Position numbers and translations under genes: made by a program. Source: an uncultured Kiloniellales bacterium (lineage in GTDB: Bacteria > Actinomycetota > Acidimicrobiia > Spongiisociales > UBA5794). From it: 64,000 bases of DNA. The notes beneath the pieces were generated by a model, which searched no databases, was not told the origin of the DNA, and saw only the letters and a program-made list of their open reading frames with translations. Positions 1 through 64,000 of the stretch are shown here, piece by piece (positions within the stretch are counted from its first letter, which is position 1; every line of letters starts with the position of its first letter). The stretch spans positions 4,986-68,985 of the forward strand of contig CAXMOP010000115.1 of NCBI GenBank assembly GCA_964195155.1. Direction: 5' to 3'.

Positions 1-62
1 TCGAGCTGGGCGGGGACGATGCCGCGGACGTCATATGCCTTGAAGATGGTCTCGAGCTGCAC
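1..62 (-). CDS. 5' end (about 20 codons) of a phosphomannomutase/phosphoglucomutase-family gene running off the left edge
   Basis: The reverse strand reads GTG-QLETIFKAYDVRGIVPAQL, the N-terminal FKAYDxRG motif of alpha-D-phosphohexomutases. The GTG start is at 62-60. Confidence 0.4.
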   Translation of the reverse strand, partial: MQLETIFKAYDVRGIVPAQL

Positions 63-80
63 GGAGCAGGAGTGTATGAG

Positions 81-216
81 TCGTCAGTCGTCAGTCGTCA
101 GTCGTCAGTCGTCAGAGGGCGGCGAAAAGGACAACCGCGTCTTCGGGCTGAAGACTGTGGACTCAGGACTGTGGACCTGAGGCCTATGGACTTGAAGACA
201 GGACTTGGACTCTCTT
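81..216. repeat. Heptamer tandem arrays: (TCGTCAG)x5 at 81-115, then about 9 GGACTNN-type units at 153-216
   Basis: Read directly from the sequence. The CAGTC and GACTG cores are complementary, so the two arrays can pair. They lie in the divergent region between the pmm-like start (62) and the GT2 start (238). Confidence 0.85.
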
Positions 217-237
217 TCGCCTCCTACTCTCCCCGAC

Positions 238-936
238 ATGGCCAATGGAACGCCGACCTTCTCGATTGTGATCCCGGTTCATAACGAGGCGAGCTATCTC
301 CCGGGCGCACTCGCCGAGCTCTTCGCCGAGCTGTCGTCGGTCCCGGCCACGGTCAAGGTCCTCGTCGTGGAAAACGGATCGACCGATGCCACTGCGGCGA
401 CTGTGCAGTCGCTCGCCGAGGACTATCCCGGTCTCTCGCTGATCTCCCTTCCCGCCGCCGACTACGGGGCGGCGATGCGAGAGGGGTTTCTCGCTACCGA
501 CGGCGATTGGGCCGTCAATTTCGACATCGACTACTTCTCCGGTGCATTCCTGGCCAGGGTGCTGGAACTCGGGAGCGACGCCGACCTCGTGCTCGCGTCG
601 AAACGCGCCCCTGGAGCGGACGACCGCCGGTCGGGCTTCCGCCGTTTCGCCACCTGGGCGTTCAATCAGATTCTTCGCTTCGGTCTGGGGTCGAGTGTGT
701 CCGACACCCATGGCATGAAGGCGATCCGACGGGAGGTGGTGGCCGTTATCACCCCGGACTGCCGGTCGACCCAGGACCTGTTCGACACCGAGCTCGTGAT
801 GAGAGCCGAACGAGCCGGCTACCGCATCGTCGAGGTGCCGGCGGTAGTGGAAGAGAAGCGGGAGACTCGCTCCAGCCTGATGAACAGGGTGCCCCGCACC
901 CTGCGTGGAGTCATTGCGATTCGCCGGAACCTCTAG
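238..936 (+). CDS. Glycosyltransferase family 2, polyprenol-phosphate sugar synthase-like (Ppm1/GtrB/PpgS type)
   Basis: ATG at 238. TFSIVIPVHNEASYL, VVENGSTD and a DxD-like region are GT2 hallmarks. It is about 230 aa and soluble, as expected for a polyprenyl-P-sugar synthase. Confidence 0.75.
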   Translation: MANGTPTFSIVIPVHNEASYLPGALAELFAELSSVPATVKVLVVENGSTDATAATVQSLAEDYPGLSLISLPAADYGAAMREGFLATDGDWAVNFDIDYFSGAFLARVLELGSDADLVLASKRAPGADDRRSGFRRFATWAFNQILRFGLGSSVSDTHGMKAIRREVVAVITPDCRSTQDLFDTELVMRAERAGYRIVEVPAVVEEKRETRSSLMNRVPRTLRGVIAIRRNL

Positions 937-1751
937 CCGGGCAGTCCGGCGAGTTGCCGCAGCGAGGCCTCACTGTCGGCGTCGGCGGGTAGCAGCGCCT
1001 CCAGGCGAAGCTCCTCGAGCGTCACGTCGTAGGGGGCACCGATGGTGGCGATGGTGGTGAAGAGCTTCAGCTCCAGATCCTCGATACGGAGGTGCAGCGG
1101 TACCAGCAGCGCCGAGCTGGTCGGCACCGGCTGGGCCTCCGGGAGGTCGGCGATACCGGGATAGGACCGTACCTCCCCCAGCAGTTGGGTGAGGGTGGTA
1201 TCGGTCGGTCGGTCCATCGCCTCACGCTCGACACGGTCGAGCAGGGCCGTCGCTGCCTCTTCCCAGTTGACGAGGTACCGCCGCAGGCCCCTCGGGTGCA
1301 GCGACAGCCGGATGAGGTTGCCGGCAAACAACGCAACGTCGGTGGGGTCGATCAGCCGCGCCACCAGCGCCCCGGCCGCCTCGTTACTCAGCAACAGGTT
1401 CCAGCCCCGATCGACGACGTACGCGGGGAACGGCTCGTGCGCACCCAGGATCACGGACAGGACATGCCGCACCTGTTCGAGGCCCGGTTCGTCGAGGCGC
1501 CGTTCCTGGTACACCGGCGCGAAGCCGGCAGCGGCGAGCAGCGCGTTCCGATAGCGAAGGGGCACGTCAAGCGCCGTGCCGAGATGCAGCACCATCTCCC
1601 GACTGGGCTTGGCTCGCCCGGTCTCGAGAAAGCTCAGGTGACGCTGGGACACCGCGGCGGTTGCGGCCAGATCGAGCTGGCTGACCCGGCGGGCGGTGCG
1701 CCACTGCCTCAGCAGGTCGCCGAACTTGGGGGCGGAGCCGGTCGTGGTCAT
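933..1751 (-). CDS. XRE-family HTH transcriptional regulator with an MmyB-like C-terminal domain
   Basis: ATG at 1751 is confirmed in the sequence. The N-terminal HTH is LRQWRTARRVSQLDLAATAAVSQRHLSFLETGRAKPS. The 626-aa ORF in the track is an upstream-extension artefact. The stop overlaps the GT2 stop region at 933-936. Confidence 0.8.
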   Translation of the reverse strand: MTTTGSAPKFGDLLRQWRTARRVSQLDLAATAAVSQRHLSFLETGRAKPSREMVLHLGTALDVPLRYRNALLAAAGFAPVYQERRLDEPGLEQVRHVLSVILGAHEPFPAYVVDRGWNLLLSNEAAGALVARLIDPTDVALFAGNLIRLSLHPRGLRRYLVNWEEAATALLDRVEREAMDRPTDTTLTQLLGEVRSYPGIADLPEAQPVPTSSALLVPLHLRIEDLELKLFTTIATIGAPYDVTLEELRLEALLPADADSEASLRQLAGLPG

Positions 1752-1784
1752 GCGAGTCGAGCGTACTTCGCCGGGGGACCCGTT

Positions 1785-1803
1785 CCTATTACCTATTAGG
1801 TAA
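1785..1803. promoter_or_regulatory. AT-rich operator-like palindrome TTACCTA-T-TAGGTAA, preceded by an extra CCTATT half-site
   Basis: A perfect 7-bp inverted repeat with a 1-nt centre, in a 117-bp divergent spacer between the XRE regulator (start 1751) and a small membrane protein (start 1869). AT-rich sequence is rare in this 70% GC DNA. Confidence 0.6.
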
Positions 1804-1868
1804 TTGATTCCATTCCTAGCCGGTCTGATACTTGACGGGTCTGGCAAGAAACGGCACCAGGAGGATCC

Positions 1869-2285
1869 ATGAAGAACCAAGACGCTCGCAGCTCCCTGTT
1901 GGGCAGGGCGATGACCGACAACGGCCTGTTCTCCGGCACCGCCGGCATCGTGCTCATCATCGGTGCGGCGTTCGGCCTCGGTGGCTGGATCGGCATCAAC
2001 GCCTGGCTCCTGGCCGGCCTCGGAGTCGGTCTGGTGGTGTACGCCGCCGATCTGTTGTGGTTGGCGCGCTCCTCCCGCATGATCGTCGCCGGCGGACGGG
2101 CCGCGGTGCTGGCCGACGTCGCCTGGGTGATCGCCGCCGCAGCGTTGATTGCCTTCAGCGCGGTGCTGACCCGGCAGGGAGAGCTGGCCCTCGCCATCGT
2201 CAGCATTGTCGTCGCCGGGTTCGCAGCCGCTCAATGGATCGGCCTGAGGCGACTCAGCGACGCTGAGGACCACACCGCGGTGTAG
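1869..2285 (+). CDS. Small integral membrane protein (4 predicted TM helices), divergent partner of the XRE/MmyB regulator
   Basis: ATG at 1869 with a GGAGGA Shine-Dalgarno sequence 5 nt upstream. The hydrophobic segments are clear. Confidence 0.6.
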   Translation: MKNQDARSSLLGRAMTDNGLFSGTAGIVLIIGAAFGLGGWIGINAWLLAGLGVGLVVYAADLLWLARSSRMIVAGGRAAVLADVAWVIAAAALIAFSAVLTRQGELALAIVSIVVAGFAAAQWIGLRRLSDAEDHTAV

Positions 2286-2303
2286 ACCGTGTAGACAAGG
2301 GGC

Positions 2304-2886
2304 GTGCTCATCCGACGGGCGGTTCTCGACGGGGTCGTAGCGGGCGAGATCGATCTCGCCTTTCGACGCTGGGATCGCCCGTCGGTCAAGGTCGGAACCC
2401 GACAGCGCACGGCGGTGGGGATCATCGAGATCACGGCCATGGAGGTGATCGACCTCGCCAACATCACCGACGAGGAGGCCGTCCGAGCCGGCGCGGCATC
2501 GGCGGCCGAGATCCGGGCATGGCTCGGAGCAAGAACCGGCTCGGTCTATCGCATCAGCCTCATATACGCGGGAACCGACCCCAGGGTGGCGTTGCGCAAG
2601 GCCGAGATCACTACCGATGAGGACCAGTCGAAGTTGGCCGCTCAATTGGACCGCTTCGATGGAACCGGGCGCCGCGGGCCTTGGACGGTTGCGGTGCTGC
2701 GGGCCATCGGAGATGCGCCCGGCACCCCGGCGGCGGGATCTCGCCTTGCGGTTCGGCCGCGAGAAGCGCCTCTTCAAAACCGACGTGCGGAAACTGAAGG
2801 AACTCGGCCTCACCGAGAGCCTGCGACCAGGGTATCGGCTGTCGCCGCGGGGCCGGTCGTTCCTGAAACGGCTCGACGAAGACTAG
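2304..2886 (+). CDS. Hypothetical protein with an apparent +1/-1 frameshift near 2724-2738 (frame 0 from 2304, frame 1 to 2886)
   Basis: The frame-0 product looks protein-like up to GDAPGTPAAG. Frame 1 continues as RDLALRFGREKRLFKTDVRKLKELGLTESLRPGYRLSPRGRSFLKRLDED. The switch falls in the run caccccggcggcggg. Downstream, frame 0 reads antisense through gtrA and is not coding. Confidence 0.4.
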
Positions 2887-3035
2887 AGGATGCGCGGATA
2901 GGTGATCGGCCTTCTCGACAGAGGTGCTTCTTTGCCTTCCGCTCTTGCTGCTTCGCAGCGGGCCGCTCGGGCCCCGGCTCAGCGGATACTCTTTCTCAGA
3001 TCGTGACCGGAATCGCGCCCTACCCGCTGAGCCTC

Positions 3036-3503
3036 TTAGTCGGCCGCTACCGGCTCAGCCGCTTCCTCCCCGGCGAGGGCACGGCCGAACACGATGTCAC
3101 GGTACGAGGCGAACTTGGGGAGCAGGATCATCACCGAGGCGAACAGATAGACCCCGTTGGCGGCAACGGCAGACAGCGGGCCGAAGAACGACTCGGCAAG
3201 CCACATGATGCCGGCAGTCACCGCCCAGGCAGCCCCATTGACCAGGTAGAACTGGAAGGTCTCGCGCCCGGACAGTTTCCCGTCGCGCAGCTCAAAGGTC
3301 CAGGTGCGGTTGAGCAGGTAGGAGAGGAACGTCGTCACGGCGAAGGCAACCGACACCGAAGCCACCGACGACCAGTCGAATCCGATCAGGAAGAGGTTGA
3401 ACAGCGCAAACGACACCACGGTATTGACCACGCCGACCACGCCGACCTTGACGAACTGGTCGAGCGACTCACGATTGAGGAAGCTCTCGACATACTGCTT
3501 CAC
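3036..3503 (-). CDS. GtrA-family small membrane protein (polysaccharide/lipid-sugar flippase-like)
   Basis: GTG at 3503 preceded by GAGAGGA. It is a 155-aa protein with 4 TM helices and matches the GtrA/DUF2304 profile (VKVGVVGVVNTVVSFALFNLF...). The GTGA overlap with the upstream gene's stop (3500-3503) indicates translational coupling. Confidence 0.8.
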   Translation of the reverse strand: MKQYVESFLNRESLDQFVKVGVVGVVNTVVSFALFNLFLIGFDWSSVASVSVAFAVTTFLSYLLNRTWTFELRDGKLSGRETFQFYLVNGAAWAVTAGIMWLAESFFGPLSAVAANGVYLFASVMILLPKFASYRDIVFGRALAGEEAAEPVAAD

Positions 3504-5725
3504 ACGCCGGTCCTCTCGTTCCGCTCCCGCCGCCGCAAATACGCATAGGCGGCCAGCCCACCAAGCGCGAGCACGGTGAGCACCATGCCGATGTTCTCGG
3601 CACCGGTGTTGCGAAACTCGAGGACTACATCTTCCTGGGTGGGAACGACCACCATCAACGACGGCGCGGCACGGTATGGCCCCTCGGCACCATCCACCTG
3701 CCAATTCGGGAAGTAGGAGATCTTGACCAGATGCGGAACACCAATGGCGGTGGTGGTAAACGACAAGCGATGGTTCTCGAGTACCACGTTGGTCACGGAG
3801 CCGCCCTCCGGATACGGATCGCTGGAGATGAGCCGATCGCCGACCGAGGTCACGGCGGGCCATTCCGCCGGACCGGTCTCGACGAGCCAGTGGTCGAGGT
3901 TGGCGACGTCGTCGTACCACTCGAGTGATGGCTCGAGGAAGTCGCCGCCACCGCCCCACACCGCAGGCGTGACGGTGGCCACGTCGACGAAGTCGGAGTC
4001 CGGCAGCGCGAAGATCGTCCACGGCAAGGCGACACCGACTTCAACGAGGCCTGAGTCTCGAGCCGCGGTTTCCCCACGTTCGGTGAAACTGACGTAATAG
4101 GCCACGTCGTAGAGGGCGAGATGCTGAATACCGCGATCGAGGTCGAAGCCCCGGTAGTCGAGGCCGCGCACCGGGTTGGACGGCCGATCACTGACTTCCG
4201 AGGCGTTGAGGAAGTGGAATGGTGTGGTGAGGGATGATTCGAAGAACAGACCCTCCATGGACGGGTGCTCCTCGCTCCAAAAGCCCGTCAGCATGAGGGC
4301 CATCGGCGTGCCGTACTGGTTGAGTTCGTGGTTCGCCTCCCACATCACCCGGCCAGGCGGGAGTCCGTCGATCTCCTGCATGAGGGCCTCGTATTCGTGG
4401 TAGTTGGGCTTGCCCTCATACCCCTCGTAGTTCCACTTGACCCAGCCCGGAACGTCGTGGATGTTGGCAATGGTGGCGACAAGCACCAGAAACCCGGCAA
4501 TGAGGGACCCGGCGATCAGCACGGTCCTGCGCGCCGACGATCGCCTGGCCACTTCGGTCACCGCGAGTCCCAACGCAATACCGGCAAATACAAACATCCC
4601 GAAATACCAGTACGGCAGCAGCCGGGCGTTGTAGAGGATCGTGACGCCAAGAAGGGGCAGCACGAGATATCCGACGATGGGCAGGACGGTCAACCACGCC
4701 AATGCCACCACGTCGTCACGTCGCAGCATGCTCCACACCACGCCGACACCGCCGAGGATGACGACCGGAACGAACTCTCCCGGGAGCGGGGTCCCGGGAC
4801 TCTGCTCGCCGACGAGACCCGTTACCGCCGACCACCCCATGTCGGTCGTCAGCCCGCCCATCACGCCGAGGATGAGCGGAAGTGCCCAGAACGCGGCAAT
4901 GCCGAAGCCAAGCAGCCACGAGGGAAACACGACCCGTGGCCCGCCCTTACGGAACAGGAGGGGCACCGTTGCGATGACGATGATCATCGTGGTGACGATG
5001 TGGCTGAGCGCGGTCAGCCCGAGCAGCACGCCGGCGAGCGGCGTCCAGCCTCGGCCCTCGCGCACGTCGCGCACGACCACGCCGAGATAGAGGATCGAGA
5101 GGGCAAAAGACCACGAGAAGGAGAACTCGCCGGCGAGGGTGGACTTGATGTTGGCGCCGAAGATCGAATAGCTCTCCATGAACAGAAACATCCCGCCGGC
5201 CACAGCGGCGATCCCTGCGATCGGACGGGAGAACCCGGACATGCGGGAAAACAGATAGGTCACGGCGGGGAGGGCAACCAGGCCGACGATGGTGACCAGC
5301 TTGAACGCGACCCCGTAGGGAAGGACCACGTCGAGCAGCACCGTCGTGACCGCAGGCAAAGGGAAGTAGAAGTAGAGGACGGGGAAACCGGCATACCAGG
5401 CGTTCGACCAGCCCAGCAGCCTTCCCGATGAAATCAGATTGTCCGCCAACACCTTCGGCAGCAGGACGTGGGCGCCCATATCTCCGCCGGTCGGGGTGTT
5501 GGCGACCAGCAGCTGCGGGAATCTGATGAGATCACCGCTGCCGATCGTGCCCAGGATTCCCGACATCACCAGCAGGATGAGCAAGGTGGGAGCGCCGACC
5601 AGGACCGCAATCACCCAGGTCGGCACACCCTGGCGCGGGGTGAGCGGACGGCGAGGAGGCGCCGACTCTGGCGGCGCGATCGCGGTGGTTGACACCAGCG
5701 GCAGGCTAGAGGAGGTGGTGAGCAA
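3500..5725 (-). CDS. Large polytopic membrane protein, GT-C-like glycosyltransferase candidate (about 12 TM N-terminal, about 250-aa extracytoplasmic C-terminus)
   Basis: 741 aa. The architecture and the position upstream of gtrA match a GtrC-like/GT-C transferase. Confidence 0.7.
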   Translation of the reverse strand: MLTTSSSLPLVSTTAIAPPESAPPRRPLTPRQGVPTWVIAVLVGAPTLLILLVMSGILGTIGSGDLIRFPQLLVANTPTGGDMGAHVLLPKVLADNLISSGRLLGWSNAWYAGFPVLYFYFPLPAVTTVLLDVVLPYGVAFKLVTIVGLVALPAVTYLFSRMSGFSRPIAGIAAVAGGMFLFMESYSIFGANIKSTLAGEFSFSWSFALSILYLGVVVRDVREGRGWTPLAGVLLGLTALSHIVTTMIIVIATVPLLFRKGGPRVVFPSWLLGFGIAAFWALPLILGVMGGLTTDMGWSAVTGLVGEQSPGTPLPGEFVPVVILGGVGVVWSMLRRDDVVALAWLTVLPIVGYLVLPLLGVTILYNARLLPYWYFGMFVFAGIALGLAVTEVARRSSARRTVLIAGSLIAGFLVLVATIANIHDVPGWVKWNYEGYEGKPNYHEYEALMQEIDGLPPGRVMWEANHELNQYGTPMALMLTGFWSEEHPSMEGLFFESSLTTPFHFLNASEVSDRPSNPVRGLDYRGFDLDRGIQHLALYDVAYYVSFTERGETAARDSGLVEVGVALPWTIFALPDSDFVDVATVTPAVWGGGGDFLEPSLEWYDDVANLDHWLVETGPAEWPAVTSVGDRLISSDPYPEGGSVTNVVLENHRLSFTTTAIGVPHLVKISYFPNWQVDGAEGPYRAAPSLMVVVPTQEDVVLEFRNTGAENIGMVLTVLALGGLAAYAYLRRRERNERTGV

Positions 5726-5883
5726 TCCTCCGGCGGGCCGCTGCGGTCAGGAGAAACCAAGTCACCGGATTATCCGAGCAAGCGGCGGCACGTAGCACTC
5801 GTCATTGTTCACCACCGTCCTAGTGAGGCAGGCTTTCTAGGGGTATGGCCGGCAGCCGTGCGCGCCGCCGCCCAAGCATCGCT

Positions 5884-6084
5884 TCAGGGTTCGCCGCGCT
5901 CCACATCGAGCAATGCGCCGAGTTCGAGATGCTCACCGTCGCGGTCCCACCACTTCGACTCACAGCGGTGGCATGAGCAGAAGATGACCTGAGAGCCATC
6001 CGGGAGGGTCAGCTCGATCTGGATGACCGAGTCGTTGCCACATTCTGCGCAGCGGAGCCCGGATGAGGGTTCTTGCCTTCCCAT
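5884..6084 (-). CDS. Small zinc-ribbon protein (CxxC...CxCHRC)
   Basis: 66 aa with CAECG and CSCHRCE cysteine pairs. Confidence 0.5.
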   Translation of the reverse strand: MGRQEPSSGLRCAECGNDSVIQIELTLPDGSQVIFCSCHRCESKWWDRDGEHLELGALLDVERGEP

Positions 6085-6103
6085 GACCGGTCAGGGTAGC
6101 GCG

Positions 6104-6391
6104 CTAAGCGCGAAAAGCGGCCTCTGGGAGGTCCTCGAGTTTGCCGAGGTAGCGCGACCGACGTTTGCCGTCCTCGGACCAATAGGCGTACCAATACGGG
6201 CCGTGGGGACAGCGGGTGCAGCTCTCCTTTCCGCAACGCACCTTCTGCTGGCGCAGCTTCACGTTGGGCCCGCGGTCGGAGAGCACCAGGCCCCGGCTCT
6301 CCAACCGGGCCTTGGCCAGGATGTAGAGGCGGCGCAGTTCGTGCTCATCCATCTCACGGACCGCCTCGAGCACATCTCTGTCGATTGGCAT
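6104..6391 (-). CDS. Hypothetical protein with a C-terminal CxxxxC..C..H motif
   Basis: ATG at 6391 is confirmed (MPIDRDVLEAV...). The C-terminus reads CGKESCTRCPHGPYWYAYW. Confidence 0.5.
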   Translation of the reverse strand: MPIDRDVLEAVREMDEHELRRLYILAKARLESRGLVLSDRGPNVKLRQQKVRCGKESCTRCPHGPYWYAYWSEDGKRRSRYLGKLEDLPEAAFRA

Positions 6392-6449
6392 GGAGCAAAC
6401 GAACTTAGGGCTCGGCGGGCTTCGGACCAAGGACTCAGGCGGTTGCCGG

Positions 6450-6512
6450 CCACTGGCCACTGGTCATTGGTCACTCGTCACTGGTCACTCGTCACTGATC
6501 TCACTCGTCACC
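6450..6512. repeat. Heptamer tandem array (CACTGGT/CACTCGT)x about 8
   Basis: Directly visible as ccactggccactggtcattggtcactcgtcactggtcactcgtcactga. It lies between two co-directional minus-strand genes. Confidence 0.85.
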
Positions 6513-6891
6513 GATCAAGCCCCGCTCGCCTTGCCGCGTCGCTCAGCGATCGCCGTCTCGGCACGCCGGCGACGAGGAGCTCGACCCGGAGGTCCCGATT
6601 GACTACCGCGGTGAGCGGGACGGATTCGACGCCGAGCTCCTCGAACACGGTCGGCTCGAGCTCCCAGGTGACCTCTCTCAGCGGCACACCGAGGGACTCA
6701 ACCATTGCCAGGGCTTGCTTGCAGTTCGCGCAGTCGGTGGAAGTGAAGACGACGACCCCGGGCTTGTCGGTGAGACCACCCAGGTCGATCGGCGGATGGG
6801 ATGGGCGGCGCCATCGTGCGATGAGCCTGGCGATGGCGATCACGATCAGGACTGCCAACAGCACGACGGCAATCCTGATCGCGATCGTCAC
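6508..6891 (-). CDS. Membrane-anchored thioredoxin/glutaredoxin-like protein (CANC motif)
   Basis: GTG at 6891 overlaps the upstream stop (GTGA). An N-terminal TM helix is followed by VVVFTSTDCANCKQA. Confidence 0.6.
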   Translation of the reverse strand: MTIAIRIAVVLLAVLIVIAIARLIARWRRPSHPPIDLGGLTDKPGVVVFTSTDCANCKQALAMVESLGVPLREVTWELEPTVFEELGVESVPLTAVVNRDLRVELLVAGVPRRRSLSDAARRAGLDR

Positions 6892-8348
6892 TCGACCGGG
6901 ATCCCGCCGATAAAGGCCACGCCGCGGCTGCTGGAAACGGAAAGGGCGGCACTGATTGGCACGGTCGCATCGATGATTACGCCGGACGTTCCGCTCTCGG
7001 TCACCTCGCCGAACGGGATCTCCACCTGCCGGCCCGGCAGGATGATGATCTTGTCCGGCCCTGCCGCGGCGGCGCCGAGTGGGGTGATGGTCACCGTGGC
7101 CTGATCGCCAGACGGGTTGATGATCCACAACGAGGTTTCGGCGGCAGGAACCACTCCGACACCGGGGATGATCCAGCGGGTCGCGGGATCGATATTGCCG
7201 GTCGTTGACGCCAGCCCGTTGAAGACCGCCGGCACCACGGGCTCTTCGGCTACAACGTCGCCCTCACCACCGCTATCGGGGGGCGGGTCCGCCGCATCGT
7301 CGGAGATGTCGTCGCCCACCACCGGATCAGCGCGGGGAAATGTGCCGGGCGGCGCAGCCTGGATCACTGCTCCCACCGGGACATTCGACCTGACCCTGAC
7401 GCCGAACGGCGGGTCGGCAAAGTCGCTCAGCTCGAGCCGTATCGGCTGGTTTGGCGACACCAACAGGCTAGTTACCTCCAGGATCGGCCCGCCGGGAGCG
7501 AAGATGTCGATGGCGACGTTCGCGGCCAGGCTGCCGGTATTGGAAAGGACGAGGGTGGGTTCGAGGCCGGGAACGCTGGTCACCGGGAAGTCCCAGGTCG
7601 CCGAACGACTCGTCCCGTTCCAGGTGGCTTCGTCTTGCTCGTTGCTCAGCACCAATGCGGGAATGACCAGCCCGGGATCGGTCTGCACGGTGAGGGTGAC
7701 GGTGTCGAGGAAGGGGATCACCCGAGAGAGGTCCTCGGTGACCCACGATCGGCCGGGAACGTCGAGCCCCTCGAAGCCGCCGAGGGGTGAGCTCCCGAAC
7801 TCACTGATCGCTTGCACCGTCACCTTGGCCGACTCCGGGAACGGATTGAAGAGCCTGAGCTGCAGGGTGAAACCCTCCGCGGTCGTGCCACCGACGAGGT
7901 GCCATACCTTCGGCACGGAGGCCACGCACTGGTCCCCACTCAGCAGATTCTCGGTCCACATCGCGGTGGTCACCACCGCCGGGCCGTCGTCGAACTCCAC
8001 GATGCCGGGCGACTCGCCTCGTCGCACGATCTCCGCGGTGTCGACGCTGCGGGCATCGGCGCCTTGCAGCTGGAATGCCAGGAGGTCCGGCTCGAGGATC
8101 GGGTTGACGTTTGGCAGCGTGATGAGTGCTTCCACATTGACCGCAGTGGCCACGTCGTATGTTGAATCCCTGACCGCGCCCGACGCCACCCACGGGCAAT
8201 ACCAGACGCTCTCCTCGCCCACCGCGCCGGCGGCATCGACCGGGACGGGGAACCCGAGGGCGGAGCCTTGGGACGGCACCGGCTCTGGCTGAACGAACGC
8301 CAACCCCGCCAGGACCATGAGTACGACGACGACGGCGATCCTTCTCAT
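6888..8348 (-). CDS. Secreted protein of unknown function (signal peptide MRRIAVVVVLMVLAGLAFVQP)
   Basis: ATG at 8348 forms an ATGA overlap with the upstream GT2 gene's stop. 487 aa, rich in beta-type sequence, with no recognisable catalytic motif. Confidence 0.65.
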   Translation of the reverse strand: MRRIAVVVVLMVLAGLAFVQPEPVPSQGSALGFPVPVDAAGAVGEESVWYCPWVASGAVRDSTYDVATAVNVEALITLPNVNPILEPDLLAFQLQGADARSVDTAEIVRRGESPGIVEFDDGPAVVTTAMWTENLLSGDQCVASVPKVWHLVGGTTAEGFTLQLRLFNPFPESAKVTVQAISEFGSSPLGGFEGLDVPGRSWVTEDLSRVIPFLDTVTLTVQTDPGLVIPALVLSNEQDEATWNGTSRSATWDFPVTSVPGLEPTLVLSNTGSLAANVAIDIFAPGGPILEVTSLLVSPNQPIRLELSDFADPPFGVRVRSNVPVGAVIQAAPPGTFPRADPVVGDDISDDAADPPPDSGGEGDVVAEEPVVPAVFNGLASTTGNIDPATRWIIPGVGVVPAAETSLWIINPSGDQATVTITPLGAAAAGPDKIIILPGRQVEIPFGEVTESGTSGVIIDATVPISAALSVSSSRGVAFIGGIPVE

Positions 8349-11131
8349 CCGAATCTCCGCCCCGCCCACGCAGAGACAACCAGCACAGACAGCCAAACGG
8401 CGGCGAGGATCGCCTGGGTGCGGCGCTCACCGATCGGAGCGAAGGCGGCCGTCCCGCTGTCCGCCGAAACCTCGTTCCACACGCCCGATTGAGCCCAAGG
8501 CGCAGGTCCCCATCGGCCGTGTGCGTTGTCGCGAACGGTGAGTCGGCTCCCCGTCTCCGCGGTCCCCTCGTAGTCGGCGCCGACACTCGGCCATGCGATT
8601 CCGGCCGACGTCATGGAACGGAAGGCTCCCGCTGCCTCAATTTCATACGTCTCGTTCTCCAACCCTGCGCTGAGCGAGACGATGTCGAGTTGGCCGGTCA
8701 GCCGCTCGGACCAGGCCGCGGCGTAGGGCTGGTCCTGCATGATCACGATCCATCGGATGCCGAAGGAGGCAAGCGCCTCGCCCGCCCGGGAGGTCTCCCC
8801 AGCGATGACCGACAACAGCTCGGCGTGCAGCGCGTCGTCTGCGGGCCGCGGTGCGGCGAGATCGGCCTCCCACAACTCGACCGTGGGCGCCGAGACGACC
8901 CGGTAGGCCGCGCCCTCGATGATGCGCTCGTCGCCCGGCAGCTCCCCGGGTGCACCGAGAAGCAACACGCGAGACTCGGCGGCGTCGCCGGGTCGAGCCT
9001 CGGTGAAGGCAAGCGCCTCGCGATACCGGTCTGGAGGGAGCCCCGCCCTCCCTCCCAGCAATACGGTGGACGAGGCCGCCAGCAGCACCAGGGCGCCGGC
9101 AACGGCGACGCCGCCGACGATCCGCCGCCAGCCGCTGGTCTCGGAGCGCGTGATGGCCTCGAGCGCCGCACCGGTGATCGCCGCCAGACCGAGCGTGACG
9201 AGGGTCAATCCGGCGTATCCGATCTCGCTGCCACCGCCGAGACCGGCACTCCTCGCCAGGAGGGCTCCGCCGGCAGCGAGCACGCCGCCCCAACCGGCAA
9301 CCAGGGCAAGGCGCCGCGGCGCCGAGACGACGACGGCCACGGCTGCGATCATCGTCGCCGCGACCACCACGATCGAGGTCGACCAGAATGCGGCACCCTG
9401 GGTGAGGAATACGTTCAGATCGACGGCGCCGGCCCACGGAAACAGCATCGGAATCGCCAGGACGACTCCCGCGCCGCTGATCGCCACGGCCCGCCACGCC
9501 CCGCCGTCGTTCACGTTGATCAAAGCCCATACCAGCAATGCCACAACCGGCACGAGTAGCAGCGAAGGAGAAGCCAGGGCGACGATGCCGGTGCTGGCGC
9601 CGATAGCGGCGACCCGACCTGCCCGGCCAAGGGCGGTCTTCGGCCACCGGGCCAGCGCCAGTCGCAGCACCAACGGAACCACACCAAGCCCGATCATCGT
9701 CCCGATGGCGGTCTGCGAGGCCAGACCCTGGTACGCCGACCCGGTCACGTACACCAGACCGGCAAGGGTGCCGGGCACCGCCTTGATCCCCCATCCACGC
9801 AGCAATCGAACGGTCCCCCATACCCCGAGGAGGGCCGATCCGGCGATGGCTACATACTCGGCGAGCCGGCCGGAGTCGAGGGTCAGCCCGCGTAGAACGC
9901 TGACGACGGCAACCAGTGGCGGAAGCACCTCTTCGCTGCCGAATCCGGCGGGGTTCCATCCACCGGCATACGCGCCGAGGCCCGCCAGCCAGGAGCCCGG
10001 AAACGCCAGACTCTCGCCAACGGCCGGAAGCCCGAACGACCAGAGCGAGCGGACGGCGATCAGGACCAGGAACACCGCGGCGACACCCACGATCAACGAC
10101 GGTCGCCGCAACTCCTGGCCGATCGCCTCAACCCCGATCGCGTCTTCACCGGGAAGCCTGGCCCTGATCCGGTCCGACAGTTGAGACGAGGTGCGTTTGA
10201 GTGATACCGACCCGCTGACTTGATAGCGGAAGAGCTCTTCATCGCCGACGGCACGCGCATGTCTGGCGCGTCGGCGCTCCCCGAGCGTGTTCGGCAGACG
10301 CACCAGATTCCAGGCCCAGGCGCGAAGCCAGTCGAAGAACGTCCATCGGCCCAGGAACAGGGAAAGCGTCGAATCGGCAAAGCCGGAAAGGAAGGCAACC
10401 GGCACCGTCCACAGCAGGGTCAACGGCCCGTAGACCTTGCCCATCGCCCGGAACCTGCCGGCGCGCTCGCGCCACGGCTCCCGCTCGGTTCCCCCGTCCA
10501 CAACGAGAACCTCAGACGACGGGACCACGATGACCCTTGCGCCGCGGAGCCGTGCCCGCTGGCAGAAGTCCGTCGCCGCGGCGAGGGACGGCAGGAGTCG
10601 GTCCGGCCCTCCGAGGCCGCGAGCGAGGTCTCGTCGCACGAACAGCGACTCACCGCCGACGGCTGCGACATCGCGCACGACGTCGTACTGGCCCTGGTCG
10701 AGTTCGTCGTCGTCGAGCCCGGTGTACGGGGAATCAAAGACGTCGGTGGCGAAGCCGACCGACAGCAGGTGACCCGGATCGTCGAGGTCGAGGATCTTGG
10801 ATCCGGCGACCGCAGCGTCAAGGGAGGTCGCGGTGTCGGCGAGGGCGGCAAGGGCATCGGTGCGGGGTCTGGCGCCGCTGCGCACAAACCAGAGGTGGCT
10901 CGCGGTGCTGCCATCGCGGGAAAACATGGCGGCGATGGCCGGAAACCATTCGACGTCCTCCGCACCGGCGAGACGACGCGCATCGGTGTCACCGCCGATA
11001 ATGACGATCTCGTCCGACTCGTACACTTGGCCACGAACCGCATCGAGGGTTTCGGCAAGGCCGGGCGTGCTGCCAACGAGAATGGCGGTGACGACCGAGG
11101 CGGGGTTCGCTCCCGCGGAAGAGGCTGACAT
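8345..11131 (-). CDS. Glycosyltransferase family 2 domain fused to a large (about 650-aa) polytopic membrane domain
   Basis: The N-terminus SVVTAILVGSTPGLAETLDAVRGQV with ESDEIVII is GT2-like, and the remainder is highly hydrophobic. The start at 11131 is tentative: it overlaps the cofD start divergently (catg) and has no Shine-Dalgarno sequence. Confidence 0.7.
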   Translation of the reverse strand: MSASSAGANPASVVTAILVGSTPGLAETLDAVRGQVYESDEIVIIGGDTDARRLAGAEDVEWFPAIAAMFSRDGSTASHLWFVRSGARPRTDALAALADTATSLDAAVAGSKILDLDDPGHLLSVGFATDVFDSPYTGLDDDELDQGQYDVVRDVAAVGGESLFVRRDLARGLGGPDRLLPSLAAATDFCQRARLRGARVIVVPSSEVLVVDGGTEREPWRERAGRFRAMGKVYGPLTLLWTVPVAFLSGFADSTLSLFLGRWTFFDWLRAWAWNLVRLPNTLGERRRARHARAVGDEELFRYQVSGSVSLKRTSSQLSDRIRARLPGEDAIGVEAIGQELRRPSLIVGVAAVFLVLIAVRSLWSFGLPAVGESLAFPGSWLAGLGAYAGGWNPAGFGSEEVLPPLVAVVSVLRGLTLDSGRLAEYVAIAGSALLGVWGTVRLLRGWGIKAVPGTLAGLVYVTGSAYQGLASQTAIGTMIGLGVVPLVLRLALARWPKTALGRAGRVAAIGASTGIVALASPSLLLVPVVALLVWALINVNDGGAWRAVAISGAGVVLAIPMLFPWAGAVDLNVFLTQGAAFWSTSIVVVAATMIAAVAVVVSAPRRLALVAGWGGVLAAGGALLARSAGLGGGSEIGYAGLTLVTLGLAAITGAALEAITRSETSGWRRIVGGVAVAGALVLLAASSTVLLGGRAGLPPDRYREALAFTEARPGDAAESRVLLLGAPGELPGDERIIEGAAYRVVSAPTVELWEADLAAPRPADDALHAELLSVIAGETSRAGEALASFGIRWIVIMQDQPYAAAWSERLTGQLDIVSLSAGLENETYEIEAAGAFRSMTSAGIAWPSVGADYEGTAETGSRLTVRDNAHGRWGPAPWAQSGVWNEVSADSGTAAFAPIGERRTQAILAAVWLSVLVVSAWAGRRFG

Positions 11132-12101
11132 GAACGACGCTATTCAAGAGACGAAGCCGCGCTATTCCAATCATCCGCGCCTTGCCGTCCTATGCGGCGG
11201 CGTCGGCGGGGCACGGGCGGCCAGGGCTCTGGCGAGTGTCCTCCCCGCCCCGCATCTCACCGTAATCGGCAACGTCGGGGACGACGAAGTGCGCTACGGC
11301 GTCCACGTGTCGGCAGACATGGACACGATCGTGTACACCCTGGCCGGGCTTCAGGGCCCGCACGGGTGGGGCATCGCCGGGGACACGTTTGCCGTGATGG
11401 ACCAATTGTCGGTGCTCGGTGAGGACACCACCTTCCGGCTCGGCGACCAGGATCTGGCCACCTGTCTGCATCGGACGGTTCGGCTGGGGGCCGGTGATTC
11501 CCTGTCGACGACGATCGCCGAGGGTGCTGCCGCGTTTGGCGTCACGGTGCTGGTCCTCCCGGCCACCGATGATCGGCTTCGCACCGAGATCATCACCAGC
11601 GACGGGGAGCGCCTGGCCTTCCAGGACTATTTCGTCATCCGTGGTCACCGCGATGAGGTCGCCGGGCTCGACTTCGTCGGCAGCGAGGCGGCAGTGCCTG
11701 CCCCGGGTGTGGTGGAGGCGATCGAGGAAGCCGATGTCGTCGTCATCGCACCGTCGAACCCGCCACTCTCGATCTGGCCGATTCTTGCGGTTGGCGACAT
11801 CGCGGCGGCGGTGGATCGGCACGACCGGGTGGTGGCGATCAGCCCGCTGTTCGGGGGTGCGCCCATCAAGGGACCGGCCGATCGTGTCCTCGCCTCGCTT
11901 GGCTTTGCGCCGGGAAATGAGGGAGTTGCGGGTGCCTATGCCGGTCTGCTCAGCGATCTCGTCATCGACGTCGGTGACGCCGCCGACATCGAGCTGCTGG
12001 CGGCGCCCCAACTGGCCGTGCACGCACTTGACACGCGAATGGGTGGGCCCAATGCGGGTAAGCGCTTCGCCGCCTCCCTGCTGGAGACGCTCGGATGGTG
12101 A
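11130..12101 (+). CDS. cofD: 2-phospho-L-lactate transferase CofD (FbiA), F420 biosynthesis
   Basis: LAVLCGGVGGAR, the DTIVYTLAG region and GWGIAGDTF are CofD/LPPG:FO transferase hallmarks. Confidence 0.85.
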   Translation: MNDAIQETKPRYSNHPRLAVLCGGVGGARAARALASVLPAPHLTVIGNVGDDEVRYGVHVSADMDTIVYTLAGLQGPHGWGIAGDTFAVMDQLSVLGEDTTFRLGDQDLATCLHRTVRLGAGDSLSTTIAEGAAAFGVTVLVLPATDDRLRTEIITSDGERLAFQDYFVIRGHRDEVAGLDFVGSEAAVPAPGVVEAIEEADVVVIAPSNPPLSIWPILAVGDIAAAVDRHDRVVAISPLFGGAPIKGPADRVLASLGFAPGNEGVAGAYAGLLSDLVIDVGDAADIELLAAPQLAVHALDTRMGGPNAGKRFAASLLETLGW

Positions 12102-12796
12102 AGCGGATCGAGCTCATCCCCGTTGAGGGAGTTCCGGAGGTCCGGTCGGGCGACGAACTCGGCGGGATGATCGTCGCCGCCCTGGCGTCGTCGGGCGAGT
12201 CGCTCATCGACGGCGACGTGCTGGTCGTGACCCACAAGGTGATCTCGAAAGCCGAGGGACGGATCGCCGAGGTCGCTTCGGAGGAGGACTACCGAAAGCT
12301 GGTGGAGGACGAGGCCGAATCCATCATCCGCCGGCGGGGCGACCTCGTCATCACCAAGACGCGCCACGGCTTCATCTGCGCCAACGCCGGTGTCGATCGC
12401 TCGAATACCGCAGAGGGAACCGCGGTGCTGCTGCCGATCGAGCCGGATCGATCGGCCCATCGCCTTCGCGTCCAGATCCAGCACATGTTCGGGGTGTCGA
12501 TTGCCGTCGTAGTCACCGACACCTTTGGCCGCGCCTGGCGCCGCGGCCTGGTCGACGTGGCCATCGGGGTGTCTGGCCTGCCGGCGATCGTCGACCTGCG
12601 CGGCACCACCGACGCCTTCGGCCGAGTCCTCGACGTCACCGAGATCGCCCTCGTCGACGAGATCGCCGCTGCCGCCGACCTGGTGATGGGCAAGGCCAGC
12701 CAGGTCCCGGCGGCAATCCTGCGCGGGCTCACCCTCACCGGCGACGGCCGGGCCACCGACCTGGTCCGCCCCCCCGATGAAGACCTGTTCCGATGA
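12095..12796 (+). CDS. cofE: Coenzyme F420-0:L-glutamate ligase CofE (FbiB N-terminal domain type)
   Basis: An ATGGTGA overlap with the cofD stop. The VITHKVISKAEGR and ICANAGVD motifs are present. Confidence 0.85.
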   Translation: MVKRIELIPVEGVPEVRSGDELGGMIVAALASSGESLIDGDVLVVTHKVISKAEGRIAEVASEEDYRKLVEDEAESIIRRRGDLVITKTRHGFICANAGVDRSNTAEGTAVLLPIEPDRSAHRLRVQIQHMFGVSIAVVVTDTFGRAWRRGLVDVAIGVSGLPAIVDLRGTTDAFGRVLDVTEIALVDEIAAAADLVMGKASQVPAAILRGLTLTGDGRATDLVRPPDEDLFR

Positions 12797-12878
12797 GTCG
12801 CGAGTCACGAGTCGCGAGTCGCGAGCCCGAATCTTCGGTCGTGGTTTTGCTCGCGACTCGCGACTCGCGTCTGGCGTC
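12795..12878. repeat. Inverted heptamer arrays (GAGTCGC)x4-loop-(GCGACTC)x3 forming a long hairpin
   Basis: Directly visible as gagtcgcgagtcacgagtcgcgagtcgcgag ... ctcgcgactcgcgactcgcg, between cofE and fpg. Confidence 0.9.
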
Positions 12879-12883
12879 TTCTC

Positions 12884-13771
12884 ATGCCTGAGCTGCCTGA
12901 GATCGAGGCGTACCTGTATGCGCTGCGACCGCGGATCGTTGGCCGCCAACTGAAGGAGCTCCGGGTGGCCAGCTTCTCGCTGCTCCGCACCTACGACCCA
13001 CCGGTGTCGGCGGTGGAAGGCAAGGAGGTTGCCGGGGTGCACCGCATCGGGAAGCGCATCGCCATCGACCTCGAGGACGATCTCGCCATCGTGGTTCACC
13101 TGATGATCGCCGGACGGTTGAAGTGGGAGAAGGTGGGCAAGGCGATTCCAAAACGTTACGGGCTCGCCGCCCTCGACTTCGACGACGGAACGCTGCTGCT
13201 GACCGAGGCCGGCACAAAGCGACGGGCGACGATGCACATCGTGCGGGGAGACGAGTCGCTCGATGCGCTCGACCCCGGCGGCGCCGAGCTCGCCGACTTG
13301 GACGTGGCAGGTTTCAAGGAACGTCTACTCGTAGAGCGCCACACCCTCAAGCGAAGCCTCACCGATGCCCGATTCCTTTCTGGAATCGGTGGCGCGTTCG
13401 CCGATGAGATCCTGTGGCAGGCCAAGCTGTCGCCTACCCAGATCAACACCAACCTCGACGACGAGGAGGTCGAGCGTCTGTACCGCGCCAGCGTCGGCGT
13501 CATGGATCGGTGGACCGAGGTGCGCATCGACGAGACCGGCGACGGCTTCCCCGAGAAGGTCACCGCCTTTCATCCCGGCATGGGGGTGCACGGCAAGTTC
13601 GGCGAGGCTTGCCCGGAATGTGGCGCCCCGGTGCAGCGCATCGTGCATGGTCGCCGCGAGACCAACTACTGCCCGGGGTGTCAGACCGGAGGCAGGATCC
13701 TCGCCGACCGATCACTGTCGCGGCTCCTCAAGGACGACTGGCCGAAGACCCTGGACGAGCTAGAGGACTAG
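12884..13771 (+). CDS. Formamidopyrimidine-DNA glycosylase / endonuclease VIII family (Fpg/Nei)
   Basis: The N-terminus MPELPEIE carries the catalytic Pro2 and Glu3. The C-terminal zinc finger is CPECGAPVQR...CPGCQ. Confidence 0.85.
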   Translation: MPELPEIEAYLYALRPRIVGRQLKELRVASFSLLRTYDPPVSAVEGKEVAGVHRIGKRIAIDLEDDLAIVVHLMIAGRLKWEKVGKAIPKRYGLAALDFDDGTLLLTEAGTKRRATMHIVRGDESLDALDPGGAELADLDVAGFKERLLVERHTLKRSLTDARFLSGIGGAFADEILWQAKLSPTQINTNLDDEEVERLYRASVGVMDRWTEVRIDETGDGFPEKVTAFHPGMGVHGKFGEACPECGAPVQRIVHGRRETNYCPGCQTGGRILADRSLSRLLKDDWPKTLDELED

Positions 13772-13965
13772 CTGCGACCGCGTCGGATCTCGACGTGTAT
13801 GTTCGGGGGTTGTTTCCACGTTTGAGCAGGGTTTCCGCGGACCGTCGAGGGTACCCGCAGTGCAGATCTGGACCGCCGTTATTCCCTGACGTGACTCTTC
13901 CATGTTTCTTTTGTTTCTGTTGTTTCTGGCCGGTTTGTGTCATACCTGGTTGATAGGTTGTGGCC

Positions 13966-14639
13966 ATGGAAGACATCATCTTCGAGGGCCGTTCGCTCGA
14001 CGAGATAGAACAGATTCTTGCTCGTTGCGAGTCGGCGGTGGGGCGTCTGCGCTCGATACAGATGCGGGCACTGCGCCACGTCGACCGTGTCCAAGGCCCA
14101 CTGGCCGATGGCTGCCGCTCCATGGGGAATGGGTGACGGGCCGCCTCGACGTTTCACCGGACACCGCCAAGAGTCTGGTCTCCACCGCCCAACGCCTCGG
14201 TGAGCTGCCGGCAGTCGAAGAAGGCGCCGCCGGCGGTGACCTGACCTACGACCGGGCCGTGGCGGTGGCGAGGCTCGCCGAAGGCGGAGACGGCACCACC
14301 GCGTTGGAAGAGTCCGCCGGCCTCGACGTAGCCGGCATCCACCGTCAAGTAGCGCAGCGGCGTCGTCTCAGCCGACACCAACAAGCATTCGACGACACGT
14401 ACGCCTGGGTGCGACGGAATGGTGACGAGATCCTCCATCTTCGGCTCGTGCCGGAGCTGGACCCCGCAGCGAACGAGTCGGCCGGCTACTTCCACGTGGA
14501 GGATGCGGACTCCTGGCATGCTGCGTGGACGGGGGGCGATGTGCATCTCACCGCCATCGAAGACCATCCGTCGGGGATGCGCGAGTTCTCGTTCTCCGAT
14601 CCAAACGGCAACCTGATCCGGGTCGGACACAACCTCTGA
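13966..14639 (+). pseudogene. Degenerate DUF222 (REP13E12-type HNH endonuclease) N-terminal remnant with a frameshift near 14125, fused in frame to a VOC/glyoxalase-like C-terminal half-domain
   Basis: Frame 1 reads MEDIIFEGRSLDEIEQILARCESAVGRLRSIQMRALRHVDRVQG then stops. Frame 0 continues EWVTGRLDVSPDTAKSLVSTAQRLGELP..., the DUF222 signature W...RL.LS...A. The last 60 aa (YFHVEDADSWHAAW...FSFSDPNGNLIRV) are a glyoxalase-type beta-alpha-beta-beta-beta half. No HNH domain is present. Confidence 0.5.
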
Positions 14640-14662
14640 GCCGGGCTCGACGAGTGATTGCG

Positions 14663-15589
14663 CTACCGGCTGGCCAGGAACTCACGAACGTCGTCCGATA
14701 GCTGGCGACTCTGGGGCGAGTCGAAGGTATAGAAGCCGTGCCGCGCCCCCTCGTACACCTTGTACTCGACATCGAAGGCCCGTTGCCGGAATCGTTCGGC
14801 ACAAATCCGAGACGATCGTGCCAATCGATCCTTGGATCCCGCGACGATGAAGGTAGATGGGAGCGAATCAAACGTCAGGTCCATCGGCGTCACGGAAAGA
14901 TGCGGCGCTACTTCTGCTGCAAGAGCTGCCTGACCGGCGTAACTCCGGAGCATCAGAGACGCGGGGCCGAACCCGTCTTCGATCCAGGTGAGACGGTCAA
15001 GCACCCCCTGAATCGATACAACACTCTGAATCGCCGGCACCTCTCCCGTCATCTCAACCCCGAGGGGCTGCGCCAGGCCGGGATTGGAGATCATGATCGC
15101 CGCCATCATCGCCAGGTTGCCACCAGCCGAATCACCCATCAGATGCACTGACTCGTACTCGGGATGGTGACGACGTATCCACGCCAACGCGGCGAGGGTC
15201 GAACGCAGGATGTGCGGATGCGGATACTCCGGAGCCAACGGGTACTCGACATTGAAGACCGGATGTCCTGCCGCGGCGACATCGAGTAATCGATACGTGG
15301 AGATGTCAGAGCTGCCGCTGATCCAACCGCCGCCGTGAAAATAGACCACTGCGGTCATCGGCGACGACTTCGGCGCGGCGGGTATGAAATCGAGATACTC
15401 GGCCGCGTTGGGCCCATATTGGTGGCGACCGACCGTTTCCGGCGGCCTGCCCTTCCGAAAACGAAATGCCGCTGCCACCGATCGACTCATGAACCTTGAC
15501 ACGCCAACGGAGAGCCGGTCACGAAACGGAGCCCTCACGAGGGAGACCCCGTCGGTCGGCTCGCTCGGTTCCATCCGCGGCACACTCAC
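14663..15589 (-). CDS. Alpha/beta-hydrolase esterase/lipase (HSL/Aes family)
   Basis: The HGGGW oxyanion motif and the GDSAGG nucleophile elbow are present. The start is GTG at 15589, or alternatively ATG at 15490. Confidence 0.75.
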   Translation of the reverse strand: MSVPRMEPSEPTDGVSLVRAPFRDRLSVGVSRFMSRSVAAAFRFRKGRPPETVGRHQYGPNAAEYLDFIPAAPKSSPMTAVVYFHGGGWISGSSDISTYRLLDVAAAGHPVFNVEYPLAPEYPHPHILRSTLAALAWIRRHHPEYESVHLMGDSAGGNLAMMAAIMISNPGLAQPLGVEMTGEVPAIQSVVSIQGVLDRLTWIEDGFGPASLMLRSYAGQAALAAEVAPHLSVTPMDLTFDSLPSTFIVAGSKDRLARSSRICAERFRQRAFDVEYKVYEGARHGFYTFDSPQSRQLSDDVREFLASR

Positions 15590-15636
15590 TACTCACCCTC
15601 TGGGTGCGTTTTTGCGACCCTGGATCTACCCGTCCG

Positions 15637-16581
15637 TCACAGGTTCTCCCGGAACCAGTCGATGGTCCGGACCAGGCCTTCCTCGATGGTCGTCCACGGC
15701 TCCCAGCCGAGATCGCGAGCTGCCCGGGACGGATCGAGGCAGGACCGTTGCTGCTCCCCCGCTCTCGCTGCGGCGTGACGTGGTTCGACATCCGATCCGA
15801 CGATGGCCGCCATCTTGGTGTAGAGGTCGACCACATTCGTCTCAACGCCGGTGCCGATATTGATGTACGCACCGCCGCCTTGCAAAGCCGCCCGCCAGCA
15901 AGCGTCGGTGACGTCTTCCACATAGACGTAGTCCCGGGTCTGCTTGCCGTCGCTGTAGATCGTCGACACCCTGCCCCCGAGCAGGTCACCGGCGAAGATC
16001 GCCACCACCCCGGCCTCGCCGTGTGGGTCTTGGCCGGGCCCGTACACGTTGGAGAAGCCGAGCGAGACAAAATCGACTCCGTGGGCACGGCGGTAGTACG
16101 CGAGATAGTCGTCGGCGACTTTCTTGGACACGCCGTACGGGGAGGCGGGCAGTCGCGTTTCGGATTCCTTGGTCGGAATCTGATCGGTGTCTCCGAACGT
16201 CGCTCCGCCGGAGGAAGAAAACACCACCCGCTCGACCGCCGCCTCCCGCGCCGCCTGAAGCAGGTTGATGGTGCCGATCAGGTTGACGTCGGCATCGAAG
16301 GCCGGGTCGACGACCGAAGCCCGCACGTCGATCTGTGCCGCTAAATGAAAGATGACCTGCGGCGTGAACCCCACCACGACCTGGCGTAGCTCGGGGGCGC
16401 GGATGTCCATCTGATGGAAGTGGACCTGCCCGCGATCGCGTGCGGGCGCCAGTCGGGACAACATCCCCGATGATAGGTTGTCGATGACCAGCACCTCGGT
16501 GCCCTCGTCGACGAGCCGTTCGACCAGGTTCGATCCAATGAACCCTGCTCCACCGGTGACGACGGCTTTGGAGGTTGCCAT
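15637..16581 (-). CDS. NAD-dependent epimerase/dehydratase (UDP-glucose 4-epimerase-like)
   Basis: ATG at 16581 is confirmed. The Rossmann motif VVTGGAGFIGSNL is followed by YGVSK (YxxxK). A TGATG overlap links it to the upstream gene. Confidence 0.8.
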   Translation of the reverse strand: MATSKAVVTGGAGFIGSNLVERLVDEGTEVLVIDNLSSGMLSRLAPARDRGQVHFHQMDIRAPELRQVVVGFTPQVIFHLAAQIDVRASVVDPAFDADVNLIGTINLLQAAREAAVERVVFSSSGGATFGDTDQIPTKESETRLPASPYGVSKKVADDYLAYYRRAHGVDFVSLGFSNVYGPGQDPHGEAGVVAIFAGDLLGGRVSTIYSDGKQTRDYVYVEDVTDACWRAALQGGGAYINIGTGVETNVVDLYTKMAAIVGSDVEPRHAAARAGEQQRSCLDPSRAARDLGWEPWTTIEEGLVRTIDWFRENL

Positions 16582-17285
16582 CAGATCTTTGCCGGCAGCG
16601 TGTCGGGCAGGAATTCGAGGACGCGATCCGCGGCGTCGTCGGCTGCACCGGCGGAATACTCGTCGGCATTGATGTTCCAGAACTGAGCACCGACACCGTC
16701 GTAGACCACCCAATCCGCATGCGGGGCCGCCTGGCGGGCCCGGTCAACGCCGTCGAGGGCCTCACGGCCCGATGTGCCAAGAATCGGGACGTCCAACTCG
16801 CCAAGCAGCGCCACGGCATGGTCGCCGATCACCGGGTCGACCAGCGCCAGGGAGGCCACGAGCGGTGAGGACGCCGCCTGTCCAATGGCGGTCAGGGCCC
16901 CATCGCCAAAGGCCAGTACCCCGAATCCGTGCTCGGCGTTGGACCAGTTGCCGGCCGGGTTGATGATGAATTTGACGAACGCGCTGAGCCCACCGGGCCC
17001 CGGTGCCACTGCCGCCATGCCGTGTCTGGCGATCAGCCGGCAGATATCGCCCACCGACGATGCGGCGTCGTATGACGGTGACACCACGACGACTGTCGGC
17101 CACTCCCCTATCAGATCCGGGCGCGCCAGGTAGCCGGGATGGGAGCGGGATCCCGTGGACACGCTGGTCGATCCGTACAAGATGACGGTGGTGCCCTCGC
17201 CCTTGAGAACGCTCAATTTGGCTCCTCGGATGCGGCGCCGCCGGAGAACGGCGGCGTCGCGAGCGTAGTGCCGGCGAAGGTTCAT
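16581..17285 (-). CDS. Dienelactone hydrolase-family alpha/beta hydrolase
   Basis: 234 aa with DLH-like organisation. ATG at 17285. Confidence 0.6.
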   Translation of the reverse strand: MNLRRHYARDAAVLRRRRIRGAKLSVLKGEGTTVILYGSTSVSTGSRSHPGYLARPDLIGEWPTVVVVSPSYDAASSVGDICRLIARHGMAAVAPGPGGLSAFVKFIINPAGNWSNAEHGFGVLAFGDGALTAIGQAASSPLVASLALVDPVIGDHAVALLGELDVPILGTSGREALDGVDRARQAAPHADWVVYDGVGAQFWNINADEYSAGAADDAADRVLEFLPDTLPAKI

Positions 17286-17327
17286 AGATCGTGACCGGGT
17301 TGTCGGGAAAGGATTGACGCGATCTAT
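17283..17327. other. Inverted repeat CATAGATCG-N27-CGATCTATG spanning the start codon of 16581..17285 and the stop codon of birA
   Basis: A perfect 9-bp inverted repeat seen in the sequence. Confidence 0.5.
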
Positions 17328-18004
17328 GAACCATCCACCCTGATCTCACCGCTGTGCACCGAGATCACGCCGTCGGCGGTGTCAATCAGGAGCGCGCCGC
17401 TGTCGTCGACCCCGACCGCAACGCCGCCGCCGCGTTCGTACGCGACCTCCTTTCCCAGGGTGGTGGAGGCGGATTCGTACTCATGGCGCCCCCAGAGAGA
17501 GCTCCCGGCGGCCATCCGTTCCAGGAACCGAACCGTCCAGGTCGCAGCCAGGTCGACGGCGACGTCAGGTCCAGGATCGCCCTCGACAATCCCAGCCGCC
17601 CCTTCGATCGGCTCGGCCCACCAAAGGTTGGCTCCGCACCCGACGACCACCCGCGCTCCCGACGCCTCGACAAGGATGCCACCGACCTTGGCTCCTCCCG
17701 ACATCAGGTCATTTGGCCAACGAAGGCCGACATCGATCGAGAAGGTCGCATCGATCGCATCGCGCATGGCAAGACCCGCAACCAGGGGGATCAGGCCCCA
17801 ATCCCCAACCGGCCACCAGGGCTCGAACGCCAGCGAGGCGAAAAGGGCGCGGTCCGGCTCAACCCACTCCCGATCAAAGCGGCCGCGGCCGGTGGTTTGA
17901 TGGCCGGCGACGACGAGCAGCGGCTCACCGGTGAACCTGGTGGCCGCCTCGTCCTGGGTCGATTCCGCGGTTGGGAGCACCACGCTCGCGTAATGTGTAT
18001 CCAT
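17324..18004 (-). CDS. birA: Biotin--[acetyl-CoA-carboxylase] ligase BirA (group I, no DNA-binding domain)
   Basis: GHQTTGRGR and KWPNDL-type motifs are present. It lies divergent from the carboxylase genes. Confidence 0.8.
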   Translation of the reverse strand: MDTHYASVVLPTAESTQDEAATRFTGEPLLVVAGHQTTGRGRFDREWVEPDRALFASLAFEPWWPVGDWGLIPLVAGLAMRDAIDATFSIDVGLRWPNDLMSGGAKVGGILVEASGARVVVGCGANLWWAEPIEGAAGIVEGDPGPDVAVDLAATWTVRFLERMAAGSSLWGRHEYESASTTLGKEVAYERGGGVAVGVDDSGALLIDTADGVISVHSGEIRVDGS

Positions 18005-18047
18005 CGATCAGGGTCAGAGGTCCAATGCTGAGCCTACCGGGAGCACC

Positions 18048-19598
18048 GTGAGCACCGAAGACCGCATCAACCGCCTGCGTGAACTGCGCCAGGAGGCCAT
18101 GGAGCCAGCAAACCAGCGCGCCGTCGACCGCCAGCACGATTTGGGCAAGCTCACGGCTCGCGAGCGCGTCGAGTTGCTGCTCGACAAGGGCTCGTTCCAG
18201 GAAATGGACATGTTCGTGCGCCACCAGGCCAAGGGCTTCGGCATCGAGGACAAGCGGCCGCCCGGCGACGCAGTCATCACCGGATGGGGGACGATCGATG
18301 GACGCACTGCGTTCGTTTTTGCCGAGGACTTCACCGCGTTTGGCGGCAGCCTCGGAGAAGCGGTAGCCGACAAGATCTGCAAGGTGCTTGACCTGGCAAT
18401 GGAGAACGGGGTCCCGATCATCGGGATCAAGGACTCCGGGGGCGCCCGGATCCAGGAAGGAGTCGTCGCACTCGACGGCTACGGTCGAATCTTCGAGAGG
18501 AACGTGCGGGCGTCGGGCGTCATCCCGCAGATCTCGGTCATCATGGGCCCCTGCGCCGGTGGAGCCGTGTACTCGCCGGCGATCACCGATTTCGTGTACC
18601 AGGTCGATGAGACCTCCCACCTGTTCATCACCGGGCCCGAGGTGATCAAGGCCGTGACCGGTGAAGACGTGACCATGGAGGAGCTGGGCGGGGCCCACGC
18701 CCACGCCACCCGTTCAGGAGTGACTCACTTCGTCGTCGACGACGACCGCGCCGCCATGGAGGAAGTCCGCTATCTGTTGTCGTTCCTACCGCAGAACAAC
18801 ATGGAGGTGGCTCCCTTCTTCACACCACTCGACAGCCCGGACCGCACCGAAGAAGACCTGACCACCATCATCCCCGAGTCTCCGAATCAGCCGTACGACA
18901 TGGTCGACGTCGTCGCCGCGATCTTCGACGACGGCGAGTTCTATCAGGTCCACGAGCACTTCGCCATGAATCTCATCGTCGGGTTCGCCCGGCTCGACGG
19001 TTACACCGTCGGCGTGATCGGCAACCAGCCGATGTCCCTGGCCGGCAGCCTCGACATCGACGCCTCGGTCAAGGGAGCCCGCTTCGTGCGGTTCTGCGAC
19101 GCTTTCAACATCCCGCTCGTCACCCTCGTCGACGTCCCCGGGTTCATGCCGGGCGTCGATCAGGAGCATGAGGGGATCATCCGCCACGGTGCCAAGCTGC
19201 TGTATGCCTTCTCTGAGGCGACGGTGCCACGGGTGACCGTCATCACGCGCAAGGCGTACGGGGGCGCCTATCTGGTGATGAACTCACGGGCCCTCAGGGC
19301 CGATATGGCGTTTGCGTGGCCCACCGCAGAGATCGCGGTGATGGGCGCACCAGGGGCGGTCAACATCATCCACCGCCGCACGATCGCCGCCGCCGACGAC
19401 CCGGACGCCGAGCGAGAAGCCCTGATCACGGACTACGAAGAGAAATTCTCCAATCCGTACATCGCAGCGGAGCGGGGCCTGATCGACGACGTCATCGAGG
19501 CAAGGGAGACCCGGCCGCGGTTGATCCGTTCCCTGGCCATGCTCCGCAACAAGCGCGAGGCGATGCCGCCCAAGAAGCACGGGAACATCCCGTTGTAG
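18048..19598 (+). CDS. Acyl-CoA carboxylase carboxyltransferase (beta) subunit, PccB/AccD5-like
   Basis: 516 aa with two crotonase-like carboxyltransferase halves, and a strong full-length match to propionyl-CoA carboxylase beta. GTG start at 18048. Confidence 0.9.
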   Translation: MSTEDRINRLRELRQEAMEPANQRAVDRQHDLGKLTARERVELLLDKGSFQEMDMFVRHQAKGFGIEDKRPPGDAVITGWGTIDGRTAFVFAEDFTAFGGSLGEAVADKICKVLDLAMENGVPIIGIKDSGGARIQEGVVALDGYGRIFERNVRASGVIPQISVIMGPCAGGAVYSPAITDFVYQVDETSHLFITGPEVIKAVTGEDVTMEELGGAHAHATRSGVTHFVVDDDRAAMEEVRYLLSFLPQNNMEVAPFFTPLDSPDRTEEDLTTIIPESPNQPYDMVDVVAAIFDDGEFYQVHEHFAMNLIVGFARLDGYTVGVIGNQPMSLAGSLDIDASVKGARFVRFCDAFNIPLVTLVDVPGFMPGVDQEHEGIIRHGAKLLYAFSEATVPRVTVITRKAYGGAYLVMNSRALRADMAFAWPTAEIAVMGAPGAVNIIHRRTIAAADDPDAEREALITDYEEKFSNPYIAAERGLIDDVIEARETRPRLIRSLAMLRNKREAMPPKKHGNIPL

Positions 19599-19629
19599 GA
19601 GTCGCGAGTCGCCAGTCGCCAGTTGCGAG
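19599..19629. repeat. Heptamer array GAGTCGC GAGTCGC CAGTCGC CAGTTGC
   Basis: Directly visible between the carboxylase beta and alpha genes. Confidence 0.85.
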
Positions 19630-19700
19630 CCCGATCGCTCGTAACGGAATGCTCACGTTCGAGGTCCGACCCCCACCCACCCTTCTCCTAGGATTCACCC

Positions 19701-21446
19701 GTGGATTCTGTTCTGATCGCCAACCGTGGAGAGATTGCCGTCCGGGTGATTCGCGCCGCCCACGACCTCGGGCTGCGCGCCATCGCGGTGTATTCCGAGC
19801 TCGACCGTGACGCCGTCCACGTCGAGCTCGCCGACGAGGCATGGAACATCGGGCCGGGCCCCTCTGCCGAGTCCTACCTGAACATCCCCAACATTCTCGA
19901 GGCCGCAGACGCCTCGAAGGCTGAAGCAGTACATCCGGGATACGGGTTCCTGGCCGAGAATGCAGGCTTCGCCCAGGCCGTCATTGACGCCGGGCTTATC
20001 TGGGTGGGTCCTCCGCCGGCGGCGATCGCGACCATGGGTGACAAGATCGCCTCACGATCCGCGGCCCAAGCGGCCGGGGTTGCTTCGGTTCCCGGAACCC
20101 TCGAACCGCTTGCCAGCGTGGACGAGGTGAGGGCTTTTGCCGAGGAGCACGGCCTTCCGATCGCCATCAAGGCGGCTCACGGCGGCGGCGGCAAGGGCCT
20201 GAAGGTCGTGCGAGAGGGCGACGATATCGAGGCCGCCTACGAAGGAGCCAAGCGGGAAGCCGACGCCTGGTTCGGCAACCCGGAGGTCTACGTCGAGCGC
20301 TATCTCGACAACCCGCGGCACATCGAGGCCCAGATCATGTTCGACACCCACGGCAACGGCGTCTTCCTCGGCGAACGCGACTGCTCGATCCAACGCCGGC
20401 ACCAGAAGCTGATCGAGGAGACGCCGGCACCGCGTTTCACCGATGAACAGCGGTCGGCCCTGGAGAGCGCCGCGCTCGCGGTGGCCGGTGCGGCCGACTA
20501 CGAGAACGCCGGCACCGTTGAATTCCTGATGGACGGGACCGGCGCCCTTTTCTTTCTCGAGATGAATACCCGAATCCAGGTCGAGCACACCATCACCGAA
20601 GAAGCCACCGGCATCGACCTCGTTGCAGAACAGCTTCGCGTCGCTGCCGGCGAGCCGCTTTCCTTCAGCACGGCCGCGTCGCGGGGCCACGTCATCGAGT
20701 TCCGCCTCAACGCCGAGGACCCCGCCCGTGGTTTCCTGCCGACGCCGGGCACGCTCTCTCGGTATCGAGAATCCGCCGGCCGGGGCATCCGCGTCGACAG
20801 CGGGGTCCGTCAGGGATCCACGATCTCGCAGTACTACGACAACCTCATCGCCAAGCTCATCGTCTCGGGTCGGGACCGGACCGAGGCCATCGACCGAGCC
20901 AAGCGCGCCCTGAGCGAGTTCGAGATCGGCGGCGTGGACACCACAATTCCGGCCCACCTCCTCATCCTTGACAACGAGGACTTCGTTTCGGGCAACCTGT
21001 CGACACGGCTGCTCGAAGAGGACCTGGATTTCTCAGGGCTCGCCACCAAGACGGCACCGGCGCTCCCCGAAGAGACCGAGCTCCAGGAACGCGGTATGAC
21101 GGTCGAGGTTGGCGGACGCCGATACGACGTGCGCTACTGGTCCCAAGTCATCGCCCCGACGACGTCCGGTCAGCGCCCCGCGCCGCGGCGGCGTGCGCCC
21201 AAGCTGTCGGAACGCTCCGCACCAGGCGACACCGAGGGAATCGTCACCGCCCCCATGCAGGGCACCATCGTCAAGGTGCACCACGGCGCCGGGGACGCCG
21301 TCGTGGCAGGGGAACCGGTGTGTGTTCTCGAGGCCATGAAGATGGAAAACGAGATCAAAGCGCCCAGCGACGGCGAGATCGTCGACCTCAGAGTGCAGCC
21401 CGGCGACACCGTGGCACCGGGCGCCGTGTTGATGGTGATTCGTTGA
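19701..21446 (+). CDS. Acyl-CoA carboxylase alpha subunit (biotin carboxylase plus C-terminal biotinyl domain, AMKM motif)
   Basis: The N-terminus VLIANRGEIAVRVIRA and the ATP-grasp are present. The C-terminal EAMKMENEI carries the biotinyl-lysine motif. Confidence 0.9.
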   Translation: MDSVLIANRGEIAVRVIRAAHDLGLRAIAVYSELDRDAVHVELADEAWNIGPGPSAESYLNIPNILEAADASKAEAVHPGYGFLAENAGFAQAVIDAGLIWVGPPPAAIATMGDKIASRSAAQAAGVASVPGTLEPLASVDEVRAFAEEHGLPIAIKAAHGGGGKGLKVVREGDDIEAAYEGAKREADAWFGNPEVYVERYLDNPRHIEAQIMFDTHGNGVFLGERDCSIQRRHQKLIEETPAPRFTDEQRSALESAALAVAGAADYENAGTVEFLMDGTGALFFLEMNTRIQVEHTITEEATGIDLVAEQLRVAAGEPLSFSTAASRGHVIEFRLNAEDPARGFLPTPGTLSRYRESAGRGIRVDSGVRQGSTISQYYDNLIAKLIVSGRDRTEAIDRAKRALSEFEIGGVDTTIPAHLLILDNEDFVSGNLSTRLLEEDLDFSGLATKTAPALPEETELQERGMTVEVGGRRYDVRYWSQVIAPTTSGQRPAPRRRAPKLSERSAPGDTEGIVTAPMQGTIVKVHHGAGDAVVAGEPVCVLEAMKMENEIKAPSDGEIVDLRVQPGDTVAPGAVLMVIR

Positions 21447-21492
21447 GCGAGTCGCTCATCGACGACGCCTACGTCGAGAGTTCAGGACCCTC

Positions 21493-23094
21493 CTAGGAAC
21501 CGGGCCGGTACCGGCCGAATACGCCTTCGAGCGTCGTTGAGACCTCGCCGACCGTGGCCCCCACCCGAAGAGCCTCTCGCATCGGATACAGCAGGTTGCC
21601 ATCCCCGGTGGCCGCATCCCGGACGGCGGCGAGCGAATCGAGGGCATCTTCGTCACGACCGGCGCGGTGTGCCTTCAGCGCCCGAATCTGATCGGCCTCG
21701 GTCTCCGGGTCGACCTGGAGCACCGCTATGGCCGGGCCCCCCTCCCCGCCTGGCGCGCTACTCCCCCCCAACGGGGGAGGGACTTCTCCCTGGTAACGAT
21801 TCACGCCAACGATGGTCACGGCGCCGGACTCAACACCGCGGGCGTACCGGTAGGCAGCCTCCTCGATCGCACCTTGCTGAAAACCGGCTTCGATGGCCGC
21901 AACCGCGCCGCCGAAGCCGTCGATGCGCTCGATCAACTCGGTTGCCTCGGCTTCGAGGCGGTCGGTGAGCGCCTCCACGAAATACGATCCGGCCAGCGGG
22001 TCGACCACTGCAGTCACCCCGGTCTCATCGGCCAGGATCTGCTGCGTTCTGAGAGCGACCAATGCGGCCTCCTCCGTCGGCAGGCCCAGCGCCTCGTCAA
22101 AGGAGTTGGTGTGCAAGGACTGGGTTCCGCCCAGCGTTGCGGCCAACGCCTGATAAGCGGTGCGAGTGATGTTGTTCAACGGTTGCTGGGCGGTGAGGGA
22201 CGAGCCTGCGGTCTGGGTGTGGAACCGCATTCGCCAGGACTCCGGTGCGCTGGCCCCGATGCGTTCTCGCATCAGGCGCGCCCACAGCCGCCGGGCGGCA
22301 CGGTATTTGGCTGCCTCCTCGAACAACCCGTTGTGGGCGTTCCAGAAGAACGACAGCCTTGGAGCAAACACATCGAGATCCAGCCCCGCGCGACGGGCCG
22401 CTTCGACATAGGCCAGACCGTCGGCGATGGTGAACGCGATCTCCTGGGCGGCGGTCGAGCCGGCCTCGCGGATGTGGTACCCGCTGATCGAGATCGTGTT
22501 CCAGTTGGGAAGGGCCTCAACGCAGTAGCCAAACAGATCGGTCACCAGGCGCATCGACGGCTCCGGCGGATAGATGTACGTGCCCCGTGCGATGTACTCC
22601 TTCAAAATGTCGTTCTGCACCGTGCCGCGGATCCGCTCCGGCGCCGCGCCCTGTTCGGTCGCCACCAGCTCGTAGAGGAGCAACAGGATTGCCGCGGTGG
22701 CGTTGATGGTCATCGAGGTGGTCACCTCGTCGAGAGGGATCTGATCAAACAGCCGGCGCATGTCCTCGATCGAGTCGATGGCCACCCCGACCTTTCCCAC
22801 CTCACCGGCGGCCATCTGGTGATCCGAGTCGTATCCCATTTGGGTAGGCAGGTCGAAGGCCACCGAAAGCCCGGTCTGTCCGCCGTCGAGGAGTGCGCGG
22901 AATCGCCGGTTGGTGTCGTCGGCGTCGCCAAATCCGGCGTACTGGCGGATGGTCCACGGCCGCTCGGTATACATCGAGGCGTACGGCCCACGCGTGTACG
23001 GGTACTCCCCAGGCTCTCCAAGCTGTTTCGCGGGATCCCACCCGGCGAGATCGTCGGCGGTGTAATCCATCTTCGACGGTTGGTCTTCTGCCAT
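21493..23094 (-). CDS. Methylmalonyl-CoA mutase large-subunit catalytic (N-terminal TIM barrel) domain protein
   Basis: 533 aa with conserved [14 protein letters not shown] and substrate-barrel motifs. The B12-binding domain is absent, so this is the split form. ATG at 23094 with a GAGGGG Shine-Dalgarno sequence. Confidence 0.85.
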
Positions 23095-23125
23095 CACATA
23101 CCCCTCATATTTGGAGGGTCTTCCT

Positions 23126-25720
23126 ATGCTTTTTGGCGATGGTACCCAGGGGGGCCATTTCTATTCCCCACCTCCACCGGTCTATTCGCCACCAGCAAGA
23201 ACGTTCATGACCATGGATCCCAATATCCACGAGGCCCATCGCAGGGACCGCCGCCGCAGGCGGCTCCCATCGTTACTGCTGCTCACGATCATTGTGATCG
23301 TCGGGGCGAGCTGGGTCGGGTTGTTCGGGTTCCTCGGCTCCACCTCCGCAATGGGCACCGTCGAGGAAGTGGAGGAGCGGTTTCTCTGCGACATCAGCGG
23401 CGTCGATCTTTCCTTCCCCGATGTTTCCCGCCTCTCCGCGGTCGAGACCAGCGATGGCGTCGAGCTGGGCAAGCTCTCAGAGCGGAACAGCCAGCCGATC
23501 CCGATCGACGAGATCCCCGAGCTCGTGGTCAATGCGTTGCTCTCCGCCGAAGACAAGAGCTTCTACGAGCACGAGGGGGTCGACTTCCTGGCGGTGTTCC
23601 GTGCCGCCACCAGCGGTGGCGAGAGCGGTGCTTCCACGATCACCCAACAGGTCGTGAAGCAGAACTTCCTCAGCTCGGATCGCACCATCGAGCGAAAGAT
23701 CTGTGAGGCGCAGTTGGCGACCGAGCTGGAACGCCTATATACGAAGGACCAGATCCTCGAGTTCTATGCCAACTCGGTCTTTTTCGGCGCCAACGCCTAC
23801 GGGATCACGGCGGCAGCCCAGGAGTACTTCGGGAAGCCGCTCGAGGACCTCGACGCTGCCGAGGCTGCCACGTTGGTCAGCCCGATCAGGAACCCAAGCT
23901 TCTACCACCCACGCCAGAACCCGAGCAACGCCATCGGTGTCCGCAATCGCACCATCGCGAGCATGGAGGAGAACGGGTTCATCACCGCCGAGGAAGCAAC
24001 CGCGGCCAAGAGCCAGTCACTTGGTGTGCTCCCCCACTCCGAACGCGAGGAACTCGCTCCACAGGTCATGATCGCGGTGCGTCGCGCATTGCTTGACGAC
24101 ACCACAAACCGATTTGGTCTCGGCACTACCTATACCGAGCGCAAGCAAGCGGTGTTCGGGTGCCCGGCTGCGGACACCACGTGCGCCGGCGGGGGCGGCC
24201 TGAATATCGAAGTCACCGTCAACTTCGATTGGCAAACCGAAGGAACCCGGATCTTGCGGGCCTGGTATCGGCACGATGCCGGCGGGCCAACCGGCGCCAT
24301 CGCGACCGTGGAGAATGCGACCGGCGCGATTCGCGTGCTGGCGTCTGGCGTCGAGTACGGCACCGACCTCGCCGCCGGGGAGCGGCCATACGACCTTGCT
24401 CTCGAAGGGCGACGCCACGCCGGGTCGGCATTCAAGCCCTACACGCTGGCGGCGGCGCTCGAAAGCGGTGATCTGAACGGGCGGCCGGTCACCTTGAACT
24501 CGTACTGGGACCGAGGCAGGCCGGCCGTGATCGATTGTGGCTTCCCGTGTTCCTCGCGCGGCAATTTTTGGGTGGTCGATGCGGGCCTGAACACCCCTCA
24601 TGAGTTGCGTACCCTCGAGTCCGCAACGGTGTCGTCGCTGAATCCTGTCTACGCCAGGTTGATTGCCGCCATCGGCGCCGAGCCGGTCGTCGACATGGCC
24701 TATCGGCTCGGCATCCGCACGTCGGAGGTGAAGCCGGTGTATGCGGTGACCCTGGGCGCAGCGTCGGTCAGTCCGCTGGAGATGGCATCTGCGTACTCGA
24801 CCTTCGCCAACCAGGGGAACTACCTGGAGCCTTACCTGATCGAACGGATCACCGACTCGTCGGGCAACGTGATCTACCAGCATCGTCCCCAGCCGGAGCG
24901 AGTGCTCTCGCCGCAAATCGCTGCGGCGGTGACGACGACGCTCGAAAAGGTCGTCGCCGGGGGCACCGGTACCCGGGCCAAGATAGACCGGCCGCAGGCG
25001 GGCAAGACCGGAACGGCAACCGACAACACCGACGTGTGGTTCGTCGGATTCATCCCGCAATACTCCACTGCGGTGTGGGTCGGCTATCCCGACGGCGCGG
25101 TTCCGATGAAGAACTTCACGATCTTTAACGACGTCGAAGGCCGCGAGCAGTCGATTCGCCAGGCCTTCGGGGGCACGGTCGCCGCTCCCGCCTGGCGCCA
25201 GTTCATGCTCTACCTCACCGACGGTCTCGAGGTTCTCGACTTTCCCGAGCCGCCGGAGGGCACCAGCCAGTACTACCGCGTGCCGGGGACGCGGGTACCC
25301 AATATCAACCTCGAGAACATGAACCTCGCCAGGATCGAGGATCTGATCTATGCCGCCCACCTGCGCGTCGCGCTCGTCGAGGTCCCATCGCTCGAAGAGG
25401 TGGACACGCTGCTCAGCATGACGCCGGGATCGGGCGCGTCGATGGGTCAGGGCGGGGCCGTGACCATCGAGATCTCGATCGGCATCCCTGAGGAGATCGT
25501 GAGCCCGAACCTGGTCGGTCTGCCGGTAATCGAAGTCGATCCCACCCTCAATGCGTTCCTCGCCGAGTTCGCCGTCCAGCTCAACTGGGTGCGGCAAGAT
25601 GTCGAGACACCCGATCCCGCCCAGTGGGGACGCGTCGTCGCCACCGACCCCCCGCCGGGGGCCCTGGTGAGGCCCGGCGACACGATCATCGTGTCGGTTG
25701 GAGTCCAGCCAAGTAGCTGA
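23126..25720 (+). CDS. Class A penicillin-binding protein (PBP1A: transglycosylase plus transpeptidase plus a C-terminal PASTA-like tail)
   Basis: ATG at 23126 follows GGAGGG. A proline-rich cytoplasmic tail and a TM helix precede the domains. The GT51 motifs [12 protein letters not shown] and RKICE, the SAFKP serine and the KTGT box are all present. Confidence 0.85.
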
Positions 25721-25744
25721 GTCGCGAGTCGCGAGTCGCGAGTC
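25719..25744. repeat. (GAGTCGC)x3.5 heptamer array immediately after the PBP1A stop
   Basis: Directly visible. Confidence 0.9.
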
Positions 25745-25809
25745 ATGAGAACCTCTCACGCATCTCGCGTCTCGCATCTGGTCGGACCCCCAGCTAGGCG
25801 AATTCGTTG

Positions 25810-25894
25810 CCTCCCCCTCAGGGGGAGGTGCCGAGCGCCAGCGAGGCGGAGGGGGTCAAAGCCTTGCCGCGACCACGGTTCGACCCCCTCGCCT
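25810..25894. other. Two very stable GC hairpins: CCTCCCCCT/AGGGGGAGG at 25810-25828, and a 12-bp stem GGCGGAGGGGGTC...GACCCCCTCGCC at 25845-25894
   Basis: Perfect complementarity read directly. They sit in a 396-nt intergenic region. Confidence 0.7.
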
Positions 25895-25970
25895 CCCGAC
25901 TGTCGGGGCTCCCCCCTTTTCGGCTACTCGCTTCGCGCGCTTCCAGTGACCAGGTTTGTCCGTCCGGACT

Positions 25971-26048
25971 CGGTCACCGGTCACCGGTCACCGGTCCCTG
26001 GTCACTGGTCATTGGGATCTGCTCGCGTCACGGGTCTCGGGTCTGGCG
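25971..26048. repeat. Heptamer array (GGTCACC)x3 then GGTCCCT GGTCACT GGTCATT ...
   Basis: Directly visible. Confidence 0.85.
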
Positions 26049-26116
26049 ATGCTATTCTTCGCGCTCTCAGCTCGGCCTACTTGACTATAAGGGCGCCTAG
26101 CTGTACCTATATACCT

Positions 26117-26620
26117 ATGTCAGACTCGGCGGCGTCCGAAGCATCCCTCGCCGACGGTGTACGTCCTCCCACCGCTTCGATCAGGGAATCCGCGCCACCC
26201 TCGGGCGTCGCCGAGCATGACCAGTTCCTACCGAGTGGCCGGCCCATGTCCGCCCCCGCGGCTCCCCGGCCCACCGCTTCGATCCGGCCGCATCTTCGGC
26301 CCGTGGCATGGCGCGGGACCGGCGTGCGGAGCGGATTCTCCACCGACGATCCCTATGTGCGCCGCTTCTGGACGGCGGCCATAGGTCCGGGAGCGGTCGC
26401 GGACCTGATGCGTCTCGCCGTTGCCGCAGAGCGCGGCCGCTCCCTCCCCCGCCCCGAAGCCATCGGTGTCCTCGTCCGGGAGGACCTGGCTCGGTGGGTG
26501 GAGGGACGGCTGTTCGTGCGCACGACGATCCCGCCGCTGTCTGCCGCCCAGGAACGCCGCCTCAGCCCGGGGCTGAAGCGAGAGCACCGCGCCTCCCCGC
26601 AGCCTGCCGCGTCGAGCTAG
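26117..26620 (+). CDS. Hypothetical protein with an Ala/Pro-rich N-terminus and a conserved-looking C-terminal half
   Basis: ATG at 26117, preceded by the AT-rich run gtacctatatacctATG. The coding potential is moderate and no family could be assigned. Confidence 0.4.
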   Translation: MSDSAASEASLADGVRPPTASIRESAPPSGVAEHDQFLPSGRPMSAPAAPRPTASIRPHLRPVAWRGTGVRSGFSTDDPYVRRFWTAAIGPGAVADLMRLAVAAERGRSLPRPEAIGVLVREDLARWVEGRLFVRTTIPPLSAAQERRLSPGLKREHRASPQPAASS

Positions 26621-26630
26621 CGTTGTCGCC

Positions 26631-27743
26631 ATGGACTACCGGCGGCTCATCGAGCAATACCGCTCGGAAGTATCCGAGTTCTCGCCGTCGGAGGCGAAGA
26701 CGGAAGACTTCGCCGTCGTGATCGACGTCCGGGAACCCGTACAGCGTCTCGAAGGATCGATCGCCGATTCGATCGCCATGCCGAGGTCCGTCCTGGAACG
26801 AGAGATCAATGGAACGGTGCCGGACCGCGACGCGTCGATCCTCCTGTACTGCGTCGTCGGTGAGAGCTCGATCCTGGCCGCCCACACACTGCAGGCGCTC
26901 GGCTACCGCAACGTGAGCTCGTTGGCCGGCGGCTTCCGTCGATGGAAGGCCGACGGAAACCCCATCGTCCTCGATGACGCACTCGCCGCCGATGAGCGCA
27001 TCCGATACGACCGCCAGATTCGGCTCGACGAGATCGGCACCTCAGGTCAGCAGCGATTGCTCGCTTCTCGGGCACTGTTGATCGGAGCCGGCGGGCTTGG
27101 CTCCCCCGCCGCGCTCTACCTGGCTGCCGCTGGAGTCGGCTCCATCGGGATTGTCGACTTCGACCGGGTCGACGTGACCAATCTTCACCGGCAGATCCTG
27201 CACGACACGCCATCGATTGGAAGGGCGAAGACCGATTCGGCGGCCGAGCGGCTCGAAGCCCTGAACCCCGACGTCAAGGTCGAGGTCCACGGCATCCAGG
27301 TGTCGGACGAGAACGCGGTCGGCCTCGTGTCGGGCTACGACGTGATCATCGATGCCTCGGACAACTTCCCCACCAGGCTCGCCCTCAACGACGCCTCGAT
27401 TGCCACGGGGGTTCCACTGGTGCACGGATCGGCGCTGCGTTTCGAAGGAACGGTGGCAGTCTTCGACCCACCCAACGGTCCGTGCTATCGATGCCTGTTC
27501 CCCATCCTCCCGCAGGACGCGGCAACCTGCTCGGACGTCGGCGTCCTCGGAGCGTTGACCGGCGTCATCGGCTCGACCCAGGCCGTCGAGGCGATCAAGC
27601 TATTGCTCGGTGTCCGGCCCCTCTCCGGCGAGTTCCTCACCTACAACGCCCTCGACTCCCACTGGGCGAGGTACCGCTTCGAGAAGGACCCGCAGTGCCC
27701 TGCCTGCGGCGCAGAGTCCAGAGTCGAGAGGCCAGAGTCCTGA
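26631..27743 (+). CDS. ThiF/MoeB-type E1-like adenylyltransferase with an N-terminal rhodanese domain (reverse of the MoeZ order)
   Basis: Residues 1-110 form a rhodanese domain with an LYCVVGESS active-site Cys loop. Residues 120-370 form the ThiF domain with the GAGGLGS nucleotide motif and the CYRC...CPAC zinc motifs. Confidence 0.8.
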   Translation: MDYRRLIEQYRSEVSEFSPSEAKTEDFAVVIDVREPVQRLEGSIADSIAMPRSVLEREINGTVPDRDASILLYCVVGESSILAAHTLQALGYRNVSSLAGGFRRWKADGNPIVLDDALAADERIRYDRQIRLDEIGTSGQQRLLASRALLIGAGGLGSPAALYLAAAGVGSIGIVDFDRVDVTNLHRQILHDTPSIGRAKTDSAAERLEALNPDVKVEVHGIQVSDENAVGLVSGYDVIIDASDNFPTRLALNDASIATGVPLVHGSALRFEGTVAVFDPPNGPCYRCLFPILPQDAATCSDVGVLGALTGVIGSTQAVEAIKLLLGVRPLSGEFLTYNALDSHWARYRFEKDPQCPACGAESRVERPES

Positions 27744-27806
27744 GCAAGAGGCCCGAGTCCGACTCTCGACTCATGACTCTCGACTTAAGGCTCTCGACTC
27801 ATGACT
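27714..27806. repeat. Inverted heptamer arrays (GAGTCNN)x about 6 and (GACTCNN)x about 6 forming a long imperfect hairpin between convergent genes
   Basis: Directly visible. Confidence 0.85.
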
Positions 27807-29239
27807 GCTGCTAGCTCCACAAGGGTTCTGACGCCGAAACCGGATCCACCCTTGACCATGTAGTGATCGGTCTTGTCCGCCCGCGCTGGCCCGGCGATGT
27901 CCAGGTGCACCCAGGGCCGGTCCCCGGCGAACTCGGCAAGAAACAGGGCTGCGTTGATGGTGCCGCCCCAGTTGTCGTCTGCGATGTTCTGCAGGTCGGC
28001 GATCGACGAGTCGAGCTTCTGGCGGTATTCATGTTCCAGGGGAAGCTGCCACCACTTCTCTCCGGCGAATCGGCCGGCGGCGAGCACCGACTCTATTGCG
28101 TCCTCGTCGTTGCCGAGCACCGCACCGATGAGCTGGCCGAGGGCAACCTTGGCGGCGCCGGTCAGCGTGGCGATGTCGACCACGAGGTCGACGTCGGCAT
28201 CCGCGGCGATGCCGAGACCATCTGCCAACACCAGCCGGCCCTCGGCATCGGTGTTCAGCACTTCGACGGTCTTGCCGCCGTATGCGGTGAACACGTCGCC
28301 CGGGCGTTGCGCGGCGCCGCCGGTCATGTTCTCGGTGAGAGGAGCCACACCGATCACCCGAATCGGCAGGCCGAGCGCGGCAATGGCCTGCATGGCGCCG
28401 AAGACGGTCGCGGCTCCCGCCATGTCGGTCTTCATCGCCTCCATGCCCTTGGCCGGCTTGATCGACAGTCCGCCCGAGTCAAAGACGATTCCCTTGCCGA
28501 CCAGAGCCAGCGATGTGGAGGCGTCGTCTGGCTCGTAACGGAGCAGCACCATGCGGGGAGGACTGGTGGCACCGGAAGCGACGGCGAGCAGCCCGCCGTA
28601 GCCGCGGGATCGTGCCTCTTGCTCGTCGACGATCTCGACTTCGACTCCGGCGATCCCTGCGGCGCGCTCGGCGAGTACCGCCGGTGGCTTGTCGCCCGCC
28701 GGCTCATTGACCAGATCCCGTGTGAAGTTGACGCCCGCGGCGATCTTGGATGCCCGTTCGATCGCAGCACCGGCGCCGTCTTCGGCCTCCAGGAGCACGA
28801 GCCGCTCGGTCCTACGCTCCTTCGGTTCTGATCGGTACTCGTCGAATGAATAGGATCCGAGCAGAAAGCCAAGGGCCACCGCCTCGGCGGCCCCTTCGAC
28901 GTCGACCAGATGCAATGTGGTGGCGACCTTTGCCAAGGGACGGGCGGCTCGGCCGAGGGTGCCGGCTGCCCTTCGGATCGCCTCGGCATCGACCTCGTCG
29001 CCGAGACCGAGAAACAGCACCTCGGTGAAGCCGGTCTCCCCCCCGGGGACCGCGACCTGCTGGCCGGTCTTGCCGCTGAACTCACGCGCTGCGAGGTACT
29101 CGTCGAGCCAGTCGCCGAGCCGCTCGGAGACTGCGGCTCCCCCAGGCCCGTAGGTAGAATCGGCGAATACCGGCACGGCGAGCAAGTCGCCGGCCGCTTC
29201 GGCGAGGGATCCTCCTGTTTCGATCTCAGTCATCGGCAT
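27785..29239 (-). CDS. pepA: Leucyl aminopeptidase (M17, PepA)
   Basis: NTDAEGRL and the M17 metal-ligand region VGKGIVFDSGG are present. Confidence 0.85.
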   Translation of the reverse strand: MPMTEIETGGSLAEAAGDLLAVPVFADSTYGPGGAAVSERLGDWLDEYLAAREFSGKTGQQVAVPGGETGFTEVLFLGLGDEVDAEAIRRAAGTLGRAARPLAKVATTLHLVDVEGAAEAVALGFLLGSYSFDEYRSEPKERRTERLVLLEAEDGAGAAIERASKIAAGVNFTRDLVNEPAGDKPPAVLAERAAGIAGVEVEIVDEQEARSRGYGGLLAVASGATSPPRMVLLRYEPDDASTSLALVGKGIVFDSGGLSIKPAKGMEAMKTDMAGAATVFGAMQAIAALGLPIRVIGVAPLTENMTGGAAQRPGDVFTAYGGKTVEVLNTDAEGRLVLADGLGIAADADVDLVVDIATLTGAAKVALGQLIGAVLGNDEDAIESVLAAGRFAGEKWWQLPLEHEYRQKLDSSIADLQNIADDNWGGTINAALFLAEFAGDRPWVHLDIAGPARADKTDHYMVKGGSGFGVRTLVELAAVMSREP

Positions 29240-29777
29240 CCTCTCGACTGGGGAGCCATTCGCCCTCGACGGAGCGAGCCAGCATGTACAGATAGTCGGC
29301 GAGCCGGTTGAGGTAGACGATGACGAGACTGTCTTCGACCGGTCCGTCGGTTGCCCAGGTCACGGCCCGGCGCTCGGCCCGCCGAACCACGGATCTCGCC
29401 ACGTCAATCGACGCTGCCACCGGGTCACCGCCCGGCACGATGAACTCCGTCGGCATCCCGCGCTCGTCGACAATGGCGTCGATCCGGGCCTCGAGACCGT
29501 CGATCATCGACTGATCAACCCGGCTCACACCGTCCTCGAGCTTTGCCCGGTTCGCCGCAGCGGTGGCAAGTTCGGCACCGACTACGAACAATTGGCGCTG
29601 CACGGCCAGCAGCGCCTCGGCGACCGGAGCGCCGGCCGATGCCCGGGCAACACCAAGCAGAGAAACCGACTCGTCGACGGTGCCGTAGGCCTCGGGACCG
29701 ATCTCATCCTTTGCCACACGCCCTCCATGGAACAACCCGGTCGAGCCGTCGTCGCCACGCCGGGTGTAGATCCGCAT
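29226..29777 (-). CDS. ATP:cob(I)alamin adenosyltransferase, PduO type
   Basis: ATG at 29777 gives MRIYTRRGDDGSTGL, the canonical PduO-type N-terminus. Confidence 0.8.
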   Translation of the reverse strand: MRIYTRRGDDGSTGLFHGGRVAKDEIGPEAYGTVDESVSLLGVARASAGAPVAEALLAVQRQLFVVGAELATAAANRAKLEDGVSRVDQSMIDGLEARIDAIVDERGMPTEFIVPGGDPVAASIDVARSVVRRAERRAVTWATDGPVEDSLVIVYLNRLADYLYMLARSVEGEWLPSREDADD

Positions 29778-29803
29778 TGCGGTGAGACTAGGACTCGGTC
29801 CGC

Positions 29804-30481
29804 TCACAGGCCGCCGCCGGTGAGGGCCCGGCCGACGGTGACGATGCCGAAGCTCACCAGCACCGCCAGGTAGGACAGCCCGGTCGCGGCCATCACCCCC
29901 GAGTACCGCGGCTCGCGGATGGAGAACCAGACACCGGCAAGCAAGAGGGCGCCGAGAACCACCAGAGCGACCCACACCCAGGTCAGGACCGAGCCGGTGA
30001 GGGCAAGGGCGCCGGAGAGCACGACCGCAACCGTCTCCCCGCCCAGGGCCACCGCGGCGGACTCATCGAGGTCATACAACGGCCGACGGGGCAGGGTCGG
30101 GTCCACCAGGAACCAATGCCCGAGGAGCATTTCGGATGTCACACCGCCGAGCAGCATCGTGCCCGTCGCCAGCAACACGATCGCCAGGAGCCCGGGCTCG
30201 TATCCAGCCAGCAACAGCAGTGCGGCGGCCAGGATGAACAACGTGCGCGAGGCAAGAGCCTGTTTGGCGGCTACCGCCCCACCGACGGCAAGTACCGCGG
30301 CAACCCAAGCGAGCGTACCGACCCCGGCGAGAGCAGCAAGGGCCGCAAGCGCTGCGGTAACCGAACCCGCCAGCCACACATAGCCGGGACCCACCACCCG
30401 CCATTGGACGACGAGTGCGGTACCGGCGGCGACCCCGGCTCCCCACATGATGAAGAGCAGCTCCGGACCGAGCTCGATCAC
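29804..30481 (-). CDS. Hypothetical polytopic membrane protein translationally coupled to tkt
   Basis: GTG at 30481 overlaps the tkt stop (GTGA). About 7 hydrophobic helices. Confidence 0.5.
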
Positions 30482-32427
30482 TCGCCGAGCCAGGCGGCGA
30501 TGCGTTGCGCCACCGCCTCGGGCGTGAACCCCCATTCGGCTGCGATCACCGTCCACGGAGCCGAGGCGCCGAAGTGGTCGATCCCGATGCGCAACCCGTC
30601 CGTTCCGGCGAATTCTGCCCAGCCGAAGGTCGCCGCCGCCTCCAGGGTGGCGACCGGCATCGTCTCAGGGAGTACCTCAGCGCGGTATTCATCCTCCTGT
30701 TCGGCAAACGCCTCCCAGCACGGCATCGACACGACCCTGATCGAAATGCCATCGGCGGCGAGCAACTCGGTCGCCCGCTCGGCAAGCTGCACCTCTGACC
30801 CGGTGGCGACGAGGGTGGCGTCGGTGCCGTCGCGCCGGATGTACGCACCCCGCCGTACCAGCTCGCGATCGGGTTCCACCGCCGGGACGGGGAGATTCTG
30901 CCTGGTCAGCGCCATCGCGGTGGGGCCGTCGGTTCGGCCGATCGCCATCTCCCAACCCACTGCGACCTCGGTGGGATCGGCGGGTCTGATCACCCACAGA
31001 TTTGGCATTGCCCGCAGCGAGGCGAGGTGCTCGATCGGCTGGTGGGTCGGGCCGTCCTCGCCGAGGAACACTGAGTCGTGGGTCCAGATCCAGATCGAGG
31101 GCGCCCCCATGAGGGCGGACAGCCGCACCGAGGCCCGCATGTAGTCCGAGAAGATGAGAAAGGTTCCGCCGTAGCAGCGGAGCCCGCCGTGGAGGTTGAT
31201 CCCGTTGACCACCGCCCCCATGGCGTGCTCACGGACCCCGAACTTGAGGTTTCTTCCCTCGGGGTGGGCAGCCGAGAAGTCTCCGGAGCCATCGATCTGG
31301 GTGTTGTTCGACGGCGTCAGGTCGGCCGACCCGCCGACGAGGCCGGGCATCGCCGCAGCAAGTTGCTGGATCACCGCGCCGGAGGCGCTCCTGGTTGCTA
31401 CCGATCCCTCGAACGACGGCGTGGCGAGGGTCACCGGGCCCGGATCGAAATACGAATCCGATCGCTGCTCGAGGTCAGGATCGGCTTCGAAGGCCTCGGT
31501 TCGCCGCTGTTCCCACGCCCGTCTCGCCGCCCTCCCCCGGTCCATGCCGACACGGAACCATTCGTAGACCTCGTCGGGGACCACGAATGGCGGGTACTCC
31601 CAGTCATACTCCTCGCGGACGAGCTTGACCTCGTCGACGCCGAGCGGGTTGCCGTGCGCCGAGGCGCTGTCCTGCTTGTTCGGTGAGCCGTAGCCGATGT
31701 GGGTCTTGGCGACCACCAACGACGGACGCTCCTCCCCGTTTGCTTCGGCGATCGCCTGCCGGATCGCCGGGCGATCGTGGCCGTCGACCCCGACCGTGTG
31801 CCACCCATAGGCGGCGAATCGGCCGGCGACGTCCTCGCTGAAGGCCAGCTCGGTCGAACCATCGATCGTGATCGAATTGTCGTCGTACAGGTAGGTGAGC
31901 TTGGAGAGGCTCAGGTGCCCGGCCAGCGAGGCCGCCTCCGAGGCGACGCCCTCCATCAGATCGCCGTCAGAGACAAACGCATAGGTGCGGTGATCGACGA
32001 GATCTGCACCAAACTGGGCACGAAGGTGGCTCTCGGCGATGGCCATGCCAACCGCGGTGGCGAAGCCCTGACCGAGCGGACCGGTGGTGGTCTCGATCCC
32101 GATTCCGGGTTCGTATTCGGGATGCCCGGCGGTGCGAGACCCAAACTGGCGAAAGTCCTCGAGCTCGTCCATGGCCAGCCCGAAGCCGCTGAGATGCAGC
32201 AGCGAGTAGAGCAACATCGATGAATGGCCGTTCGAGAGCACGAAGCGGTCGCGGTCGGGCCAGGTTGGGTCGTCCGGGTCGAGCAGGGTGAACTCGGACC
32301 ACAACACCGCGGCGAGGTCCGCCATCCCCATCGGCGCGCCGGGGTGCCCCGATTCGGCACGCTGCACCGCATCCACCGACATCATGCGCATTGCGTCGAC
32401 GGAGAGCTGTTCGATGTCTTTGGCCAA
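30478..32427 (-). CDS. tkt: Transketolase
   Basis: Proposed TTG start at 32427, 5 nt after GAGGAGGAGG, gives [37 protein letters not shown], a typical Tkt N-terminus. The in-frame ATG at 32490 is the alternative start. The ThDP motif GDGDLMEG is present. Confidence 0.9.
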
Positions 32428-32542
32428 GTCAACCTCCTCCTCGGCGACGCGCAAGGGTAGGCGGCGGGCGCGGTCGGGCCGCCCGGGCATCGTGCGCGTA
32501 TGGTTTGTGGAACATGAGCCGCGAGCAATCCGAGGTGTTGTG

Positions 32543-33208
32543 ATGACGGCAAAGGGTGGCAACGGTCGGCTTCCCCTCTCCTACCTGACCCTGCGACGGA
32601 CTTTGGGAATCCTGGGCATGGCGCTTCCGGTGATTTTGGTGATCGGCGGCCTCATCTTCACCTCCAACAGCGAGATCGAGAACACCATCAGCGACTATTA
32701 CGACACCATCATGGTGGGCGTCTTTGTCGGCGTGCTGTTTGCCATTGCCACGTTCATGTTCTCCTACCTCGGCTACGAGATGCCGAACAGGGGACGATTC
32801 GAGGCTACCGACAACATCGCCGGCAACCTGGCGGCCCTCTTCGCCGTCCTGGTGGCGCTGTTCCCGACCACCCATTCCGTGCAGTGGGTGCGAGGCGTGC
32901 ACCTGGCATCGGCGTTGCTGTTCTTCATGACCCTGGCGTACTTCTCGATCCACTTGTTCACCAAGACCACGCCGGGCGAGACCGCGCAGGGGAGAAAGGC
33001 CGATCGGAACCGGATCTACCGAGTCTGCGGCTGGGCCATCATCCTGTTCATCGCCCTGATCGCCGTCTACTTCCTGTTCTTCCAGGACACGGGCATCGCC
33101 GATCTCAAGCCCGTGCTCGTGCTCGAGTCACTTGCGCTGTGGGCATTTGGCATCTCCTGGCTGGTCAAGGGCGATACGTTGCTCCAGGACTCACCGCCCG
33201 CCCGGTGA
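32543..33208 (+). CDS. Hypothetical membrane protein (5-6 TM helices); first gene of the low-GC island
   Basis: ATG at 32543 with a GAGGTG Shine-Dalgarno sequence. GC content is clearly lower than in the flanking DNA. Confidence 0.55.
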
Positions 33209-33393
33209 GCGCTTCCGGTCGAGCCTCGAGCCCGAGGCGATCGCCGAACGGCGGATGGCGAGTTGAGGCCCGAGGGCAGCGCGGTATTGCCGGTTCTCGG
33301 ACGCCGCGACGTGGGTTGGTGAGCCGGCGCGTGCGTCGTTATGTGCGGTCTGCGCAGACGGTGGAAACCGACGATCTTGCCAGGGGTCAGGGA

Positions 33394-33415
33394 GCGCATA
33401 TTGCCGGATATGCGC
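33394..33415. promoter_or_regulatory. Island palindromic motif copy a: GCGCATATTGCCGGATATGCGC
   Basis: An 8-bp perfect inverted repeat around a GCCGG core. It lies upstream of the MBL hydrolase gene. A related copy is at 33454-33473. Confidence 0.6.
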
Positions 33416-33540
33416 TAGCTGATCTTGACGAACCGCTACGGGGAGCGCGAACAGAATGCCGGTTATGTGCGGGTGTCTGGGGGCCTTCTCCGGGCCCCGT
33501 CAGAACGAACTAGGGTGCGTCGACCCGAAGGAGGCCTTCT

Positions 33541-34677
33541 TTGTCGAACTTTGTCCTAGCGCATCTGGGTGGTACTACAGCGCTTACTACTGAGCCGGTC
33601 GTCGGGTCATCAGATATTGACCCGAGCGTGGCATTTCTGCCCGGGACCGAGGAGCTCGCCGAAGGTGAGATCCGAGTGTCAATCTTGGGTTCCGGGTTGC
33701 CGTGGGTGACCAAGTCGCAGGCATCCGGATCGGTTCTCATGGAGGTGGGCAATCCCGAAAAGGATGTGCTCGTCTTCGATATGGGAACAGGATCGCTGGC
33801 GAACTTCAGCGGTCTTCAAGTTCCTGTCACAAGCCTGAAGAACGTGTTCTTGAGCCATCTACATGCAGACCACATCTCCGACTACGTCACATTCATGGGC
33901 AGCTACGTCAAGGCTGGACGTCTAGACCCTGTCGAGGTGTGGGGTGGAGCGTCCGACGATCCCACATTGGGCCTTGCGACTTTCGTGGACCACATTCAGC
34001 GAGCCCTCGCGTGGGACCAGGCCTCAATCGAGGGATATGTACCTACTACCGGAGGACATGCCACCGCTCACGAAGTTCCATACGACAGGACTGAGGTGAT
34101 CTACGAGCGCAATGGCGTAACCATCACTTCGTTCCCAGTCATCCACGTCCTCAACGGTGCGGTGGGTTTCCGCGTCGATTACGGCGGGCAGTCCGTCGTG
34201 TTCTCTGGCGACACCCTCCCAACGATGACGCTTGTTGAGGCCTCTCAGAATTGTGATCTCCTGATCCACGAGGCAGCCCTTCCCGCCGAGCTGTTTGCCG
34301 AGTTGTACAGCTTCCCGATCGAGCAGGCGCGGATGGTCATCAATGAAGGCCACACCCCCGCCAACGCTGCTGGAATGGTGTTCGACATGGTGACGCCGCG
34401 AATGGCAGCCATGTGGCACACGGCCGTTGTAGACAAGTACGTCGATCCTTTCTTTGAGTCTCTCCGCACGACGTACTCCGGGCCGGCAACGCTGTGCCAG
34501 GACCTAACCGTGTTCAACGTCACGGCCGACGCCGTCACCGCCCGCCAAGCGACCATCGATTGGACCCAACAGGCGGTCGTAGGCGAATCCGATACCGCCC
34601 GGTCCTACGCAGAGCGGCGTCCCAGCCCGACATGGTTCGCCGACGCATATATCGACTGGCAGTCAAAACTCGGCTAA
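33541..34677 (+). CDS. MBL-fold metallo-hydrolase
   Basis: The HLHADHISD motif (HxHxDH) is present. TTG start at 33541, 7 nt after AAGGAGG. Confidence 0.75.
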   Translation: MSNFVLAHLGGTTALTTEPVVGSSDIDPSVAFLPGTEELAEGEIRVSILGSGLPWVTKSQASGSVLMEVGNPEKDVLVFDMGTGSLANFSGLQVPVTSLKNVFLSHLHADHISDYVTFMGSYVKAGRLDPVEVWGGASDDPTLGLATFVDHIQRALAWDQASIEGYVPTTGGHATAHEVPYDRTEVIYERNGVTITSFPVIHVLNGAVGFRVDYGGQSVVFSGDTLPTMTLVEASQNCDLLIHEAALPAELFAELYSFPIEQARMVINEGHTPANAAGMVFDMVTPRMAAMWHTAVVDKYVDPFFESLRTTYSGPATLCQDLTVFNVTADAVTARQATIDWTQQAVVGESDTARSYAERRPSPTWFADAYIDWQSKLG

Positions 34678-34680
34678 TCA

Positions 34681-34752
34681 GCCGCACATAACGGCACATA
34701 GTGGGCGGTCGCCTCCAGCTAGCGCATATCGGCACATATGCGCATATGTGTC
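34681..34752. promoter_or_regulatory. Island palindromic motif copies c1 and c2 (CCGCACATAACGGCACATAGTGGGCGG and GCGCATATCGGCACATATGCGCATATGTG)
   Basis: Directly visible in the convergent spacer after the MBL gene. Confidence 0.6.
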
Positions 34753-34855
34753 GATTGGGCGGGGGATTGGGTGCGTGTCTATGAAGCGCGAAGCGGCGCT
34801 GTGGACGTTTGCCGAGTCCGACGATTGAGTCGGGTCTTCTGTGGGTGAGTGGCGG

Positions 34856-35170
34856 TCAGCCCACCTCGACGTATTCCGAAATTGTCTTCATGAACTCGTC
34901 GGGGTCATCTGGGGTGACCGTGGCCCGTAGACGGCCGCCAGCATCTATCGCAATCCCCGTGGTCTTGTGTCGGCGTGCAGTGTCCCAGTTATACCAGTTC
35001 GACCATCCGCCCGGACCGAGTCCTATGACCCTCCACCGCCCGCCGAATCCCATCTCAAACACCTCGACTGATCGAATCTCGCCGTACGGAACCCGCTTCT
35101 CGCCCAATAGCCCGTAGCGAGCGATCGTGATACCCGTGTCATCGGCTCGCACCGTGTTGTCCTCATACAT
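34856..35170 (-). CDS. Bacterial PH-domain (bPH_2-like) small protein
   Basis: 104 aa. ATG at 35170. Confidence 0.5.
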   Translation of the reverse strand: MYEDNTVRADDTGITIARYGLLGEKRVPYGEIRSVEVFEMGFGGRWRVIGLGPGGWSNWYNWDTARRHKTTGIAIDAGGRLRATVTPDDPDEFMKTISEYVEVG

Positions 35171-35305
35171 CAGCCGCAGAGTATTGACACACTCGTCGTA
35201 TCAACACCGCCGCTGTCGCCGGTCGAATGAGCCACATCTCAATCGGGCGCGGCGGACTCACGAGGCCCAGACGCCCTCCGTCAGACAGTTCGGATTGAGA
35301 AGGCC

Positions 35306-35375
35306 CCCCCATAACCGGCAATATGGGCGGTTTCGCCCGGCGGGTCGGGTAGCGCATATGTGCCGATATGGGCGG
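35306..35375. promoter_or_regulatory. Island palindromic motif copies d1 (CCCCCATAACCGGCAATATGGGCGG) and d2 (GCGCATATGTGCCGATATGGGCGG)
   Basis: Directly visible. d2 ends at the ridA stop codon. Confidence 0.6.
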
Positions 35376-35834
35376 CTATTGGATCTCGACGATCGCCTCG
35401 ATCTCTACCGGTATGTTCATTGGAAGCGATCCAAGTCCGACCGCTGAACGTGCATGCCGTCCAGCCTCGCCGAATACGTCCGCCAGTAGATCAGAGCACC
35501 CGTTGATGACAGCCGGGTGATCAGTGAAATCGGTCGTGCAATTCACCATCCCCAGCACCTTGACTACCCTTACGACCTCGTCAAGCGAACCGAGATTCTT
35601 TCGAAGCGTCGCAAGCAAGCCAAGGCATGTGACTCGTGCCGCCTCGCTAGCTTCATCGGTATCGAGGTCCTCTCCAACCTTGCCGGTCATCCACGACCCG
35701 TCGGCGCGCATCGGGCCATGACCGGACGTGTAGGCGAGGTTCCCCGTTCGCACAAACGTGACATAGGACGCAATCGGATCGGGAGGTGAGGGCAACACCA
35801 AACCGAGTTCCTTGAGTCGAGCCTCCGCCGACAT
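35376..35834 (-). CDS. RidA/YjgF-family reactive-intermediate deaminase
   Basis: 152 aa with typical RidA fold motifs. ATG at 35834. Confidence 0.8.
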   Translation of the reverse strand: MSAEARLKELGLVLPSPPDPIASYVTFVRTGNLAYTSGHGPMRADGSWMTGKVGEDLDTDEASEAARVTCLGLLATLRKNLGSLDEVVRVVKVLGMVNCTTDFTDHPAVINGCSDLLADVFGEAGRHARSAVGLGSLPMNIPVEIEAIVEIQ

Positions 35835-35920
35835 CAGACGCTCCTGCCTCTACGAATCCCCCGAGGGTACAGGCCCACGTCTCCCGTCAACATTCTCGGC
35901 CGCACCAAGCCACTCAGAGA

Positions 35921-35944
35921 GCGCATATGTGCCGATATGGGCGG
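35921..35944. promoter_or_regulatory. Island palindromic motif copy e: GCGCATATGTGCCGATATGGGCGG
   Basis: Identical to d2, and located upstream of ridA. Confidence 0.6.
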
Positions 35945-35954
35945 GTGTTTGGTG

Positions 35955-37124
35955 TCAGCCGCAGGTGGCCTCGGAGCTGCTACTGACGGTATCGATCCAG
36001 TGGACGGATTGTCCGGTGGCGATGTCGCCTGTGGAGATCGTCCCTGATGCGGTGTATGTCGAGGGGTCGACGTTGAAGGTGTGGCGGTAGTCCGTTTCGT
36101 TGCCTGTTGTAGTGATGATCCCGGAGAACGTGTCGGTGGGGGCGCGGGATGGGATTTGGCGGTCATCGAGTCGGATGCTGGCGTGTAGGGGGCCGCCCCA
36201 GTCTCCCCACGTCAGGATCACTTGACACTCGCCCGAGCTTGGATCCCTGGACAGTTGGAGTGTTAGTTCAGCTTCGAGGGACGGCTTGTCGTTCAAACTG
36301 GCCTGTACGTCGATGAAGTTGCCTGCCAGCGGTACCAGTCGCGGGTTCCCGTAGAGGAAATCGACGTCGGCAACACCTGGGGTATTGGAGAACCGGAGGA
36401 ACATGGTGCGAGCGAATGGTCTGAAGATGCCCACGGTGTCAGGACCAGGCAGGTCGTCCTTCTGTGCCCAGTCACCGGCGATGATCCTGTCACCAGGATC
36501 TCCGTAGTAGAAGGTGCTATCGGCGATCCCCTGGGTATTCGAGTTCCGGAGGAACACCTGTCCGGTTGATTCGCGGTGGAGACCGACGGTGTCGATGTCG
36601 TCGTCGTCGAAGTCGCCTACGAACGGCTTGTCGAGAGGATTCCCGTAGTAGAACGAGTAGCTGGCCGCGCCCAGACCCTGTTCCCCACTGCCGAGACTGT
36701 CGAATATGAAGACTTGACCCTGCGACGGCCGGTACAGCGACACCGTATCGCACCCGTCCCCGTCGAAATCTCCTGTGATCGGAACGTCACCACGGCTGCC
36801 GAGGTAGAACCTGACATCGCCCTCTCCGATCGCGATGTGATTCCGCAGGTACACGTATCCATCCGTCGGTCGGAACATGCCTGGCGTATCCCAGCCATCG
36901 CAGTCCCAATCACCGACGATCGGGATATCTCCGGGTACGCCGAAGAAGAATCTATAGCTCGAAATCGTCCCGGATTGCTCGTGCTGCTGACGCAGGTACC
37001 ACAGGCCCGATGTGGTATCAACCACACCGACGGTGTCCTCGGGCGTCTCGGCCAAAACCGGAGCCGGTAAGGCGAGCCAACCGAGCACGACAATCAACAC
37101 AAGAGCCGTCACTGTCACCCTCAC
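35955..37124 (-). CDS. Secreted FG-GAP / beta-propeller repeat protein
   Basis: The signal peptide is VRVTVTALVLIVVLGWLALPAPVLA. At least five repeats of F(Y)YG.PGD.P..GD[WF]D.DG.DT.G.FRP follow. The start is GTG at 37124, or TTG at 37160. Confidence 0.7.
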   Translation of the reverse strand: MRVTVTALVLIVVLGWLALPAPVLAETPEDTVGVVDTTSGLWYLRQQHEQSGTISSYRFFFGVPGDIPIVGDWDCDGWDTPGMFRPTDGYVYLRNHIAIGEGDVRFYLGSRGDVPITGDFDGDGCDTVSLYRPSQGQVFIFDSLGSGEQGLGAASYSFYYGNPLDKPFVGDFDDDDIDTVGLHRESTGQVFLRNSNTQGIADSTFYYGDPGDRIIAGDWAQKDDLPGPDTVGIFRPFARTMFLRFSNTPGVADVDFLYGNPRLVPLAGNFIDVQASLNDKPSLEAELTLQLSRDPSSGECQVILTWGDWGGPLHASIRLDDRQIPSRAPTDTFSGIITTTGNETDYRHTFNVDPSTYTASGTISTGDIATGQSVHWIDTVSSSSEATCG

Positions 37125-37388
37125 CGACACCCCCGGACCCTCCACAATTTCGATCCTCAACGATCACGGATCATACGACTCAGACTATGAGAGGAAACGG
37201 ACCATGGTTCCCCATGACGTCCGGCTCAGCTAGCTCCTAGACGCCGAAGGAAGAGCGATCGCCGAATGGAATGGTGCTGCGGACGACCAGACGCTCGACT
37301 CTCTGCTCGAACAGTCCCTCGGGTGATCAACCCGGCCGAACGCCACCAAACCAATGACCTTCGGCGGCACGTCAAACCTCCGACCACA

Positions 37389-37414
37389 CCCGCCCATAAC
37401 CGGCAATATGCGCC
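37389..37414. promoter_or_regulatory. Island palindromic motif copy f: CCGCCCATAACCGGCAATATGCGCC (reverse complement of copy a type)
   Basis: Directly visible in the divergent spacer between the FG-GAP gene and the HNH gene. Confidence 0.6.
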
Positions 37415-37585
37415 CCCTACGTCCCGGTCTCCAGAGGCAGGACCGGGTACAGCACGAACACCGATCACCCGGTCTGAGCGACATCGCCGACATCCACGAG
37501 TGCTCTGGAACGGCACTTCGGAGTGCGGTCAGTTTCCTTGCATTTCTTCTGGAATCTGTCACCCGCACCGTGTAGGATCGAACAT

Positions 37586-38821
37586 ATGTTCGATAGAGAA
37601 TTCACCTCTGTCCCCGATGGGCTCGACGACATGGAACCAAGCGTGGAGTTGGCAACCGCGCTCAATGACATCGACGTCGATCTGGTGTCGCCGCATGACC
37701 GGATCATCGTCATCCGCGCCTACGCCCGAATGGAGTCCTACTACCAGGCCCGCAAGTATCGCGCCATGGCCTCGGTCGCCGACGCCTTGGAAGAAGACGA
37801 CATGCAGCATGGCCTCGACACCGCTGCCGCCGAGATCCAAGCCGCCCTGTGTCTGACCCGCCGCGCTACCGAAACCGAACTCGGGTTCGCGTTGGATCTG
37901 TGGCATCGCCTTCCGCAGGTCTGGTCTGCGTTGGCGGCGGGGATGATCGACTACCGGAGGGCCCGGGTCATCTCCCTCGGGACGGTCCACCTCGACACCG
38001 GTGCCGCATGGGAAGTCGTCGAACGCATCTTGGAGGACGCCGGCCGGCTCACCTCCGGCGAGCTGCGGAGCCGTCTGCACCGGATGGCGATCGAAGCCGA
38101 CCCGGAGGACGCGCGGCTCCGCTACGAGGACGCCGTCAAGGAGCGGCGAGTGGTTCTCGAACCCGCCGATGACGGGACCGCCAACCTGCTCGGCCTCCAG
38201 CTGGCTCCCCATCGCGCCGCAGCTGCTTCCCGTCATGTGAACCATCTCGCCCGATCGCTGAGGACGAGGGACGAGACCCGCACCATGGATCAACTCCGCG
38301 CCGACGTCCTCATCGACCTGCTCTTGGGCAAGGCACACAGCGGCAAGAAGGCGGGAGCGGTGAATTTGCGGGTCGATCTGGAAACCCTCTCAGGCCTCGC
38401 CGAAGACGCAGGTGAGTTGAACGGCTACGGCCCGGTGATCGCCGACATCGCCCGCCAGATCGCCGCTGAAGCCGAAGATGCCGAATGGCGCTACGCCATC
38501 ACCGACCCGCACACCGGCCAATTGATCACCGACGGGACCACCCGCCGTCGCCCCACCGCCGCGTTGCGCCGCACCGTGGAGGCAAGAGATCAGACCTGTG
38601 TGTTCCCCGGCTGTCGCGTGCCCGCGGTCGACTGCGACTTCGACCACAGCACCCGATGGGCCGACGGCGGCGAAACCACAGAAGACAACGGCGCCCCCCT
38701 CTGTCGCCACAACCACATCACCAAGGACCAACTCGGTTGGAGCTACCGGCGGCTCCGTGACGGCCGCTACCGATGGCGCAGCCGACTCGGCCACACCTAT
38801 TACAGCGCCAGATCCCCATAG
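37586..38821 (+). CDS. DUF222 (REP13E12-family) HNH endonuclease
   Basis: The N-terminal DUF222 region is followed by a C-terminal HNH motif, CVFPGCRVPAVDCDFDHSTRWADGGETTEDNGAPLCRHNH. Confidence 0.8.
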   Translation: MFDREFTSVPDGLDDMEPSVELATALNDIDVDLVSPHDRIIVIRAYARMESYYQARKYRAMASVADALEEDDMQHGLDTAAAEIQAALCLTRRATETELGFALDLWHRLPQVWSALAAGMIDYRRARVISLGTVHLDTGAAWEVVERILEDAGRLTSGELRSRLHRMAIEADPEDARLRYEDAVKERRVVLEPADDGTANLLGLQLAPHRAAAASRHVNHLARSLRTRDETRTMDQLRADVLIDLLLGKAHSGKKAGAVNLRVDLETLSGLAEDAGELNGYGPVIADIARQIAAEAEDAEWRYAITDPHTGQLITDGTTRRRPTAALRRTVEARDQTCVFPGCRVPAVDCDFDHSTRWADGGETTEDNGAPLCRHNHITKDQLGWSYRRLRDGRYRWRSRLGHTYYSARSP

Positions 38822-38838
38822 TCGATCGCGCCGGCGCG

Positions 38839-39912
38839 CTACCCGACCGTGTACAGCTCGCGGTCCGACCGGTTCAACCGCTCCACGCCGTCGTCGGTGA
38901 CCGTCACGATGTCTTCGATCCGCATCCCCCAGTGACCGGGTTGGTAGATGCCCGGCTCGATGGAAAAAGCCATGCCGGAGACCAGCTCAGTGGTGTCTCC
39001 TTTGACGAGATAGGGTCGCTCGTGGGTGTCGAGGCCGATACCGTGCCCGGTGCGGTGGATGAAGAGCTCGCCGTATCCGCCGTCCTCGATCACGGTCCGA
39101 GCTGCGACATCAATGGACCCGGCGGTTACCCCCGGCTTCACCGCATCCACGGCCGATCGTTGCGCGGCGCCGAGCACCTCGTACGCCTCGGCGAACCCCC
39201 CCGGGGGGTCTCCCACCACGAACATGCGAGTGGTGTCGGATCCGTATCCATCGAGCCAGCCGCCGAAGTCAACGACAACGGCGTCGCCACGCTCGATCAT
39301 CCGGCCGGTCGGCTCGTGGTGGGGCGATGCGCCGTTTGGCCCGGAGGCGACGATGGCAAAGCCGCTCCTCTGATGGCCCGAGTCGAGCGTCATCTCGTCG
39401 ATCAGCCGCGACAGCTCGCGTTCGCTGCGCCCTGAGAACCTGGTCGCCCCCAGCCGGGCAACCACCGCGTCGGTGGCTGCACCCGCGGCGCGGAGAGACG
39501 CGATCTCGCCCTCGTCCTTCACCATGCGCAGCTCGGACATCAGCGGTTCGGCCGGTTCGAACCGCGCACCCGGCAGCCGGGTCTGCATGCCGATCAAGAA
39601 GGTTGCCCAGGTCTGGTTGCCAACGGCGACGGTGGAAGCGTTGCCGATCAGGCCAGCGAGGATCGCGATTGGATCCTCGGTCTCCGACCAGGCCCGCTTC
39701 TCCACACCGGACTCGACGCGCACCTCCTCGAGCACCGGTACCAACAGGACTGGATCACCCTCGGCGGGCAGCACCAGTGCGGTGATGCGCTCGTTCTCCA
39801 TTGCCTGGTACCCGATCAGATACGGCAGATCGGATCCAACGGTGACGACGAGGGCATCGACGCCGCGGCGAGCCATCTCCAGTCGCGCCGAAGCGATCCG
39901 GCGCTCGTTCAC
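38839..39912 (-). CDS. M24-family Xaa-Pro aminopeptidase/dipeptidase
   Basis: A pita-bread fold with HRTGHGIGLDTHE metal ligands. GTG start at 39912. Confidence 0.8.
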   Translation of the reverse strand: MNERRIASARLEMARRGVDALVVTVGSDLPYLIGYQAMENERITALVLPAEGDPVLLVPVLEEVRVESGVEKRAWSETEDPIAILAGLIGNASTVAVGNQTWATFLIGMQTRLPGARFEPAEPLMSELRMVKDEGEIASLRAAGAATDAVVARLGATRFSGRSERELSRLIDEMTLDSGHQRSGFAIVASGPNGASPHHEPTGRMIERGDAVVVDFGGWLDGYGSDTTRMFVVGDPPGGFAEAYEVLGAAQRSAVDAVKPGVTAGSIDVAARTVIEDGGYGELFIHRTGHGIGLDTHERPYLVKGDTTELVSGMAFSIEPGIYQPGHWGMRIEDIVTVTDDGVERLNRSDRELYTVG

Positions 39913-41555
39913 GTGGCCTGGGCGAGCGAGTCGCGGGCGTGATAGGAGGAACGGACCAGCGGACCGGACTCAACATGGCTGATCCCGAGAGACTCGCCGT
40001 GGCTGCGATATCTGGCGAACTCATCGGGATGGACGTAGCGATGGATCGGGCGGTGCCGCGGCGTTGGCCGGAGGTACTGGCCGATCGTGACCAGATCGAC
40101 GCCGACCGCCCGGAGGTCGGCGAGCGTCCCGAGCACCTCTTCCTCGGTCTCCCCCATCCCGACGATCAGGCCCGACTTCACCGTGCCCGCCGGGTTGAGC
40201 CACTTGGCTCTCGCCAGCAGGGTCAACGACCGTGCGTAGTTGGCGGCGGTGCGGATCTCCCGTTGCAGACGCAGCACGGTCTCGGTGTTGTGATTGAGGA
40301 CCTCGGGCTTCTCGCCGACCATGGACTCGAGAGCGTCCCGATCGCCCTTGAAGTCGGGGATCAGCACCTCGACGTCGCAGCCGGGAACGAGGTCGCGGAT
40401 CCTTCGGACCGTCTCAGCAAAGATCCCGGCGCCACCGTCGGGAAGGTCGTCGCGGTTGACCGAGGTCAATACCGCGTGACGCAATCCCATCTGCTGTATG
40501 GCCTCGGCGGCCCGCAGCGGCTCATCGACGTCGACCTCGCCGGGCTTGCCCGTGTTGACGTCGCAGAAGGAACAGGCGCGGGTGCAGGTATCACCGAGCA
40601 GCATCAAGGTCGCAGTGCCGGCCTCCCAGCACTCATAGATGTTGGGGCAACCCGCTTCCTCGCACACGGTGTTGAGCTCGAGTCCCCGCATCAGCTGCTT
40701 CAGCTCCCCGTATCCGTCAGAGCCAAGGTTTGCCCTGACCTTCATCCATTCGGGACGAGCCGGCTCGCCCGGGAGGAGGCCACCGATCAGGATCGGGGTC
40801 TCCCCACGGCCGGCCGCGGAGAACGCACCGGATGCGACCATCGCATCGACGTCGTACCGGCCGGATCGCTCGCTTGGCCGGAAGGCGCCGAGCTGTATCT
40901 CCGGCTCCACGGATCCAAAGACTGCCGCTGCGTGCGGAACCAGGGCATCGATGACGGACTCCATCGGGAGATGCTCACCGATCAGCTGGGCGATCGAGGT
41001 CACCGGCCGGTCGGCGATCCCGCATGGGACGATGTTGGAGAAGTATGCAAGGTCCGGGTCCACGTTGAGGGCAAAGCCGTGGGTTGAAACTCCCCGGGCA
41101 ACCCGAACCCCGATGGCGGCCACCTTGCCCCGCCCGGTCCACACGCCGGTCTGGCCGGCCTCGGCCCAGGCTTCGATGCCGAGATCGGCGAGGGCGGCGA
41201 TGAGCATCGCCTCGAGGCGGCGAACGTGGCCGACCATGTCCCAGCCATTTGCCAGCTTCGGGATAGCAACGATCGGGTAGCCGACGAGCTGGCCGGGGCC
41301 GTGGTACGTGATGTCGCCGCCGCGATCGACGTGGTGCAACCTGGCACCAATCGCGTCGAGGTCGGCCTCGGCGATGGTGAGATTGGATCCGTCACCGTTT
41401 CGGCCGACCGTGTAGGTATGCGGGTGCTCCAGCAGCAGCAGGTAGTCGTCCGCGGACCGACCCTCGGTTCGTCCCTCCCAGAACGCACGCTGCAGGTCCC
41501 ATGCCTCGTCGTACTCGACGCGGCCGAGCCACCGCACACGGAGGCGGTGGCTCAT
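39909..41555 (-). CDS. In-frame fusion of octanoyltransferase LipB (N-terminal, about 238 aa) and lipoyl synthase LipA (C-terminal, about 310 aa)
   Basis: ATG at 41555 forms an ATGA overlap with the E2 gene stop. The LipB catalytic region includes TYHGPGQLVGYPI and the catalytic C of ...VPCGI. LipA then follows with RPEWMKV, the [4Fe-4S] triad CEEAGCPNIYEC and the radical-SAM triad CTRACSFC. There is no stop codon between the two halves. Confidence 0.8.
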   Translation of the reverse strand: MSHRLRVRWLGRVEYDEAWDLQRAFWEGRTEGRSADDYLLLLEHPHTYTVGRNGDGSNLTIAEADLDAIGARLHHVDRGGDITYHGPGQLVGYPIVAIPKLANGWDMVGHVRRLEAMLIAALADLGIEAWAEAGQTGVWTGRGKVAAIGVRVARGVSTHGFALNVDPDLAYFSNIVPCGIADRPVTSIAQLIGEHLPMESVIDALVPHAAAVFGSVEPEIQLGAFRPSERSGRYDVDAMVASGAFSAAGRGETPILIGGLLPGEPARPEWMKVRANLGSDGYGELKQLMRGLELNTVCEEAGCPNIYECWEAGTATLMLLGDTCTRACSFCDVNTGKPGEVDVDEPLRAAEAIQQMGLRHAVLTSVNRDDLPDGGAGIFAETVRRIRDLVPGCDVEVLIPDFKGDRDALESMVGEKPEVLNHNTETVLRLQREIRTAANYARSLTLLARAKWLNPAGTVKSGLIVGMGETEEEVLGTLADLRAVGVDLVTIGQYLRPTPRHRPIHRYVHPDEFARYRSHGESLGISHVESGPLVRSSYHARDSLAQAT

Positions 41556-43048
41556 CGCAGTTCCTGTTCCCAATCCCAGGATTCGAGGTTCCGCTTGATT
41601 TGGGCGAGGAACAGCACCGCCGTCGAGCCGTCGAATGCCCGGTGGTCCCAGCTGAGCCCGAGATACCCGATGTGACGAATGGCAACGGTGTCGGTGCCGT
41701 CGGGAAGGGTCACCACAACCGGGCGCTTCACCACGGTGTCGGTGGACAGGATGGCGACGTTTGGCTGGTTGATGATCGGTGCGCTCATGAACGAGCCGAA
41801 CGGCCCCGGGTTGGTGATCGTGAACGTGCTGGTGGAAAGATCCTCCGGATGGAGCTTCCCGGCGCGGGCGCGTTCCGCAACACCGCGGATGTCCCGGGCA
41901 AGGCCGGTGAGGCTGCCCGAGTCGGCCTCAGGGAGGGTCAGGACGATGAGCCCTCCCTGACTGAGGTCGACGGCGATGCCGAGGTCAACGCCGCTGTGGA
42001 ACGTCTGTGTGCCCGCTTCGAGGTCGAACGAGCTGTTCACCGCCGGGTAGGCGCCGAGGGCATCGATCGTCGCCCGCGAGATGAACGGGAGGTAGGTGAG
42101 CGAGAAACCCTCGGTTTCCTTGAAACGCGGCCCGTGCCCTTGACGGGCTCGGGCGACCGACTCGAAATCCACCTCGACCGAGGTCCACACGTGAGCCGAA
42201 GTTTGCTTCGAGGCGATCATGTGCTCTGCCGTGACGCGACGGATCTTCGTCATCGGTGTGACCCCGCCGGCCTCGTCGGCCGTAGGCGCCGCCGCGTCGG
42301 CCGCGGGCACGACCAGTTCGGCCGCTGGTGGCTCTGCTCGCTCCTGGGGCTCGACGGCGACCGCAACCACCGGCTCCTCGACAATCACTTTGGTCGTTGC
42401 GGCCACTGCGCCCGTGGCAACGAATGCCTCAACATCCTTTCGGGTGATCCGGCCACCGGTGCCGGTGCCGACAACCTGATCGAGGTCCACGCCGTTGTCG
42501 GCGGCGAGCTTCCGCACCACCGGCGAGAGCTGCGCCCGTCGTGAGTCGTCGCCTGCAACAGCGGTCGTCGCGGCGGCTGCGGCGACGGGGACGGCCGGTT
42601 GGACGGGAGCCGACTCGGCCGGCGTCGATGCCACCGCGTCGGAGGACTCGGGCGGCGGTCGCTCGGTACCCGTTGGCCCCTGCTGCGACCACACCGCGCC
42701 CGCGCCGGCCGGTGCCTGGGCGGCGACCGGCTGTGGCGAAGGGGCCTCTTCGGGGGCTGCTTCCGCTGCTGGCTCCGTCACCGGTTCTTCCGCCGCCCCC
42801 GGCTCCTCGTCGGCGCCGGTGATGACGACGATCTCGGTACCGACCTCGACCGTTTCGCCCTCCTGGACGAGGATCTGCTCGATGACGCCGGCTACCGGCG
42901 ACGGCATCTCGGTGTCGACCTTGTCGGTGGAGATCTCGACGAGAACCTCATCGATGGCGATCTCGTCGCCGACCTGCTTCGCCCAGGAAAGGATGGTGCC
43001 CTCGGTGACCGTTTCACCGAGTTGGGGCATCGTGACCGTCACTGCCAT
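41552..43048 (-). CDS. Dihydrolipoyllysine-residue acyltransferase (E2 of a 2-oxo-acid dehydrogenase complex; DlaT/SucB-like)
   Basis: ATG at 43048, 9 nt after GGAGGAG. A single lipoyl domain (EISTDKVDTE) is followed by an Ala/Pro linker, a PSBD and a catalytic domain with the DHRAFDG motif. Confidence 0.85.
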   Translation of the reverse strand: MAVTVTMPQLGETVTEGTILSWAKQVGDEIAIDEVLVEISTDKVDTEMPSPVAGVIEQILVQEGETVEVGTEIVVITGADEEPGAAEEPVTEPAAEAAPEEAPSPQPVAAQAPAGAGAVWSQQGPTGTERPPPESSDAVASTPAESAPVQPAVPVAAAAATTAVAGDDSRRAQLSPVVRKLAADNGVDLDQVVGTGTGGRITRKDVEAFVATGAVAATTKVIVEEPVVAVAVEPQERAEPPAAELVVPAADAAAPTADEAGGVTPMTKIRRVTAEHMIASKQTSAHVWTSVEVDFESVARARQGHGPRFKETEGFSLTYLPFISRATIDALGAYPAVNSSFDLEAGTQTFHSGVDLGIAVDLSQGGLIVLTLPEADSGSLTGLARDIRGVAERARAGKLHPEDLSTSTFTITNPGPFGSFMSAPIINQPNVAILSTDTVVKRPVVVTLPDGTDTVAIRHIGYLGLSWDHRAFDGSTAVLFLAQIKRNLESWDWEQELR

Positions 43049-43089
43049 CGGAAAGCGTCTCCTCCGTACGTGTTCAGTTTTCTGTTGTG

Positions 43090-44508
43090 CTAGTGCAGCG
43101 GTCGACCGGCGGCGGCCATCAACGTCTCGCCGATCGCCTCGGATACGGTCGGGTGGGCATGAATAAACGCCGCGGCCTCGGCCGGCACGGCCTCCCATCC
43201 AACAACGTACATCAACTCGTGAATGATCTCGCCGGCCAGGGGATCCACGACGGTGGCGCCAAGCACCGGGCCGTTCTTCTCTGCCACGATCTTGACCGTT
43301 CCTCCGGTCTCGTTGTGAATGATCGCCCGGGCGAGCCCCCGCATGCCGTGCTCGGTGGTCTCTACGTCGTGCCCGAGCGCGATCGCCTCCTCCTCGGTCA
43401 GCCCGACCGAGGCAACTTCGGGCTGCGAGTAGACGATCATCGGAATGGCCCGGTAATTGATTGCATCGCTCGCTCCGGTGGCGATGTGGGTGATCGCCGC
43501 CATCCCCTCGGCGAACCCGACATGGGCGAGCTGCGCGGTGCCGGCGACGATGTCACCGATCGCATAAATCCGGGGATTCGCAGTCTGCATCGTCGTCTCA
43601 TCCACCACGATGAAACCGCTGTCAATCGTCACGCCCGCATCCTCGAGACCGATGTTCGACGTCACCGGTTTGCGCCCAACCGCGACCAGGACGACATCGA
43701 CCGTGACCGCGTCGTCTGCGAATGGGACCGATACTTCTGAGCCCTTGATCTCGGCGGGCCCGACCGCGGTGCCGGTCCTAATGGCGACGCCCTTTCGTTT
43801 GAGGGCTCTGCTCAACGCCTTTGCCGCCTCGGGCTCCATGCCCGGCAGTACCTGGTCCTCCATCTCGAAAAGGTGGACCTCGCTGCCGACGTCGGCGAGC
43901 AACGAGGCGAATTCGATCCCAATGGCACCGGCGCCGATCACCGCTACCCGACGGGGCTGATCCATCCAGTCCAGCGCTTCGTCGCTGGTGACGATCCATT
44001 CGCCGTCGATGTCGTAGCCGGGAATCGCCCCGGGAACCGACCCGGTGGCAACGATGATGTGCTTGGCCTCGAGCGTCGTATTCTCGCCATCGGCGAGCGC
44101 AACGTGGACCTGGCCGTCGACGATCCGCCCGAACCCATCGAGGATGTCAACCCCGCGGGCCTTGAGCAGGCCCGTAAGACCCTTCACCAGCCCGTCGACC
44201 ACGCCGTTCTTCCGTTCGAGCGCGGCTCGCCAGTCGAGTTTCGGCTCGCCGGCCTGCACGCCGAACGTGTCGGCGGTGGCCACCGTGTGAAAGACGTGGG
44301 CGGTCTCGAGCCAGCTCTTGGCCGGAATACAACCTCGGACCAGGCAGGTGCCCCCCACCGTGTCCTTCTCGACGAGTGCGACGGAAAGCCCGAAGTTGTG
44401 CGCATACAGGGCCGCCGCGTAGCCGCCGGGGCCTCCGCCGATGATCACCACGTCGTACAACAGACCTCCACGGAGCGACGACTTGAGGTTAGTGGAGGGA
44501 GTGGCCAT
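43090..44508 (-). CDS. lpd: Dihydrolipoyl dehydrogenase (E3)
   Basis: GGGPGGY FAD motif, the GTCLVRGCIPAK redox disulfide and a C-terminal HAHPT interface motif. The exact start is uncertain: ATG at 44508, or TTG about 14 codons downstream. Confidence 0.85.
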   Translation of the reverse strand: MATPSTNLKSSLRGGLLYDVVIIGGGPGGYAAALYAHNFGLSVALVEKDTVGGTCLVRGCIPAKSWLETAHVFHTVATADTFGVQAGEPKLDWRAALERKNGVVDGLVKGLTGLLKARGVDILDGFGRIVDGQVHVALADGENTTLEAKHIIVATGSVPGAIPGYDIDGEWIVTSDEALDWMDQPRRVAVIGAGAIGIEFASLLADVGSEVHLFEMEDQVLPGMEPEAAKALSRALKRKGVAIRTGTAVGPAEIKGSEVSVPFADDAVTVDVVLVAVGRKPVTSNIGLEDAGVTIDSGFIVVDETTMQTANPRIYAIGDIVAGTAQLAHVGFAEGMAAITHIATGASDAINYRAIPMIVYSQPEVASVGLTEEEAIALGHDVETTEHGMRGLARAIIHNETGGTVKIVAEKNGPVLGATVVDPLAGEIIHELMYVVGWEAVPAEAAAFIHAHPTVSEAIGETLMAAAGRPLH

Positions 44509-44595
44509 GCTTGTTTGGCTATGCAGACCCGCTACCTGATCCTTGCCTCGTTGATCACCGGTCTCGCCATCCTGATCGCCGCCGCGCTGTGGTTC

Positions 44596-45420
44596 TCAGG
44601 AATCTGATCCGATCCCCAGCAGCCGCTCGGCGTTCTCATAGAGCACCCGGTGCCTCAGCCGATCATCCGCCAGCTCCCACTCCTTGAGTTGCTCGTCGAG
44701 ATCGGCAAACGCCCAGCCGCTGCCGAACAGCGCCTTGTCGGTGTCGAGCATTGAGGCTGAATCGTCGAACACCGTGGCGTATTCGGCGGCGGGCGCCCCG
44801 ATCAGGCTGAGCCACACGTTCTGTTTGTGCGAGGCAACCGCAAGCGCCTCCTGGCGCCACAGCCCTCCGTTGTGGGCCATCACGACTCTCAGGTCCGGAT
44901 ACAGGGAAGCGACCACGTCGACACCCCGGGGGTCGCCGTGGGAGAGTCGCAGCCCAGCGCCACCCGGCAGGCCGCGCCCCAGGCGCGAGATGCCGGTGTG
45001 GAACAGCACGATCAGACCGTGGTCGGAGGCGTTTGCCCACAGCGTGTGGGTCGAGCGCTCGGCCGGGTCGAAGGCCTGAGCCACCGGGTCGAAGGCCAAC
45101 CCGGCAAGGCCGAGGCGCGCCGCCTCGTGGACGCCTGCCACCGCCTTTGCCCCCATCGCCGGGTCTACCGAGCCGAAGCCGATGAAGATCGATTGATCCG
45201 AGGCAACGATCTCTGCCACGTCCTCGCTCGAGAACGGGCGGTGCCGTGTCGTTGAAACGGTGTCAAGGCCAAGAATCACTGCTCTGCCGTCGCGCCGGCG
45301 ATAGTGGTCGGCCACGTCCACGGCGGTCAGGACATCCAGGCCGACGTCGAATGGTGCCACCGGGCCTTCGACGAATTCGGCGACCGGCGGATGCACATGG
45401 AAGTCGATGAAGGTCCTCAA
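44596..45420 (-). CDS. Amidohydrolase-2 family metal-dependent hydrolase (TIM barrel)
   Basis: The N-terminal IDFHVH motif is present. TTG start. Confidence 0.7.
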   Translation of the reverse strand: MRTFIDFHVHPPVAEFVEGPVAPFDVGLDVLTAVDVADHYRRRDGRAVILGLDTVSTTRHRPFSSEDVAEIVASDQSIFIGFGSVDPAMGAKAVAGVHEAARLGLAGLAFDPVAQAFDPAERSTHTLWANASDHGLIVLFHTGISRLGRGLPGGAGLRLSHGDPRGVDVVASLYPDLRVVMAHNGGLWRQEALAVASHKQNVWLSLIGAPAAEYATVFDDSASMLDTDKALFGSGWAFADLDEQLKEWELADDRLRHRVLYENAERLLGIGSDS

Positions 45421-45620
45421 GAGTGCCGGAACCCGCGATTTCGTGCCTCCGCTGCGGTGTCGGGGCTGAAGGACTGGAGGCCGTTGTGCTTTACCAGCGC
45501 ATCGCGCTCGACGCGGTCGCTCAAGACCGCGTAATCGGCGTCGTCGTCGCAGTCGAACAGCTCCATGTCATCGCGGGTGCCGATGAATCGGTGCTCGGCA
45601 AACGTGCTCAGGCGGGCCAT
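45417..45620 (-). CDS. Small hypothetical protein (67 aa)
   Basis: The ORF fills a 200-nt gap with a 4-nt overlap to the next start. It has no Shine-Dalgarno sequence and weak support. Confidence 0.3.
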   Translation of the reverse strand: MARLSTFAEHRFIGTRDDMELFDCDDDADYAVLSDRVERDALVKHNGLQSFSPDTAAEARNRGFRHS

Positions 45621-45642
45621 GACCGCGGACGATAGCGCCGCC

Positions 45643-46044
45643 CTAGTCTTGACCCGCCTGCTCGCCGACCGCGCCGAGCTCGGCGAGATATGCGGCTTGC
45701 AGGTCGAGCACCGCGAAGATCACCGACGGCTCGTACCCGTACCCCTGTTCGATGGCCCGCTCCTGGGCATATGCGGCAGCGTCGACTCCTGCAACGATTG
45801 CCGCACCCTCTCGATGGTCCGGGCGTTGCAGATAGTGCATCTCCCACTCGAGGATGCGACGCACATCACCACGCCCGACTTCCGCCTTGGTCGATTTGCT
45901 CAGGCCGTTCCACACGAAGTCGAGCGCGTCCTCGACGCTGTAGACGATTGCCACCTCACTCGGAGTGCGCTCCTGGAGCAAGAGCCCGACCCCGAAGATC
46001 ACCAGAACAGCAACCAGAGCAAGCAGCAGGAGGAGTGGAGCCAT
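45643..46044 (-). CDS. Hypothetical membrane-anchored protein
   Basis: An N-terminal TM helix (MAPLLLLLALVAVLVIFGVGLLL) is followed by a soluble domain. ATG at 46044. Confidence 0.5.
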   Translation of the reverse strand: MAPLLLLLALVAVLVIFGVGLLLQERTPSEVAIVYSVEDALDFVWNGLSKSTKAEVGRGDVRRILEWEMHYLQRPDHREGAAIVAGVDAAAYAQERAIEQGYGYEPSVIFAVLDLQAAYLAELGAVGEQAGQD

Positions 46045-46096
46045 CTGGGCAGCGTACCGACCGCCAAATCGTGTGTAGTGCTACCTTTCCGCCGCG

Positions 46097-46684
46097 ATGA
46101 CCCTGGAAACGCTGAGTCTCTTCTTCGCCCTCCTCGCGATCGCGGCAACCGCCGCAACGATCGGGATCGTCGGCATTGGACTCGCCGGCACCACCAGGGT
46201 CGGCGCCCCCCTAAGGCATACGGTGTTCTCCGCGTTCCAGGGGCTCGAACTGTGGCTGGCGTTTGCAGTGGCAGCGACCGCAACCCTCGCAAGCCTCTAC
46301 CTGTCAGAGGTCGCACACCTCATCCCGTGCACCCTCTGCTGGTACCAGCGCATCGCCATGTATCCGTTGGCGGTGATCCTCCTGATCGCTGCCATCCGCG
46401 CCGACCACCGCATCAGGATCTATGCGGCAACGCTGGCCACGATCGGCGCCGGCATCTCGCTGTACCACCGCTTCATCCAGGCGTTCCCGGACCTGGAGGG
46501 CGGAACCTCGTGCGACCCCAACGCACCGTGCACCGCCGCCTACGTTGAGATCTTCGAGTTCATCACGATCCCCACCATGGCGCTGAGCGGATTCCTGTTC
46601 ATCCTCGCCCTGCTGTGGCTTGATCGATTCAATACCCCGGCCGATCCACCATCATTGACCGCCAACGAGCCGGAGAAGCCATGA
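46097..46684 (+). CDS. DsbB/BdbC-family disulfide bond formation protein
   Basis: 4 TM helices with the CTLCWYQR redox pair and a second Cys pair in a periplasmic loop. Confidence 0.7.
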   Translation: MTLETLSLFFALLAIAATAATIGIVGIGLAGTTRVGAPLRHTVFSAFQGLELWLAFAVAATATLASLYLSEVAHLIPCTLCWYQRIAMYPLAVILLIAAIRADHRIRIYAATLATIGAGISLYHRFIQAFPDLEGGTSCDPNAPCTAAYVEIFEFITIPTMALSGFLFILALLWLDRFNTPADPPSLTANEPEKP

Positions 46685-47286
46685 CACAAAAGAAGACGTT
46701 TTCGATCAAGACCCTGCTGATCGCAACCGGAGGCGTGCTGATCGTCGCACTGCTGGTGGGCGCCGTCCTGTTCGGCGGCAGCACCGAGCAGACCGGCTCC
46801 CCCGAGGTGTCGGGAATCCTGCCCCCCATGCCGGCCAGCGTTCGCGCCGACCAGACGGCGACGGGCAGCGAAGCCCCGACCGTGGTGGGCGCCGACTTCG
46901 ACGGCAACGAGGTCTCGATCCAGAACGACGGGCGACCGAAAGCCATCGTGTTCCTGGCACATTGGTGCCCGCACTGCCAGGCCGAGGTCCCCTCGGTGCA
47001 GGCGTGGCTCGACGCCACCGGCGGGGTCGAGGGCGTCGACATGTATTCGGTGGCCACCGCAGTCAACTCGAGCCGGGGAAACTACCCGCCATCGGACTGG
47101 CTGAGCAACGAAGGCTGGTCGGTCCCGGTGATCCGCGACGACGCCAACAGCTCCGTCCTGGTCGCCCATGGCAACGGCGGGTTCCCGTTCTGGGTGTTCA
47201 CCAACTCCGACGGCACGGTTGCGCTGCGGATTGCCGGCGAGCTCCCCATCGCGGACCTGGAACAGATCATGGGAGGGCTCACCTAA
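46681..47286 (+). CDS. TlpA/ResA-like secreted thioredoxin (WCPHC)
   Basis: An ATGA overlap with dsbB. A signal/TM anchor is followed by HWCPHCQAE. Confidence 0.75.
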   Translation: MTQKKTFSIKTLLIATGGVLIVALLVGAVLFGGSTEQTGSPEVSGILPPMPASVRADQTATGSEAPTVVGADFDGNEVSIQNDGRPKAIVFLAHWCPHCQAEVPSVQAWLDATGGVEGVDMYSVATAVNSSRGNYPPSDWLSNEGWSVPVIRDDANSSVLVAHGNGGFPFWVFTNSDGTVALRIAGELPIADLEQIMGGLT

Positions 47287-47335
47287 GTCCAGGGTCCGAA
47301 CTCCCGACTCTCGACTCTCATTAGGCTCTCGCTCC
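47287..47335. repeat. Heptamer array GACTCTC GACTCTC ... preceded by AGTCCAG GGTCCGA
   Basis: Directly visible between tlpA-like and the LLM oxidoreductase gene. Confidence 0.8.
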
Positions 47336-48268
47336 ATGGAACTTGGATTGATGGTCGAACCGCAGGTCGGCGGCTCATATCAGCGATTGCTTGAACTGGC
47401 CCGTTGGTCCGAGGAACAGGGACTCGACGCCTTCGCCCGCTCGGATCACTACCTCAACGGCGAGGAGTCGGCGCCGGCAACGGATTCGTTGACCTCCTTT
47501 GGCGGGCTGGCGAGGGAGACCGAGCGGATCCAGCTGGTCAGCCTGGTGTCGCCGCTCACCTTCCGTCACCCGGCGGTGCTTGCCAAGACCGCAGCCACGC
47601 TCGATGAGATGTCCGGCGGCCGGTTCGCCCTCGGCATCGGCACCGGCTGGATGGAGTCCGAGCACGAGGCATTCGGCATCGAGCTGTTCACCCTCCGGGA
47701 AGGCTTCTCGAGACTCTTCGAGACGCTCAGCTATGTCCGTTCCGCCTTCTCCGGAACCGAGGGGTTCAGCGGCCGCCACTACCACCTCGCTGCCGGATTC
47801 GAAGTGCTCCCCCGCCCCGCAGACGTGCCGATCGTGGTCGGCGGGTCCGGGATGAAGAAGACACCGACCATGGCGGGCCGCTTCGCCAACGAGTACAACA
47901 TGTTCGTCAGCAACACCGACACGATCGAACAGCGGCTCGAGGTCATGCGTGCCGCCGCCGAGGCCGCCGGCCGCAAGCCGCAGGACATCCGGATCAGCGT
48001 GTCGTCGCCCGCAATGATCGCAGACACCGAGGACGGCTACCGGGCGTTGCTCGAGAAGCGCGGCGCCAAGCGCGACATGACTGCAGACGAATACGAGGCC
48101 TTCCTGGCCGAAAAGAACATTCCTCGCGGGACCCTGGATACGGTCGCCGACGCCGTCGATGTATTGGCCGGTGTTGGAGTTTCCCGCTTTTATCTGCAGG
48201 AAATCACCGCCCTCGACAAGATCGACACCGGCCGAATCGGATCGATCTTTAATGCACTACGCGGATAG
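47336..48268 (+). CDS. LLM-class (luciferase-like) flavin/F420-dependent oxidoreductase
   Basis: ATG at 47336. 310 aa with a TIM-barrel LLM signature. Confidence 0.75.
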   Translation: MELGLMVEPQVGGSYQRLLELARWSEEQGLDAFARSDHYLNGEESAPATDSLTSFGGLARETERIQLVSLVSPLTFRHPAVLAKTAATLDEMSGGRFALGIGTGWMESEHEAFGIELFTLREGFSRLFETLSYVRSAFSGTEGFSGRHYHLAAGFEVLPRPADVPIVVGGSGMKKTPTMAGRFANEYNMFVSNTDTIEQRLEVMRAAAEAAGRKPQDIRISVSSPAMIADTEDGYRALLEKRGAKRDMTADEYEAFLAEKNIPRGTLDTVADAVDVLAGVGVSRFYLQEITALDKIDTGRIGSIFNALRG

Positions 48269-48314
48269 GGGAAAACCTGCCGGGTACGGCCTGCGAAGGC
48301 TCTAACCTCGGCGT

Positions 48315-49067
48315 GTGACCGACCTGCTCGTCGTCGACGACCTCCATGCCGCCGCCGAAGGCACCGAGATCCTCAAGGGCATCAACCTCACCGTCGCCCC
48401 CGGGGAGACCCACGCCATCATGGGGCCGAACGGGTCGGGAAAGTCGACGCTGGCCAATGTGCTGCTCGGCCACCCCGGCTACCTGGTCACCAAGGGCACG
48501 GTCACCTACAAAGGCGTGGACATCACCCGCATGACCCCGGAAAAGCGGGGCAAGGCCGGCATGTTCCTCGGCTTTCAATACCCACAAGAGATCCCCGGGG
48601 TCTCGGTGGTGAACTTCCTGCGCACGGCACTGTCCAACCGCACCGGTACCGACCTCACCGTGCTCGAGCTGCGCCTCAAGGTCATGGATGCTCTGCAGGA
48701 CCTCGACATGGATCCGAGCTTTGCCGATCGCTATCTGAACGAAGGTTTCTCCGGCGGTGAGCGCAAACGCAACGAGATTCTCCAAATGGCGGTACTCGAG
48801 CCCGACCTCGCCATCCTCGACGAGACCGACTCCGGTCTCGACATCGACGCGCTGAAGATCGTCGCCGAGGGAATCGAGCGACTGCGAAACGACGAGCGCG
48901 GCATTGTCGTAATCACGCATTACCAGCGCATGCTCGACTACATCACCCCCGACGTCGTCCATGTCATACTCGACGGCCGTATCGTCGAGGCGGGCGGACC
49001 CGACCTTGCGGACGCCATCGAAGACACCGGCTACGAGCGGTATCGCACCGAGGCGGCTGCGGGGTGA
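48315..49067 (+). CDS. sufC: Fe-S cluster assembly ATPase SufC
   Basis: The Walker A motif GPNGSGKST, the ABC signature and a full-length SufC match are present. GTG start. Confidence 0.9.
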   Translation: MTDLLVVDDLHAAAEGTEILKGINLTVAPGETHAIMGPNGSGKSTLANVLLGHPGYLVTKGTVTYKGVDITRMTPEKRGKAGMFLGFQYPQEIPGVSVVNFLRTALSNRTGTDLTVLELRLKVMDALQDLDMDPSFADRYLNEGFSGGERKRNEILQMAVLEPDLAILDETDSGLDIDALKIVAEGIERLRNDERGIVVITHYQRMLDYITPDVVHVILDGRIVEAGGPDLADAIEDTGYERYRTEAAAG

Positions 49068-50296
49068 ACGACCTCGCTCACCTCCGCGAAGACTTCCCGA
49101 TCCTCGGCCGCGAGGTGAACGGCCATCCGCTGGTCTACCTGGACTCGGCTGCCACGACCCAGAAGCCGGTACAAGTGATCGACGCCGTCGACCACTTCTA
49201 CCGGACATCGAACGCCAACGTCCACCGTGGCGCCTACGCCCTCTCCGAGGAAGCCACGCAGGCCTACGAGGGAGCACGGGCCAAGGTGGCGTCCTTCATC
49301 AACGCCGGCTCCAAGAACGAGGTCGTATTCACCAGGGGGACCACCTCCGGCCTCAACCAAATTGCCTACGGCTACGGCCTCAACGTGCTCAAACCCGGAG
49401 ACAAGGTGCTGCTGACGATCATGGAGCACCATTCGAACATCGTGCCCTGGCAGCTCGTTGCCAAACACACCGGGATCGAACTGGTGTACCTGACGCTGAA
49501 CGACGATTTCGAGGTCGACCTCGATGGTCTCGAGGAAGTGCTCGACGACCGGGTGAAGATCATCACCGTCTCCGGGATGTCGAACGTCACCGGAGCGCTC
49601 GGCCCCGTCCGAGAGCTGGCCGATGCAGCCAAGAGCGTCGGGGCCCTGGTCGTGGTCGATGGTGCCCAGCTCGTGCCGCACCACCCCACCGACGTTGCCG
49701 AGCTCGGCGCCGACTTCCTGGTGTTTTCCGGGCACAAGATGCTCGGCCCCACCGGCATCGGGGCAATGTGGGGCAGGCCGGAGCGCCTGGAGGAGCTCGA
49801 GCCCACCGAGGGCGGCGGTGAGATGATCTCCGACGTCCAGCTCTACGAGTCGCGTTGGGCACCGGTGCCGCACAAGTTCGAGGCGGGAACACCACCCATC
49901 GCCCAGGCAGTCGGGCTCGGCGCCGCTGTCGAGTATCTCGAAAAGGTAGGGATGCCGGCGATCCGCGATCACGAGATCGAGATCACCCGCTACGCGCTCG
50001 ACCGCCTCGCCGAGGTTCCCGATCTGACCGTCTATGGCCCTTCGGACACAACCAAACGCGGCGGTGCCGTCAGCTTCGAGCTCGCCGACATCCACGCCCA
50101 CGACGTCGCAACCATCCTCGACCAGTACGGCGTGGCGGTCCGTGCCGGGCATCATTGCGCAAAGCCGCTCATGCGCCACCTCGACGTGGCCGCCACCGCC
50201 CGTGCCTCGTTCTATCTCTACAACAACAACGACGACGTCGACCGACTCATCGAGGCGCTCTATGAAGCCCGCAAAGTCTTCGGCCTCGACGACTGA
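49064..50296 (+). CDS. sufS: Cysteine desulfurase SufS
   Basis: A GTGA overlap with sufC. The PLP lysine lies in SGHKMLGPTG, and the active-site Cys in RAGHHCA. Confidence 0.9.
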   Translation: MNDLAHLREDFPILGREVNGHPLVYLDSAATTQKPVQVIDAVDHFYRTSNANVHRGAYALSEEATQAYEGARAKVASFINAGSKNEVVFTRGTTSGLNQIAYGYGLNVLKPGDKVLLTIMEHHSNIVPWQLVAKHTGIELVYLTLNDDFEVDLDGLEEVLDDRVKIITVSGMSNVTGALGPVRELADAAKSVGALVVVDGAQLVPHHPTDVAELGADFLVFSGHKMLGPTGIGAMWGRPERLEELEPTEGGGEMISDVQLYESRWAPVPHKFEAGTPPIAQAVGLGAAVEYLEKVGMPAIRDHEIEITRYALDRLAEVPDLTVYGPSDTTKRGGAVSFELADIHAHDVATILDQYGVAVRAGHHCAKPLMRHLDVAATARASFYLYNNNDDVDRLIEALYEARKVFGLDD

Positions 50297-50326
50297 CCAA
50301 ACCGGGCGGGGCGGTATCGTTTTGCC

Positions 50327-50782
50327 ATGAGCAATCTCGAAGAGCTGTACCGCCAGGTCATTCTCGACCACTACCGCAACCCACGGCGCCGGGGAAAGCT
50401 GACCGGGCCGCACGTCCATGCCGAGGGGCTCAATCCGTCGTGCGGCGACGAGTTCTTCCTCGATCTGCTCATCGAAGACGGCGTGATCACCGATATGGCG
50501 ATCGATGGCCAGGGGTGCTCCATCTCGCAGGCTTCGGGTTCGATGATGACCGACGCCATTGTCGGCAAGAGCGTCGAGGACGTCCGGATCGTGTCCGGCC
50601 AGTTCAAGCTGATGATGGGGATCGACGAGGGTGACGACCCGCTCGACCATGAGCGCCCCGGAGCCGTGCTCGGCGATCTCGAGGCATTGCAGGGGGTCCG
50701 AAAGTTTCCGGTGCGCATCAAGTGTGCGGATCTGCCCTGGACGACGCTGGCCGACGCCCTTGATCATGCAGAGGATGAGTAG
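50327..50782 (+). CDS. sufU: SufU/IscU-like zinc-dependent sulfurtransferase scaffold
   Basis: The NPSCGDE, GQGCSIS and C-terminal CADLPW cysteines are present. Confidence 0.85.
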   Translation: MSNLEELYRQVILDHYRNPRRRGKLTGPHVHAEGLNPSCGDEFFLDLLIEDGVITDMAIDGQGCSISQASGSMMTDAIVGKSVEDVRIVSGQFKLMMGIDEGDDPLDHERPGAVLGDLEALQGVRKFPVRIKCADLPWTTLADALDHAEDE

Positions 50783-50791
50783 CCTGAAACC

Positions 50792-51373
50792 GTGGAGTAC
50801 TCACCAACCACCGCTCTCATCGTGGTGGATGTGCAGAACGACTTCGCCGACCCGGAGGGATCGCTGTACGTAACGGGTGGTGAAGAAACGCTCCCATTCA
50901 TCAATGCCAACATCGGGGCAGCCCGCGATGCTGGCTCGGTCATCGTCCGCACCCAGGATTGGCACCCCGAGCACACCCCACACTTCGCCGAAGATGGCGG
51001 TATCTGGCCCCACCATTGTGTCGCTGGAACCTGGGGGGCTGAATTCCATCCAGAGCTCGCGGGCGAAGGACCGGTTGTTCAGAAAGGCACGAGCGGCGAA
51101 GACGGCTACTCCGGTTTCACCGTCCGCGATCCCGAGACCGGCGAGGAGAGCCCGACCGGGCTCGAGCAACTCCTTCGTGACCGGGACGTGACCAGGGTCG
51201 CCGTACTCGGCCTCGCCACCGATTACTGCGTATTGGACACCGCGGTCGACTCCGCAAGGCTCGGCTTCGAGACCACGCTGCTGGCCGACGGCACCAAGCC
51301 GGTCAACGTCGAGCCCGGCGACGGAGCCAGAGCCATTGCCGAGATGGTGGCCTGCGGCGTGAACGTCGAGTAG
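50792..51373 (+). CDS. pncA: Isochorismatase-family nicotinamidase/pyrazinamidase
   Basis: The VVDVQNDF catalytic Asp, the Lys, and LATDYCV with the nucleophile Cys are present. GTG start at 50792. Confidence 0.7.
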   Translation: MEYSPTTALIVVDVQNDFADPEGSLYVTGGEETLPFINANIGAARDAGSVIVRTQDWHPEHTPHFAEDGGIWPHHCVAGTWGAEFHPELAGEGPVVQKGTSGEDGYSGFTVRDPETGEESPTGLEQLLRDRDVTRVAVLGLATDYCVLDTAVDSARLGFETTLLADGTKPVNVEPGDGARAIAEMVACGVNVE

Positions 51374-51376
51374 CGG

Positions 51377-52042
51377 TTACCCGGTCTCCCAATCGCCGGC
51401 GCCGAGCGGCGGCTCGTCCGTTGCTCTGATGAGGACGGAACCTTCGGCATCGACGAAGTCGCCGTCGACCCAGATCCCGGCCCCGACCGCGACGCCGGAA
51501 CGGGCATGGCCGCTGCTCCCCCACTCGACGTAGCTGACGATCGAGCTCGTGCTGCCGAAGTTGGAGTCGCGGTACAGGCCAATTTCCCCGCCGGACGCGC
51601 TGAGCGATCCAAAGCGGCCGCCGGCGTCGATCACGGGACCGTCAACGTCGAGGCCGACCACGGTGGTAGTGGTCACGTACACGGTCTCGCCGGGCGCCAG
51701 CTCCTGGGAGGGCATCCCGAAGTATGAGGGGCGCTGGCAGAGCTGCCACCGCTCGAGGTTGCCGGTTTCGCTGCCAATGTTGGTGATCGCGACGTAGCCC
51801 TGGTCGCCGAACACGACCTCGGTCACGGCGAAGACGGCGCCCTCGCCGGCGGCAGCAGTTGTCGTGGTTTCCGCCGTAGCGGTCGTCGTGGTTTCGTCGG
51901 CGGCTGTGGTCGTCGTCTCCTCTGCCGCAGTCGTGGTCGTCGCCGCGGCGGCGGCAGCGGCCGTGGTCGTGGTGTCATCGCCGCTAGCTCCGCATGCTGC
52001 GGCAACAAGAGCAAGGACGATGAGCAACATCAGCTTCTTCAT
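51377..52042 (-). CDS. Lipoprotein with a Thr/Ala-rich low-complexity linker and a C-terminal lamin-tail-like (LTD) domain
   Basis: ATG at 52042 follows AGGAG. The lipobox is LVAAAC. The linker reads (TTTTAA...)n, and the LTD-like segment is VAITNIGSETGNLERWQL. Confidence 0.6.
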   Translation of the reverse strand: MKKLMLLIVLALVAAACGASGDDTTTTAAAAAAATTTTAAEETTTTAADETTTTATAETTTTAAAGEGAVFAVTEVVFGDQGYVAITNIGSETGNLERWQLCQRPSYFGMPSQELAPGETVYVTTTTVVGLDVDGPVIDAGGRFGSLSASGGEIGLYRDSNFGSTSSIVSYVEWGSSGHARSGVAVGAGIWVDGDFVDAEGSVLIRATDEPPLGAGDWETG

Positions 52043-52137
52043 CGGGGAACACTCCTGGGATCGGGTAGCCGATTGTATTTCACCCGAGAGCTGTCGCTGA
52101 CGGCACGGCACCGCTTAATGAAGCTTTAATCAAGCGC

Positions 52138-52167
52138 GGACTCGCGACTCGCGACTCGCGACTCAGT
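52138..52167. repeat. (GACTCGC)x4 heptamer array in a divergent promoter region
   Basis: Directly visible. Confidence 0.9.
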
Positions 52168-52178
52168 ACGCTCGCAAC

Positions 52179-52874
52179 ATGCGCGGCATCGTGTTCGATT
52201 TGTTCCACACACTGGTTGACCCCGAGGATTTTCGGCCGCGGGAGTCGTGGCGACTGCGTCACGTTGCCGAGACCATCGATGCCAACGGACGGGACCTGGT
52301 CATGTTCTGGAAGGACACCTACTTCGAGCGAACCACCAGCCCGGTGTCCGGTACCGCGCTGGTCCTGCGCTACGCCGCCGACAACGGGATCGACCTCTCC
52401 GAGTCACAGGTCGCTGACATCACCGACCACCTCGGCGACTACCAGGACATCGCTCTCGACCGGCCTCGCCCCGATGTGCTCGAGGCAGTGGCATCGATGG
52501 CCGGCGCTCATGAGCTTGCGCTGCTATCCAACTGCTACCTCGAAGAGGTTGCGGCCTGGCCGCGATCACCACTGGCGCCACACTTTGTCGGCGCCGCGTT
52601 CTCCTATGCGATTGGGTTCAGGAAGCCCGACCACAGCGCATACCTGGCGGCCACTAGATTGCTGGGCGTGGAGCCCGGGGAATGTGCCTTCGTCGGTAAC
52701 GGCGGCAGCAACGAGCTCAGCGGCGCAAAAAGCGCCGGATTCGGGCTCGTCGTCCACCAGAACCAGTTCAACCAAAGCGACGGTCTCGTCACGGCGGAAG
52801 AACAACAACGCCGGGCGGCAGAAGCCGACGCACAGATCACGGCCCTTGGGGAGCTCGAACCACTACTCGGCTGA
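52179..52874 (+). CDS. HAD-superfamily hydrolase
   Basis: Motif I FDLFHTLVD is present, as are motif IV region GNGGSNE and downstream conserved HAD positions. Confidence 0.7.
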   Translation: MRGIVFDLFHTLVDPEDFRPRESWRLRHVAETIDANGRDLVMFWKDTYFERTTSPVSGTALVLRYAADNGIDLSESQVADITDHLGDYQDIALDRPRPDVLEAVASMAGAHELALLSNCYLEEVAAWPRSPLAPHFVGAAFSYAIGFRKPDHSAYLAATRLLGVEPGECAFVGNGGSNELSGAKSAGFGLVVHQNQFNQSDGLVTAEEQQRRAAEADAQITALGELEPLLG

Positions 52875-54419
52875 GAGCGATCCCGCCCGCGCCTCCACCA
52901 CCAGTTCGCGCTGCAGGTCCTTGACCGTCGAGGTCAGCGACACGTGGTACACGTGGGGGTTCACCAGCCGCTTCACCCCGGGATCGAGCCGGTCCAGATC
53001 GGCCATTCGCCACGCCCGCATCGCATCGAGGGACGGGGAGCCGTCGAGTCGTACACCCTTGTCGTAGACCGGGACCAGCAGCTCCTCGACCGAGGCGACG
53101 TCCTCGAGCCGGCGCACGATGCCCTCCCGGTGCGGGTGGTACAGGTCGATCTCGCCGATTCTCGACAGGTCCTCGTCCCCGGCCGACACCACATCGGCGC
53201 TCGCCATCCCCCGCGAGTCGTACACCCGCCACACCCGCTTCTCTCCGGGAATCGGCATCTTCTCCGGGGTGTCGGAGATCTTGATCGCCGGGGTCCACAT
53301 TCCATCCTCGTCGATGGCGACCAGCTTGAAGACGCCCCCGAGGGCGGAGTACCCGTGTGAGGTGATCAGCCGGGTCCCGACCCCGTAGACCAGCCTGGCA
53401 AGCACCGAGTCGGCATCGACGCCGTAGCGGGGGGACTCTTCGGCAATCTGCGCTCGGATCTGCCACATCGCAAGCTCGTCGAGCTCGGAGGACAAGACAA
53501 TGCCGGCCTCGGGGAAGCCCGCTTCGTCGAGCATCGCCGCTGCCCGTACTGCGAGGTGGGCGAGGTCGCCGGAGTCGAGACGGATCCCCATCGGCTCGTG
53601 CCCGGCCGCTCGCAGCTCGTGAAAGACCGTGATCGCATTGGGGATGCCGCTGCGAAGCGTGTCGATCGTGTCGACGAGCAGGACGGTCTCATCCGGATAC
53701 ACCTCGGCATAGGCCCGGAAGGCCCCCAACTCGCCTTCGCCGAGCGCCATGAACAGTTGCACGAGCGAGTGGGCATGGGTTCCCGCGGGCTGCGTTTCGA
53801 GGTAGTGCGCCATGCCGACGTTGCTCGTCGTGTCGGCACCCCCGATCAGCGCGGCGCGGCCGCCGGCGTTGGCGCCGATGTCCGGTCCGCGCCTGAGACC
53901 AAATTCCAGCACGGGGCTTCCCTGTGCCGATTCGGTGACGCGGGAGGCCTTGGTCGCCACCAGGGTCTGATAGTTGAGGTGGTTGAGCAGGGAGGTTTCC
54001 AGGATCTGCGCAACTCCGAGGGGGCCGTCGACGACGGCGATGGGGGCGTGGGCGTGCACGACGCGACCTTCGGGGACGGCTCGGATCGACACCGACGTGA
54101 AGTCCGCGGTCTCCTTCAGCCAGGCCAGGAAGCCCTCGTCGAACCTGGGCTTGCCGGTGATGTCCACCTGGCCGCGAAGCAGTGCCAGATCCTCGTCACT
54201 GATCCGCGTCCTCTCAATCCGGTCGAGGAGCCATCCGAGGCCGGCGGTCACCGCATAGCCGGCCTGATGGCGTCCGTAGTCCGGGTAGCTGCGGAAGAAA
54301 TAGTCGAACAGCGCCCGCCGCTCGTGCAGGCCTTGCTTCCAGTACACCTGGGCCATCGTCAGCTGGTACTGGTCGGTGAACAAGAACCCCTCGGTCAGGT
54401 CGCGGCGATCCGAAGCCAT
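52863..54419 (-). CDS. pncB: Nicotinate phosphoribosyltransferase
   Basis: 518 aa with the full NAPRTase family pattern (FTDQYQLTM N-terminus, phosphohistidine region). Confidence 0.85.
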   Translation of the reverse strand: MASDRRDLTEGFLFTDQYQLTMAQVYWKQGLHERRALFDYFFRSYPDYGRHQAGYAVTAGLGWLLDRIERTRISDEDLALLRGQVDITGKPRFDEGFLAWLKETADFTSVSIRAVPEGRVVHAHAPIAVVDGPLGVAQILETSLLNHLNYQTLVATKASRVTESAQGSPVLEFGLRRGPDIGANAGGRAALIGGADTTSNVGMAHYLETQPAGTHAHSLVQLFMALGEGELGAFRAYAEVYPDETVLLVDTIDTLRSGIPNAITVFHELRAAGHEPMGIRLDSGDLAHLAVRAAAMLDEAGFPEAGIVLSSELDELAMWQIRAQIAEESPRYGVDADSVLARLVYGVGTRLITSHGYSALGGVFKLVAIDEDGMWTPAIKISDTPEKMPIPGEKRVWRVYDSRGMASADVVSAGDEDLSRIGEIDLYHPHREGIVRRLEDVASVEELLVPVYDKGVRLDGSPSLDAMRAWRMADLDRLDPGVKRLVNPHVYHVSLTSTVKDLQRELVVEARAGSLSAE

Positions 54420-54428
54420 TGGTTCACG

Positions 54429-55817
54429 TTACCCGGGCGTCCCACCCTCCGTCATCGGGCGCACGTCGAGGGCGGCATCGAGTTCGCTCTCGGGAAGGAC
54501 TTCGAGCTCGAGGGCAACTTCCCGTACGCCACGTCCCTCGTTGAAAGCTTTCTTGACGACCTCGGCCGCCTTGTCGTACCCGATGTGGGGGACGAGCGCG
54601 GTCCCGACGATGGCGTTCTGATCGAGGAGCCATGCCGCTCGATCCTCGTTGGCCGTGATCTCGCCAATGCACTTTTCGTTCAGGACGCCGGCGCCCGCCG
54701 CCAACAGCTCGATGGATTCCAGAAGCGCATGGGCCATGACCGGCATCATCACGTTCAGCTCGAAATTGCCGTTGGCGCCACCCCAGGTGATCGTCGTGTC
54801 GTTCCCGATCACCCGGGTGGCCACCATCATCACCGCTTCGGGGATCACCGGGTTCACCTTGCCGGGCATGATCGAGGAACCCGGTTGCAGAGCCGGCAGC
54901 GTGATCTCCCCGATGGCATTCCTGGGCCCGGATGCGAGCCAGCGCAGATCGTTCGAGATCTTGAACAATGACGTCGCCACCGTCTTCATCGCGCCGGACG
55001 CATTGACGTAGGCGTCCTTGGACGCCTGGGCCTCGAAATGGTTGTCCGCCTCGCGAAAGGTGTACCCGGATTGGCGATTGATGATGTCGATCGCTCCGGC
55101 AGCGAAGCCGGCGGATGCGTTGATGCCCGTGCCCACCGCGGTACCGCCAAGAGCAAGATCGAACAGCTCGGTCTCGACCCGCTCGACTCGCTCGATACCC
55201 TTGGCCACCTGAGCGGCATACCCGGAGAATTCCTGCCCGAGCCGGATCGGAGTTGCGTCCTGGAGATGGGTACGCCCCGACTTGAGCACGTCGTCGAATT
55301 CGACGGCCTTGGCGTCGAGGCCGCTGTGCAGCTCACCGAGGGCGGGGAGCAACGCTTCCTCGATGGCCGCAACGGCTGCCACATGCATCGCGGTAGGGAT
55401 GACGTCGTTCGACGACTGGCTTGCGTTCACCTCATCGTTTGGGTGCACCAGCTTCGAGCCGCGGTCGCCGCCGAGGATCTCCGACGCCCGGTTGGCCAGG
55501 ACCTCGTTGGCGTTCATGTTCGTCGAGGTGCCCGATCCGGTCTGGAAGACATCGACCACGAACTGATCGTCGAACTTGCCGGCCATCATCTCTCCGGCTG
55601 CGGTCACGATGGCGTCTGCCTTGTCAGCTTCGATGACGCCGAGGGAGCGGTTCATCTCCGCTGCTGCGCTCTTGATCAAGCCAAGCGCCCAGATGAGGCG
55701 ACGGCCGAAACGCAGGTCCGAGATCGGGAAGTTCTCGACGGCCCGCTGGGTGCTAGCGCCGTAGTAGGCGTCGTCCGGGACCGCGATCTCGCCCATGGAA
55801 TCACGTTCGATCCGCAT
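54429..55817 (-). CDS. fumC: Class II fumarate hydratase (fumarase/aspartase family)
   Basis: ATG at 55817, 8 nt after GGGGAG. GSSIMPGKVNP signature and QTGSGTSTNMN are present. An aspartase assignment cannot be fully excluded. Confidence 0.75.
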   Translation of the reverse strand: MRIERDSMGEIAVPDDAYYGASTQRAVENFPISDLRFGRRLIWALGLIKSAAAEMNRSLGVIEADKADAIVTAAGEMMAGKFDDQFVVDVFQTGSGTSTNMNANEVLANRASEILGGDRGSKLVHPNDEVNASQSSNDVIPTAMHVAAVAAIEEALLPALGELHSGLDAKAVEFDDVLKSGRTHLQDATPIRLGQEFSGYAAQVAKGIERVERVETELFDLALGGTAVGTGINASAGFAAGAIDIINRQSGYTFREADNHFEAQASKDAYVNASGAMKTVATSLFKISNDLRWLASGPRNAIGEITLPALQPGSSIMPGKVNPVIPEAVMMVATRVIGNDTTITWGGANGNFELNVMMPVMAHALLESIELLAAGAGVLNEKCIGEITANEDRAAWLLDQNAIVGTALVPHIGYDKAAEVVKKAFNEGRGVREVALELEVLPESELDAALDVRPMTEGGTPG

Positions 55818-55855
55818 CGCTCCCCAGGATACAGGCACGACCGGCCTCGTCGGCG

Positions 55856-56632
55856 TCAGCCGAGGGCAGCGTTGACGGCCTGCGGGAACACCTCGCCAAC
55901 GTCACCCTCGATCCGCAGCGTGACCTGTGCCAACCCATCATGTTCGGTCTCGCCGCGGTTCACGATCGCATAGGGGGCACCGCCGGCGGCGCCGGCGAGG
56001 GGGATGTCTGCCGCCGGCGTCACCGACAGCGTCGACCCGAGCGAAACAACCAGGTCGGACCGCGGTGCGGCGTCGAACGCCTTCGCCACTTCGGCTTCCC
56101 TGAGCTGCTGGCCGAAGGAGATCGTCGCCGACTTCAGGATCCCGCCACAATGGCACACGGGCGGCACCCCGGTTTCGGTGAACGACTCCCGGTGAGACAC
56201 CGGGTCGGTGCGCTCGCCGCAGGCCTGGCACTCGGTCTCCCGCGCGGTGCCGTGGATCTCGACGAGATGGTCCGGGTCGGTGCCGGCATCCCGATGCAAC
56301 CCGTCAACGTTCTGGGTGACGACGAGCTCGACCTTGCCGGCCCGCTCCAGGTCGACCACCGCGCGGTGAACCGCGTTTGGCTTCGCCGCATCGAGGATCT
56401 CTGCGCCTGCGACCGAGCGCTCCCAGTACTCGACCCTGGCGTCCGGGTCGGCCATGAATCTCTGATAGAAGATGGGCGCGCTGCTCTTCCACACGCCATG
56501 CGGTCCCCGGAAGTCCGGGATGCCGCTCGCAGTGGAGATCCCGGCGCCGGTAAACACCAGCGCACGGGTGGAGGCTCGGATGAGCGCCGCCAGCGGCTCG
56601 ACTCCTGCCACTGCGTCGACACGGTTGGCCAT
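55856..56632 (-). CDS. cobB: Sir2-family NAD-dependent protein deacylase
   Basis: GAGISTASGIPDFRG, a zinc ribbon (CQACG...CHCGG) and the catalytic His in QNVDGLH are present. Confidence 0.85.
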   Translation of the reverse strand: MANRVDAVAGVEPLAALIRASTRALVFTGAGISTASGIPDFRGPHGVWKSSAPIFYQRFMADPDARVEYWERSVAGAEILDAAKPNAVHRAVVDLERAGKVELVVTQNVDGLHRDAGTDPDHLVEIHGTARETECQACGERTDPVSHRESFTETGVPPVCHCGGILKSATISFGQQLREAEVAKAFDAAPRSDLVVSLGSTLSVTPAADIPLAGAAGGAPYAIVNRGETEHDGLAQVTLRIEGDVGEVFPQAVNAALG

Positions 56633-56659
56633 GGCCTGATTATGGACGCTGTGTCGGGC

Positions 56660-56740
56660 CGGGAGACCAGATTCAGTCGTTCAACCGGGTCGCGTCGTGC
56701 AACGAGTCCAGCCGGTCAACGAGTTCAGTCGTTCAACGAC
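56660..56740. promoter_or_regulatory. Four direct repeats of a GTCGTNCAACGAG-like motif, spaced 18-23 nt apart, 40-110 nt upstream of cobB
   Basis: The units are ttcagtcgttcaacc, cgtcgtgcaacgag, ccggtcaacgag and ttcagtcgttcaacgac. Confidence 0.5.
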
Positions 56741-57000
56741 CCGCTGTCGTCCAGATACTCATCGAGGTTGGCGGCGCTGCAGGCAGGGAATCCGAAGACA
56801 TATCCATGACGATGGTGAACACCACGATGGCTCCGTCGCGGTGGGGAGAGGCGGCGAGCGGCGGCGTGGGAAGTTGAGAGCGGACGTCGTCTGGCGTTGC
56901 GATCGATCATCGTCCAGTCACCCCGAAATAGGCTGTGCTCTCTGGGGTATCGGAAGAATGACGCCGGTCTTGAATGAGTGTTCTCGACCGTGTTCACGAA

Positions 57001-57777
57001 CTAGTCAGCGGTCCCATACCCTTCGGCTTCGAGGCGCTCGGCAACCTCACGCCCGCCTGATTCGACGATGCGGCCACCGACAAGCACGTGGACACGGTCG
57101 ACCTGCATGTAGCGCAGGATCCGGCTGTAGTGGGTGATCACCAGCACCCCCCGGTCGGGGCTGCGCAGCGACTCGACCATCTCTGCGACCTCGCGTACCG
57201 CGTCGACGTCGAGACCGGAGTCGATTTCGTCGAGGATGGCCACCGTAGGAGCAGCGAGGGCCAGCTGATACATCTCGGACCGTTTCCGCTCACCCCCGGA
57301 AAGGCCAACGTTCACATAGCGGTCCATGAACGGCCCCAAGCGGAGCCGCTCCGCGGCGGCCGATGCCCGCTCGCCGGCCTCCGGATCGCCCGCGGTGTCC
57401 TCCATCGAGGCACTGAGCTCCTCGAGAGAGATCCCGGGAAGCGCGACCGGGTACTGGAAGGCTTGAAACAACCCGGCGAGGGCACGCTCGTCAACGGACA
57501 GGCCGATCAGCTCGACACCACCGACCTTGGCCGACCCCGCTGCCTCGTAGTCGCTGTGACCGCTCAGCACATGCGCCAGGGTCGACTTTCCAGACCCGTT
57601 TGGTCCCATGAGCACATGTACCTCGCCAAAGGGAACGATGAGGTCGACACCGTTGAGGATCTGGAGCTGCCCGAGGTCGGCGGTCAGACCGCTGATCTCG
57701 AGCGCCTCGGTCCCGGCCGCCCCGGTCATGACGGCCTCGGTCATGGCGGCCTCGGTCATGGCGGCATCGTCGGTCAT
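57001..57777 (-). CDS. sufC: Second SufC-family Fe-S cluster assembly ATPase (paralog) with an N-terminal MTEAA-type pentapeptide repeat
   Basis: ATG at 57777 forms an ATGA overlap with the Rieske gene stop. The N-terminus reads MTDDAAMTEAAMTEAVMTGAAG, followed by Walker A GPNGSGKST. Confidence 0.85.
   Translation of the reverse strand: MTDDAAMTEAAMTEAVMTGAAGTEALEISGLTADLGQLQILNGVDLIVPFGEVHVLMGPNGSGKSTLAHVLSGHSDYEAAGSAKVGGVELIGLSVDERALAGLFQAFQYPVALPGISLEELSASMEDTAGDPEAGERASAAAERLRLGPFMDRYVNVGLSGGERKRSEMYQLALAAPTVAILDEIDSGLDVDAVREVAEMVESLRSPDRGVLVITHYSRILRYMQVDRVHVLVGGRIVESGGREVAERLEAEGYGTAD
57727..57777. repeat. 15-nt tandem repeat x3 (ggcggcctcggtcat) encoding MTEAA repeats at the sufC-paralog N-terminus
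   Basis: Directly visible. Confidence 0.85.
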
Positions 57778-58085
57778 GGCGCCTCCAGCTCGAGATAGAC
57801 ATCGCCGTCTCTCACTGCCACCGGGAAGACCGGCACCGGAGCCGTCGCCGGCAACGTCTGCGGCTCGCCGGTGACCAGGTCGAACGGGGATCCGTGGCGC
57901 GGGCACTCCACCTCGCCGTCGAAGATCTCGCCCTCCGACAGCGAAGCCTTCGCGTGGCTGCACTGGTTGCCCAGGGCGTGCACTTCGTCGCCGATCCGGA
58001 ACAGCGCGATCTCGGTCTCCCCGATTTCGACCAACACGCCCCGGCCATCCGGGAGCTGATCGAGTGGCGCCACCTTGACTTCCAT
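57774..58085 (-). CDS. Rieske [2Fe-2S] ferredoxin-like protein embedded in the suf operon
   Basis: ATG at 58085. The CSH...CPRHG Rieske ligands are present. 103 aa. Confidence 0.8.
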   Translation of the reverse strand: MEVKVAPLDQLPDGRGVLVEIGETEIALFRIGDEVHALGNQCSHAKASLSEGEIFDGEVECPRHGSPFDLVTGEPQTLPATAPVPVFPVAVRDGDVYLELEAP

Positions 58086-59368
58086 CAAACCCGACCTGCG
58101 AGCTGCGCGGTGACAAACTTGCCGTTGATCCATTTTCGAACCGGGGCCACGAGCTCGCGCTGGGGGAGTTTGACGAGGGCCTCCTCAAAAAAGCCGTGGA
58201 CCTGCAGCTGGTCGGCGCGGGGCGCTCCGAGGCCCCGAGTCATCAGGTAGTAGCGCTGGGCTGCATCGAGGGGGCCAACCGTCGAGCCGTGACCGCATTT
58301 GACGTCGTTGGCAAGGATCTCGAGGTTGGGAACCGATTGTGCCGAGGCACCCTCGGACAGGATGAGGTTGCGATTGGTCTGGAACGCCTCGGTCTTCTGC
58401 CCGGTCTCTTCGATCCTGATCATCCCGGTGAACACCGAGCGCGCCTCATCCTCGACTGCGCCCTTGAGAAACATGTCGGAGCGGGTATTGGTGCCGATGT
58501 GGCGCATGAAGTACCGGTAGTCGAGGGTTTGCTCGGCCTCGCCGAAGTAGGCGCCGACGACGTCGGCGGCCGACCCGGTGCCTTGCATGCGCATGTCGAG
58601 GTGAAGCCGTGAGAGCTTGCCGCCAAGCCCGACCTCGGCGAAGCGGAGCGTTCCGTCGCGGCCGATGGAGGCATTGGCGTTTCCCAGGGACCGGGTCGCA
58701 TAGCCCCAGTTCTGGACGACGGTGATGGCGAGCCGTGCGTTGGTGCCGACGGCAGCGGCAATCTGGGGAACGACGACCAGGTCGTCGTTGGGTTGAGACC
58801 TGAGATGGATGACGAGTGCAGCTTCTGCACCATCGTCGACCGCGACCACGATGCGGGGAAACGTCACCGATCGAGGCTGCGTTGCCTGGACGTCGAGGTA
58901 GATGACACCGGGGGCGGTCGTTCCCGTTGGAACGTGCACAAATGCCCCGTCGGCGCCGAATGCGGTAGCGGCGAGCGCAAAGCGGTCGCGCACATCGCCA
59001 AGTCCTGCCTCGGCGAGCACCGACTCGATGAGCTCGGGCTTGGCGCTCGACGAGCTATGCAGCGAAGCGAAGGTCACATCGGCGCCGTCCTGGTCCTGCC
59101 CGATCCAGTGTCCGTCGATCAGTGATGCAGACAACTTTGTGTCGAATATTCCGCCGAGCGGGTCGTCGTCGAGTGGGTTGCCCGCTCTCGGGACCGGCGC
59201 ATAGTCGTCCAGATCGAATCCGAGCTCAATGTAGCGCCAGATCTCCTCGGCGCTGTCGGGCATTGCCGTCTCGGCGAACGCCTCGGCGGCGGCCGCCCGC
59301 TGTTCACGACGCCATCCGGCATCTTCGGCGCCGATGGCGTCGACGGTATCTTGATCCAAGGCGGGCAC
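58085..59368 (-). CDS. sufD: SufD (SufB/SufD family) Fe-S cluster assembly protein
   Basis: 427 aa with a SufBD beta-helix core. GTG start at 59368. Confidence 0.8.
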   Translation of the reverse strand: MPALDQDTVDAIGAEDAGWRREQRAAAAEAFAETAMPDSAEEIWRYIELGFDLDDYAPVPRAGNPLDDDPLGGIFDTKLSASLIDGHWIGQDQDGADVTFASLHSSSSAKPELIESVLAEAGLGDVRDRFALAATAFGADGAFVHVPTGTTAPGVIYLDVQATQPRSVTFPRIVVAVDDGAEAALVIHLRSQPNDDLVVVPQIAAAVGTNARLAITVVQNWGYATRSLGNANASIGRDGTLRFAEVGLGGKLSRLHLDMRMQGTGSAADVVGAYFGEAEQTLDYRYFMRHIGTNTRSDMFLKGAVEDEARSVFTGMIRIEETGQKTEAFQTNRNLILSEGASAQSVPNLEILANDVKCGHGSTVGPLDAAQRYYLMTRGLGAPRADQLQVHGFFEEALVKLPQRELVAPVRKWINGKFVTAQLAGRV

Positions 59369-59489
59369 GAGTTTCCTGTGGTCGCAAGCTCACGGAGGGT
59401 ACCGACGCGTCGGCGACTAGCCGCGGGCCGCCGGTGTGCCGCTATGTGCGCTTTGTCCCTGCGGTTGACCCAAGCCAGCAACGCTGGCG

Positions 59490-60131
59490 GTGGTGGGACG
59501 CGCGCCGGCAAGGACGCAAATCTTGAGACGATTTCTTTCCGTCGCGCTCATCCTCGCCACCACCATCGCCTTGGCCGCGGTGGAGAGCCTTGGTTCGCAA
59601 GCCGCGCTCGCCGCGGAGAACACCGAACAGGCGTTCACCCTCGAGGCTTTCCCGCATTCTTCGGGTGACGTGACCTTCCGCGACCCGTGGGGAGCGCGGC
59701 GCTCCGGCGGTCGCCATCACCGGGGAACCGACATCCTCAGCCCTCGCGGCACTCCGATCGTGGCAGTCGCCCCCGGCGTGGTGATCTTCATAGGTGAACA
59801 GAACCTTTCGGGCTATGTGATCAAAATCGATCACGGCGACGGGTGGAGCACCGTGTACATGCACCTGAACAACGACGATCCCGGAACCGACAACGGTGAC
59901 GCCGGCGAGCTCGGCGCGTTTTCCCCCGGCCTCTACGAAGGTGCAACCGTCGAAGCGGGGCAGCTGATTGGCTGGGTCGGGGACTCCGGCAATGCCGAAA
60001 ATACCACGCCGCACACCCACTTCGAGTTGAAGCACGACGAAGAGAAAGAGAACCCTTTCCCCTACCTCGAGCAGGCGTGGATCCGGTCGGGTCGAGCCGC
60101 AAGCGGCTCGACGATGCTGCTGGCGATTTAG
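59490..60131 (+). CDS. Secreted M23-family metallopeptidase (possible Tat signal LRRFLS)
   Basis: HRGTDI and GDSGN...PHTHFE zinc ligands are present. GTG start at 59490, or alternatively TTG at 59523. Confidence 0.75.
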   Translation: MVGRAPARTQILRRFLSVALILATTIALAAVESLGSQAALAAENTEQAFTLEAFPHSSGDVTFRDPWGARRSGGRHHRGTDILSPRGTPIVAVAPGVVIFIGEQNLSGYVIKIDHGDGWSTVYMHLNNDDPGTDNGDAGELGAFSPGLYEGATVEAGQLIGWVGDSGNAENTTPHTHFELKHDEEKENPFPYLEQAWIRSGRAASGSTMLLAI

Positions 60132-60157
60132 CCGGCTTGGCACGTAGCGGCGATCCA

Positions 60158-60856
60158 CTAGCGGATGTTGACGAGATCCCGTGCTCGTGCGAACACCCGG
60201 TCCAGCATCGATTCGGTGAGCCTTCCGGTAAAGGTGTTCTGCTGACTCGGGTGATAGGACGCCAGTACGACCGGGCCTTGGGGAAGCGCCACCTCGAGGC
60301 CGTGCGCAAACTTGGGCCGGGGCCGCGGCATCGGGTGGTTTCGATCGGACAGATACCGCCACACCGATTGATAGGCGTAGCCGCCGAGAACAACGAAGAC
60401 GGAAGGGACGATCAGGCCGAGCTCGGCATCGAACCACGACCGGCAGTTGTCGCGCTCTTCGATGCTCGGCTTGTTCTGCGGTGGTGCACACCGCACCGGG
60501 GCCGTCACCCATGCCCCCGTCAACTTGAGCCCGTCATCGATTCTCGACGAGTCCGGTTGGTTGGCGAAACCCGCTCGATACATCGCCCGGTACAGCCAGT
60601 CCCCGCTGCGATCGCCGGTGAACATCCGTCCGGTCCGATTTGCCCCGTGTGCGGCGGGAGCCAGTCCGATGACGGCGAGCGATGCCACGGGGTCACCGAA
60701 CCCCGGCACCGGTCGGCCCCAGTACTCCTCATCCTGGAATGCGGCACGTTTCTCCGCTGCGACCTGCTCCCGCCAGGCAACGAGGCGGGGGCAGCGTCGG
60801 CAACCGGTGATCGACGCGGTCAGCTCCTCGAGCTCGGAAGGCGACACCCGGCTCAT
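60158..60856 (-). CDS. Uracil-DNA glycosylase, family 4/5 (UdgB-like; GLAPAAHGANRTG motif)
   Basis: ATG at 60856 forms an ATGA overlap with the upstream gene stop. CRRCPRL, GLAPAAHG and HPSQQN motifs are present. Confidence 0.8.
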   Translation of the reverse strand: MSRVSPSELEELTASITGCRRCPRLVAWREQVAAEKRAAFQDEEYWGRPVPGFGDPVASLAVIGLAPAAHGANRTGRMFTGDRSGDWLYRAMYRAGFANQPDSSRIDDGLKLTGAWVTAPVRCAPPQNKPSIEERDNCRSWFDAELGLIVPSVFVVLGGYAYQSVWRYLSDRNHPMPRPRPKFAHGLEVALPQGPVVLASYHPSQQNTFTGRLTESMLDRVFARARDLVNIR

Positions 60857-62352
60857 CGCCGCGGCAGGTATTCCGTCGAGTAGCTCGCGCTGTTGGACCA
60901 CAGCATCCATCCCATGCCCCGTTCGGCGGTGACCCGCTGGAGGTCGACCACGTCCTCGGCGGTCACCGTCCAGGTCTGCAACCACGGGCGCAGGTAGGCA
61001 AAGCCCTCGAGCCGCGACAGACCGCTGGCCAGGGCCTCGTCGATGATCTGAACCGCATGGGCATCCGGGTCTGCAAAATCCTTCCAACCGGGTCCATAGT
61101 TCGTGGAGTACAACGTGGGGCTGAGCACGTCGATGGTTCGGGACATCCGGCCGGGGCGCTGGCCGATGCCCTCGTCGATACTCGACTCGAGGGTGATGCC
61201 GAGCAGGGTCGACCCAACGGCGCAGCCAAGCGGGTTGAGCAGGGAGTACGCCCGCTCGAGGAACTGGATGATCGACTCGACACGATTCTCCTCGTTGTTC
61301 TCGGCGTCGAAGACGGCTGAATCCCGGCGTCCCCCAAACGGGAACGATGCAAAGTCGAACTGGGCCTCGTCGAATCCGGCCTTGCACGCCTCCTCCGCGA
61401 GCGCGATCGGATACTCGTACGACACCGGGTCGGACGCGTCCATCCACGCCTCCTCCGCGGCCGTTCGCCAGACCTCGCCGGTCTCGGTATCGAGGACGGC
61501 ATGGTCGGGATTGGCCAGCGCCATCGGGGTGTCCTGAAAGGCTGCGATCCTGGCGATTTTGTACAGCCCGGCCTCGTCCATGTCGGCGACGATGCCATCG
61601 AGCTCGTACAGGGGGGTGACTGCGCCGACATTGTGGGCGTCGACGACCTCCGTGTCGTAAAAGACCGTGCCAAATTCGTCTTTGATGTCGACGACGAAGG
61701 CGTTGACCCCGGTCGACTCTGCCAATTCGAGCAGGCTGGCCCACCGCACGGCATCTCCGGCGGCGCGCCCGCCGACGCGAACCCCCACGATGTCGAGGGA
61801 CTCCATGGCGATGTCGATCTCATCCTCGGTTCCGTCCCACACCACGGTGAGATCGTTCCAGGCCGGTCGAACCAGAGCGAGGTCCCCCGGCTGTGCTCGA
61901 CCGATCTCGAACAATCCGTCGTCGTTGGTGACGTCATCGGCCGATCCGAGCGTGACCAGCACACCCGGCAGCGGCAGCCCGATGTCCGTGGTGACTCGCC
62001 CGCTGAGCACGACCGGCTCGAGCCTGACCTCGATCTGATCGTCGGATGGCCGTCCATCGAAACGATGTGACCAGGGAACGAAACCGGGAGAGGACACCAG
62101 GACCTGCGTGCCGTCTCCCGGCCACACGAACGACCAATCGGTTGGTGCTCCCCCGGCGGGGAGGACGGTGTCGGAAACGACCACTTCGGCTTCGATCGGG
62201 GAGAGATCGTCTCCGGCGAGGACGATGACCTCGACGATCGGCGGTCCGCTCTCGGGGGGACGGACGCCGGCGACATCGAGAGGGGCCGGCCCCGTGCATG
62301 CAGTGGCTAGCAATGCGGTGGCGACCGCGATGATGGCGAAGCGTTGAACCAT
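60853..62352 (-). CDS. Lipoprotein, putative TIM-barrel glycoside-hydrolase-like domain
   Basis: ATG at 62352 is confirmed. The lipobox is LLATAC. The GVNAFVVDIKDEFG segment resembles DUF4015/GHL-type barrels. Confidence 0.6.
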   Translation of the reverse strand: MVQRFAIIAVATALLATACTGPAPLDVAGVRPPESGPPIVEVIVLAGDDLSPIEAEVVVSDTVLPAGGAPTDWSFVWPGDGTQVLVSSPGFVPWSHRFDGRPSDDQIEVRLEPVVLSGRVTTDIGLPLPGVLVTLGSADDVTNDDGLFEIGRAQPGDLALVRPAWNDLTVVWDGTEDEIDIAMESLDIVGVRVGGRAAGDAVRWASLLELAESTGVNAFVVDIKDEFGTVFYDTEVVDAHNVGAVTPLYELDGIVADMDEAGLYKIARIAAFQDTPMALANPDHAVLDTETGEVWRTAAEEAWMDASDPVSYEYPIALAEEACKAGFDEAQFDFASFPFGGRRDSAVFDAENNEENRVESIIQFLERAYSLLNPLGCAVGSTLLGITLESSIDEGIGQRPGRMSRTIDVLSPTLYSTNYGPGWKDFADPDAHAVQIIDEALASGLSRLEGFAYLRPWLQTWTVTAEDVVDLQRVTAERGMGWMLWSNSASYSTEYLPRR

Positions 62353-62382
62353 GGAAGACCGTTGAGGGTACCGGTGATGGTC

Positions 62383-62450
62383 ATCGACCGCCCCCGAGCG
62401 TTCGGTGGGAATGGTGGCGATCGACCATCCATCACCATTGCCGGATCCGT
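62383..62450. promoter_or_regulatory. 17-bp inverted repeat GGTGATGGTCATCGACC ... GATCGACCATCCATCACC in the divergent sigma-factor promoter region
   Basis: Directly visible. Confidence 0.5.
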
Positions 62451-62493
62451 ACCTGCGTGATAGGTTCTCGATGCGCACCAATAGGTGAGAGGC

Positions 62494-63420
62494 ATGACCG
62501 ATCGCGCTCTGCGAACAGCAGGCGACGCAGTCGGCCGCTATCTGGGCGAGGTGTCGGGATACAACCTGCTCGACGCGAACGAGGAGGTGCGCCTCGCCCG
62601 TGCGATGGAAGGGGGGCGCCGAGCTCTGCAGCGCCTCGAGGACGGTGGACGGTTCACCGCACTAGAACACGCCGCCCTCTACGAGGAAGTCCGCACCGGC
62701 GAAGAGGCCAAGGCCACGTTCATCCGATCCAATCTCCGCCTGGTCGTATCGATCGCCAAGCGATACACGGGACGCGGCCTCGACCTGCTCGATCTGATCC
62801 AGGAAGGGAACCTCGGCTTGATCAGGGCCGTCGAGAAGTTTGACTGGCGCAAGGGCTTCAAGTTCTCCACCTACGCCACGTGGTGGATTCGTCAATCAAT
62901 CACGAGAGGTTTGGGAAACCACGGGCGCACCATTCGCCTGCCCGTGCAAATGATCGACGTCGTGCGCACGGTCCAGGAGACCGACCTCGCCCTGCAGGAG
63001 CGGTATCGGCGCAAACCCACGGTTGCCGAGATTGCCCTCACCAGCGGGCTCGACGAGGAGCAAGTGATCATCGCTCTCTCCGCCCCCGGCGAAACCGTGT
63101 CGCTCGACCGACCGGTGAGCAAGAACGGCGATGCCCACCTCGGCGACTTCGTCCAGGACGAGCGCACGCCCGACCCGTTCTCCGTCGCCGCCGAGCGGGC
63201 CCGCTGCGAGGAGGTTGCCAGGGCGTTGAGCATGCTCGACGAGCGCGAGGGCAAGGTCCTCATGATGCGGTACGGCATCGGCGGCGACAGCCCGCACACC
63301 CTCTCCGACGTCGGAGCCGCACTCGGGATCACCCGTGAACGCGTCCGCCAGATCGAGACCCGGGCCCTGAACAGGCTGCGCGACCCCCACACGATCTGCG
63401 ACCTGCGGAGCCTGCTGTGA
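62494..63420 (+). CDS. Group-2 sigma-70 family RNA polymerase sigma factor (SigB-like)
   Basis: ATG at 62494 follows GGTGAGAGG. Region 2 reads LDLIQEGNLGLIRAVEKFD...FSTYATWWIRQSITR and region 4 reads LGITRERVRQIETRALNRLR. Confidence 0.85.
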   Translation: MTDRALRTAGDAVGRYLGEVSGYNLLDANEEVRLARAMEGGRRALQRLEDGGRFTALEHAALYEEVRTGEEAKATFIRSNLRLVVSIAKRYTGRGLDLLDLIQEGNLGLIRAVEKFDWRKGFKFSTYATWWIRQSITRGLGNHGRTIRLPVQMIDVVRTVQETDLALQERYRRKPTVAEIALTSGLDEEQVIIALSAPGETVSLDRPVSKNGDAHLGDFVQDERTPDPFSVAAERARCEEVARALSMLDEREGKVLMMRYGIGGDSPHTLSDVGAALGITRERVRQIETRALNRLRDPHTICDLRSLL

Positions 63421-63512
63421 GTCGCTAGTCGCGAGTCGCGAGACGCGAGCAAGAACGAGCGTGAGCCTTGGGCTCTCGACTCAAGACTCTCGACTCAAGA
63501 CTCTCGACTCAA
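63419..63512. repeat. Inverted heptamer arrays (GAGTCGC-type x4) and (CTCTCGA CTCAAGA)x3 forming a long hairpin between convergent genes
   Basis: Directly visible. Confidence 0.9.
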
Positions 63513-64000
63513 AAAAGCCGCAGCACGTCGCTTTCGGCGCCTGTCAGGGCTTCGTAGTCGATTTCGCGCCAGCCGATCTTGCGGTCTTCCGCAAGGGTCC
63601 GAGCCTGTGGCTTGACGATCTGGGCGACGAACAGCCCGCGCACGGGAGCCAGGCTGTCGTCACGGTTGAGAAACTCGAGGTATCGGGTGAGCTGCTCCAC
63701 GCCGTCGATCTCGCCCCGACGCTTCACCTCGACGGCGACGGTGCCCCCCTCGACATCCCGACACAGCAGGTCCACCGGGCCGACCGGGGTCGGGTACTCG
63801 CGGCGGACGAGGGTCATCCCTTCCTCGAGCGACTCCGGTTTTTCGGCGAGGAGGCGCTGCAGCTCGACCTCGACGGCGTCCTTCTGCAGACCGGGATCTT
63901 CGCCAAGCTCGATCTCGGTTTCGAATTCGATCTCGTGAAGATCGACGGTGAGCCGCTCCTTCTTCCCGTTGGTGATCACCCACCGATCCTCTTCCTCCGT
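63509..64000 (-). CDS. nucS: Endonuclease NucS (EndoMS), C-terminal nuclease domain; the N-terminus lies beyond the window edge
   Basis: [46 protein letters not shown] matches the NucS RecB-like nuclease core. Confidence 0.7.

Follow-up and report, generated by a model that had tools for sequence, protein, structure and literature searches.

The window, the 64,000-nucleotide stretch of DNA analysed here, probably brings together two entities that lie side by side: a core glycosylation set made up of a GT2 glycosyltransferase, a GtrA-family membrane protein and a GT-C-fold transferase; and a self-contained pair consisting of an MmyB-like regulator and a small protein with four hydrophobic helices (4-TM). 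Every gene described in an earlier note on this DNA was found at its stated position, as were the GTGA overlap, the spacer of 117 bp and the palindrome (Table 1). The Acidimicrobiia are an abundant group of Actinomycetota, most of them uncultured, and little appears to be known of their envelope chemistry.

Table 1. Position and strand of the features of the window discussed in the text.
Feature	Position	Strand	Remarks
pmm (phosphomannomutase/phosphoglucomutase), 5' end	1–62	-	Runs off the window's left edge; divergent from GT2
Heptamer tandem array (AGTCGTC)x5.3	79–115	.	TRF; pmm/GT2 divergent intergenic region
Heptamer tandem array (GACTGTG)x5.6	153–192	.	TRF; pmm/GT2 divergent intergenic region
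GT2, 232 aa, soluble	ORF 205–936; 238–936 from ATG 238	+	PF00535 E 5.9e-18
XRE-HTH/MmyB-like ligand-binding regulator, 272 aa	933–1751	-	PF17765 E 8e-29; HTH_31 1.6e-08
Regulator/4-TM shared spacer, 117 bp	1752–1868		
Predicted operator, 17-bp perfect palindrome	1788–1804	.	ATTACC-TATTA-GGTAAT
4-TM protein, 138 aa, four helices	1869–2285	+	Four hydrophobic segments; divergent partner of regulator
ASCH + winged-helix (ASCH-wHTH) gene	2304–2886	+	Disrupted by +1 G at 2734–2736
Inverted repeat, two 13-nt arms (92% complementarity) separated by 32 nt	2976–3033	.	Between converging ASCH-wHTH and GtrA
GtrA-family membrane protein, 155 aa	3036–3503	-	PF04138 56.7 bits (gathering cut-off 26.1)
GT-C-fold glycosyltransferase, 741 aa	3500–5725	-	GT-C fold
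Conserved neighbours upstream of GT-C, same strand	5884–11131	-	Pfam matches
Zn-ribbon protein, 66 aa	5884–6084	-	GT-C upstream neighbour
DUF6788-like protein	6104–6460	-	GT-C upstream neighbour
Thioredoxin/glutaredoxin-like protein	within 6508–7128	-	GT-C upstream neighbour
DUF5719	6888–8396	-	GT-C upstream neighbour
GT2-plus-membrane protein, 928 aa	8345–11131	-	GT-C upstream neighbour

When translated from ATG 238, the GT2 has the length called in its relatives. Its top partial NCBIfam matches were ArnC and a Dol-P hexose transferase; and a profile of its orthologues, searched against the PDB, matched ArnC (3.9e-18), GtrB sll0501 (1.7e-14) and DPMS (2.6e-11) over positions 4–170. Only these three were matched across the full catalytic domain (with the profile; the single sequence was also searched), other GT2s aligning to approximately the first 100 positions of the profile only. 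At the level of sequence, the protein is predicted to be a polyprenyl-phosphate-monosaccharide synthase. Its gene lies outside the GtrA/GT-C operon and is convergent with that of the regulator, the two stop codons overlapping in CTAG (933–936). The pmm-like gene reported at the left edge is present with its start codon at 62–60; its translation VQLETIFKAYDVRGIVPAQL matches the start of a PGM_PMM_I-IV protein of 445 aa in relatives, and a PGI/PMI gene lies beyond it. Heptamer arrays comparable to those between pmm and GT2 are also present in other intergenic regions of the window. Phase variation through the copy number of the pmm/GT2 arrays was considered and rejected, the copy number being identical in seven near-identical assemblies.

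The GtrA assignment is borne out by the PF04138 model. The GTG start codon of this gene (3503–3501) overlaps the TGA stop codon (3502–3500) of the 741-aa ORF as previously described; the 4-bp overlap, which couples translation of GtrA to that of the GT-C gene, is also present in relatives. Where the 741-aa ORF begins is uncertain: TTG 5725 is possible, and for identical DNA gene callers predicted a product of 704 aa. The presence or absence of a GT-C fold had been proposed as the test of this protein, and the fold was found. In the structural model, which is of low confidence for the outer loops at 60–81 (60–70, 76–81), 110–119 beside D82 and 433–440, a polytopic N-terminal half is followed by an outer C-terminal domain of ~270 amino acids and a final membrane anchor (708–740); and the acidic residue D82, which is invariant, lies in the first outer loop.

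By sequence, the 741-aa protein had no match to any Pfam model at E ≤ 0.01, those for GtrC (PF14264), YfhO (PF09586), PMT/PMT_2 and STT3 included; and none to NCBIfam or to the PDB. A profile of distant GT-C relatives gave nothing meaningful against the PDB, a cluster look-up of these relatives returned no useful annotation, and 119 of the 120 GT-C matches listed carried no precomputed Pfam domain. PF10131 (PTPS_related), a family listed as of unknown function, was matched by 22 of 35 GT-C relatives at 28–59% identity (best E 1.4e-39), the window GT-C itself giving no match at E ≤ 0.01 or at the gathering threshold of this family. PF10131 is a member of the GT-C clan (PMC7801869). By these sequence comparisons, the window GT-C and its close relatives appear to be a divergent Acidimicrobiia branch beside PF10131.

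A scan of GTDB with one genome per species yielded 585 candidate stretches that encode a GT-C relative. Of 74 loci, at least 57 have the GT2 orthologue immediately after GT-C/GtrA and convergent with them, and seven further loci have a divergent GT2 at the same place; and pmm adjoins GT2 in 54 of 64. GtrA occupies the slot between GT2 and GT-C in at least 46 of the 74 loci and is missing from it in about 26, so that it is not obligatory there. Nearly all of the 80 Acidimicrobiia loci keep the upstream neighbours, from the Zn-ribbon protein to the 928-aa GT2, in the same order; cofD and cofE lie past this block, and a literature search on DUF5719 found nothing. GT2, GtrA and GT-C are genetically linked, although GT2 is convergent rather than co-operonic. 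The domains, the GT-C fold and the co-conservation next to pmm uphold the Gtr-like three-component reading of these genes and support a three-part surface glycosylation set held together across the Acidimicrobiia. Such a class-wide set, flanked by pmm-PGI/PMI on one side and by the DUF5719/large-GT2/cofD-cofE block on the other, suggests that there is a core surface glycoconjugate, for the synthesis of which GT2, GtrA and GT-C are testable candidates.

From the domains, fold and co-conservation observed, we infer a donor, an acceptor and a flippase role as follows. On the inner side of the membrane, the GT2 would use a nucleotide sugar to charge polyprenyl phosphate with its sugar; this sugar is possibly mannose, because pmm is divergent from GT2 and is itself followed by PGI/PMI. 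The GtrA-family protein would then aid or perform translocation of the lipid-linked sugar; and the GT-C would transfer it to an acceptor outside the membrane, perhaps a wall glycopolymer, a lipoglycan or proteins, with D82 as the likely catalytic base.

The same three-step logic of GT2 lipid-sugar synthase, GtrA-family protein and GT-C transferase is followed by GtrA/GtrB/GtrC O-antigen glucosylation and by Gram-positive CsbB/GtcA/YfhO teichoic-acid glycosylation (PMC8035078, PMC5836110, PMC7389260). The window GT2 resembles GtrB in its profile match to sll0501, but is without C-terminal membrane helices. By comparison with the Gtr systems, GT2 does not share an operon with GtrA and GT-C but is convergent with them; by Pfam, the GT-C is neither GtrC nor YfhO, its relatives belonging to PF10131; and the set is core to the class, not phage-borne or serotype-variable. 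The mycobacterial PpgS (Rv3631)/Rv3632/Rv3779 set for arabinogalactan galactosamine is, like the set described here, actinobacterial, and by description includes a helix-free GT2 of ~240 amino acids (no membrane segments) for polyprenyl-P sugar synthesis, a small partner that is an integral membrane protein, and a membrane-bound transferase for which the lipid-linked sugar is the donor on the outer side (PMC3485146). The mycobacterial genes, however, are distributed over two loci, are accessory and are absent from M. smegmatis (PMC3485146), whereas the Acidimicrobiia set is a class-wide conserved locus next to pmm.

A different role for the 741-aa GT-C, as an OST-like or PMT-like protein glycosyltransferase acting on secreted or membrane proteins and not on a polysaccharide, is unlikely. 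The core and C-terminal domain resemble AglB, but AftA and ArnT score almost equally and Foldseek ranked AftD first. Directly after the last core helix, at the site where OSTs have WWDYG, there is a conserved W431-N-Y-E-G435; the true WWDYG is missing from the start of the outer C-terminal domain, the equivalent place reading W428-VK-W431-NYEGYEGK, which is similar in position only, and the lack of an STT3 or PMT Pfam match also argues against this role. Partnership with a monosaccharide-type GT2 and GtrA speaks against a lipid-diphosphate-oligosaccharide donor, although PMT-like O-glycosylation would still fit. Returning to the three-part set, a tentative and rather doubtful extension is that an undescribed pathway, conserved in Acidimicrobiia, glycosylates the envelope or proteins, with the PF10131-related GT-C acting at the outer face. 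GT2/pmm would supply this pathway with a polyprenyl-P-hexose, possibly of mannose, and it would be functionally tied to the co-conserved 928-aa GT2, DUF5719 and Zn-ribbon genes. If true, this would provide the first function for a PF10131-type GT-C, and thereby for a GT-C family listed as unknown; and the C-terminal domain of this enzyme would be OST-like and fixed to the membrane by an anchor on either side.

For the second entity, the MmyB assignment was confirmed with PF17765 (101.3 bits; cut-off 26.3) and HTH_31 (35.1 bits; cut-off 27). Regulators of the MmyB type typically have a target gene that is transcribed divergently from the same upstream region (PMC3406030); the window regulator has a divergent gene, a shared spacer and a palindromic site that is its predicted operator. 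The palindrome TTACCTATTAGGTAA (1789–1803) reported previously extends to the perfect 17-bp ATTACCTATTAGGTAAT, which ends 36 bp before the regulator ATG on one side and 64 bp before that of the 4-TM gene on the other (an alternative start of the 4-TM protein is ATG 1911). It is unique in the 64-kb window, with no second copy even at two to three mismatches; and across five related loci its arms do not change, in contrast to the variable centre and flanks. MltR of Chloroflexus and MmyB and SCO4944 of Streptomyces likewise combine an XRE helix-turn-helix with a PF17765 domain and have a divergent target gene, from which they are separated by a short spacer, together with a (pseudo)palindromic site (PMC3406030). 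The reported partners of the S. coelicolor MmyB-type regulators are dehydrogenases or antibiotic genes, whereas the partner in the window is a small 4-TM protein. This protein had no Pfam or NCBIfam match and just 20 homologues in 5.8 billion proteins; the possibility that it is a second GtrA-like protein was rejected (hhalign probability 0.3%). A sigma-70 promoter scan of positions 1–6500 gave no site, an Rfam scan of 1–12000 gave no match, and terminator-like sites occurred at chance frequency.

Regulator homologues of 57–62% identity were found in four unrelated genomic contexts. The divergent partner is a distant 4-TM homologue in three of these (HMM E 1.5e-23, 8.3e-16 and 3.6e-07); and in all four an A[TC]TACC-N5-[GC][GA]T[AC]AT site, a relaxed pattern composed after the sites had been seen, lies 33–47 bp upstream of the ATG of the regulator homologue. 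None of the 80 species-level loci contained an MmyB or a 4-TM match. At the locus described here, the pair is present in relatives with a GT-C 81–91% identical, plus L088 and L089, and is restricted to genomes with a GT-C at least approximately 81% identical. Its absence from the 80 loci, its self-contained occurrence elsewhere and the lack of a second operator copy point to a recent insertion into a variable slot; and on sequence grounds the pair appears to be a separate two-gene unit inserted in a narrow sublineage. The earlier note had the glycosylation set split by the regulator pair: the pair does sit there, but not as a design feature. It would have been inserted, with its own operator in the shared promoter region, between converging GtrA and GT2.

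The same note took this layout to suggest ligand-responsive control of the glycosyl modification, a suggestion that the comparative data do not support. Direct control of the flanking glycosylation genes by a regulator responding to a hydrophobic ligand is very unlikely in this lineage, given that all 80 species loci function without the pair and that the sole operator lies in the regulator/4-TM spacer; moreover, the flanking genes converge on the pair, so that no promoter region is held in common, and regulator and equidistant operator recur in the four unrelated contexts, three with the 4-TM partner. In favour of direct control are the location of the pair between GT2 and GtrA/GT-C, its retention at this site in every relative having it and the capacity of MmyB domains to bind lipids, e.g. 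myristate (PMC3406030), polyprenyl-linked intermediates being lipids. Further, all 4-TM homologues of > 60% identity with a checked context are located at this same site, so a local functional tie to the glycosylation genes is possible. We also regard as highly improbable an indirect effect, whereby transcripts of the derepressed pair would run antisense into GT2 and towards GtrA and dampen glycosylation by transcriptional interference. This purely layout-derived proposal draws on the overlapping stop codons of regulator and GT2, which leave no space for a terminator, and on the convergence of the 4-TM and ASCH genes on GtrA; however, convergent overlaps are frequent in compact genomes and the inverted repeat on the GtrA side, possibly a two-way terminator by its sequence, could block read-through. 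In the two-entity reading, the regulator would bind the predicted operator as a dimer and, upon a hydrophobic ligand, control its own gene and the 4-TM gene but not the glycosylation genes. MmyB, 4-TM and operator would then be a small, well-defined regulon with a now predictable binding site; and the regulator a cautionary case, in which adjacency in a single genome hinted at regulation for which comparison across genomes gives no support.

The slot probably also took in the ASCH-wHTH gene between 4-TM and GtrA, which was overlooked previously and is now frameshifted in most of the population. A tblastn search with an intact 192-aa orthologue placed the frame switch at 2735/2737. Assembly error was rejected as the cause because the frameshift is shared by seven of eight independent, near-identical assemblies; the remaining one (L096) has one G fewer and encodes an intact 193-aa product.

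The window has a G+C content of about 65% and uncultured Acidimicrobiia as its nearest relatives. A one-genome-per-species scan returned 585 candidate stretches coding for a relative of the GT-C protein; we compared the proteins of the window by tblastn with the best 80 of these loci, every one of which comes from a MAG and which carry, with few exceptions, the label Acidimicrobiia or Actinomycetota. The common order was a 928-aa GT2, DUF5719, a thioredoxin-like protein, a DUF6788-like protein, a 66-aa Zn-ribbon, GT-C, in some loci GtrA and, on the opposite strand, the small GT2, with pmm, Trm112, PGI/PMI and SahH past the latter, and cofD and cofE past the 928-aa GT2. The slot (the space between the converging GtrA/GT-C and GT2 genes) was scored in the 74 loci with sufficient downstream sequence. 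A GT2 ortholog (≥ 45% identity) directly followed GT-C/GtrA in at least 57 and a far more divergent GT2 (26–34%) did so in seven others; GtrA was in the slot in at least 46 and had no room there in about 26. pmm adjoins GT2 in 54 of 64 loci. By this order and these counts, the trio of GT2, GtrA and GT-C belongs to a core locus of the class, and is neither accessory nor a phage-type Gtr cassette. As about 26 of the 74 loci have no GtrA in the slot, GtrA would be dispensable or encoded elsewhere across a whole subclade.

Several features of the surroundings were also recorded. In GtrA-less loci (e.g. L022, L031, L061, L066 and L076) the distance from GT-C to the convergent GT2 is just 1–160 bp. 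The Acidimicrobiia-wide block upstream of GT-C, at 5884–11131 (−) and 10797–12796 (+) in the window, codes for the 66-aa Zn-ribbon, the DUF6788-like, thioredoxin-like and DUF5719 proteins, and the 928-aa protein, a GT2 plus polytopic membrane protein; cofD and cofE come after it. A literature search on DUF5719 found no paper. The flanks resemble, and may correspond to, the actinobacterial pmm-to-fbiAB region (M. tuberculosis order manA, pmmA, whiB2, fbiA, fbiB). The description in the earlier note was confirmed in every detail for the start/stop overlap at GTGA, for the regulator pair's spacer of 117 bp and for the palindrome in this spacer.

Features at the left end of the window
Feature	Position	Strand	Remark
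pmm N-terminus	<1-62	-	
GT2	238-936	+	PF00535, E 5.9e-18
XRE/MmyB regulator	933-1751	-	PF17765, E 8e-29
4-TM protein	1869-2285	+	without family match
ASCH + winged-helix gene	2304-2886	+	overlooked in the earlier note
GtrA	3036-3503	-	PF04138, 56.7 bits (cut-off 26.1)
741-aa membrane protein	3500-5725	-	

The 741-aa protein had no match in Pfam, NCBIfam or PDB sequences. A word-indexed search gave 3884 homologs with E ≤ 0.001 among 8000 candidates scored, and an exhaustive profile search gave 3613 cluster representatives. PF10131 (PTPS_related), a family of the GT-C clan with its function listed as unknown (PMC7801869), was matched by 22 of 35 relatives at 28–59% identity (best E 1.4e-39). An AlphaFold model of the protein (39 homologs; pLDDT 76.5, pTM 0.78) was closest in fold comparison to AglB (20.3) and AftA (19.7), followed by STT3B (17.8), Pmt4 (17.6), ArnT (16.5) and PglB (16.5); all eight Foldseek matches at E ≤ 1e-3 were GT-C proteins (AftD, STT3, ArnT, AftA, DPY19). 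The three-component interpretation of the earlier note depended on this fold and survives, since the fold was found when the model was compared; the 741-aa protein is, by its modelled fold, a GT-C enzyme. D82, which lies within an invariant TPTGGDMGAH after the first membrane helix and is kept throughout the family of the 741-aa protein, is likely to be the catalytic acid in the first outer loop. An OST- or PMT-like, protein-glycosylating role for the GT-C is a less likely but serious alternative: in its favour are the AglB-like top fold matches and a conserved WNYEG where OSTs carry WWDYG, although the WWDYG motif proper is absent.

When the single GT2 sequence was searched against the PDB, ArnC was the sole match. 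A profile of 29 orthologs aligned over positions 4–170 with ArnC (3.9e-18), GtrB sll0501 (1.7e-14) and Pyrococcus DPMS (2.6e-11), and the remaining GT2 enzymes to just about its first 100 positions. We assign the window GT2, on its sequence, to the polyprenyl-phosphate type; unlike ArnC, GtrB and DPMS it stops at 232 aa and does not have their membrane helices, a trait that it shares with PpgS and Ppm1/D2 of mycobacteria (PMC3485146). The slot GT2 of L007, L017, L023, L025, L029, L034 and L037 has merely 26–34% identity to that of the window while GT-C identity in these seven loci is still 54–59%, and it may be a swapped synthase with different sugar specificity.

In the proposed mechanism, GT2 would load a sugar onto polyprenyl phosphate, for which mannose is a candidate solely because pmm and PGI/PMI lie nearby; GtrA, which belongs to its family by PF04138, would aid translocation, as its counterparts do in other systems (PMC7389260, PMC8035078); and GT-C, given its modelled fold, would hand the sugar over outside the membrane. 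The working logic is that of the Gtr, CsbB/GtcA/YfhO and PpgS/Rv3632/Rv3779 sets. In contrast to these, the window GT-C comes from another, uncharacterised family, a divergent PF10131 branch; the GT2 is soluble and in convergent arrangement; and the set is a class-wide conserved chromosomal locus. The trio offers a lead into both the envelope chemistry of Acidimicrobiia and the function of PF10131.

The MmyB regulator and the divergent 4-TM protein had no tblastn match in any of the 80 loci, and the ASCH-wHTH gene was found there in L001 and L044 only. The pair is confined to close relatives (L081, L082 and L084–L086, with GT-C 81–91% identical, also L088/L089), invariably in the GtrA-GT2 slot, with the ASCH-wHTH gene variably present. 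The palindrome in the spacer is actually 17 bp long (ATTACCTATTAGGTAAT, 1788–1804). In pair-bearing relatives its arms ATTACC/GGTAAT are constant and the five central bases and flanks vary, the pattern expected for a dimer-binding operator, for which it is a candidate. Regulator homologs number thousands (about 5500), and the 4-TM protein has just 20 detectable homologs (word-indexed search). Four regulator homologs with 57–62% identity in unrelated genomic contexts (L090–L093) each have a divergent small gene at 100–200 bp, which is a 4-TM homolog in three of the four (HMM E 1.5e-23, 8.3e-16 and 3.6e-07). All four spacers contain A[TC]TACC-N5-[GC][GA]T[AC]AT, ending 33–47 bp upstream of the regulator ATG by comparison with 36 bp in the window; this relaxed pattern was devised post hoc from the sites, so their constant position is the stronger argument. 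According to PMC3406030, an MmyB-type regulator and the target transcribed divergently from it have a short upstream region in common, a rule that the window and L090–L093 regulators fit.

The earlier note had suggested ligand-responsive control of the glycosylation genes by this pair. This is unsupported: the pair is absent from all 80 loci, the operator occurs once in the 64-kb window with no second copy found there, and the four regulator homologs of L090–L093 have a similar site, three of them together with a 4-TM partner. The most economical reading of these comparisons is that regulator and target form a self-contained unit which would have landed in a variable slot. A residual possibility is that convergent transcription interferes with the glycosylation genes, which is conceivable because the stops of GT2 (TAG, 934–936) and of the regulator (TAG, minus strand, 935–933) overlap in the palindrome CTAG at 933–936, leaving no terminator space between both genes.

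The 4-TM protein was ruled out as GtrA-like (hhalign probability 0.3%). Its most distant detectable homologs, P0288–P0290, have about 40% identity. The homolog at 1696–2088 of L087, the one such context checked, has transglutaminase-like and NIPSNAP neighbours and no adjoining MmyB regulator; the 4-TM protein is therefore not invariably linked to the regulator.

Tandem arrays of 7-nt units or 14-nt doubles are present in the window at 79–115, 153–192, 6451–6516, 12795–12825, 25719–25744, 25971–26011, 27712–27806, 52139–52164 and 63473–63512, with units AGTCGTC, GACTGTG, CACTGGT, GAGTCGC, CGGTCAC, GACTCGC and CTCTCGACTCAAGA. The four arrays checked are all intergenic, and no copy-number variation of the 79–192 arrays was seen in the seven assemblies compared.

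The ASCH + winged-helix gene has an ASCH-like N-terminal part in the ORF from 2304 (weak Pfam match) and a winged-helix C-terminal part in frame +1 from 2737. Alignment with the intact 192-aa ortholog of L082 shifts frame at 2735/2737, owing to one extra G at 2734–2736. Among eight independent assemblies, 99.6–99.75% identical to the window, seven have GGG as in the window; the eighth, L096, has GG and codes for an uninterrupted product of 193 aa. An assembly artefact was rejected since seven of the eight share GGG; the frameshifted allele is real and is dominant in this population. Intact orthologs lie in the corresponding slot of L082 and, it appears, of L001 and L044, both of which do not have the MmyB pair.

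What the first reader, a model, noticed from the sequence alone, without database searches (positions are those of the whole stretch)
6508..11131. Coupled operon of a GT2 fused to a polytopic membrane domain, a secreted protein and a thioredoxin-like protein, with a start codon interlocked with cofD
A 928-aa protein combines a GT2 catalytic domain with about 14 TM helices. It is followed by a 487-aa secreted protein (ATGA overlap) and a membrane-anchored CxxC thioredoxin-like protein (GTGA overlap). The arrangement suggests synthesis and export of a polymer plus extracytoplasmic redox maturation.

The predicted start of the GT2-membrane gene (ATG at 11131-11129, minus strand) shares the tetranucleotide CATG with the cofD start (ATG at 11130-11132, plus strand). 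The two divergent genes therefore have no intergenic region at all. Either one start is mis-assigned, or both promoters lie inside the partner's coding sequence.
Basis: partly seen in the sequence, partly recalled or inferred. Interest (0 to 1): 0.5.

Follow-up and report, generated by a model that had tools for sequence, protein, structure and literature searches.

The report
Interlocked divergent starts; degenerate GT-A/GT-C fusion operon
Two back-to-back genes in an Acidimicrobiia genome really do share the four bases CATG as their start codons, apparently because each carries the other's expression signals inside its first codons, and the "glycosyltransferase" of the pair has lost its usual catalytic motifs and is fused to a second, membrane-embedded glycosyltransferase-like fold of unknown function.

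Summary
Three minus-strand genes are coupled by ATGA and GTGA overlaps: 8345-11131, 6888-8348 and 6508-6891. The ATG of the first shares CATG with the cofD ATG at 11130.

Both starts hold. An in-frame TGA lies five codons upstream of the 928-aa gene. Its N-terminus is conserved in orthologues, and strand beta1 of the predicted structure is residues 13-19. No other canonical start fits either gene.

Across 80 Acidimicrobiia loci the synteny is conserved. The starts overlap by 2 nt in 32 loci and abut in 17.

A promoter-like element, TTGNNN-17 nt-(CA/TT)GAAT, ends 7-10 nt before the ATG in 68 of 78 loci. It lies inside cofD codons, which use rare ATT, AAT and CAA there. No Shine-Dalgarno (SD) sequence precedes the ATG. 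This points to a leaderless operon mRNA. The cofD SD sits in codons 3-5 of the 928-aa gene.

The 928-aa protein joins a GlfT2-like GT-A domain to an AftD-like GT-C-fold membrane module. Its clade has lost the D, DD and ED motifs that longer relatives keep.

The second gene is DUF5719, an anchored chain of beta-sandwich domains. The Trx-like domain is probably cytoplasmic. The function is inferred only: extracytoplasmic glycoconjugate assembly.

The parts
8345..11131 (-). 928-aa fusion protein. It has a cytoplasmic GT-A domain, a TM hairpin, an arginine-rich cytoplasmic linker, an 11-helix GT-C-fold module, an extracytoplasmic alpha/beta domain and a C-terminal TM helix.
10487..11131 (-). GT-A (GlfT2-like) domain, residues 1-215, with degenerate catalytic motifs: G46, S85-G86 and A185-A186 where relatives have D, DD and ED.
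9053..10102 (-). GT-C-fold membrane module, residues 344-693. The first extracytoplasmic loop carries the clade-invariant motif Y388-A-G-G-W-N-P394.
8432..9052 (-). Extracytoplasmic C-terminal alpha/beta domain, residues 694-900. Conserved residues include R695, D701, R721, R744, E755, D765, R793/W794, D816 and R838. The final TM helix (901-927) is encoded by 8351-8431.
   Evidence: AF2 secondary structure and alignment invariants.
6888..8348 (-). DUF5719 protein, 486 aa. It has an N-terminal MRR+hydrophobic signal or anchor and then about four beta-sandwich domains. C51 and C141 are invariant. Its ATG overlaps the upstream stop (ATGA), and a GGAG lies 6 nt upstream.
   Evidence: Pfam PF18986 at E 1.7e-22. 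AF2 pLDDT 87, all-beta. Only generic macroglobulin/Ig-like matches were found. Junction sequence. Invariant residues.
6508..6891 (-). 127-aa single-pass thioredoxin/glutaredoxin-like protein with CxxC (C-A-N-C). Its GTG overlaps the upstream stop (GTGA).
   Evidence: Sub-threshold Glutaredoxin and Thioredoxin hits. FTST(D/E)CxxC...REVT(W/Y)E is conserved in nearly all of the ~60 orthologues whose ORF was recovered; three ORF extractions were out of frame. Junction sequence. The gene is absent from some loci.
11130..12101 (+). cofD (2-phospho-L-lactate transferase), 323 aa. Its ATG shares CATG with the divergent gene. Residues 1-17 form an N-terminal extension ahead of the GGVGG fold.
   Evidence: PF01933 at 1.7e-38 and TIGR01819 at 4e-71. 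Start candidates are listed.
11142..11170 (-). Putative sigma-A-type promoter of the GT2 operon, embedded in cofD codons 5-14. It consists of -35 TTGGAA (11170-11165), a 17-nt spacer and -10 TTGAAT (11147-11142). The ATG lies 10 nt downstream, which gives a leaderless or 0-3-nt-leader mRNA.
   Evidence: The pattern occurs in 68 of 78 loci. The spacer is always 17 nt, and the -10 element ends 7-10 nt before the ATG in 67 of the 68. The start codon is always ATG. Background frequency is 0.11 per kb. Rare codons are fixed under the motif. No SD is present: mean duplex energy -0.9 kcal/mol.
11117..11124 (+). Shine-Dalgarno sequence of cofD (GGAAGAGG), 5 nt before its ATG and lying in codons 3-5 of the GT2 gene.
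   Evidence: Sequence. Anti-SD duplex energy is -5.8 kcal/mol here, and the mean over loci is -5.0 against -0.9 for the GT2 start.
11022..11027 (+). Candidate -10 element (TACACT) for cofD, about 100 nt upstream of its ATG and inside GT2 codons Q35-V36-Y37. This is weak evidence.
   Evidence: CAAGTGTAC is conserved at the DNA level. The Q35 codon is the rare CAA in 77 of 78 loci, against a 23% baseline. No convincing -35 was found.
3036..6391 (-). Same-strand genes that are syntenic in nearly all related loci: a DUF6788-like small protein (6104-6391), a 741-aa polytopic membrane protein (3500-5725, no family) and a GtrA-like protein (3036-~3503).

Best explanation
Both start codons are genuine, and the two divergent genes appear to carry each other's expression signals in their first codons.

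Sequence shows:
- The 928-aa gene can only start at the ATG at 11131.
- cofD can start no later than the ATG at 11130.

Inferred from comparative evidence:
- The GT2-DUF5719-Trx operon is transcribed as a leaderless (0-3 nt leader) mRNA.
- Its promoter is of the sigma-A type: -35 TTGGAA, a 17-nt spacer and -10 TTGAAT, at 11170-11142 on the minus strand.
- That promoter is written into cofD codons 5-14. There it forces rare AT-ending codons (Ile ATT, Gln CAA, Asn AAT).
- cofD is translated from an SD (GGAAGAGG, 11117-11124) that lies in codons 3-5 of the 928-aa gene.
- cofD must therefore be transcribed from a promoter inside that gene. TACACT at 11022-11027 is a weak candidate.

Protein anatomy, shown at the level of predicted fold:
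- The 928-aa product is a cytoplasmic GlfT2-like GT-A domain fused to an AftD-like GT-C-fold membrane module, followed by an extracytoplasmic domain.
- In this Acidimicrobiia clade the GT-A domain has lost the beta2 Asp, the DD motif and the ED catalytic base. The 1000-1100-aa relatives retain all three. The domain is therefore most likely a non-catalytic (regulatory or scaffolding) pseudo-glycosyltransferase.

Function, inferred only:
- The GT-C-fold module acts on the outer face of the membrane in assembly or modification of a cell-envelope glycoconjugate, together with the membrane-anchored beta-sandwich protein DUF5719.
- It probably uses polyprenyl-phosphate sugars made and flipped by the neighbouring canonical DPMS-like GT2 (205-936) and the GtrA-like protein (3036-3503).
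- The small CxxC protein is an accessory that is probably tethered to the membrane on the cytoplasmic side.
For: Starts:
- A TGA lies 5 codons upstream, and the ATG is the only candidate before residue 13.
- The N-terminus MSxxPExxPPxSVVAAIVV is conserved in orthologues down to 47% identity.
- AF2 places beta1 at residues 13-19 and alpha1 at 25-33, with pLDDT near 88-90.
- The cofD ATG is the only candidate conserved in position across the clade.

Conservation of the arrangement:
- 80 loci show the synteny cofE-cofD<>GT2-DUF5719-(Trx)-DUF6788-mem741-GtrA.
- A 2-nt CATG overlap is found in 32 loci and a 0-nt gap in 17.

Promoter:
- TTGNNN-17-(CA/TT)GAAT occurs in 68 of 78 loci. The spacer is always 17 nt and the start codon is always ATG. 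The distance from the -10 element to the ATG is 7-10 nt in 67 of the 68.
- In orthologues with MASFM, the first ATG overlaps the -10 hexamer. The window has ATA at that position.

Synonymous-site constraint:
- Ile is ATT in 73 of 74 loci, against 10% elsewhere in cofD.
- Gln is CAA in 27 of 28, against 23% elsewhere.
- Asn is AAT in 55 of 67, against 22% elsewhere.
- Invariant residues just downstream (GGVGGAR) have scrambled codons, with the top codon at 33-72%.

SD energies average -0.9 kcal/mol for GT2 and -5.0 for cofD. Leaderless mRNAs with a -10 element 7-12 bp upstream of the start, and closely juxtaposed divergent promoters, are common in Actinobacteria (PMC3898074).

Fold:
- Foldseek gives AftD at E 4e-9.

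Degeneracy (window clade versus distant relatives):
- Position 46 is G in 65 of 68, against D in 21 of 24.
- Position 86 is G in 63 of 68, against D in 19 of 24.
- Position 186 is A, S or G in 68 of 68, against D or E in 21 of 24.

Context: a canonical GT2 (PF00535, 6e-18), a GtrA-like protein (7e-15), and PMM and a PGI_C-like gene nearby.
Against: - No transcription start site or N-terminal peptide data exist. The promoter is inferred from conservation and geometry only.
- The -10 hexamer of the window clade (TTGAAT) lacks the canonical A at position 2. A scan with the E. coli consensus found nothing.
- The conserved boxes could instead, or in addition, be a regulator binding site.
- The cofD promoter is not located with confidence.
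- The GT-A domain keeps many invariant acidic residues (D130, E143, D145, D154, D168, D177, D188), so an unconventional active site cannot be excluded.
- The catalytic positions were mapped by sequence alignment to relatives and by AF2 secondary structure, not by structural superposition.
- The first extracytoplasmic loop of the GT-C-fold module has no invariant Asp or Glu, in this clade or in distant relatives. Glycosyltransferase activity of that module is therefore unproven too.
- mem741 was not modelled.
- Use of polyprenyl-phosphate sugars rests on gene neighbourhood alone.
Confidence: 0.62

Rival explanations
1. One start is mis-assigned. The 928-aa gene really begins at GTG V36 (window 11026), as the gene callers chose, giving an 893-aa protein and a normal intergenic region of 55-100 nt that holds both promoters.
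For: Identical database proteins P0001-P0003 are called at 893 aa, and many orthologues are called from the equivalent M/VYE... position. The ENA contig annotation has GT2 at 893 aa and cofD at 339 aa, with a 55-nt gap. The DNA around the GTG (CAAGTGTAC) is unusually conserved.
Against: - In all 68 loci with the promoter motif, the reading frame stays open from an in-frame ATG about 31-35 codons upstream of Q35.
- Residues 12-35 are conserved as protein.
- AF2 folds residues 13-19 and 25-33 as beta1 and alpha1 of the GT-A Rossmann core at pLDDT near 88-90. A V36 start would delete them.
- No SD precedes the GTG.
- The callers' choice is what one would expect if they penalise overlap between genes on opposite strands (my inference; not tested).
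Confidence: 0.07
2. One reading: the 928-aa protein is an active processive GT2 synthase whose TM helices form the export channel. DUF5719 handles the secreted polymer, and an extracytoplasmic thioredoxin matures the exported proteins.
For: - A WRERAGR helix follows the GT-A domain, where synthases have QxxRW. This comparison is from memory and was not tested.
- DUF5719 has two invariant Cys residues that could form a disulfide.
- Distant relatives keep the D, DD and ED motifs.
Against: - In this clade the beta2 Asp is G in 65 of 68 sequences, the second D of the DD motif is G in 63 of 68, and the catalytic-base position is never acidic (0 of 68).
- The Pfam GT2 hit is below threshold, and no PDB GT2 is found by sequence.
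- For the membrane part, GT-C enzymes align over more residues than the synthases do: 308-429 aligned residues for AftD, Pmt4, AglB, STT3B, AftA and ArnT, against 238-250 for the synthases.
- The Trx-like protein has M-(S/T)-D...R on the N side of its TM helix and RRxQRPxHP on the C side. This predicts an N-out/C-in orientation.
- The Trx gene is missing in about ten loci.
Confidence: 0.12
3. The conserved boxes in the first cofD codons are not a promoter. They are the binding site of a regulator, or an RNA element, that coordinates F420 biosynthesis with the envelope operon. Alternatively they simply reflect selection on the CofD N-terminal peptide.
For: - The boxes translate into a conserved CofD peptide, I(Q/L)...Y(S/R)N.
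- cofD-cofE adjacency to this operon is conserved in nearly all 80 loci.
- TTGAAT lacks A at position 2 of the hexamer.
Against: - Peptide selection cannot explain the fixation of rare synonymous codons (ATT 99%, CAA 96%, AAT 82%) while neighbouring invariant residues have scrambled codons.
- The geometry is that of a sigma-70-family promoter feeding a leaderless mRNA: TTG, exactly 17 nt, a hexamer ending in GAAT, then 7-10 nt to an invariable ATG without an SD.
- No Rfam family matches.
- A regulator site overlapping the promoter is not excluded and is compatible with the main explanation.
Confidence: 0.15

Closest known systems
GlfT2 (Rv3808c), mycobacterial galactan polymerase, CAZy GT2 (PDB 4FIX)
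   Different: - Sequence identity is 14%, and no match is detectable at the sequence level.
- The window clade lacks the DD(x) motif and the acidic catalytic-base position.
- GlfT2 is a peripheral protein that is not fused to a polytopic membrane domain (from my own knowledge).
AftD (Rv0236c homologue) and other GT-C arabinofuranosyltransferases (PDB 6W98/6WBX; AftA 8IF8, AftB 9DLH)
   Different: - There is no Pfam GT-C_AftD hit, or any other family hit.
- The first extracytoplasmic loop has no invariant acidic residue.
- According to its structure paper, AftD carries its own carbohydrate-binding beta-sandwich domains (recalled from memory). Here a string of beta-sandwich domains is a separate protein (DUF5719).
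- The donor substrate is unknown.
Three-component Gtr-type glycosylation systems (GtrA/GtrB/GtrC; CsbB/GtcA/YfhO; mycobacterial PpgS-Rv3632-Rv3779)
   Same: The neighbourhood holds a canonical DPMS/GtrB-like GT2 (205-936), a GtrA-family protein (3036-3503) and polytopic membrane proteins with large outer domains. This is the logic of making a polyprenyl-phosphate sugar inside and transferring it outside. The named systems are from my own knowledge.
   Different: - The GT-C-fold protein here carries its own degenerate GT-A domain.
- It is paired with DUF5719.
- The canonical GT2 lies on the opposite strand about 5 kb away.
- No biochemical link has been shown.
Leaderless mRNAs and juxtaposed divergent promoters of Actinobacteria (M. 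tuberculosis TSS map, PMC3898074)
   Same: Shared features are a -10 element 7-12 bp upstream of a transcription start site that coincides with the start codon, the absence of an SD, and closely juxtaposed divergent promoters.
   Different: - The two coding sequences overlap head to head by 2 nt, so there is no intergenic DNA at all.
- The promoter is wholly inside the partner's codons and visibly constrains its synonymous sites.
- A recognisable -35 TTG with a fixed 17-nt spacer is present, whereas the Mtb survey found no -35 consensus.

Membership tests
CAZy GT2 / GT-A glycosyltransferases | GT-A (Rossmann-like) fold | tested here: met
CAZy GT2 / GT-A glycosyltransferases | DxD (DD) metal/nucleotide-sugar motif after beta4 | tested here: not met
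   The window has F-V-R-S-G-A after beta4 (residues 79-84). Position 86 is G in 63 of 68 clade members, whereas 19-20 of 24 distant relatives have D-D at positions 85-86.
CAZy GT2 / GT-A glycosyltransferases | Acidic catalytic base in the (E/D)D-x-D-L-C-x-R-A motif | tested here: not met
   The window has A-A-A-T-D-F-C-Q-R-A. Position 186 is A, S or G in 68 of 68 clade members, against D or E in 21 of 24 distant relatives. The assignment of this position as the catalytic base is from general GT2 knowledge and was not superposed.
CAZy GT2 / GT-A glycosyltransferases | Sequence-profile membership (Pfam gathering score) | tested here: not met
   PF13632 scores 19.6 bits against a cutoff of 27. 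There is no NCBIfam hit. Some orthologues carry a precomputed PF13641 hit.
GT-C superfamily | GT-C membrane fold: conserved multi-helix core and a first extracytoplasmic loop with juxtamembrane helices | tested here: met
GT-C superfamily | Conserved Asp/Glu in the first extracytoplasmic loop acting in catalysis | tested here: inconclusive
   There is no invariant acidic residue in residues 367-404. The E/D near 402-403 is frequent but replaced in some orthologues. The invariant residues are Y388, A389, G390, W392, N393 and P394. Other extracytoplasmic acidic residues (D571, D701, E755, D765, D816) are conserved.
GT-C superfamily | Use of a polyprenyl-phosphate-linked sugar donor | not testable with these tools
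   Only context is available: a DPMS-like GT2 and a GtrA-like gene nearby.
DUF5719 (PF18986) | Profile match above the gathering score | tested here: met
   80.4 bits against a cutoff of 26.2, E 1.7e-22. All 120 listed homologues carry PF18986.
Thioredoxin-fold thiol-disulfide oxidoreductases | CxxC active site in a Trx/Grx fold | tested here: inconclusive
   CxxC is conserved in nearly all of the ~60 orthologues whose ORF was recovered. The Glutaredoxin, Thioredoxin_3 and YruB hits are all below their cutoffs: 20.9 against 22.9, 17.5 against 24.8 and 20.3 against 88.6. The fold was not modelled.
   The positive-inside rule argues against it: one Arg on the N side of the TM helix, against RRxQRPxHP (3-4 positive charges) on the C side. 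No topology predictor was available.
Leaderless actinobacterial transcripts | A -10 element about 7-12 nt upstream of a start codon that is also the transcription start site; no SD; ATG or GTG start | tested here: met
   The -10 element ends 7-10 nt before the ATG in 67 of the 68 loci that carry the motif. The start codon is always ATG. Mean anti-SD duplex energy is -0.9 kcal/mol. Criteria are from PMC3898074.
Leaderless actinobacterial transcripts | An experimentally mapped 5' end at the start codon | not testable with these tools
   No transcriptome data are available for these uncultured Acidimicrobiia.

The most novel reading that the evidence does not exclude
The 928-aa protein and DUF5719 form a previously undescribed actinobacterial envelope machine. 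In it a GT-A domain fused to a GT-C-fold module has become a pseudo-enzyme in Acidimicrobiia and now gates or scaffolds an extracytoplasmic glycosyl transfer. Expression of the machine is physically interlocked with F420 biosynthesis, through reciprocal embedding of promoter and SD in the first codons of cofD and the operon. Transcription of one gene would then directly interfere with, or be coordinated with, the other.
Probability: 0.2. Interest if true: 0.6.

Novelty: new variant of a known kind. Interest (0 to 1): 0.42.

Why it matters
- **A real head-to-head overlap.** Head-to-head gene overlaps are usually dismissed as annotation errors, and automatic callers did 'repair' this one wrongly. 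Here comparative data show a real one and explain it. A promoter for a leaderless mRNA is written into the partner's codons and leaves a measurable codon-usage footprint. The partner's SD sits in the operon's first codons.
- **A practical consequence for annotation.** Many database entries for this family are truncated by 35 residues, which removes beta1 and alpha1 of the GT-A fold.
- **An unstudied protein pair.** The work defines the architecture of a widespread, uncharacterised actinobacterial pair: a GT-A/GT-C-fold fusion plus DUF5719. There are 614 clusters at 50% identity with E<=1e-30, and no paper mentions DUF5719. The Acidimicrobiia branch carries a degenerate GT-A domain. That makes it a tractable case for studying pseudo-glycosyltransferases and envelope assembly in a poorly known class.

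Tried and rejected
- **Family searches on the membrane parts.** Pfam and NCBIfam found no family for residues 340-928 or for the 741-aa membrane protein, even at E<=10.
- **Sequence searches of the PDB.** A full-length profile and a GT-A-only profile gave only noise. Catalytic residues therefore could not be mapped through a solved homologue.
- **hhalign comparisons.** The family profile against the window's canonical GT2 and against mem741 gave no significant alignment. mem741 is not a detectable paralogue of the membrane module.
- **Literature.** A search for 'DUF5719' returned 0 papers. My recollection that Rv3256c might be the mycobacterial DUF5719 was wrong: it is a SIS-domain protein. 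A search for GT-A/GT-C fusions found nothing relevant.
- **E. coli-consensus promoter and terminator scan of 10800-11500.** It found no sites. It requires A at position 2 of the -10 hexamer, so it misses TTGAAT.
- **Other leaderless promoters in the window.** A scan of the whole window for similar leaderless promoters at other long ORFs was uninformative.
- **Rfam scan of 5500-13000.** It gave only sub-threshold miRNA-like hairpins.
- **Hairpin at the start of the Trx gene.** It has a 21-bp stem and z -4.4, but it is not conserved in five orthologous loci. I regard it as incidental.
- **DUF5719 fold search.** It gave only generic multi-beta-sandwich matches with TM-scores near 0.1, apart from one single-domain match to TM1070 (1NC7). 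No function can be drawn from it.
- **Names for distant relatives.** The cluster look-up returned only 'GT2 family glycosyltransferase' or 'hypothetical protein', with no taxonomy.

Full report
**1. Observation**

The minus strand carries three overlapping ORFs.
- The first is 8345..11131, 928 aa, with an ATG start.
- The second is 6888..8348, 486 aa. Its ATG at 8348-8346 overlaps the TGA at 8347-8345, and a GGAG lies 6 nt upstream.
- The third is 6508..6891, 127 aa. Its GTG at 6891-6889 overlaps the TGA at 6890-6888.

On the plus strand, cofD starts at 11130 (PF01933 1.7e-38, TIGR01819 4e-71) and is followed by cofE. The sequence gacATGaac at 11127-11135 shows that the two divergent ATGs share CATG.

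**2. Are the starts right?**

For the 928-aa gene:
- An in-frame TGA lies five codons upstream of the ATG.
- No other ATG, GTG or TTG occurs before residue 13.
- Full-length orthologues at 47-83% identity share the N-terminus MSxxPExxPPxSVVAAIVV..L..TLEAVRRQVY.
- The AlphaFold2 model (68-sequence alignment, mean pLDDT 88.7) makes residues 13-19 strand beta1 and residues 25-33 helix alpha1 of the GT-A core.

The 893-aa database versions of the identical protein start at GTG V36. On the same ENA contig cofD is called 16 codons longer, at 339 aa from the ATG at 11082. The caller thereby created a 55-nt gap. I take this to be an artefact.

For cofD, no canonical start lies between 11130 and the GGVGG motif. 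Upstream candidates vary in position between orthologues, whereas the CATG ATG does not. A head-to-head overlap of at least 2 nt is therefore unavoidable.

**3. Conservation of the arrangement**

A scan of GTDB species genomes returned 378 relatives. The best 80 loci are all Acidimicrobiia or Actinomycetota MAGs.

tblastn with the window's proteins shows one gene order in nearly all of them: cofE<-cofD <> GT2->DUF5719->(Trx-like)->DUF6788-like->741-aa membrane protein->GtrA-like.

Among the 58 loci that could be analysed precisely:
- 32 have the same 2-nt CATG overlap.
- 17 have a cofD GTG abutting the operon's ATG (CAC|ATG, gap 0).
- The rest vary.

**4. How two genes can be expressed with no intergenic DNA**

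Two DNA boxes are conserved upstream of the operon's ATG, even between clades whose proteins are about 45% identical.

The strict pattern TTGNNN-N17-(CA|TT)GAAT is present in 68 of 78 loci.
- The spacer is always 17 nt.
- The hexamer ends 7-10 nt before the first in-frame start in 67 of the 68.
- That start is always ATG.
- The pattern's background frequency in the same loci is 0.11 per kb.

In the window the elements are -35 TTGGAA (11170-11165) and -10 TTGAAT (11147-11142), with the ATG 10 nt downstream.

CAGAAT and TTGAAT are each one mismatch from the actinomycete TAGAAT-type -10 element. That consensus is from my own knowledge. The Mtb consensus TANNNT, 7-12 bp upstream of the transcription start site, is from PMC3898074.

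The ATG has no SD: mean anti-SD duplex energy is -0.9 kcal/mol. The cofD start has one: mean -5.0, and -5.8 in the window from GGAAGAGG at 11117-11124, which lies in operon codons 3-5.

In orthologues whose ORF begins MASFM, the first ATG overlaps the -10 hexamer and so cannot be on the transcript. The window has ATA there.

The boxes are the reverse complement of cofD codons I-(Q/L) and Y-(S/R)-N. The decisive test is at synonymous sites.

| cofD residue under the boxes | Codon and frequency at the box | Frequency of that codon elsewhere in cofD |
|---|---|---|
| Ile | ATT, 73 of 74 loci | 10% |
| Gln | CAA, 27 of 28 loci | 23% |
| Asn | AAT, 55 of 67 loci | 22% |

As a control, invariant residues a few codons downstream (G-G-V-G-G-A-R) have scrambled codons, with the top codon at 33-72%. 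An invariant Asn 25 codons further on is AAC in 91% of loci. Selection therefore acts on the DNA, not only on the CofD peptide.

The best explanation is a sigma-A-type promoter for a leaderless (0-3 nt leader) operon mRNA, embedded in cofD's 17-residue N-terminal extension.

cofD must in turn be transcribed from inside the 928-aa gene.
- The only hint is the DNA-level conservation of CAAGTGTAC at Q35-V36-Y37, where CAA occurs in 77 of 78 loci.
- Its complement contains TACACT (11022-11027).
- This is weak evidence, and no -35 was found.

None of this is experimentally mapped.

**5. What the proteins are**

*The 928-aa protein.*
- At the sequence level it barely registers as GT2: PF13632 scores 19.6 bits, below threshold. 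It has no PDB relative by sequence.
- The helices from the model, combined with the positive-inside rule, give the following layout: cytoplasmic GT-A (1-215), an interface helix and TM hairpin (220-290), an arginine-rich cytoplasmic linker, eleven TM helices (344-693), an outer alpha/beta domain (694-900) and a last TM helix (901-927).
- An exhaustive profile search finds 6589 relatives at E<=1e-3 and 614 clusters at 50% identity with E<=1e-30. These include many proteins of 1000-1200 aa that align over profile positions ~10-845.
- Aligning 24 of those proteins with the window clade shows that they keep the canonical GT2 motifs and the window clade does not.

| Motif (window position) | Window clade (68 sequences) | Distant relatives (24 sequences) |
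|---|---|---|
| Asp after beta2 (46) | G in 65 | D in 21 |
| D-D after beta4 (85-86) | position 85 acidic in 26; position 86 G in 63 | D in 20 and 19 |
| (E/D)-D before D-L-C-W-R-A (186) | A, S or G in 68 | D or E in 21 |

- The Acidimicrobiia GT-A domain is therefore most likely non-catalytic, although it remains highly conserved (D130, E143, D145, D154, D168, D177, D188).
- The first outer loop of the GT-C-fold module carries the clade-invariant YAGGWNP. W392 is conserved across the whole superfamily. The loop has no invariant acidic residue. Its catalytic status is open.

*DUF5719.*
- It matches PF18986 at E 1.7e-22.
- It has an MRR+hydrophobic N-terminus and then about four beta-sandwich domains (AF2 pLDDT 87).
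- Cys51 and Cys141 are invariant.
- Structural matches are generic.

*The Trx-like protein.*
- It keeps FTST(D/E)CxxC...REVT(W/Y)E in nearly all of the ~60 orthologues whose ORF was recovered.
- All profile hits are below threshold.
- It has 3-4 positive charges on the C-terminal side of its TM helix and about one on the N side, which predicts a cytoplasmic domain.
- The gene is absent from about ten loci.

**6. Likely function (inferred)**

The neighbourhood contains:
- a canonical DPMS/GtrB-like GT2 (205-936; PF00535 6e-18);
- a GtrA-family protein;
- a second large polytopic protein with an outer domain;
- just beyond the window edge on the source contig, PMM/PGM, a PGI_C/SIS protein and SahH.

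This resembles actinobacterial pathways in which polyprenyl-phosphate sugars made inside the cell are used by GT-C enzymes outside it.

I therefore propose that the GT-C-fold module works with DUF5719 on an envelope glycoconjugate, and that the dead GT-A domain is a cytoplasmic regulatory or scaffolding remnant. My confidence in this functional part is about 0.4. My confidence in the start and promoter architecture is about 0.8.

**7. Comparison with known systems and novelty**

The individual pieces are known kinds: a GT-A fold, a GT-C fold, leaderless mRNAs and juxtaposed divergent promoters.

I could not find the following described:
- a GT-A/GT-C-fold fusion family paired with DUF5719 (0 papers mention DUF5719);
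- its degenerate Acidimicrobiia branch;
- a comparatively supported head-to-head start overlap with a promoter inside the partner's codons.

I rate it a new variant of known kinds, of moderate interest.

**8. Dead ends**

These are listed in full under 'tried and rejected'. They include:
- an unconserved hairpin at the start of the Trx gene;
- sub-threshold Rfam hits;
- the incorrect Rv3256c lead;
- uninformative cluster names.

Noticed in passing
window 6104-6391 (-): The DUF6788-like small protein is 95 aa from M24, with a C-x2-C...C-P-H zinc-ribbon-like motif. It is the most conserved protein of the cluster: 62-89% identity in loci where the 928-aa protein is 43-73% identical. It is always located between the Trx-like or DUF5719 gene and the 741-aa membrane protein.
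   Followed up: partly
window 6460-6510 (-): The intergenic stretch after the Trx-like gene holds short tandem repeats: (cagtgacgagtgac) x3, then (cagtggc) x2. Their meaning is unknown.
   Followed up: no
window 6805-6915 (-): A very stable hairpin begins right after the Trx-like GTG start, inside its TM-helix codons. It has a 21-bp perfect stem, an MFE of -60.5 kcal/mol and z -4.4. It is not conserved in five orthologous loci, so it is probably incidental.
   Followed up: yes
window 3500-5725 (-) and 3036-3503 (-): The 741-aa protein has about 11 TM helices, a large C-terminal outer domain and a final TM helix. It has no Pfam, NCBIfam or PDB match. Its 3' end overlaps the start of a GtrA-family gene. 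Its architecture resembles a GT-C enzyme, but it was not modelled. It is not detectably homologous to the membrane module of the 928-aa protein.
   Followed up: partly
window 205-936 (+) and 933-~1750 (-): A canonical DPMS/GtrB-like GT2 with intact motifs (ENGSTD, DID) converges on an MmyB-like HTH regulator gene (PF17765). On the source contig, the next genes beyond the window edge are PMM/PGM, Trm112p, a PGI_C/SIS protein and AdoHcyase.
   Followed up: partly
window 12791-12877: A palindromic hairpin lies between the cofE stop and the fpg-like gene (12884-13771). It produced sub-threshold miRNA-family hits on both strands. It may be a bidirectional terminator-like structure, but the scan of 10800-11500 did not cover it.
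   Followed up: no
L081/L082 (ENA contigs identical to the window) and database proteins P0001-P0003, P0009, P0027 etc.: There is a systematic annotation error in public data. Many members of this family are called 30-40 residues short, starting at the conserved V/M-Y-E, because callers avoid the head-to-head overlap with cofD. On the same contigs cofD is called 16 codons too long.
   Followed up: yes
distant relatives P0314, P0329: Among the ~1050-aa relatives that normally keep the DD and ED motifs, a few have lost both motifs together (RTGA/VADLD and RPGA/AADLD). This suggests repeated, independent degeneration of the GT-A domain in this superfamily.
   Followed up: no

Follow-up and report, generated by a model that had tools for sequence, protein, structure and literature searches.

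The heptanucleotide arrays of the 64,000-nucleotide window, by which the whole stretch of DNA analysed here is meant, are probably microsatellites of the long simple sequence repeat (LSSR) class that are made by slippage, with effects on expression being secondary. Tandem Repeats Finder (TRF) detected period-7 arrays at all nine loci analysed, and direct reading of the sequences matched a preliminary description of them. The period-7 coordinates given by TRF are 79-115, 153-192, 6451-6516, 12795-12825 with 12850-12869, 19599-19629, 25719-25744, 25759-25779, 25971-26044, 27712-27806, 47300-47319, 52139-52164 and 63419-63512. The features at these loci are as follows.

79-115, + strand: left arm, (AGTCGTC)x5.3, with 100% matches in TRF; divergent gap between a phosphomannomutase-like gene (-) and a glycosyltransferase gene (+).
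153-216, - strand: degenerate right arm, GACTGTG/GACTCAG..., AGTC-type on the - strand; pairs weakly with 79-115 (fold z = -0.3).
6448-6516, - strand: (GGTCACT/CGTCACT) with a 14-nt super-period, right behind the stop of a 127-aa - strand gene; strain difference of +14 nt.
12795-12825, + strand: 5' arm, (GAGTCGC)x4.4; the first unit overlaps the TGA stop of the F420-ligase gene.
12826-12849, no strand: hairpin loop; MFE of -59.3 kcal/mol, z = -6.35.
12850-12879, - strand: 3' arm, GCGACTC x3 then GCGTCTG, ending 4 nt ahead of the fpg start codon.
19599-19629, + strand: single array, (GAGTCGC/CAGTCGC)x4.4, beginning 1 nt past the TAG stop of a carboxyltransferase gene; no excess structure.
25719-25744, + strand: 5' arm, (GAGTCGC)x3.7, overlapping the TGA stop of the PBP gene; strain difference of +7 nt; site kept in the relatives L134, L220 and L223.
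25757-25779, - strand: 3' arm, (CGCATCT/CGCGTCT), GAGACGC-type on the - strand; fold z = -2.6.
25971-26044, + strand: (CGGTCAC)x5.9, GGTNACC-type, then (GTCACGG/GTCTCGG) units, in a 397-nt gap upstream of a conserved 167-aa gene.
27712-27760, + strand: 5' arm, (CAGAGTC...)x7, z = -3.4; the first units encode the C-terminal tail of ThiF.
27760-27806, - strand: 3' arm, (GACTCTC/GACTCAT)x6, abutting the stop of the M17 peptidase gene (-).
47287-47319, no strand: short pair, AGTCCAG GGTCCGA (+) then ACTCCCG ACTCTCG ACTCTC (-), between redoxin and luciferase-like genes.
52139-52164, - strand: single array, (GACTCGC)x3.7, 15 nt upstream of the HAD hydrolase start; alleles of -7, 0 and +7 nt relative to the window.
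63419-63449, + strand: 5' arm, (GAGTCGC)x4.4, overlapping the TGA stop of the sigma-70 gene.
63473-63512, - strand: 3' arm, (CTCTCGACTCAAGA)x2.9, overlapping the 3' end of nucS (-), z = -1.9. The nucS gene is situated at the right edge of the window.

Our own period scan of the window gave nine arrays of period 7 at a score of at least 12 and none of periods 4, 5, 6, 8, 10, 11, 12 or 13. The loosest threshold gave 13 period-7 arrays, against a mean of 1.8 and a maximum of 6 in 50 Markov shuffles. The pattern AGTCNNNAGTCNNNAGTC (AGTC-N3 three times, with at most one mismatch) occurs 30 times against 0.37 expected, a count attained in none of 100 shuffles. The heptamer runs reported at the nine regions are real. 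Independent assemblies of the organism from ENA, JGI, NCBI and Logan contain the arrays as well, which rules out an assembly artefact as their source; part of the window is also present on contig CAXMNS010000009.1 of the MAG GCA_964194755.1. They are not confined to the window either: on the same 120-kb contig, 16 kb of flanking sequence holds three further loci, and arrays occur in related Acidimicrobiia. The period-7 density in the window is ~14 arrays per 100 kb, which is similar to that of genomes with GAGTCGC (109 arrays of other heptamers in 777 kb), compared with ~1 per 100 kb in unselected metagenome loci (516 kb).

These arrays have the characters of LSSRs, with head-to-tail copies of a unit within the 5-11-nt range that exceed chance length and a dispersed, mostly non-coding distribution (nine loci in 64 kb and three in the 16 kb of flanks). 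As cited by later papers, LSSRs with 5-11-nt units have a sporadic phylogenetic distribution, and polymerase slippage was proposed as their cause (Mrazek, Guo and Shah 2007). In the summary given in PMC4679880, heptanucleotides are the commonest LSSR class in prokaryotes and three Actinobacteria are among the ten richest genomes (Mrazek 2007). The novelty implied by the earlier remark, whose author was not aware of a described equivalent in high-GC Actinobacteria, is unsupported, at least as far as that summary goes. As summarised there, the class resembles the present arrays in tracts exceeding chance length, in the abundance of heptanucleotides and in the inclusion of Actinobacteria; however, it is a statistical class and not a mechanism.

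Placement relative to genes was analysed with the gene calls of public assemblies of the same organism. Non-coding DNA makes up 8-9% of the window, and all ten arrays with a score of at least 9 lie inside it or at gene edges. This strong intergenic enrichment supports the view of the arrays as non-coding heptanucleotide tandem repeats. Neither of the refuting conditions set beforehand, confinement of the arrays to the window or a lack of intergenic enrichment, was borne out. Apart from the outermost 3' ends of genes, the arrays keep to non-coding DNA. The claim that none lies within a gene was therefore nearly right, since strong arrays are otherwise non-coding but the 3' ends of ThiF and nucS are overlapped. 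The array at 27712 encodes the last ~9 residues of ThiF (...CPACGAESRVERPES*), and the 14-residue C-terminal tail of a peptidase is array-encoded in one relative. The claim that nearly all gaps longer than 40 nt bear an array was wrong, as 7-periodicity is present in 9 of the 31 gaps of at least 40 nt. Several arrays in the window, the flanks and the relatives start 0-1 nt past stop codons. In the larger set of arrays, the 5' side is the one nearer to a gene in 50 cases versus 21 (p = 8e-4), and the orientation shows no bias (24 sense vs. 25 antisense); cases of this kind occur in the window too.

Comparisons of strains with 99.7-99.9% identity at 21 loci, covering 55.6 kb of the window, showed six sites with indels of more than 1 nt. 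Four of these sites lie inside arrays, at 6468 (+14), 12803-12855 (-60), 25719 (+7) and 52139 (-7 and +7). The other two sites are a 15-nt coding repeat and one 22-nt indel. The relatives L223 and L224 differ by one unit. The arrays thus behave as slippage-prone sequences that are made and resized in steps of 7 or 14 nt, and the copy-number variation between strains for which a search had been proposed was found (+14, +7 and -7/+7 nt). The 60-nt deletion in strain L002 is a collapse of the 12795-12879 hairpin between TCGCGA microhomologies, for which an assembler artefact is possible; the remnant is GAGTCGC|GACTCGC, with one unit per arm. Heptamer repeats also lie upstream of the Haemophilus hmw adhesins, where they cause phase variation. 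Similarly, the arrays could be contingency loci that switch the expression of neighbouring genes by copy number, as might be suggested by the three alleles in the divergent promoter gap at 52139 and the gains at 25719 and 6468 among co-occurring strains. However, the neighbours are housekeeping genes (F420 ligase, fpg, carboxylases, PBP, ThiF, sigma factor and nucS) and most arrays are downstream of genes, which makes such switching extremely improbable. The same argument has been made against it for Xanthomonas and Nostoc (PMC4692102).

Between species whose proteins are 78-89% identical, the arrays keep their sites. Behind the PBP stop, the window and L220 have (GAGTCGC)n, whereas L134 and L223 have (AAGTCGC)n and, to match it, (GCGACTT)n. 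At the ThiF/M17 junction, the units differ among four species. These sequence comparisons show that the same intergenic sites hold arrays in related species while the unit sequence turns over. L134 is the sole close relative from a single metagenome scan. The sister species L221/L222, from the same samples and with 84% transketolase identity, has almost no arrays, indicating that some lineage-specific factor matters. The figures for degenerate units are 0.70 upstream and 0.94 downstream of the perfect core, which does not support polar growth of the arrays towards the gene.

The usual arrangement is that of facing arrays, 5'-(GAGTCNN)n ... (NNGACTC)n-3', and the reverse was never seen in the window or among 117 GAGTCGC arrays from many phyla. 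This polarity is kept in about 12 of 12 pairs from Acidimicrobiia, six of them in the window. Across phyla, two or more GCGACTC units near a (GAGTCGC)>=3 array are located downstream in nine cases and upstream in none, and GACTC pentamers around such arrays number 111 downstream vs. 13 upstream. The G-rich arm is the 5' arm in other heptamer pairs too, and this polarity rule spans at least ten phyla. The main unit GAGTCGC consists of the palindrome TCGCGA (6 nt) and one extra base, G on the left arm and C on the right, which makes even a single array nearly self-complementary. The preliminary description was right about the arrays themselves but overlooked the inverted-pair hairpin architecture, the fixed polarity and this make-up of the unit. 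Quasi-palindromy is limited to the GAGTCGC and GGTSACC units and is not a general law, since 9 of 72 other units reach the maximum of 6/7 self-complementarity, compared with 12% of random heptamers.

Of the nine loci, four have folds more stable than those of shuffled sequences (z from -1.9 to -6.35), with very stable folds in the regions 12790-12885 (-59.3 kcal/mol, z = -6.35), 27706-27812 (z = -3.4) and 25714-25785 (z = -2.6). The paired arrays might therefore be selected RNA hairpins serving as 3'-end stabilisers, insulators, RNase III sites or factor-assisted terminators, in which the tandem make-up would be an easy way to build or renew long stems. The starts of arrays directly behind stop codons are consistent with such a role, and kept positions with sequence turnover and matched arm changes, as for AAGTCGC with GCGACTT in L134, are what structural constraint would predict. 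However, the single arrays and the 79-216 pair do not fold better than shuffles, and none of the hairpins has a U-tract of 7-9 nt behind it, as no T-run follows 12879, 25779, 27806 or 63512. A U-tract is required by the actinobacterial RNA polymerase (PMC3993855). In addition, divergent promoter gaps and antisense arrays are equally common (gene contexts across phyla are -+ 29, ++ 25, -- 23 and +- 11), the conserved PBP hairpin has a U.U mismatch in each unit in two species, and no regulatory role was found for the Xanthomonas arrays by Rehm et al. (PMC4692102). Selection for hairpins is thus possible but rather unlikely. Searches of the window with Rfam at the gathering score and for tRNA/tmRNA gave no match, nor did Rfam at E<=0.1 in the array-rich gap 25700-26130; one Rfam match at 59300-59800 is at chance level.

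If the arrays are slippage-made microsatellites, they would stay out of genes because a 7-nt step breaks the reading frame. They would persist because loops of this size probably escape correction in Actinobacteria, which use NucS and not MutS/MutL; indels are not repairable by NucS (PMC7015689). The constant polarity, with the G-rich arm 5' and the C-rich arm 3', may reflect the better self-folding of the G/T-rich strand, which would therefore be the strand on which template-switch copying makes the complementary downstream arm. The calculated folding energies of (GAGTCGC)8 and (GCGACTC)8 are -30.0 vs. -21.6 kcal/mol as DNA and -41.8 vs. -35.4 kcal/mol as RNA. Among 22 paired units, the strand that forms the 5' arm is the better-folding one in 12, the poorer one in two and equal to the other in eight, and eight of the 22 do not fold at all in the model. 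The fold-back model is purely a thermodynamic prediction and is confounded with G/T-richness; it would nevertheless link the polarity rule to a measurable asymmetry in strand self-folding and thus give a testable mechanism. Facing arrays would place long hairpins lacking a U-tract into transcripts crossing the gap, and 7-nt length changes would alter UTR and promoter spacing. These effects on expression are taken to be secondary consequences and not the reason for the existence of the arrays.

Slippage alone leaves three features unexplained, namely the strong preference for period 7 over 5, 6 and 8, the 5- to 11-fold over-representation of the AGTC/GAGTC core among independent arrays, and the persistence at the same sites across species, in which selection could be involved. 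Heptamer-rich genomes also include phyla that possess MutS/MutL, so the lack of repair is not the whole story.

Sequence comparisons of the units showed that positions 3-4 of GAGTCGC (G3 and T4) are the least variable. This conserved core with variable flanks raises the possibility that the arrays are multimeric sites for a trans-acting protein reading single-stranded RNA or DNA in a 7-nt register, such as a cold-shock or S1-domain protein or a HutP-like ring protein, in a post-transcriptional or nucleoid-organising network. Of the independent arrays, 26% contain AGTC/GACT vs. 4.7% expected, the GAGTCGC unit recurs in many phyla, some arrays lie 4-15 nt upstream of start codons lacking a Shine-Dalgarno sequence, and a precedent hypothesis exists for the TAACTGA repeats of Beggiatoaceae (PMC4679880). 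However, the remaining 74% of arrays in the same genomes have no AGTC/GACT core, units at one site differ between species and no candidate protein was identified. The arrays also have no orientation preference relative to transcription, and a single-stranded RNA site would thus be present in only half of the transcripts. Recognition by such a protein is therefore improbable.

The identical unit was found in seven taxa (Gemmatimonadales, Acidobacteriota, Planctomycetota, Bacteroidota, Patescibacteria, Proteobacteria and Actinomycetota), a record of occurrence alone and not of a rate relative to other GC-rich heptamers. This recurrence, together with a palindromic unit of fixed polarity as in REPINs, might be expected if a mobile element or a sequence-specific enzyme had seeded the arrays or spread them. 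Such an agent could be a REPIN/MITE-like palindromic element with a hairpin-specific transposase, or a GANTC/GAGTC nicking or restriction-modification enzyme with a polymerase. GAGTC is the site of PleI, MlyI and N.BstNBI, and GANTC that of HinfI and CcrM. Both GAGTC and GACTC are GANTC sites, and GAGCCCGA follows three arrays in the organism. Against such spreading, the arm lengths and ends are not fixed, no target duplication is present, the short L002 allele retains one unit per arm, and the arrays stay at orthologous sites while their units mutate in place. No transposase or methyltransferase was found among the called genes (~81 kb). Outside the arrays, GAGTC/GACTC is neither avoided nor enriched (O/E 1.02; TCGCGA has an O/E of 0.68). 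The lead of a restriction-modification or nickase origin was dropped because it gave no signal, there being no methyltransferase or nuclease gene among the called genes. Phage carriage was likewise rejected, as (GAGTCGC)3 had one match in 2.9 M viral contigs vs. nine, six and one for three permuted controls. Overall, an origin by a mobile element or enzyme is very improbable.

The arrays are a new example of a kind of bacterial repeat already known from Xanthomonas, Nostoc and others, and not a new phenomenon. The closest analogues are the intergenic G-rich heptamer arrays (GGGAATC)n/(GGGANTN)n of Xanthomonas and (GGGGAYT)n of Nostoc PCC 7120 (Rehm et al. 2015, PMC4692102). They share with the present arrays the 7-nt tandem units, typically in ~4 copies and about 90% intergenic, the frequent convergent plus/minus pairs capable of forming stem-loops, and neighbouring genes of all functional classes. 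In both, the G-rich strand begins beside the 5' neighbouring ORF, to which it is much closer than to the downstream one, with no preference for the coding strand, and sister species share sites that differ in length and sequence. However, the present units (GAGTCGC, AGTCGTC, GGTCACC and GACTCTC) lack GGG, and their want of G-tracts excludes a G-quadruplex or i-motif as the basis shared by all these arrays. The whole group of properties, namely intergenic location, convergent pairs, closeness to the 5' ORF and turnover at fixed sites, therefore occurs with a unit incapable of forming G-quadruplexes, so that the leading structural idea no longer holds as a general explanation. The main unit here is also a near-palindrome (TCGCGA+N), the host is an uncultured member of Acidimicrobiia, and the same unit occurs in many phyla. 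A shared GnGAnT consensus with the Xanthomonas GGGANTN is no more than a weak resemblance, with conserved G3/T4 here and a G-tract there.

The STRR heptamers have been known since 1990, and their units in heterocystous cyanobacteria are CCCCAGT, TTGGTCA and CAACAGT. They had been named as the closest analogue, which is fair as an analogy but not as the closest. Both are dispersed intergenic tandem heptamers, and rotated or on the other strand the STRR units contain AGTC or GGTC (AGTCCCC, GGTCATT and AGTCAAC), a weak resemblance. However, the phylum, GC content and units differ, and STRR membership is defined by the cyanobacterial units, whereas the host here belongs to Acidimicrobiia. The TAACTGA direct repeats of marine Beggiatoaceae, Cyanobacteria and Bacteroidetes (MacGregor 2015, PMC4679880) are similarly abundant intergenic heptamer arrays of 2-6 copies, patchy across phyla and near start codons without a canonical ribosome-binding site. 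In contrast to the present arrays, in which inverted pairs are the rule without orientation preference, they are AT-rich, aligned with the downstream gene and nearly all direct (one indirect set of 170). The earlier exclusion of REP and CRISPR elements holds. REP/REPIN elements are defined by a fixed imperfect palindrome of ~20-40 nt with a conserved 5' tetranucleotide and by a cognate RAYT transposase. REP/BIME/REPIN elements are also intergenic and palindromic, with fixed polarity and often at gene 3' ends, but the present arrays have no fixed-length unit, shared ends or 5' GTAG, their arms being tandem heptamers that vary by slippage, and no RAYT transposase is present among the called genes (~81 kb). 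CRISPR arrays have 23-47-nt repeats with unique spacers, whereas the units here are 7 nt and contiguous.

It is tempting to regard the GAGTCGC/GCGACTC arrays as one face of a single cross-phylum process, specific for sequence and polarity, that underlies all bacterial heptamer arrays (STRR, Xanthomonas GGGAATC and the present ones). An unknown AGTC-reading factor with a 7-nt register, or strand-asymmetric fold-back, would then decide heptamer richness by its presence or absence; such a unification is doubtful. A literature search for the GAGTCGC unit returned only primers and the like. The unit does occur in cultured Uliginosibacterium flavum KACC 17644, a Streptomyces and a Kitasatospora, and experiments are thus possible.

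The arrays also affect annotation, since they create spurious ORFs and array-encoded C-terminal tails. One such spurious ORF is a 291-aa 'gene' called at 25745-26620; this interval and 933-2813 are wrong ORFs of a GC3-based map according to the called genes and a relative. In addition, strains differ in length at the arrays, and assemblies may collapse there.

Tandem Repeats Finder (TRF) detects a period of 7 nt at each of the nine intergenic regions for which the preliminary description claimed (GAGTCGC)n or (GCGACTC)n arrays, and direct reading agrees with the array sequences it gave. The prevailing layout is a facing pair, in which the AGTC-type unit reads on the + strand in the left array and on the - strand in the right one.

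Period-7 arrays detected by TRF (a slash marks a facing pair, + strand arm first)
79-115 and 153-192: pair 79/153
6451-6516: array
12795-12825 with 12850-12869: pair 12795/12850
19599-19629: single array
25719-25744 and 25759-25779: pair 25719/25757
25971-26044: array
27712-27806: pair 27712/27760
47300-47319: pair 47287/47300
52139-52164: single array
63419-63512: pair 63419/63473

Arrays on the same contig beyond the window
L214, 11690-11768
L216, 17193
L216, 18292

Under a single scoring scheme, the window contains nine arrays of period 7 and seven of period 14, and none of period 4, 5, 6, 8, 10, 11, 12 or 13; period 7 stands alone among its tandem periods. At the loosest threshold, 13 period-7 arrays are found versus 1.8 on average in Markov shuffles, and AGTCNNNAGTCNNNAGTC occurs 30 times with at most one mismatch versus 0.37 expected. 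The arrays are real DNA, recurring in independent ENA, JGI, NCBI and Logan assemblies, and their presence elsewhere on the contig shows that they are not confined to the window. At L216 18292-18440, an array of 4.4 GAGTCGC units precedes a tandemly duplicated ~55-nt unit starting GAGCCCGACTGAATTGC; GAGCCCGA also stands after the arrays at 12826 and 19627.

The gene map was transferred from genes called on metagenome contigs 99.7-99.9% identical to the window, including a 120-kb contig and the MAG GCA_964194755.1. The gene content (F420 genes, DUF5719, a PASTA-domain PBP, DUF222, nucS) is consistent with Actinomycetota, and the transketolase shares 79-81% identity with proteins labelled 'Acidimicrobiia bacterium'. 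The non-coding share of the window is 8-9% and contains all ten arrays with a score of at least 9; the arrays total ~600 nt, roughly a tenth of this non-coding DNA. Nearly every gap longer than 40 nt had been said to carry an array, but 7-periodicity is present in only 9 of the 31 gaps of at least 40 nt. The strong arrays are non-coding as described, but the statement that none lies inside a gene is too strict, because arrays enter the 3' ends of some genes. Array sequence encodes the C-terminal tail of ThiF (...CPACGAESRVERPES*), the 3' end and last codons of nucS and, in one relative, the C-terminal tail of a peptidase. Apart from such 3' ends, arrays are excluded from coding sequence. Public gene calls include a 291-aa ORF at 25745-26620, the first 370 nt of which are arrays and non-coding DNA (GC1/2/3 = 0.68/0.66/0.72); comparison with L134, a locus of a related species, places the true start at 26118, with a TTGACT...TATATA promoter-like site upstream of it. 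The ~190 nt between two arrays at 25780-25970 are missing in L134 and hold a palindrome, GCCTCCCCCTCAGGGGGAGG; over 58 nt they match, at 81%, a contig from a Kiloniellales MAG (L028), which judging by its accession prefix apparently belongs to the same sequencing project. The segment is possibly a dispersed palindromic element of small size.

The units in the window combine a shared core, AGTC or GGTC, with three variable bases after it (AGTCGCG, AGTCGTC, AGTCCAG, AGTCGAG, AGTCATG, GGTCACC). Across 107 arrays of other genomes, positions 3-4 of GAGTCGC are the least variable and positions 1, 6 and 7 the most. GAGTCGC consists of the palindrome TCGCGA and one additional base. The two orientations of its array are distinguished only by this extra base, G or C, which makes a single array 6/7 complementary to itself. 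In the AGTCNNNAGTCNNNAGTC search of the window, all + strand matches of a locus lie left of its - strand matches. Left arms start at, or at most 1 nt from, a stop codon, and TGAGTCGC includes the TGA stop of three genes; right arms end 4-20 nt ahead of start codons or touch the stops of - strand genes. The nearest gene adjoins the 5' end of the single arrays at 19599 and 52139.

The RNA of 12790-12885 folds with -59.3 kcal/mol (z = -6.35 versus shuffles), followed by 27706-27812 (z = -3.4), 25714-25785 (-2.6) and 63414-63516 (-1.9); for the single arrays and for 74-220, folding does not exceed that of shuffles. Paired arrays could be selected terminator or stabiliser hairpins. However, no U-tract follows any array hairpin in the window, while mycobacterial RNA polymerase requires one (PMC3993855), half of the loci do not fold, and promoter gaps carry arrays as often as sites after genes. 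Selected hairpins are therefore ranked second, and the functional consequences of the array hairpins are uncertain.

Comparison with 21 strain-level loci covered 55.6 kb of the window, with 0.11% mismatches. Six sites have indels longer than 1 nt, four of them in arrays.

Indels longer than 1 nt among the strain-level loci
6468: +14 nt, two units
12803-12855: 60-nt deletion; hairpin lost between two TCGCGA microhomologies, leaving GAGTCGC joined to GACTCGC
25719: +7 nt
52139: -7 nt in three loci, +7 nt in one
57732: 15-nt coding repeat
59691: 22 nt, missing from the window and present in all other strains

About 1% of the sequence holds the four array sites, and the changes there are in whole units, a combination that is the signature of strand slippage; by such whole-unit slippage the arrays change length. 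The 15-nt tandem repeat (5.3 copies, 57704-57785) lies within an ABC-transporter ATPase gene, in which strains differ by 15-60 nt and the called products have 242, 263, 273 and 283 aa. The 59691 site lies upstream of an M23 peptidase gene or within its signal-peptide region. This gene probably starts upstream of the called start, where a LRRFLSVALILATT... reading is visible, and the window allele may therefore be frameshifted.

In related species, synteny is retained and arrays occupy the same junctions with altered units. After the PBP stop, the window and L220 carry (GAGTCGC)n with (CGCGTCT)n, L134 carries (AAGTCGC)n with complementary (GCGACTT)n, and L223 carries AAGTCGC-type units; at the ThiF/M17 junction, each of four species has its own unit type. 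Array sites persist long while their units turn over. One sister species, sampled together with these strains (L221/L222), is nearly array-free. A trans-acting binder of the arrays and phase variation through them both rank below selected hairpins.

In a scan of one genome per species, with GAGTCGC as the sole heptamer searched, (GAGTCGC)3 was found in more than 112 loci at the least. Among the matches listed, Gemmatimonadales are the predominant carriers, accompanied by Acidobacteriota, Planctomycetota, Bacteroidota, Patescibacteria, Chloroflexota, Nitrospira, Myxococcota, Victivallales and several Proteobacteria and Actinomycetota, including five Acidimicrobiia; cultured carriers among them include Uliginosibacterium flavum as well as a Streptomyces and a Kitasatospora strain. 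The GAGTCGC-bearing loci are generally rich in heptamers overall, with 109 additional period-7 arrays in 777 kb versus at most 22 at any other period; unselected metagenome loci (516 kb) contain only five, not exceeding period 8. Among arrays more than 400 nt away from the selected GAGTCGC array, 26% contain AGTC/GACT (4.7% expected) and 18% GAGTC/GACTC (1.6% expected). In viral contigs, GAGTCGC is not commoner than control heptamers (1 match versus 9, 6 and 1); a mobile or enzyme-driven origin of the arrays is ranked lower than selected hairpins. Nested palindromes built from several heptamer families, such as (ATTGGCT)n (GAGTCGC)n (CAGCCGC)n ... (CCATAGC)n, occur in Gemmatimonadales MFD05747.bin.2.224 (L075, L092, L116); their outer arms are complementary, as are the inner arms, and they are much more elaborate than the arrays of the window.

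The polarity rule applies generally beyond the window, across phyla. Two or more GCGACTC units lie downstream of an array of at least three GAGTCGC units in nine cases and upstream in none, and GACTC pentamers around such arrays number 111 downstream versus 13 upstream. The 5' arm is also G-rich in inverted pairs of unrelated heptamers (e.g. GAGGGGA/TCTCCCT, ATTGGGG/CAATCCC, GGCTATG/AGCCAAT). The nearer gene lies at the 5' side of the array in 50 cases versus the 3' side in 21 (p = 8e-4), independent of that gene's orientation, and sense and antisense contexts are equal (24 versus 25). Array polarity is fixed, independent of gene orientation.

This polarity may stem from asymmetric self-folding of the two strands. 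In the thermodynamic model, DNA self-folding of (GAGTCGC)8 reaches -30.0 kcal/mol versus -21.6 for its complement, because of G.G versus C.C mismatches; GGTGACC versus GGTCACC gives the same order, as does RNA. Among 22 paired units, the strand observed as the 5' arm is the better folder in 12 and the poorer one in 2, with 8 ties. A nascent strand would fold back and then copy itself, placing the complement downstream; such copying would put the G-type arm 5' of the C-type arm, matching the observed order. The fold-back origin of polarity is a model rather than a result, and is confounded with G/T-richness. At the right edge of the window, nucS (EndoMS; 63495-64000, - strand, extending past the window) marks the non-canonical mismatch repair of Actinobacteria. 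Loops handled by MutS comprise only a few nucleotides. MutS and MutL are absent from Actinobacteria, which use NucS instead (PMC5290159), and indels are not repaired by NucS (PMC7015689).

In MacGregor's account (PMC4679880) of Mrazek et al. (2007), long SSRs with 5-11-nt units are sporadic in prokaryotes, heptanucleotides are their most abundant class, the ten richest genomes include three Actinobacteria, and polymerase slippage with a 7-nt footprint is the proposed cause. Rehm et al. (PMC4692102) reported that each Xanthomonas genome carries ~185 arrays of (GGGAATC)n and that Nostoc has similar ones of (GGGGAYT)n. Those arrays are 89-93% intergenic, neighbouring sites are convergent (one plus, one minus strand) in 70-75 cases per genome, and they lie 'almost exclusively' closer to the 5' neighbouring ORF (28 nt versus 160 nt) with no coding-strand preference; in sister species they stand between the same genes with differing length and sequence, and the authors identified no function. 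Placement, pairing, 5'-ORF closeness, strand neutrality and turnover were all measured here too, and the window thus provides another instance of a described, unexplained property set. The preliminary interpretation as non-coding heptamer arrays, with the STRR repeats of heterocystous cyanobacteria as analogue, holds, but novelty in high-GC bacteria does not, given the precedents of Rehm et al. and Mrazek et al.; the window arrays are a further example of a described kind. The Xanthomonas and Nostoc units differ from the GAGTCGC-type unit, which has no G-tract, and a G-quadruplex therefore cannot be the common denominator. New here are the non-G4 sequence and near-palindromic TCGCGA+N structure of the unit, the polarity rule across phyla with a testable fold-back explanation and, usefully, the existence of cultured carriers.

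The ~6.3-kb segment 32491-38838 (hyp221, a metallo-beta-lactamase-fold gene, a YjgF-family gene, DUF222 and others) looks like an insertion; its GC is 0.60-0.62 versus 0.65, and three related species lack its genes between transketolase and M24 peptidase. No heptamer array occurs in the segment, despite several long gaps. A ~34-nt motif (GCGCATATGTGCCGATATGGGCGG...) occurs there in three copies (34740-34773, 35352-35385 and 35921-35954), upstream of three consecutive - strand genes, and could be a shared operator or promoter. Elsewhere, imperfect tandem repeats of 24 and 27 nt at 51849-51957, in a 221-aa gene with a weak 'New_glue' Pfam match, indicate a repetitive protein.
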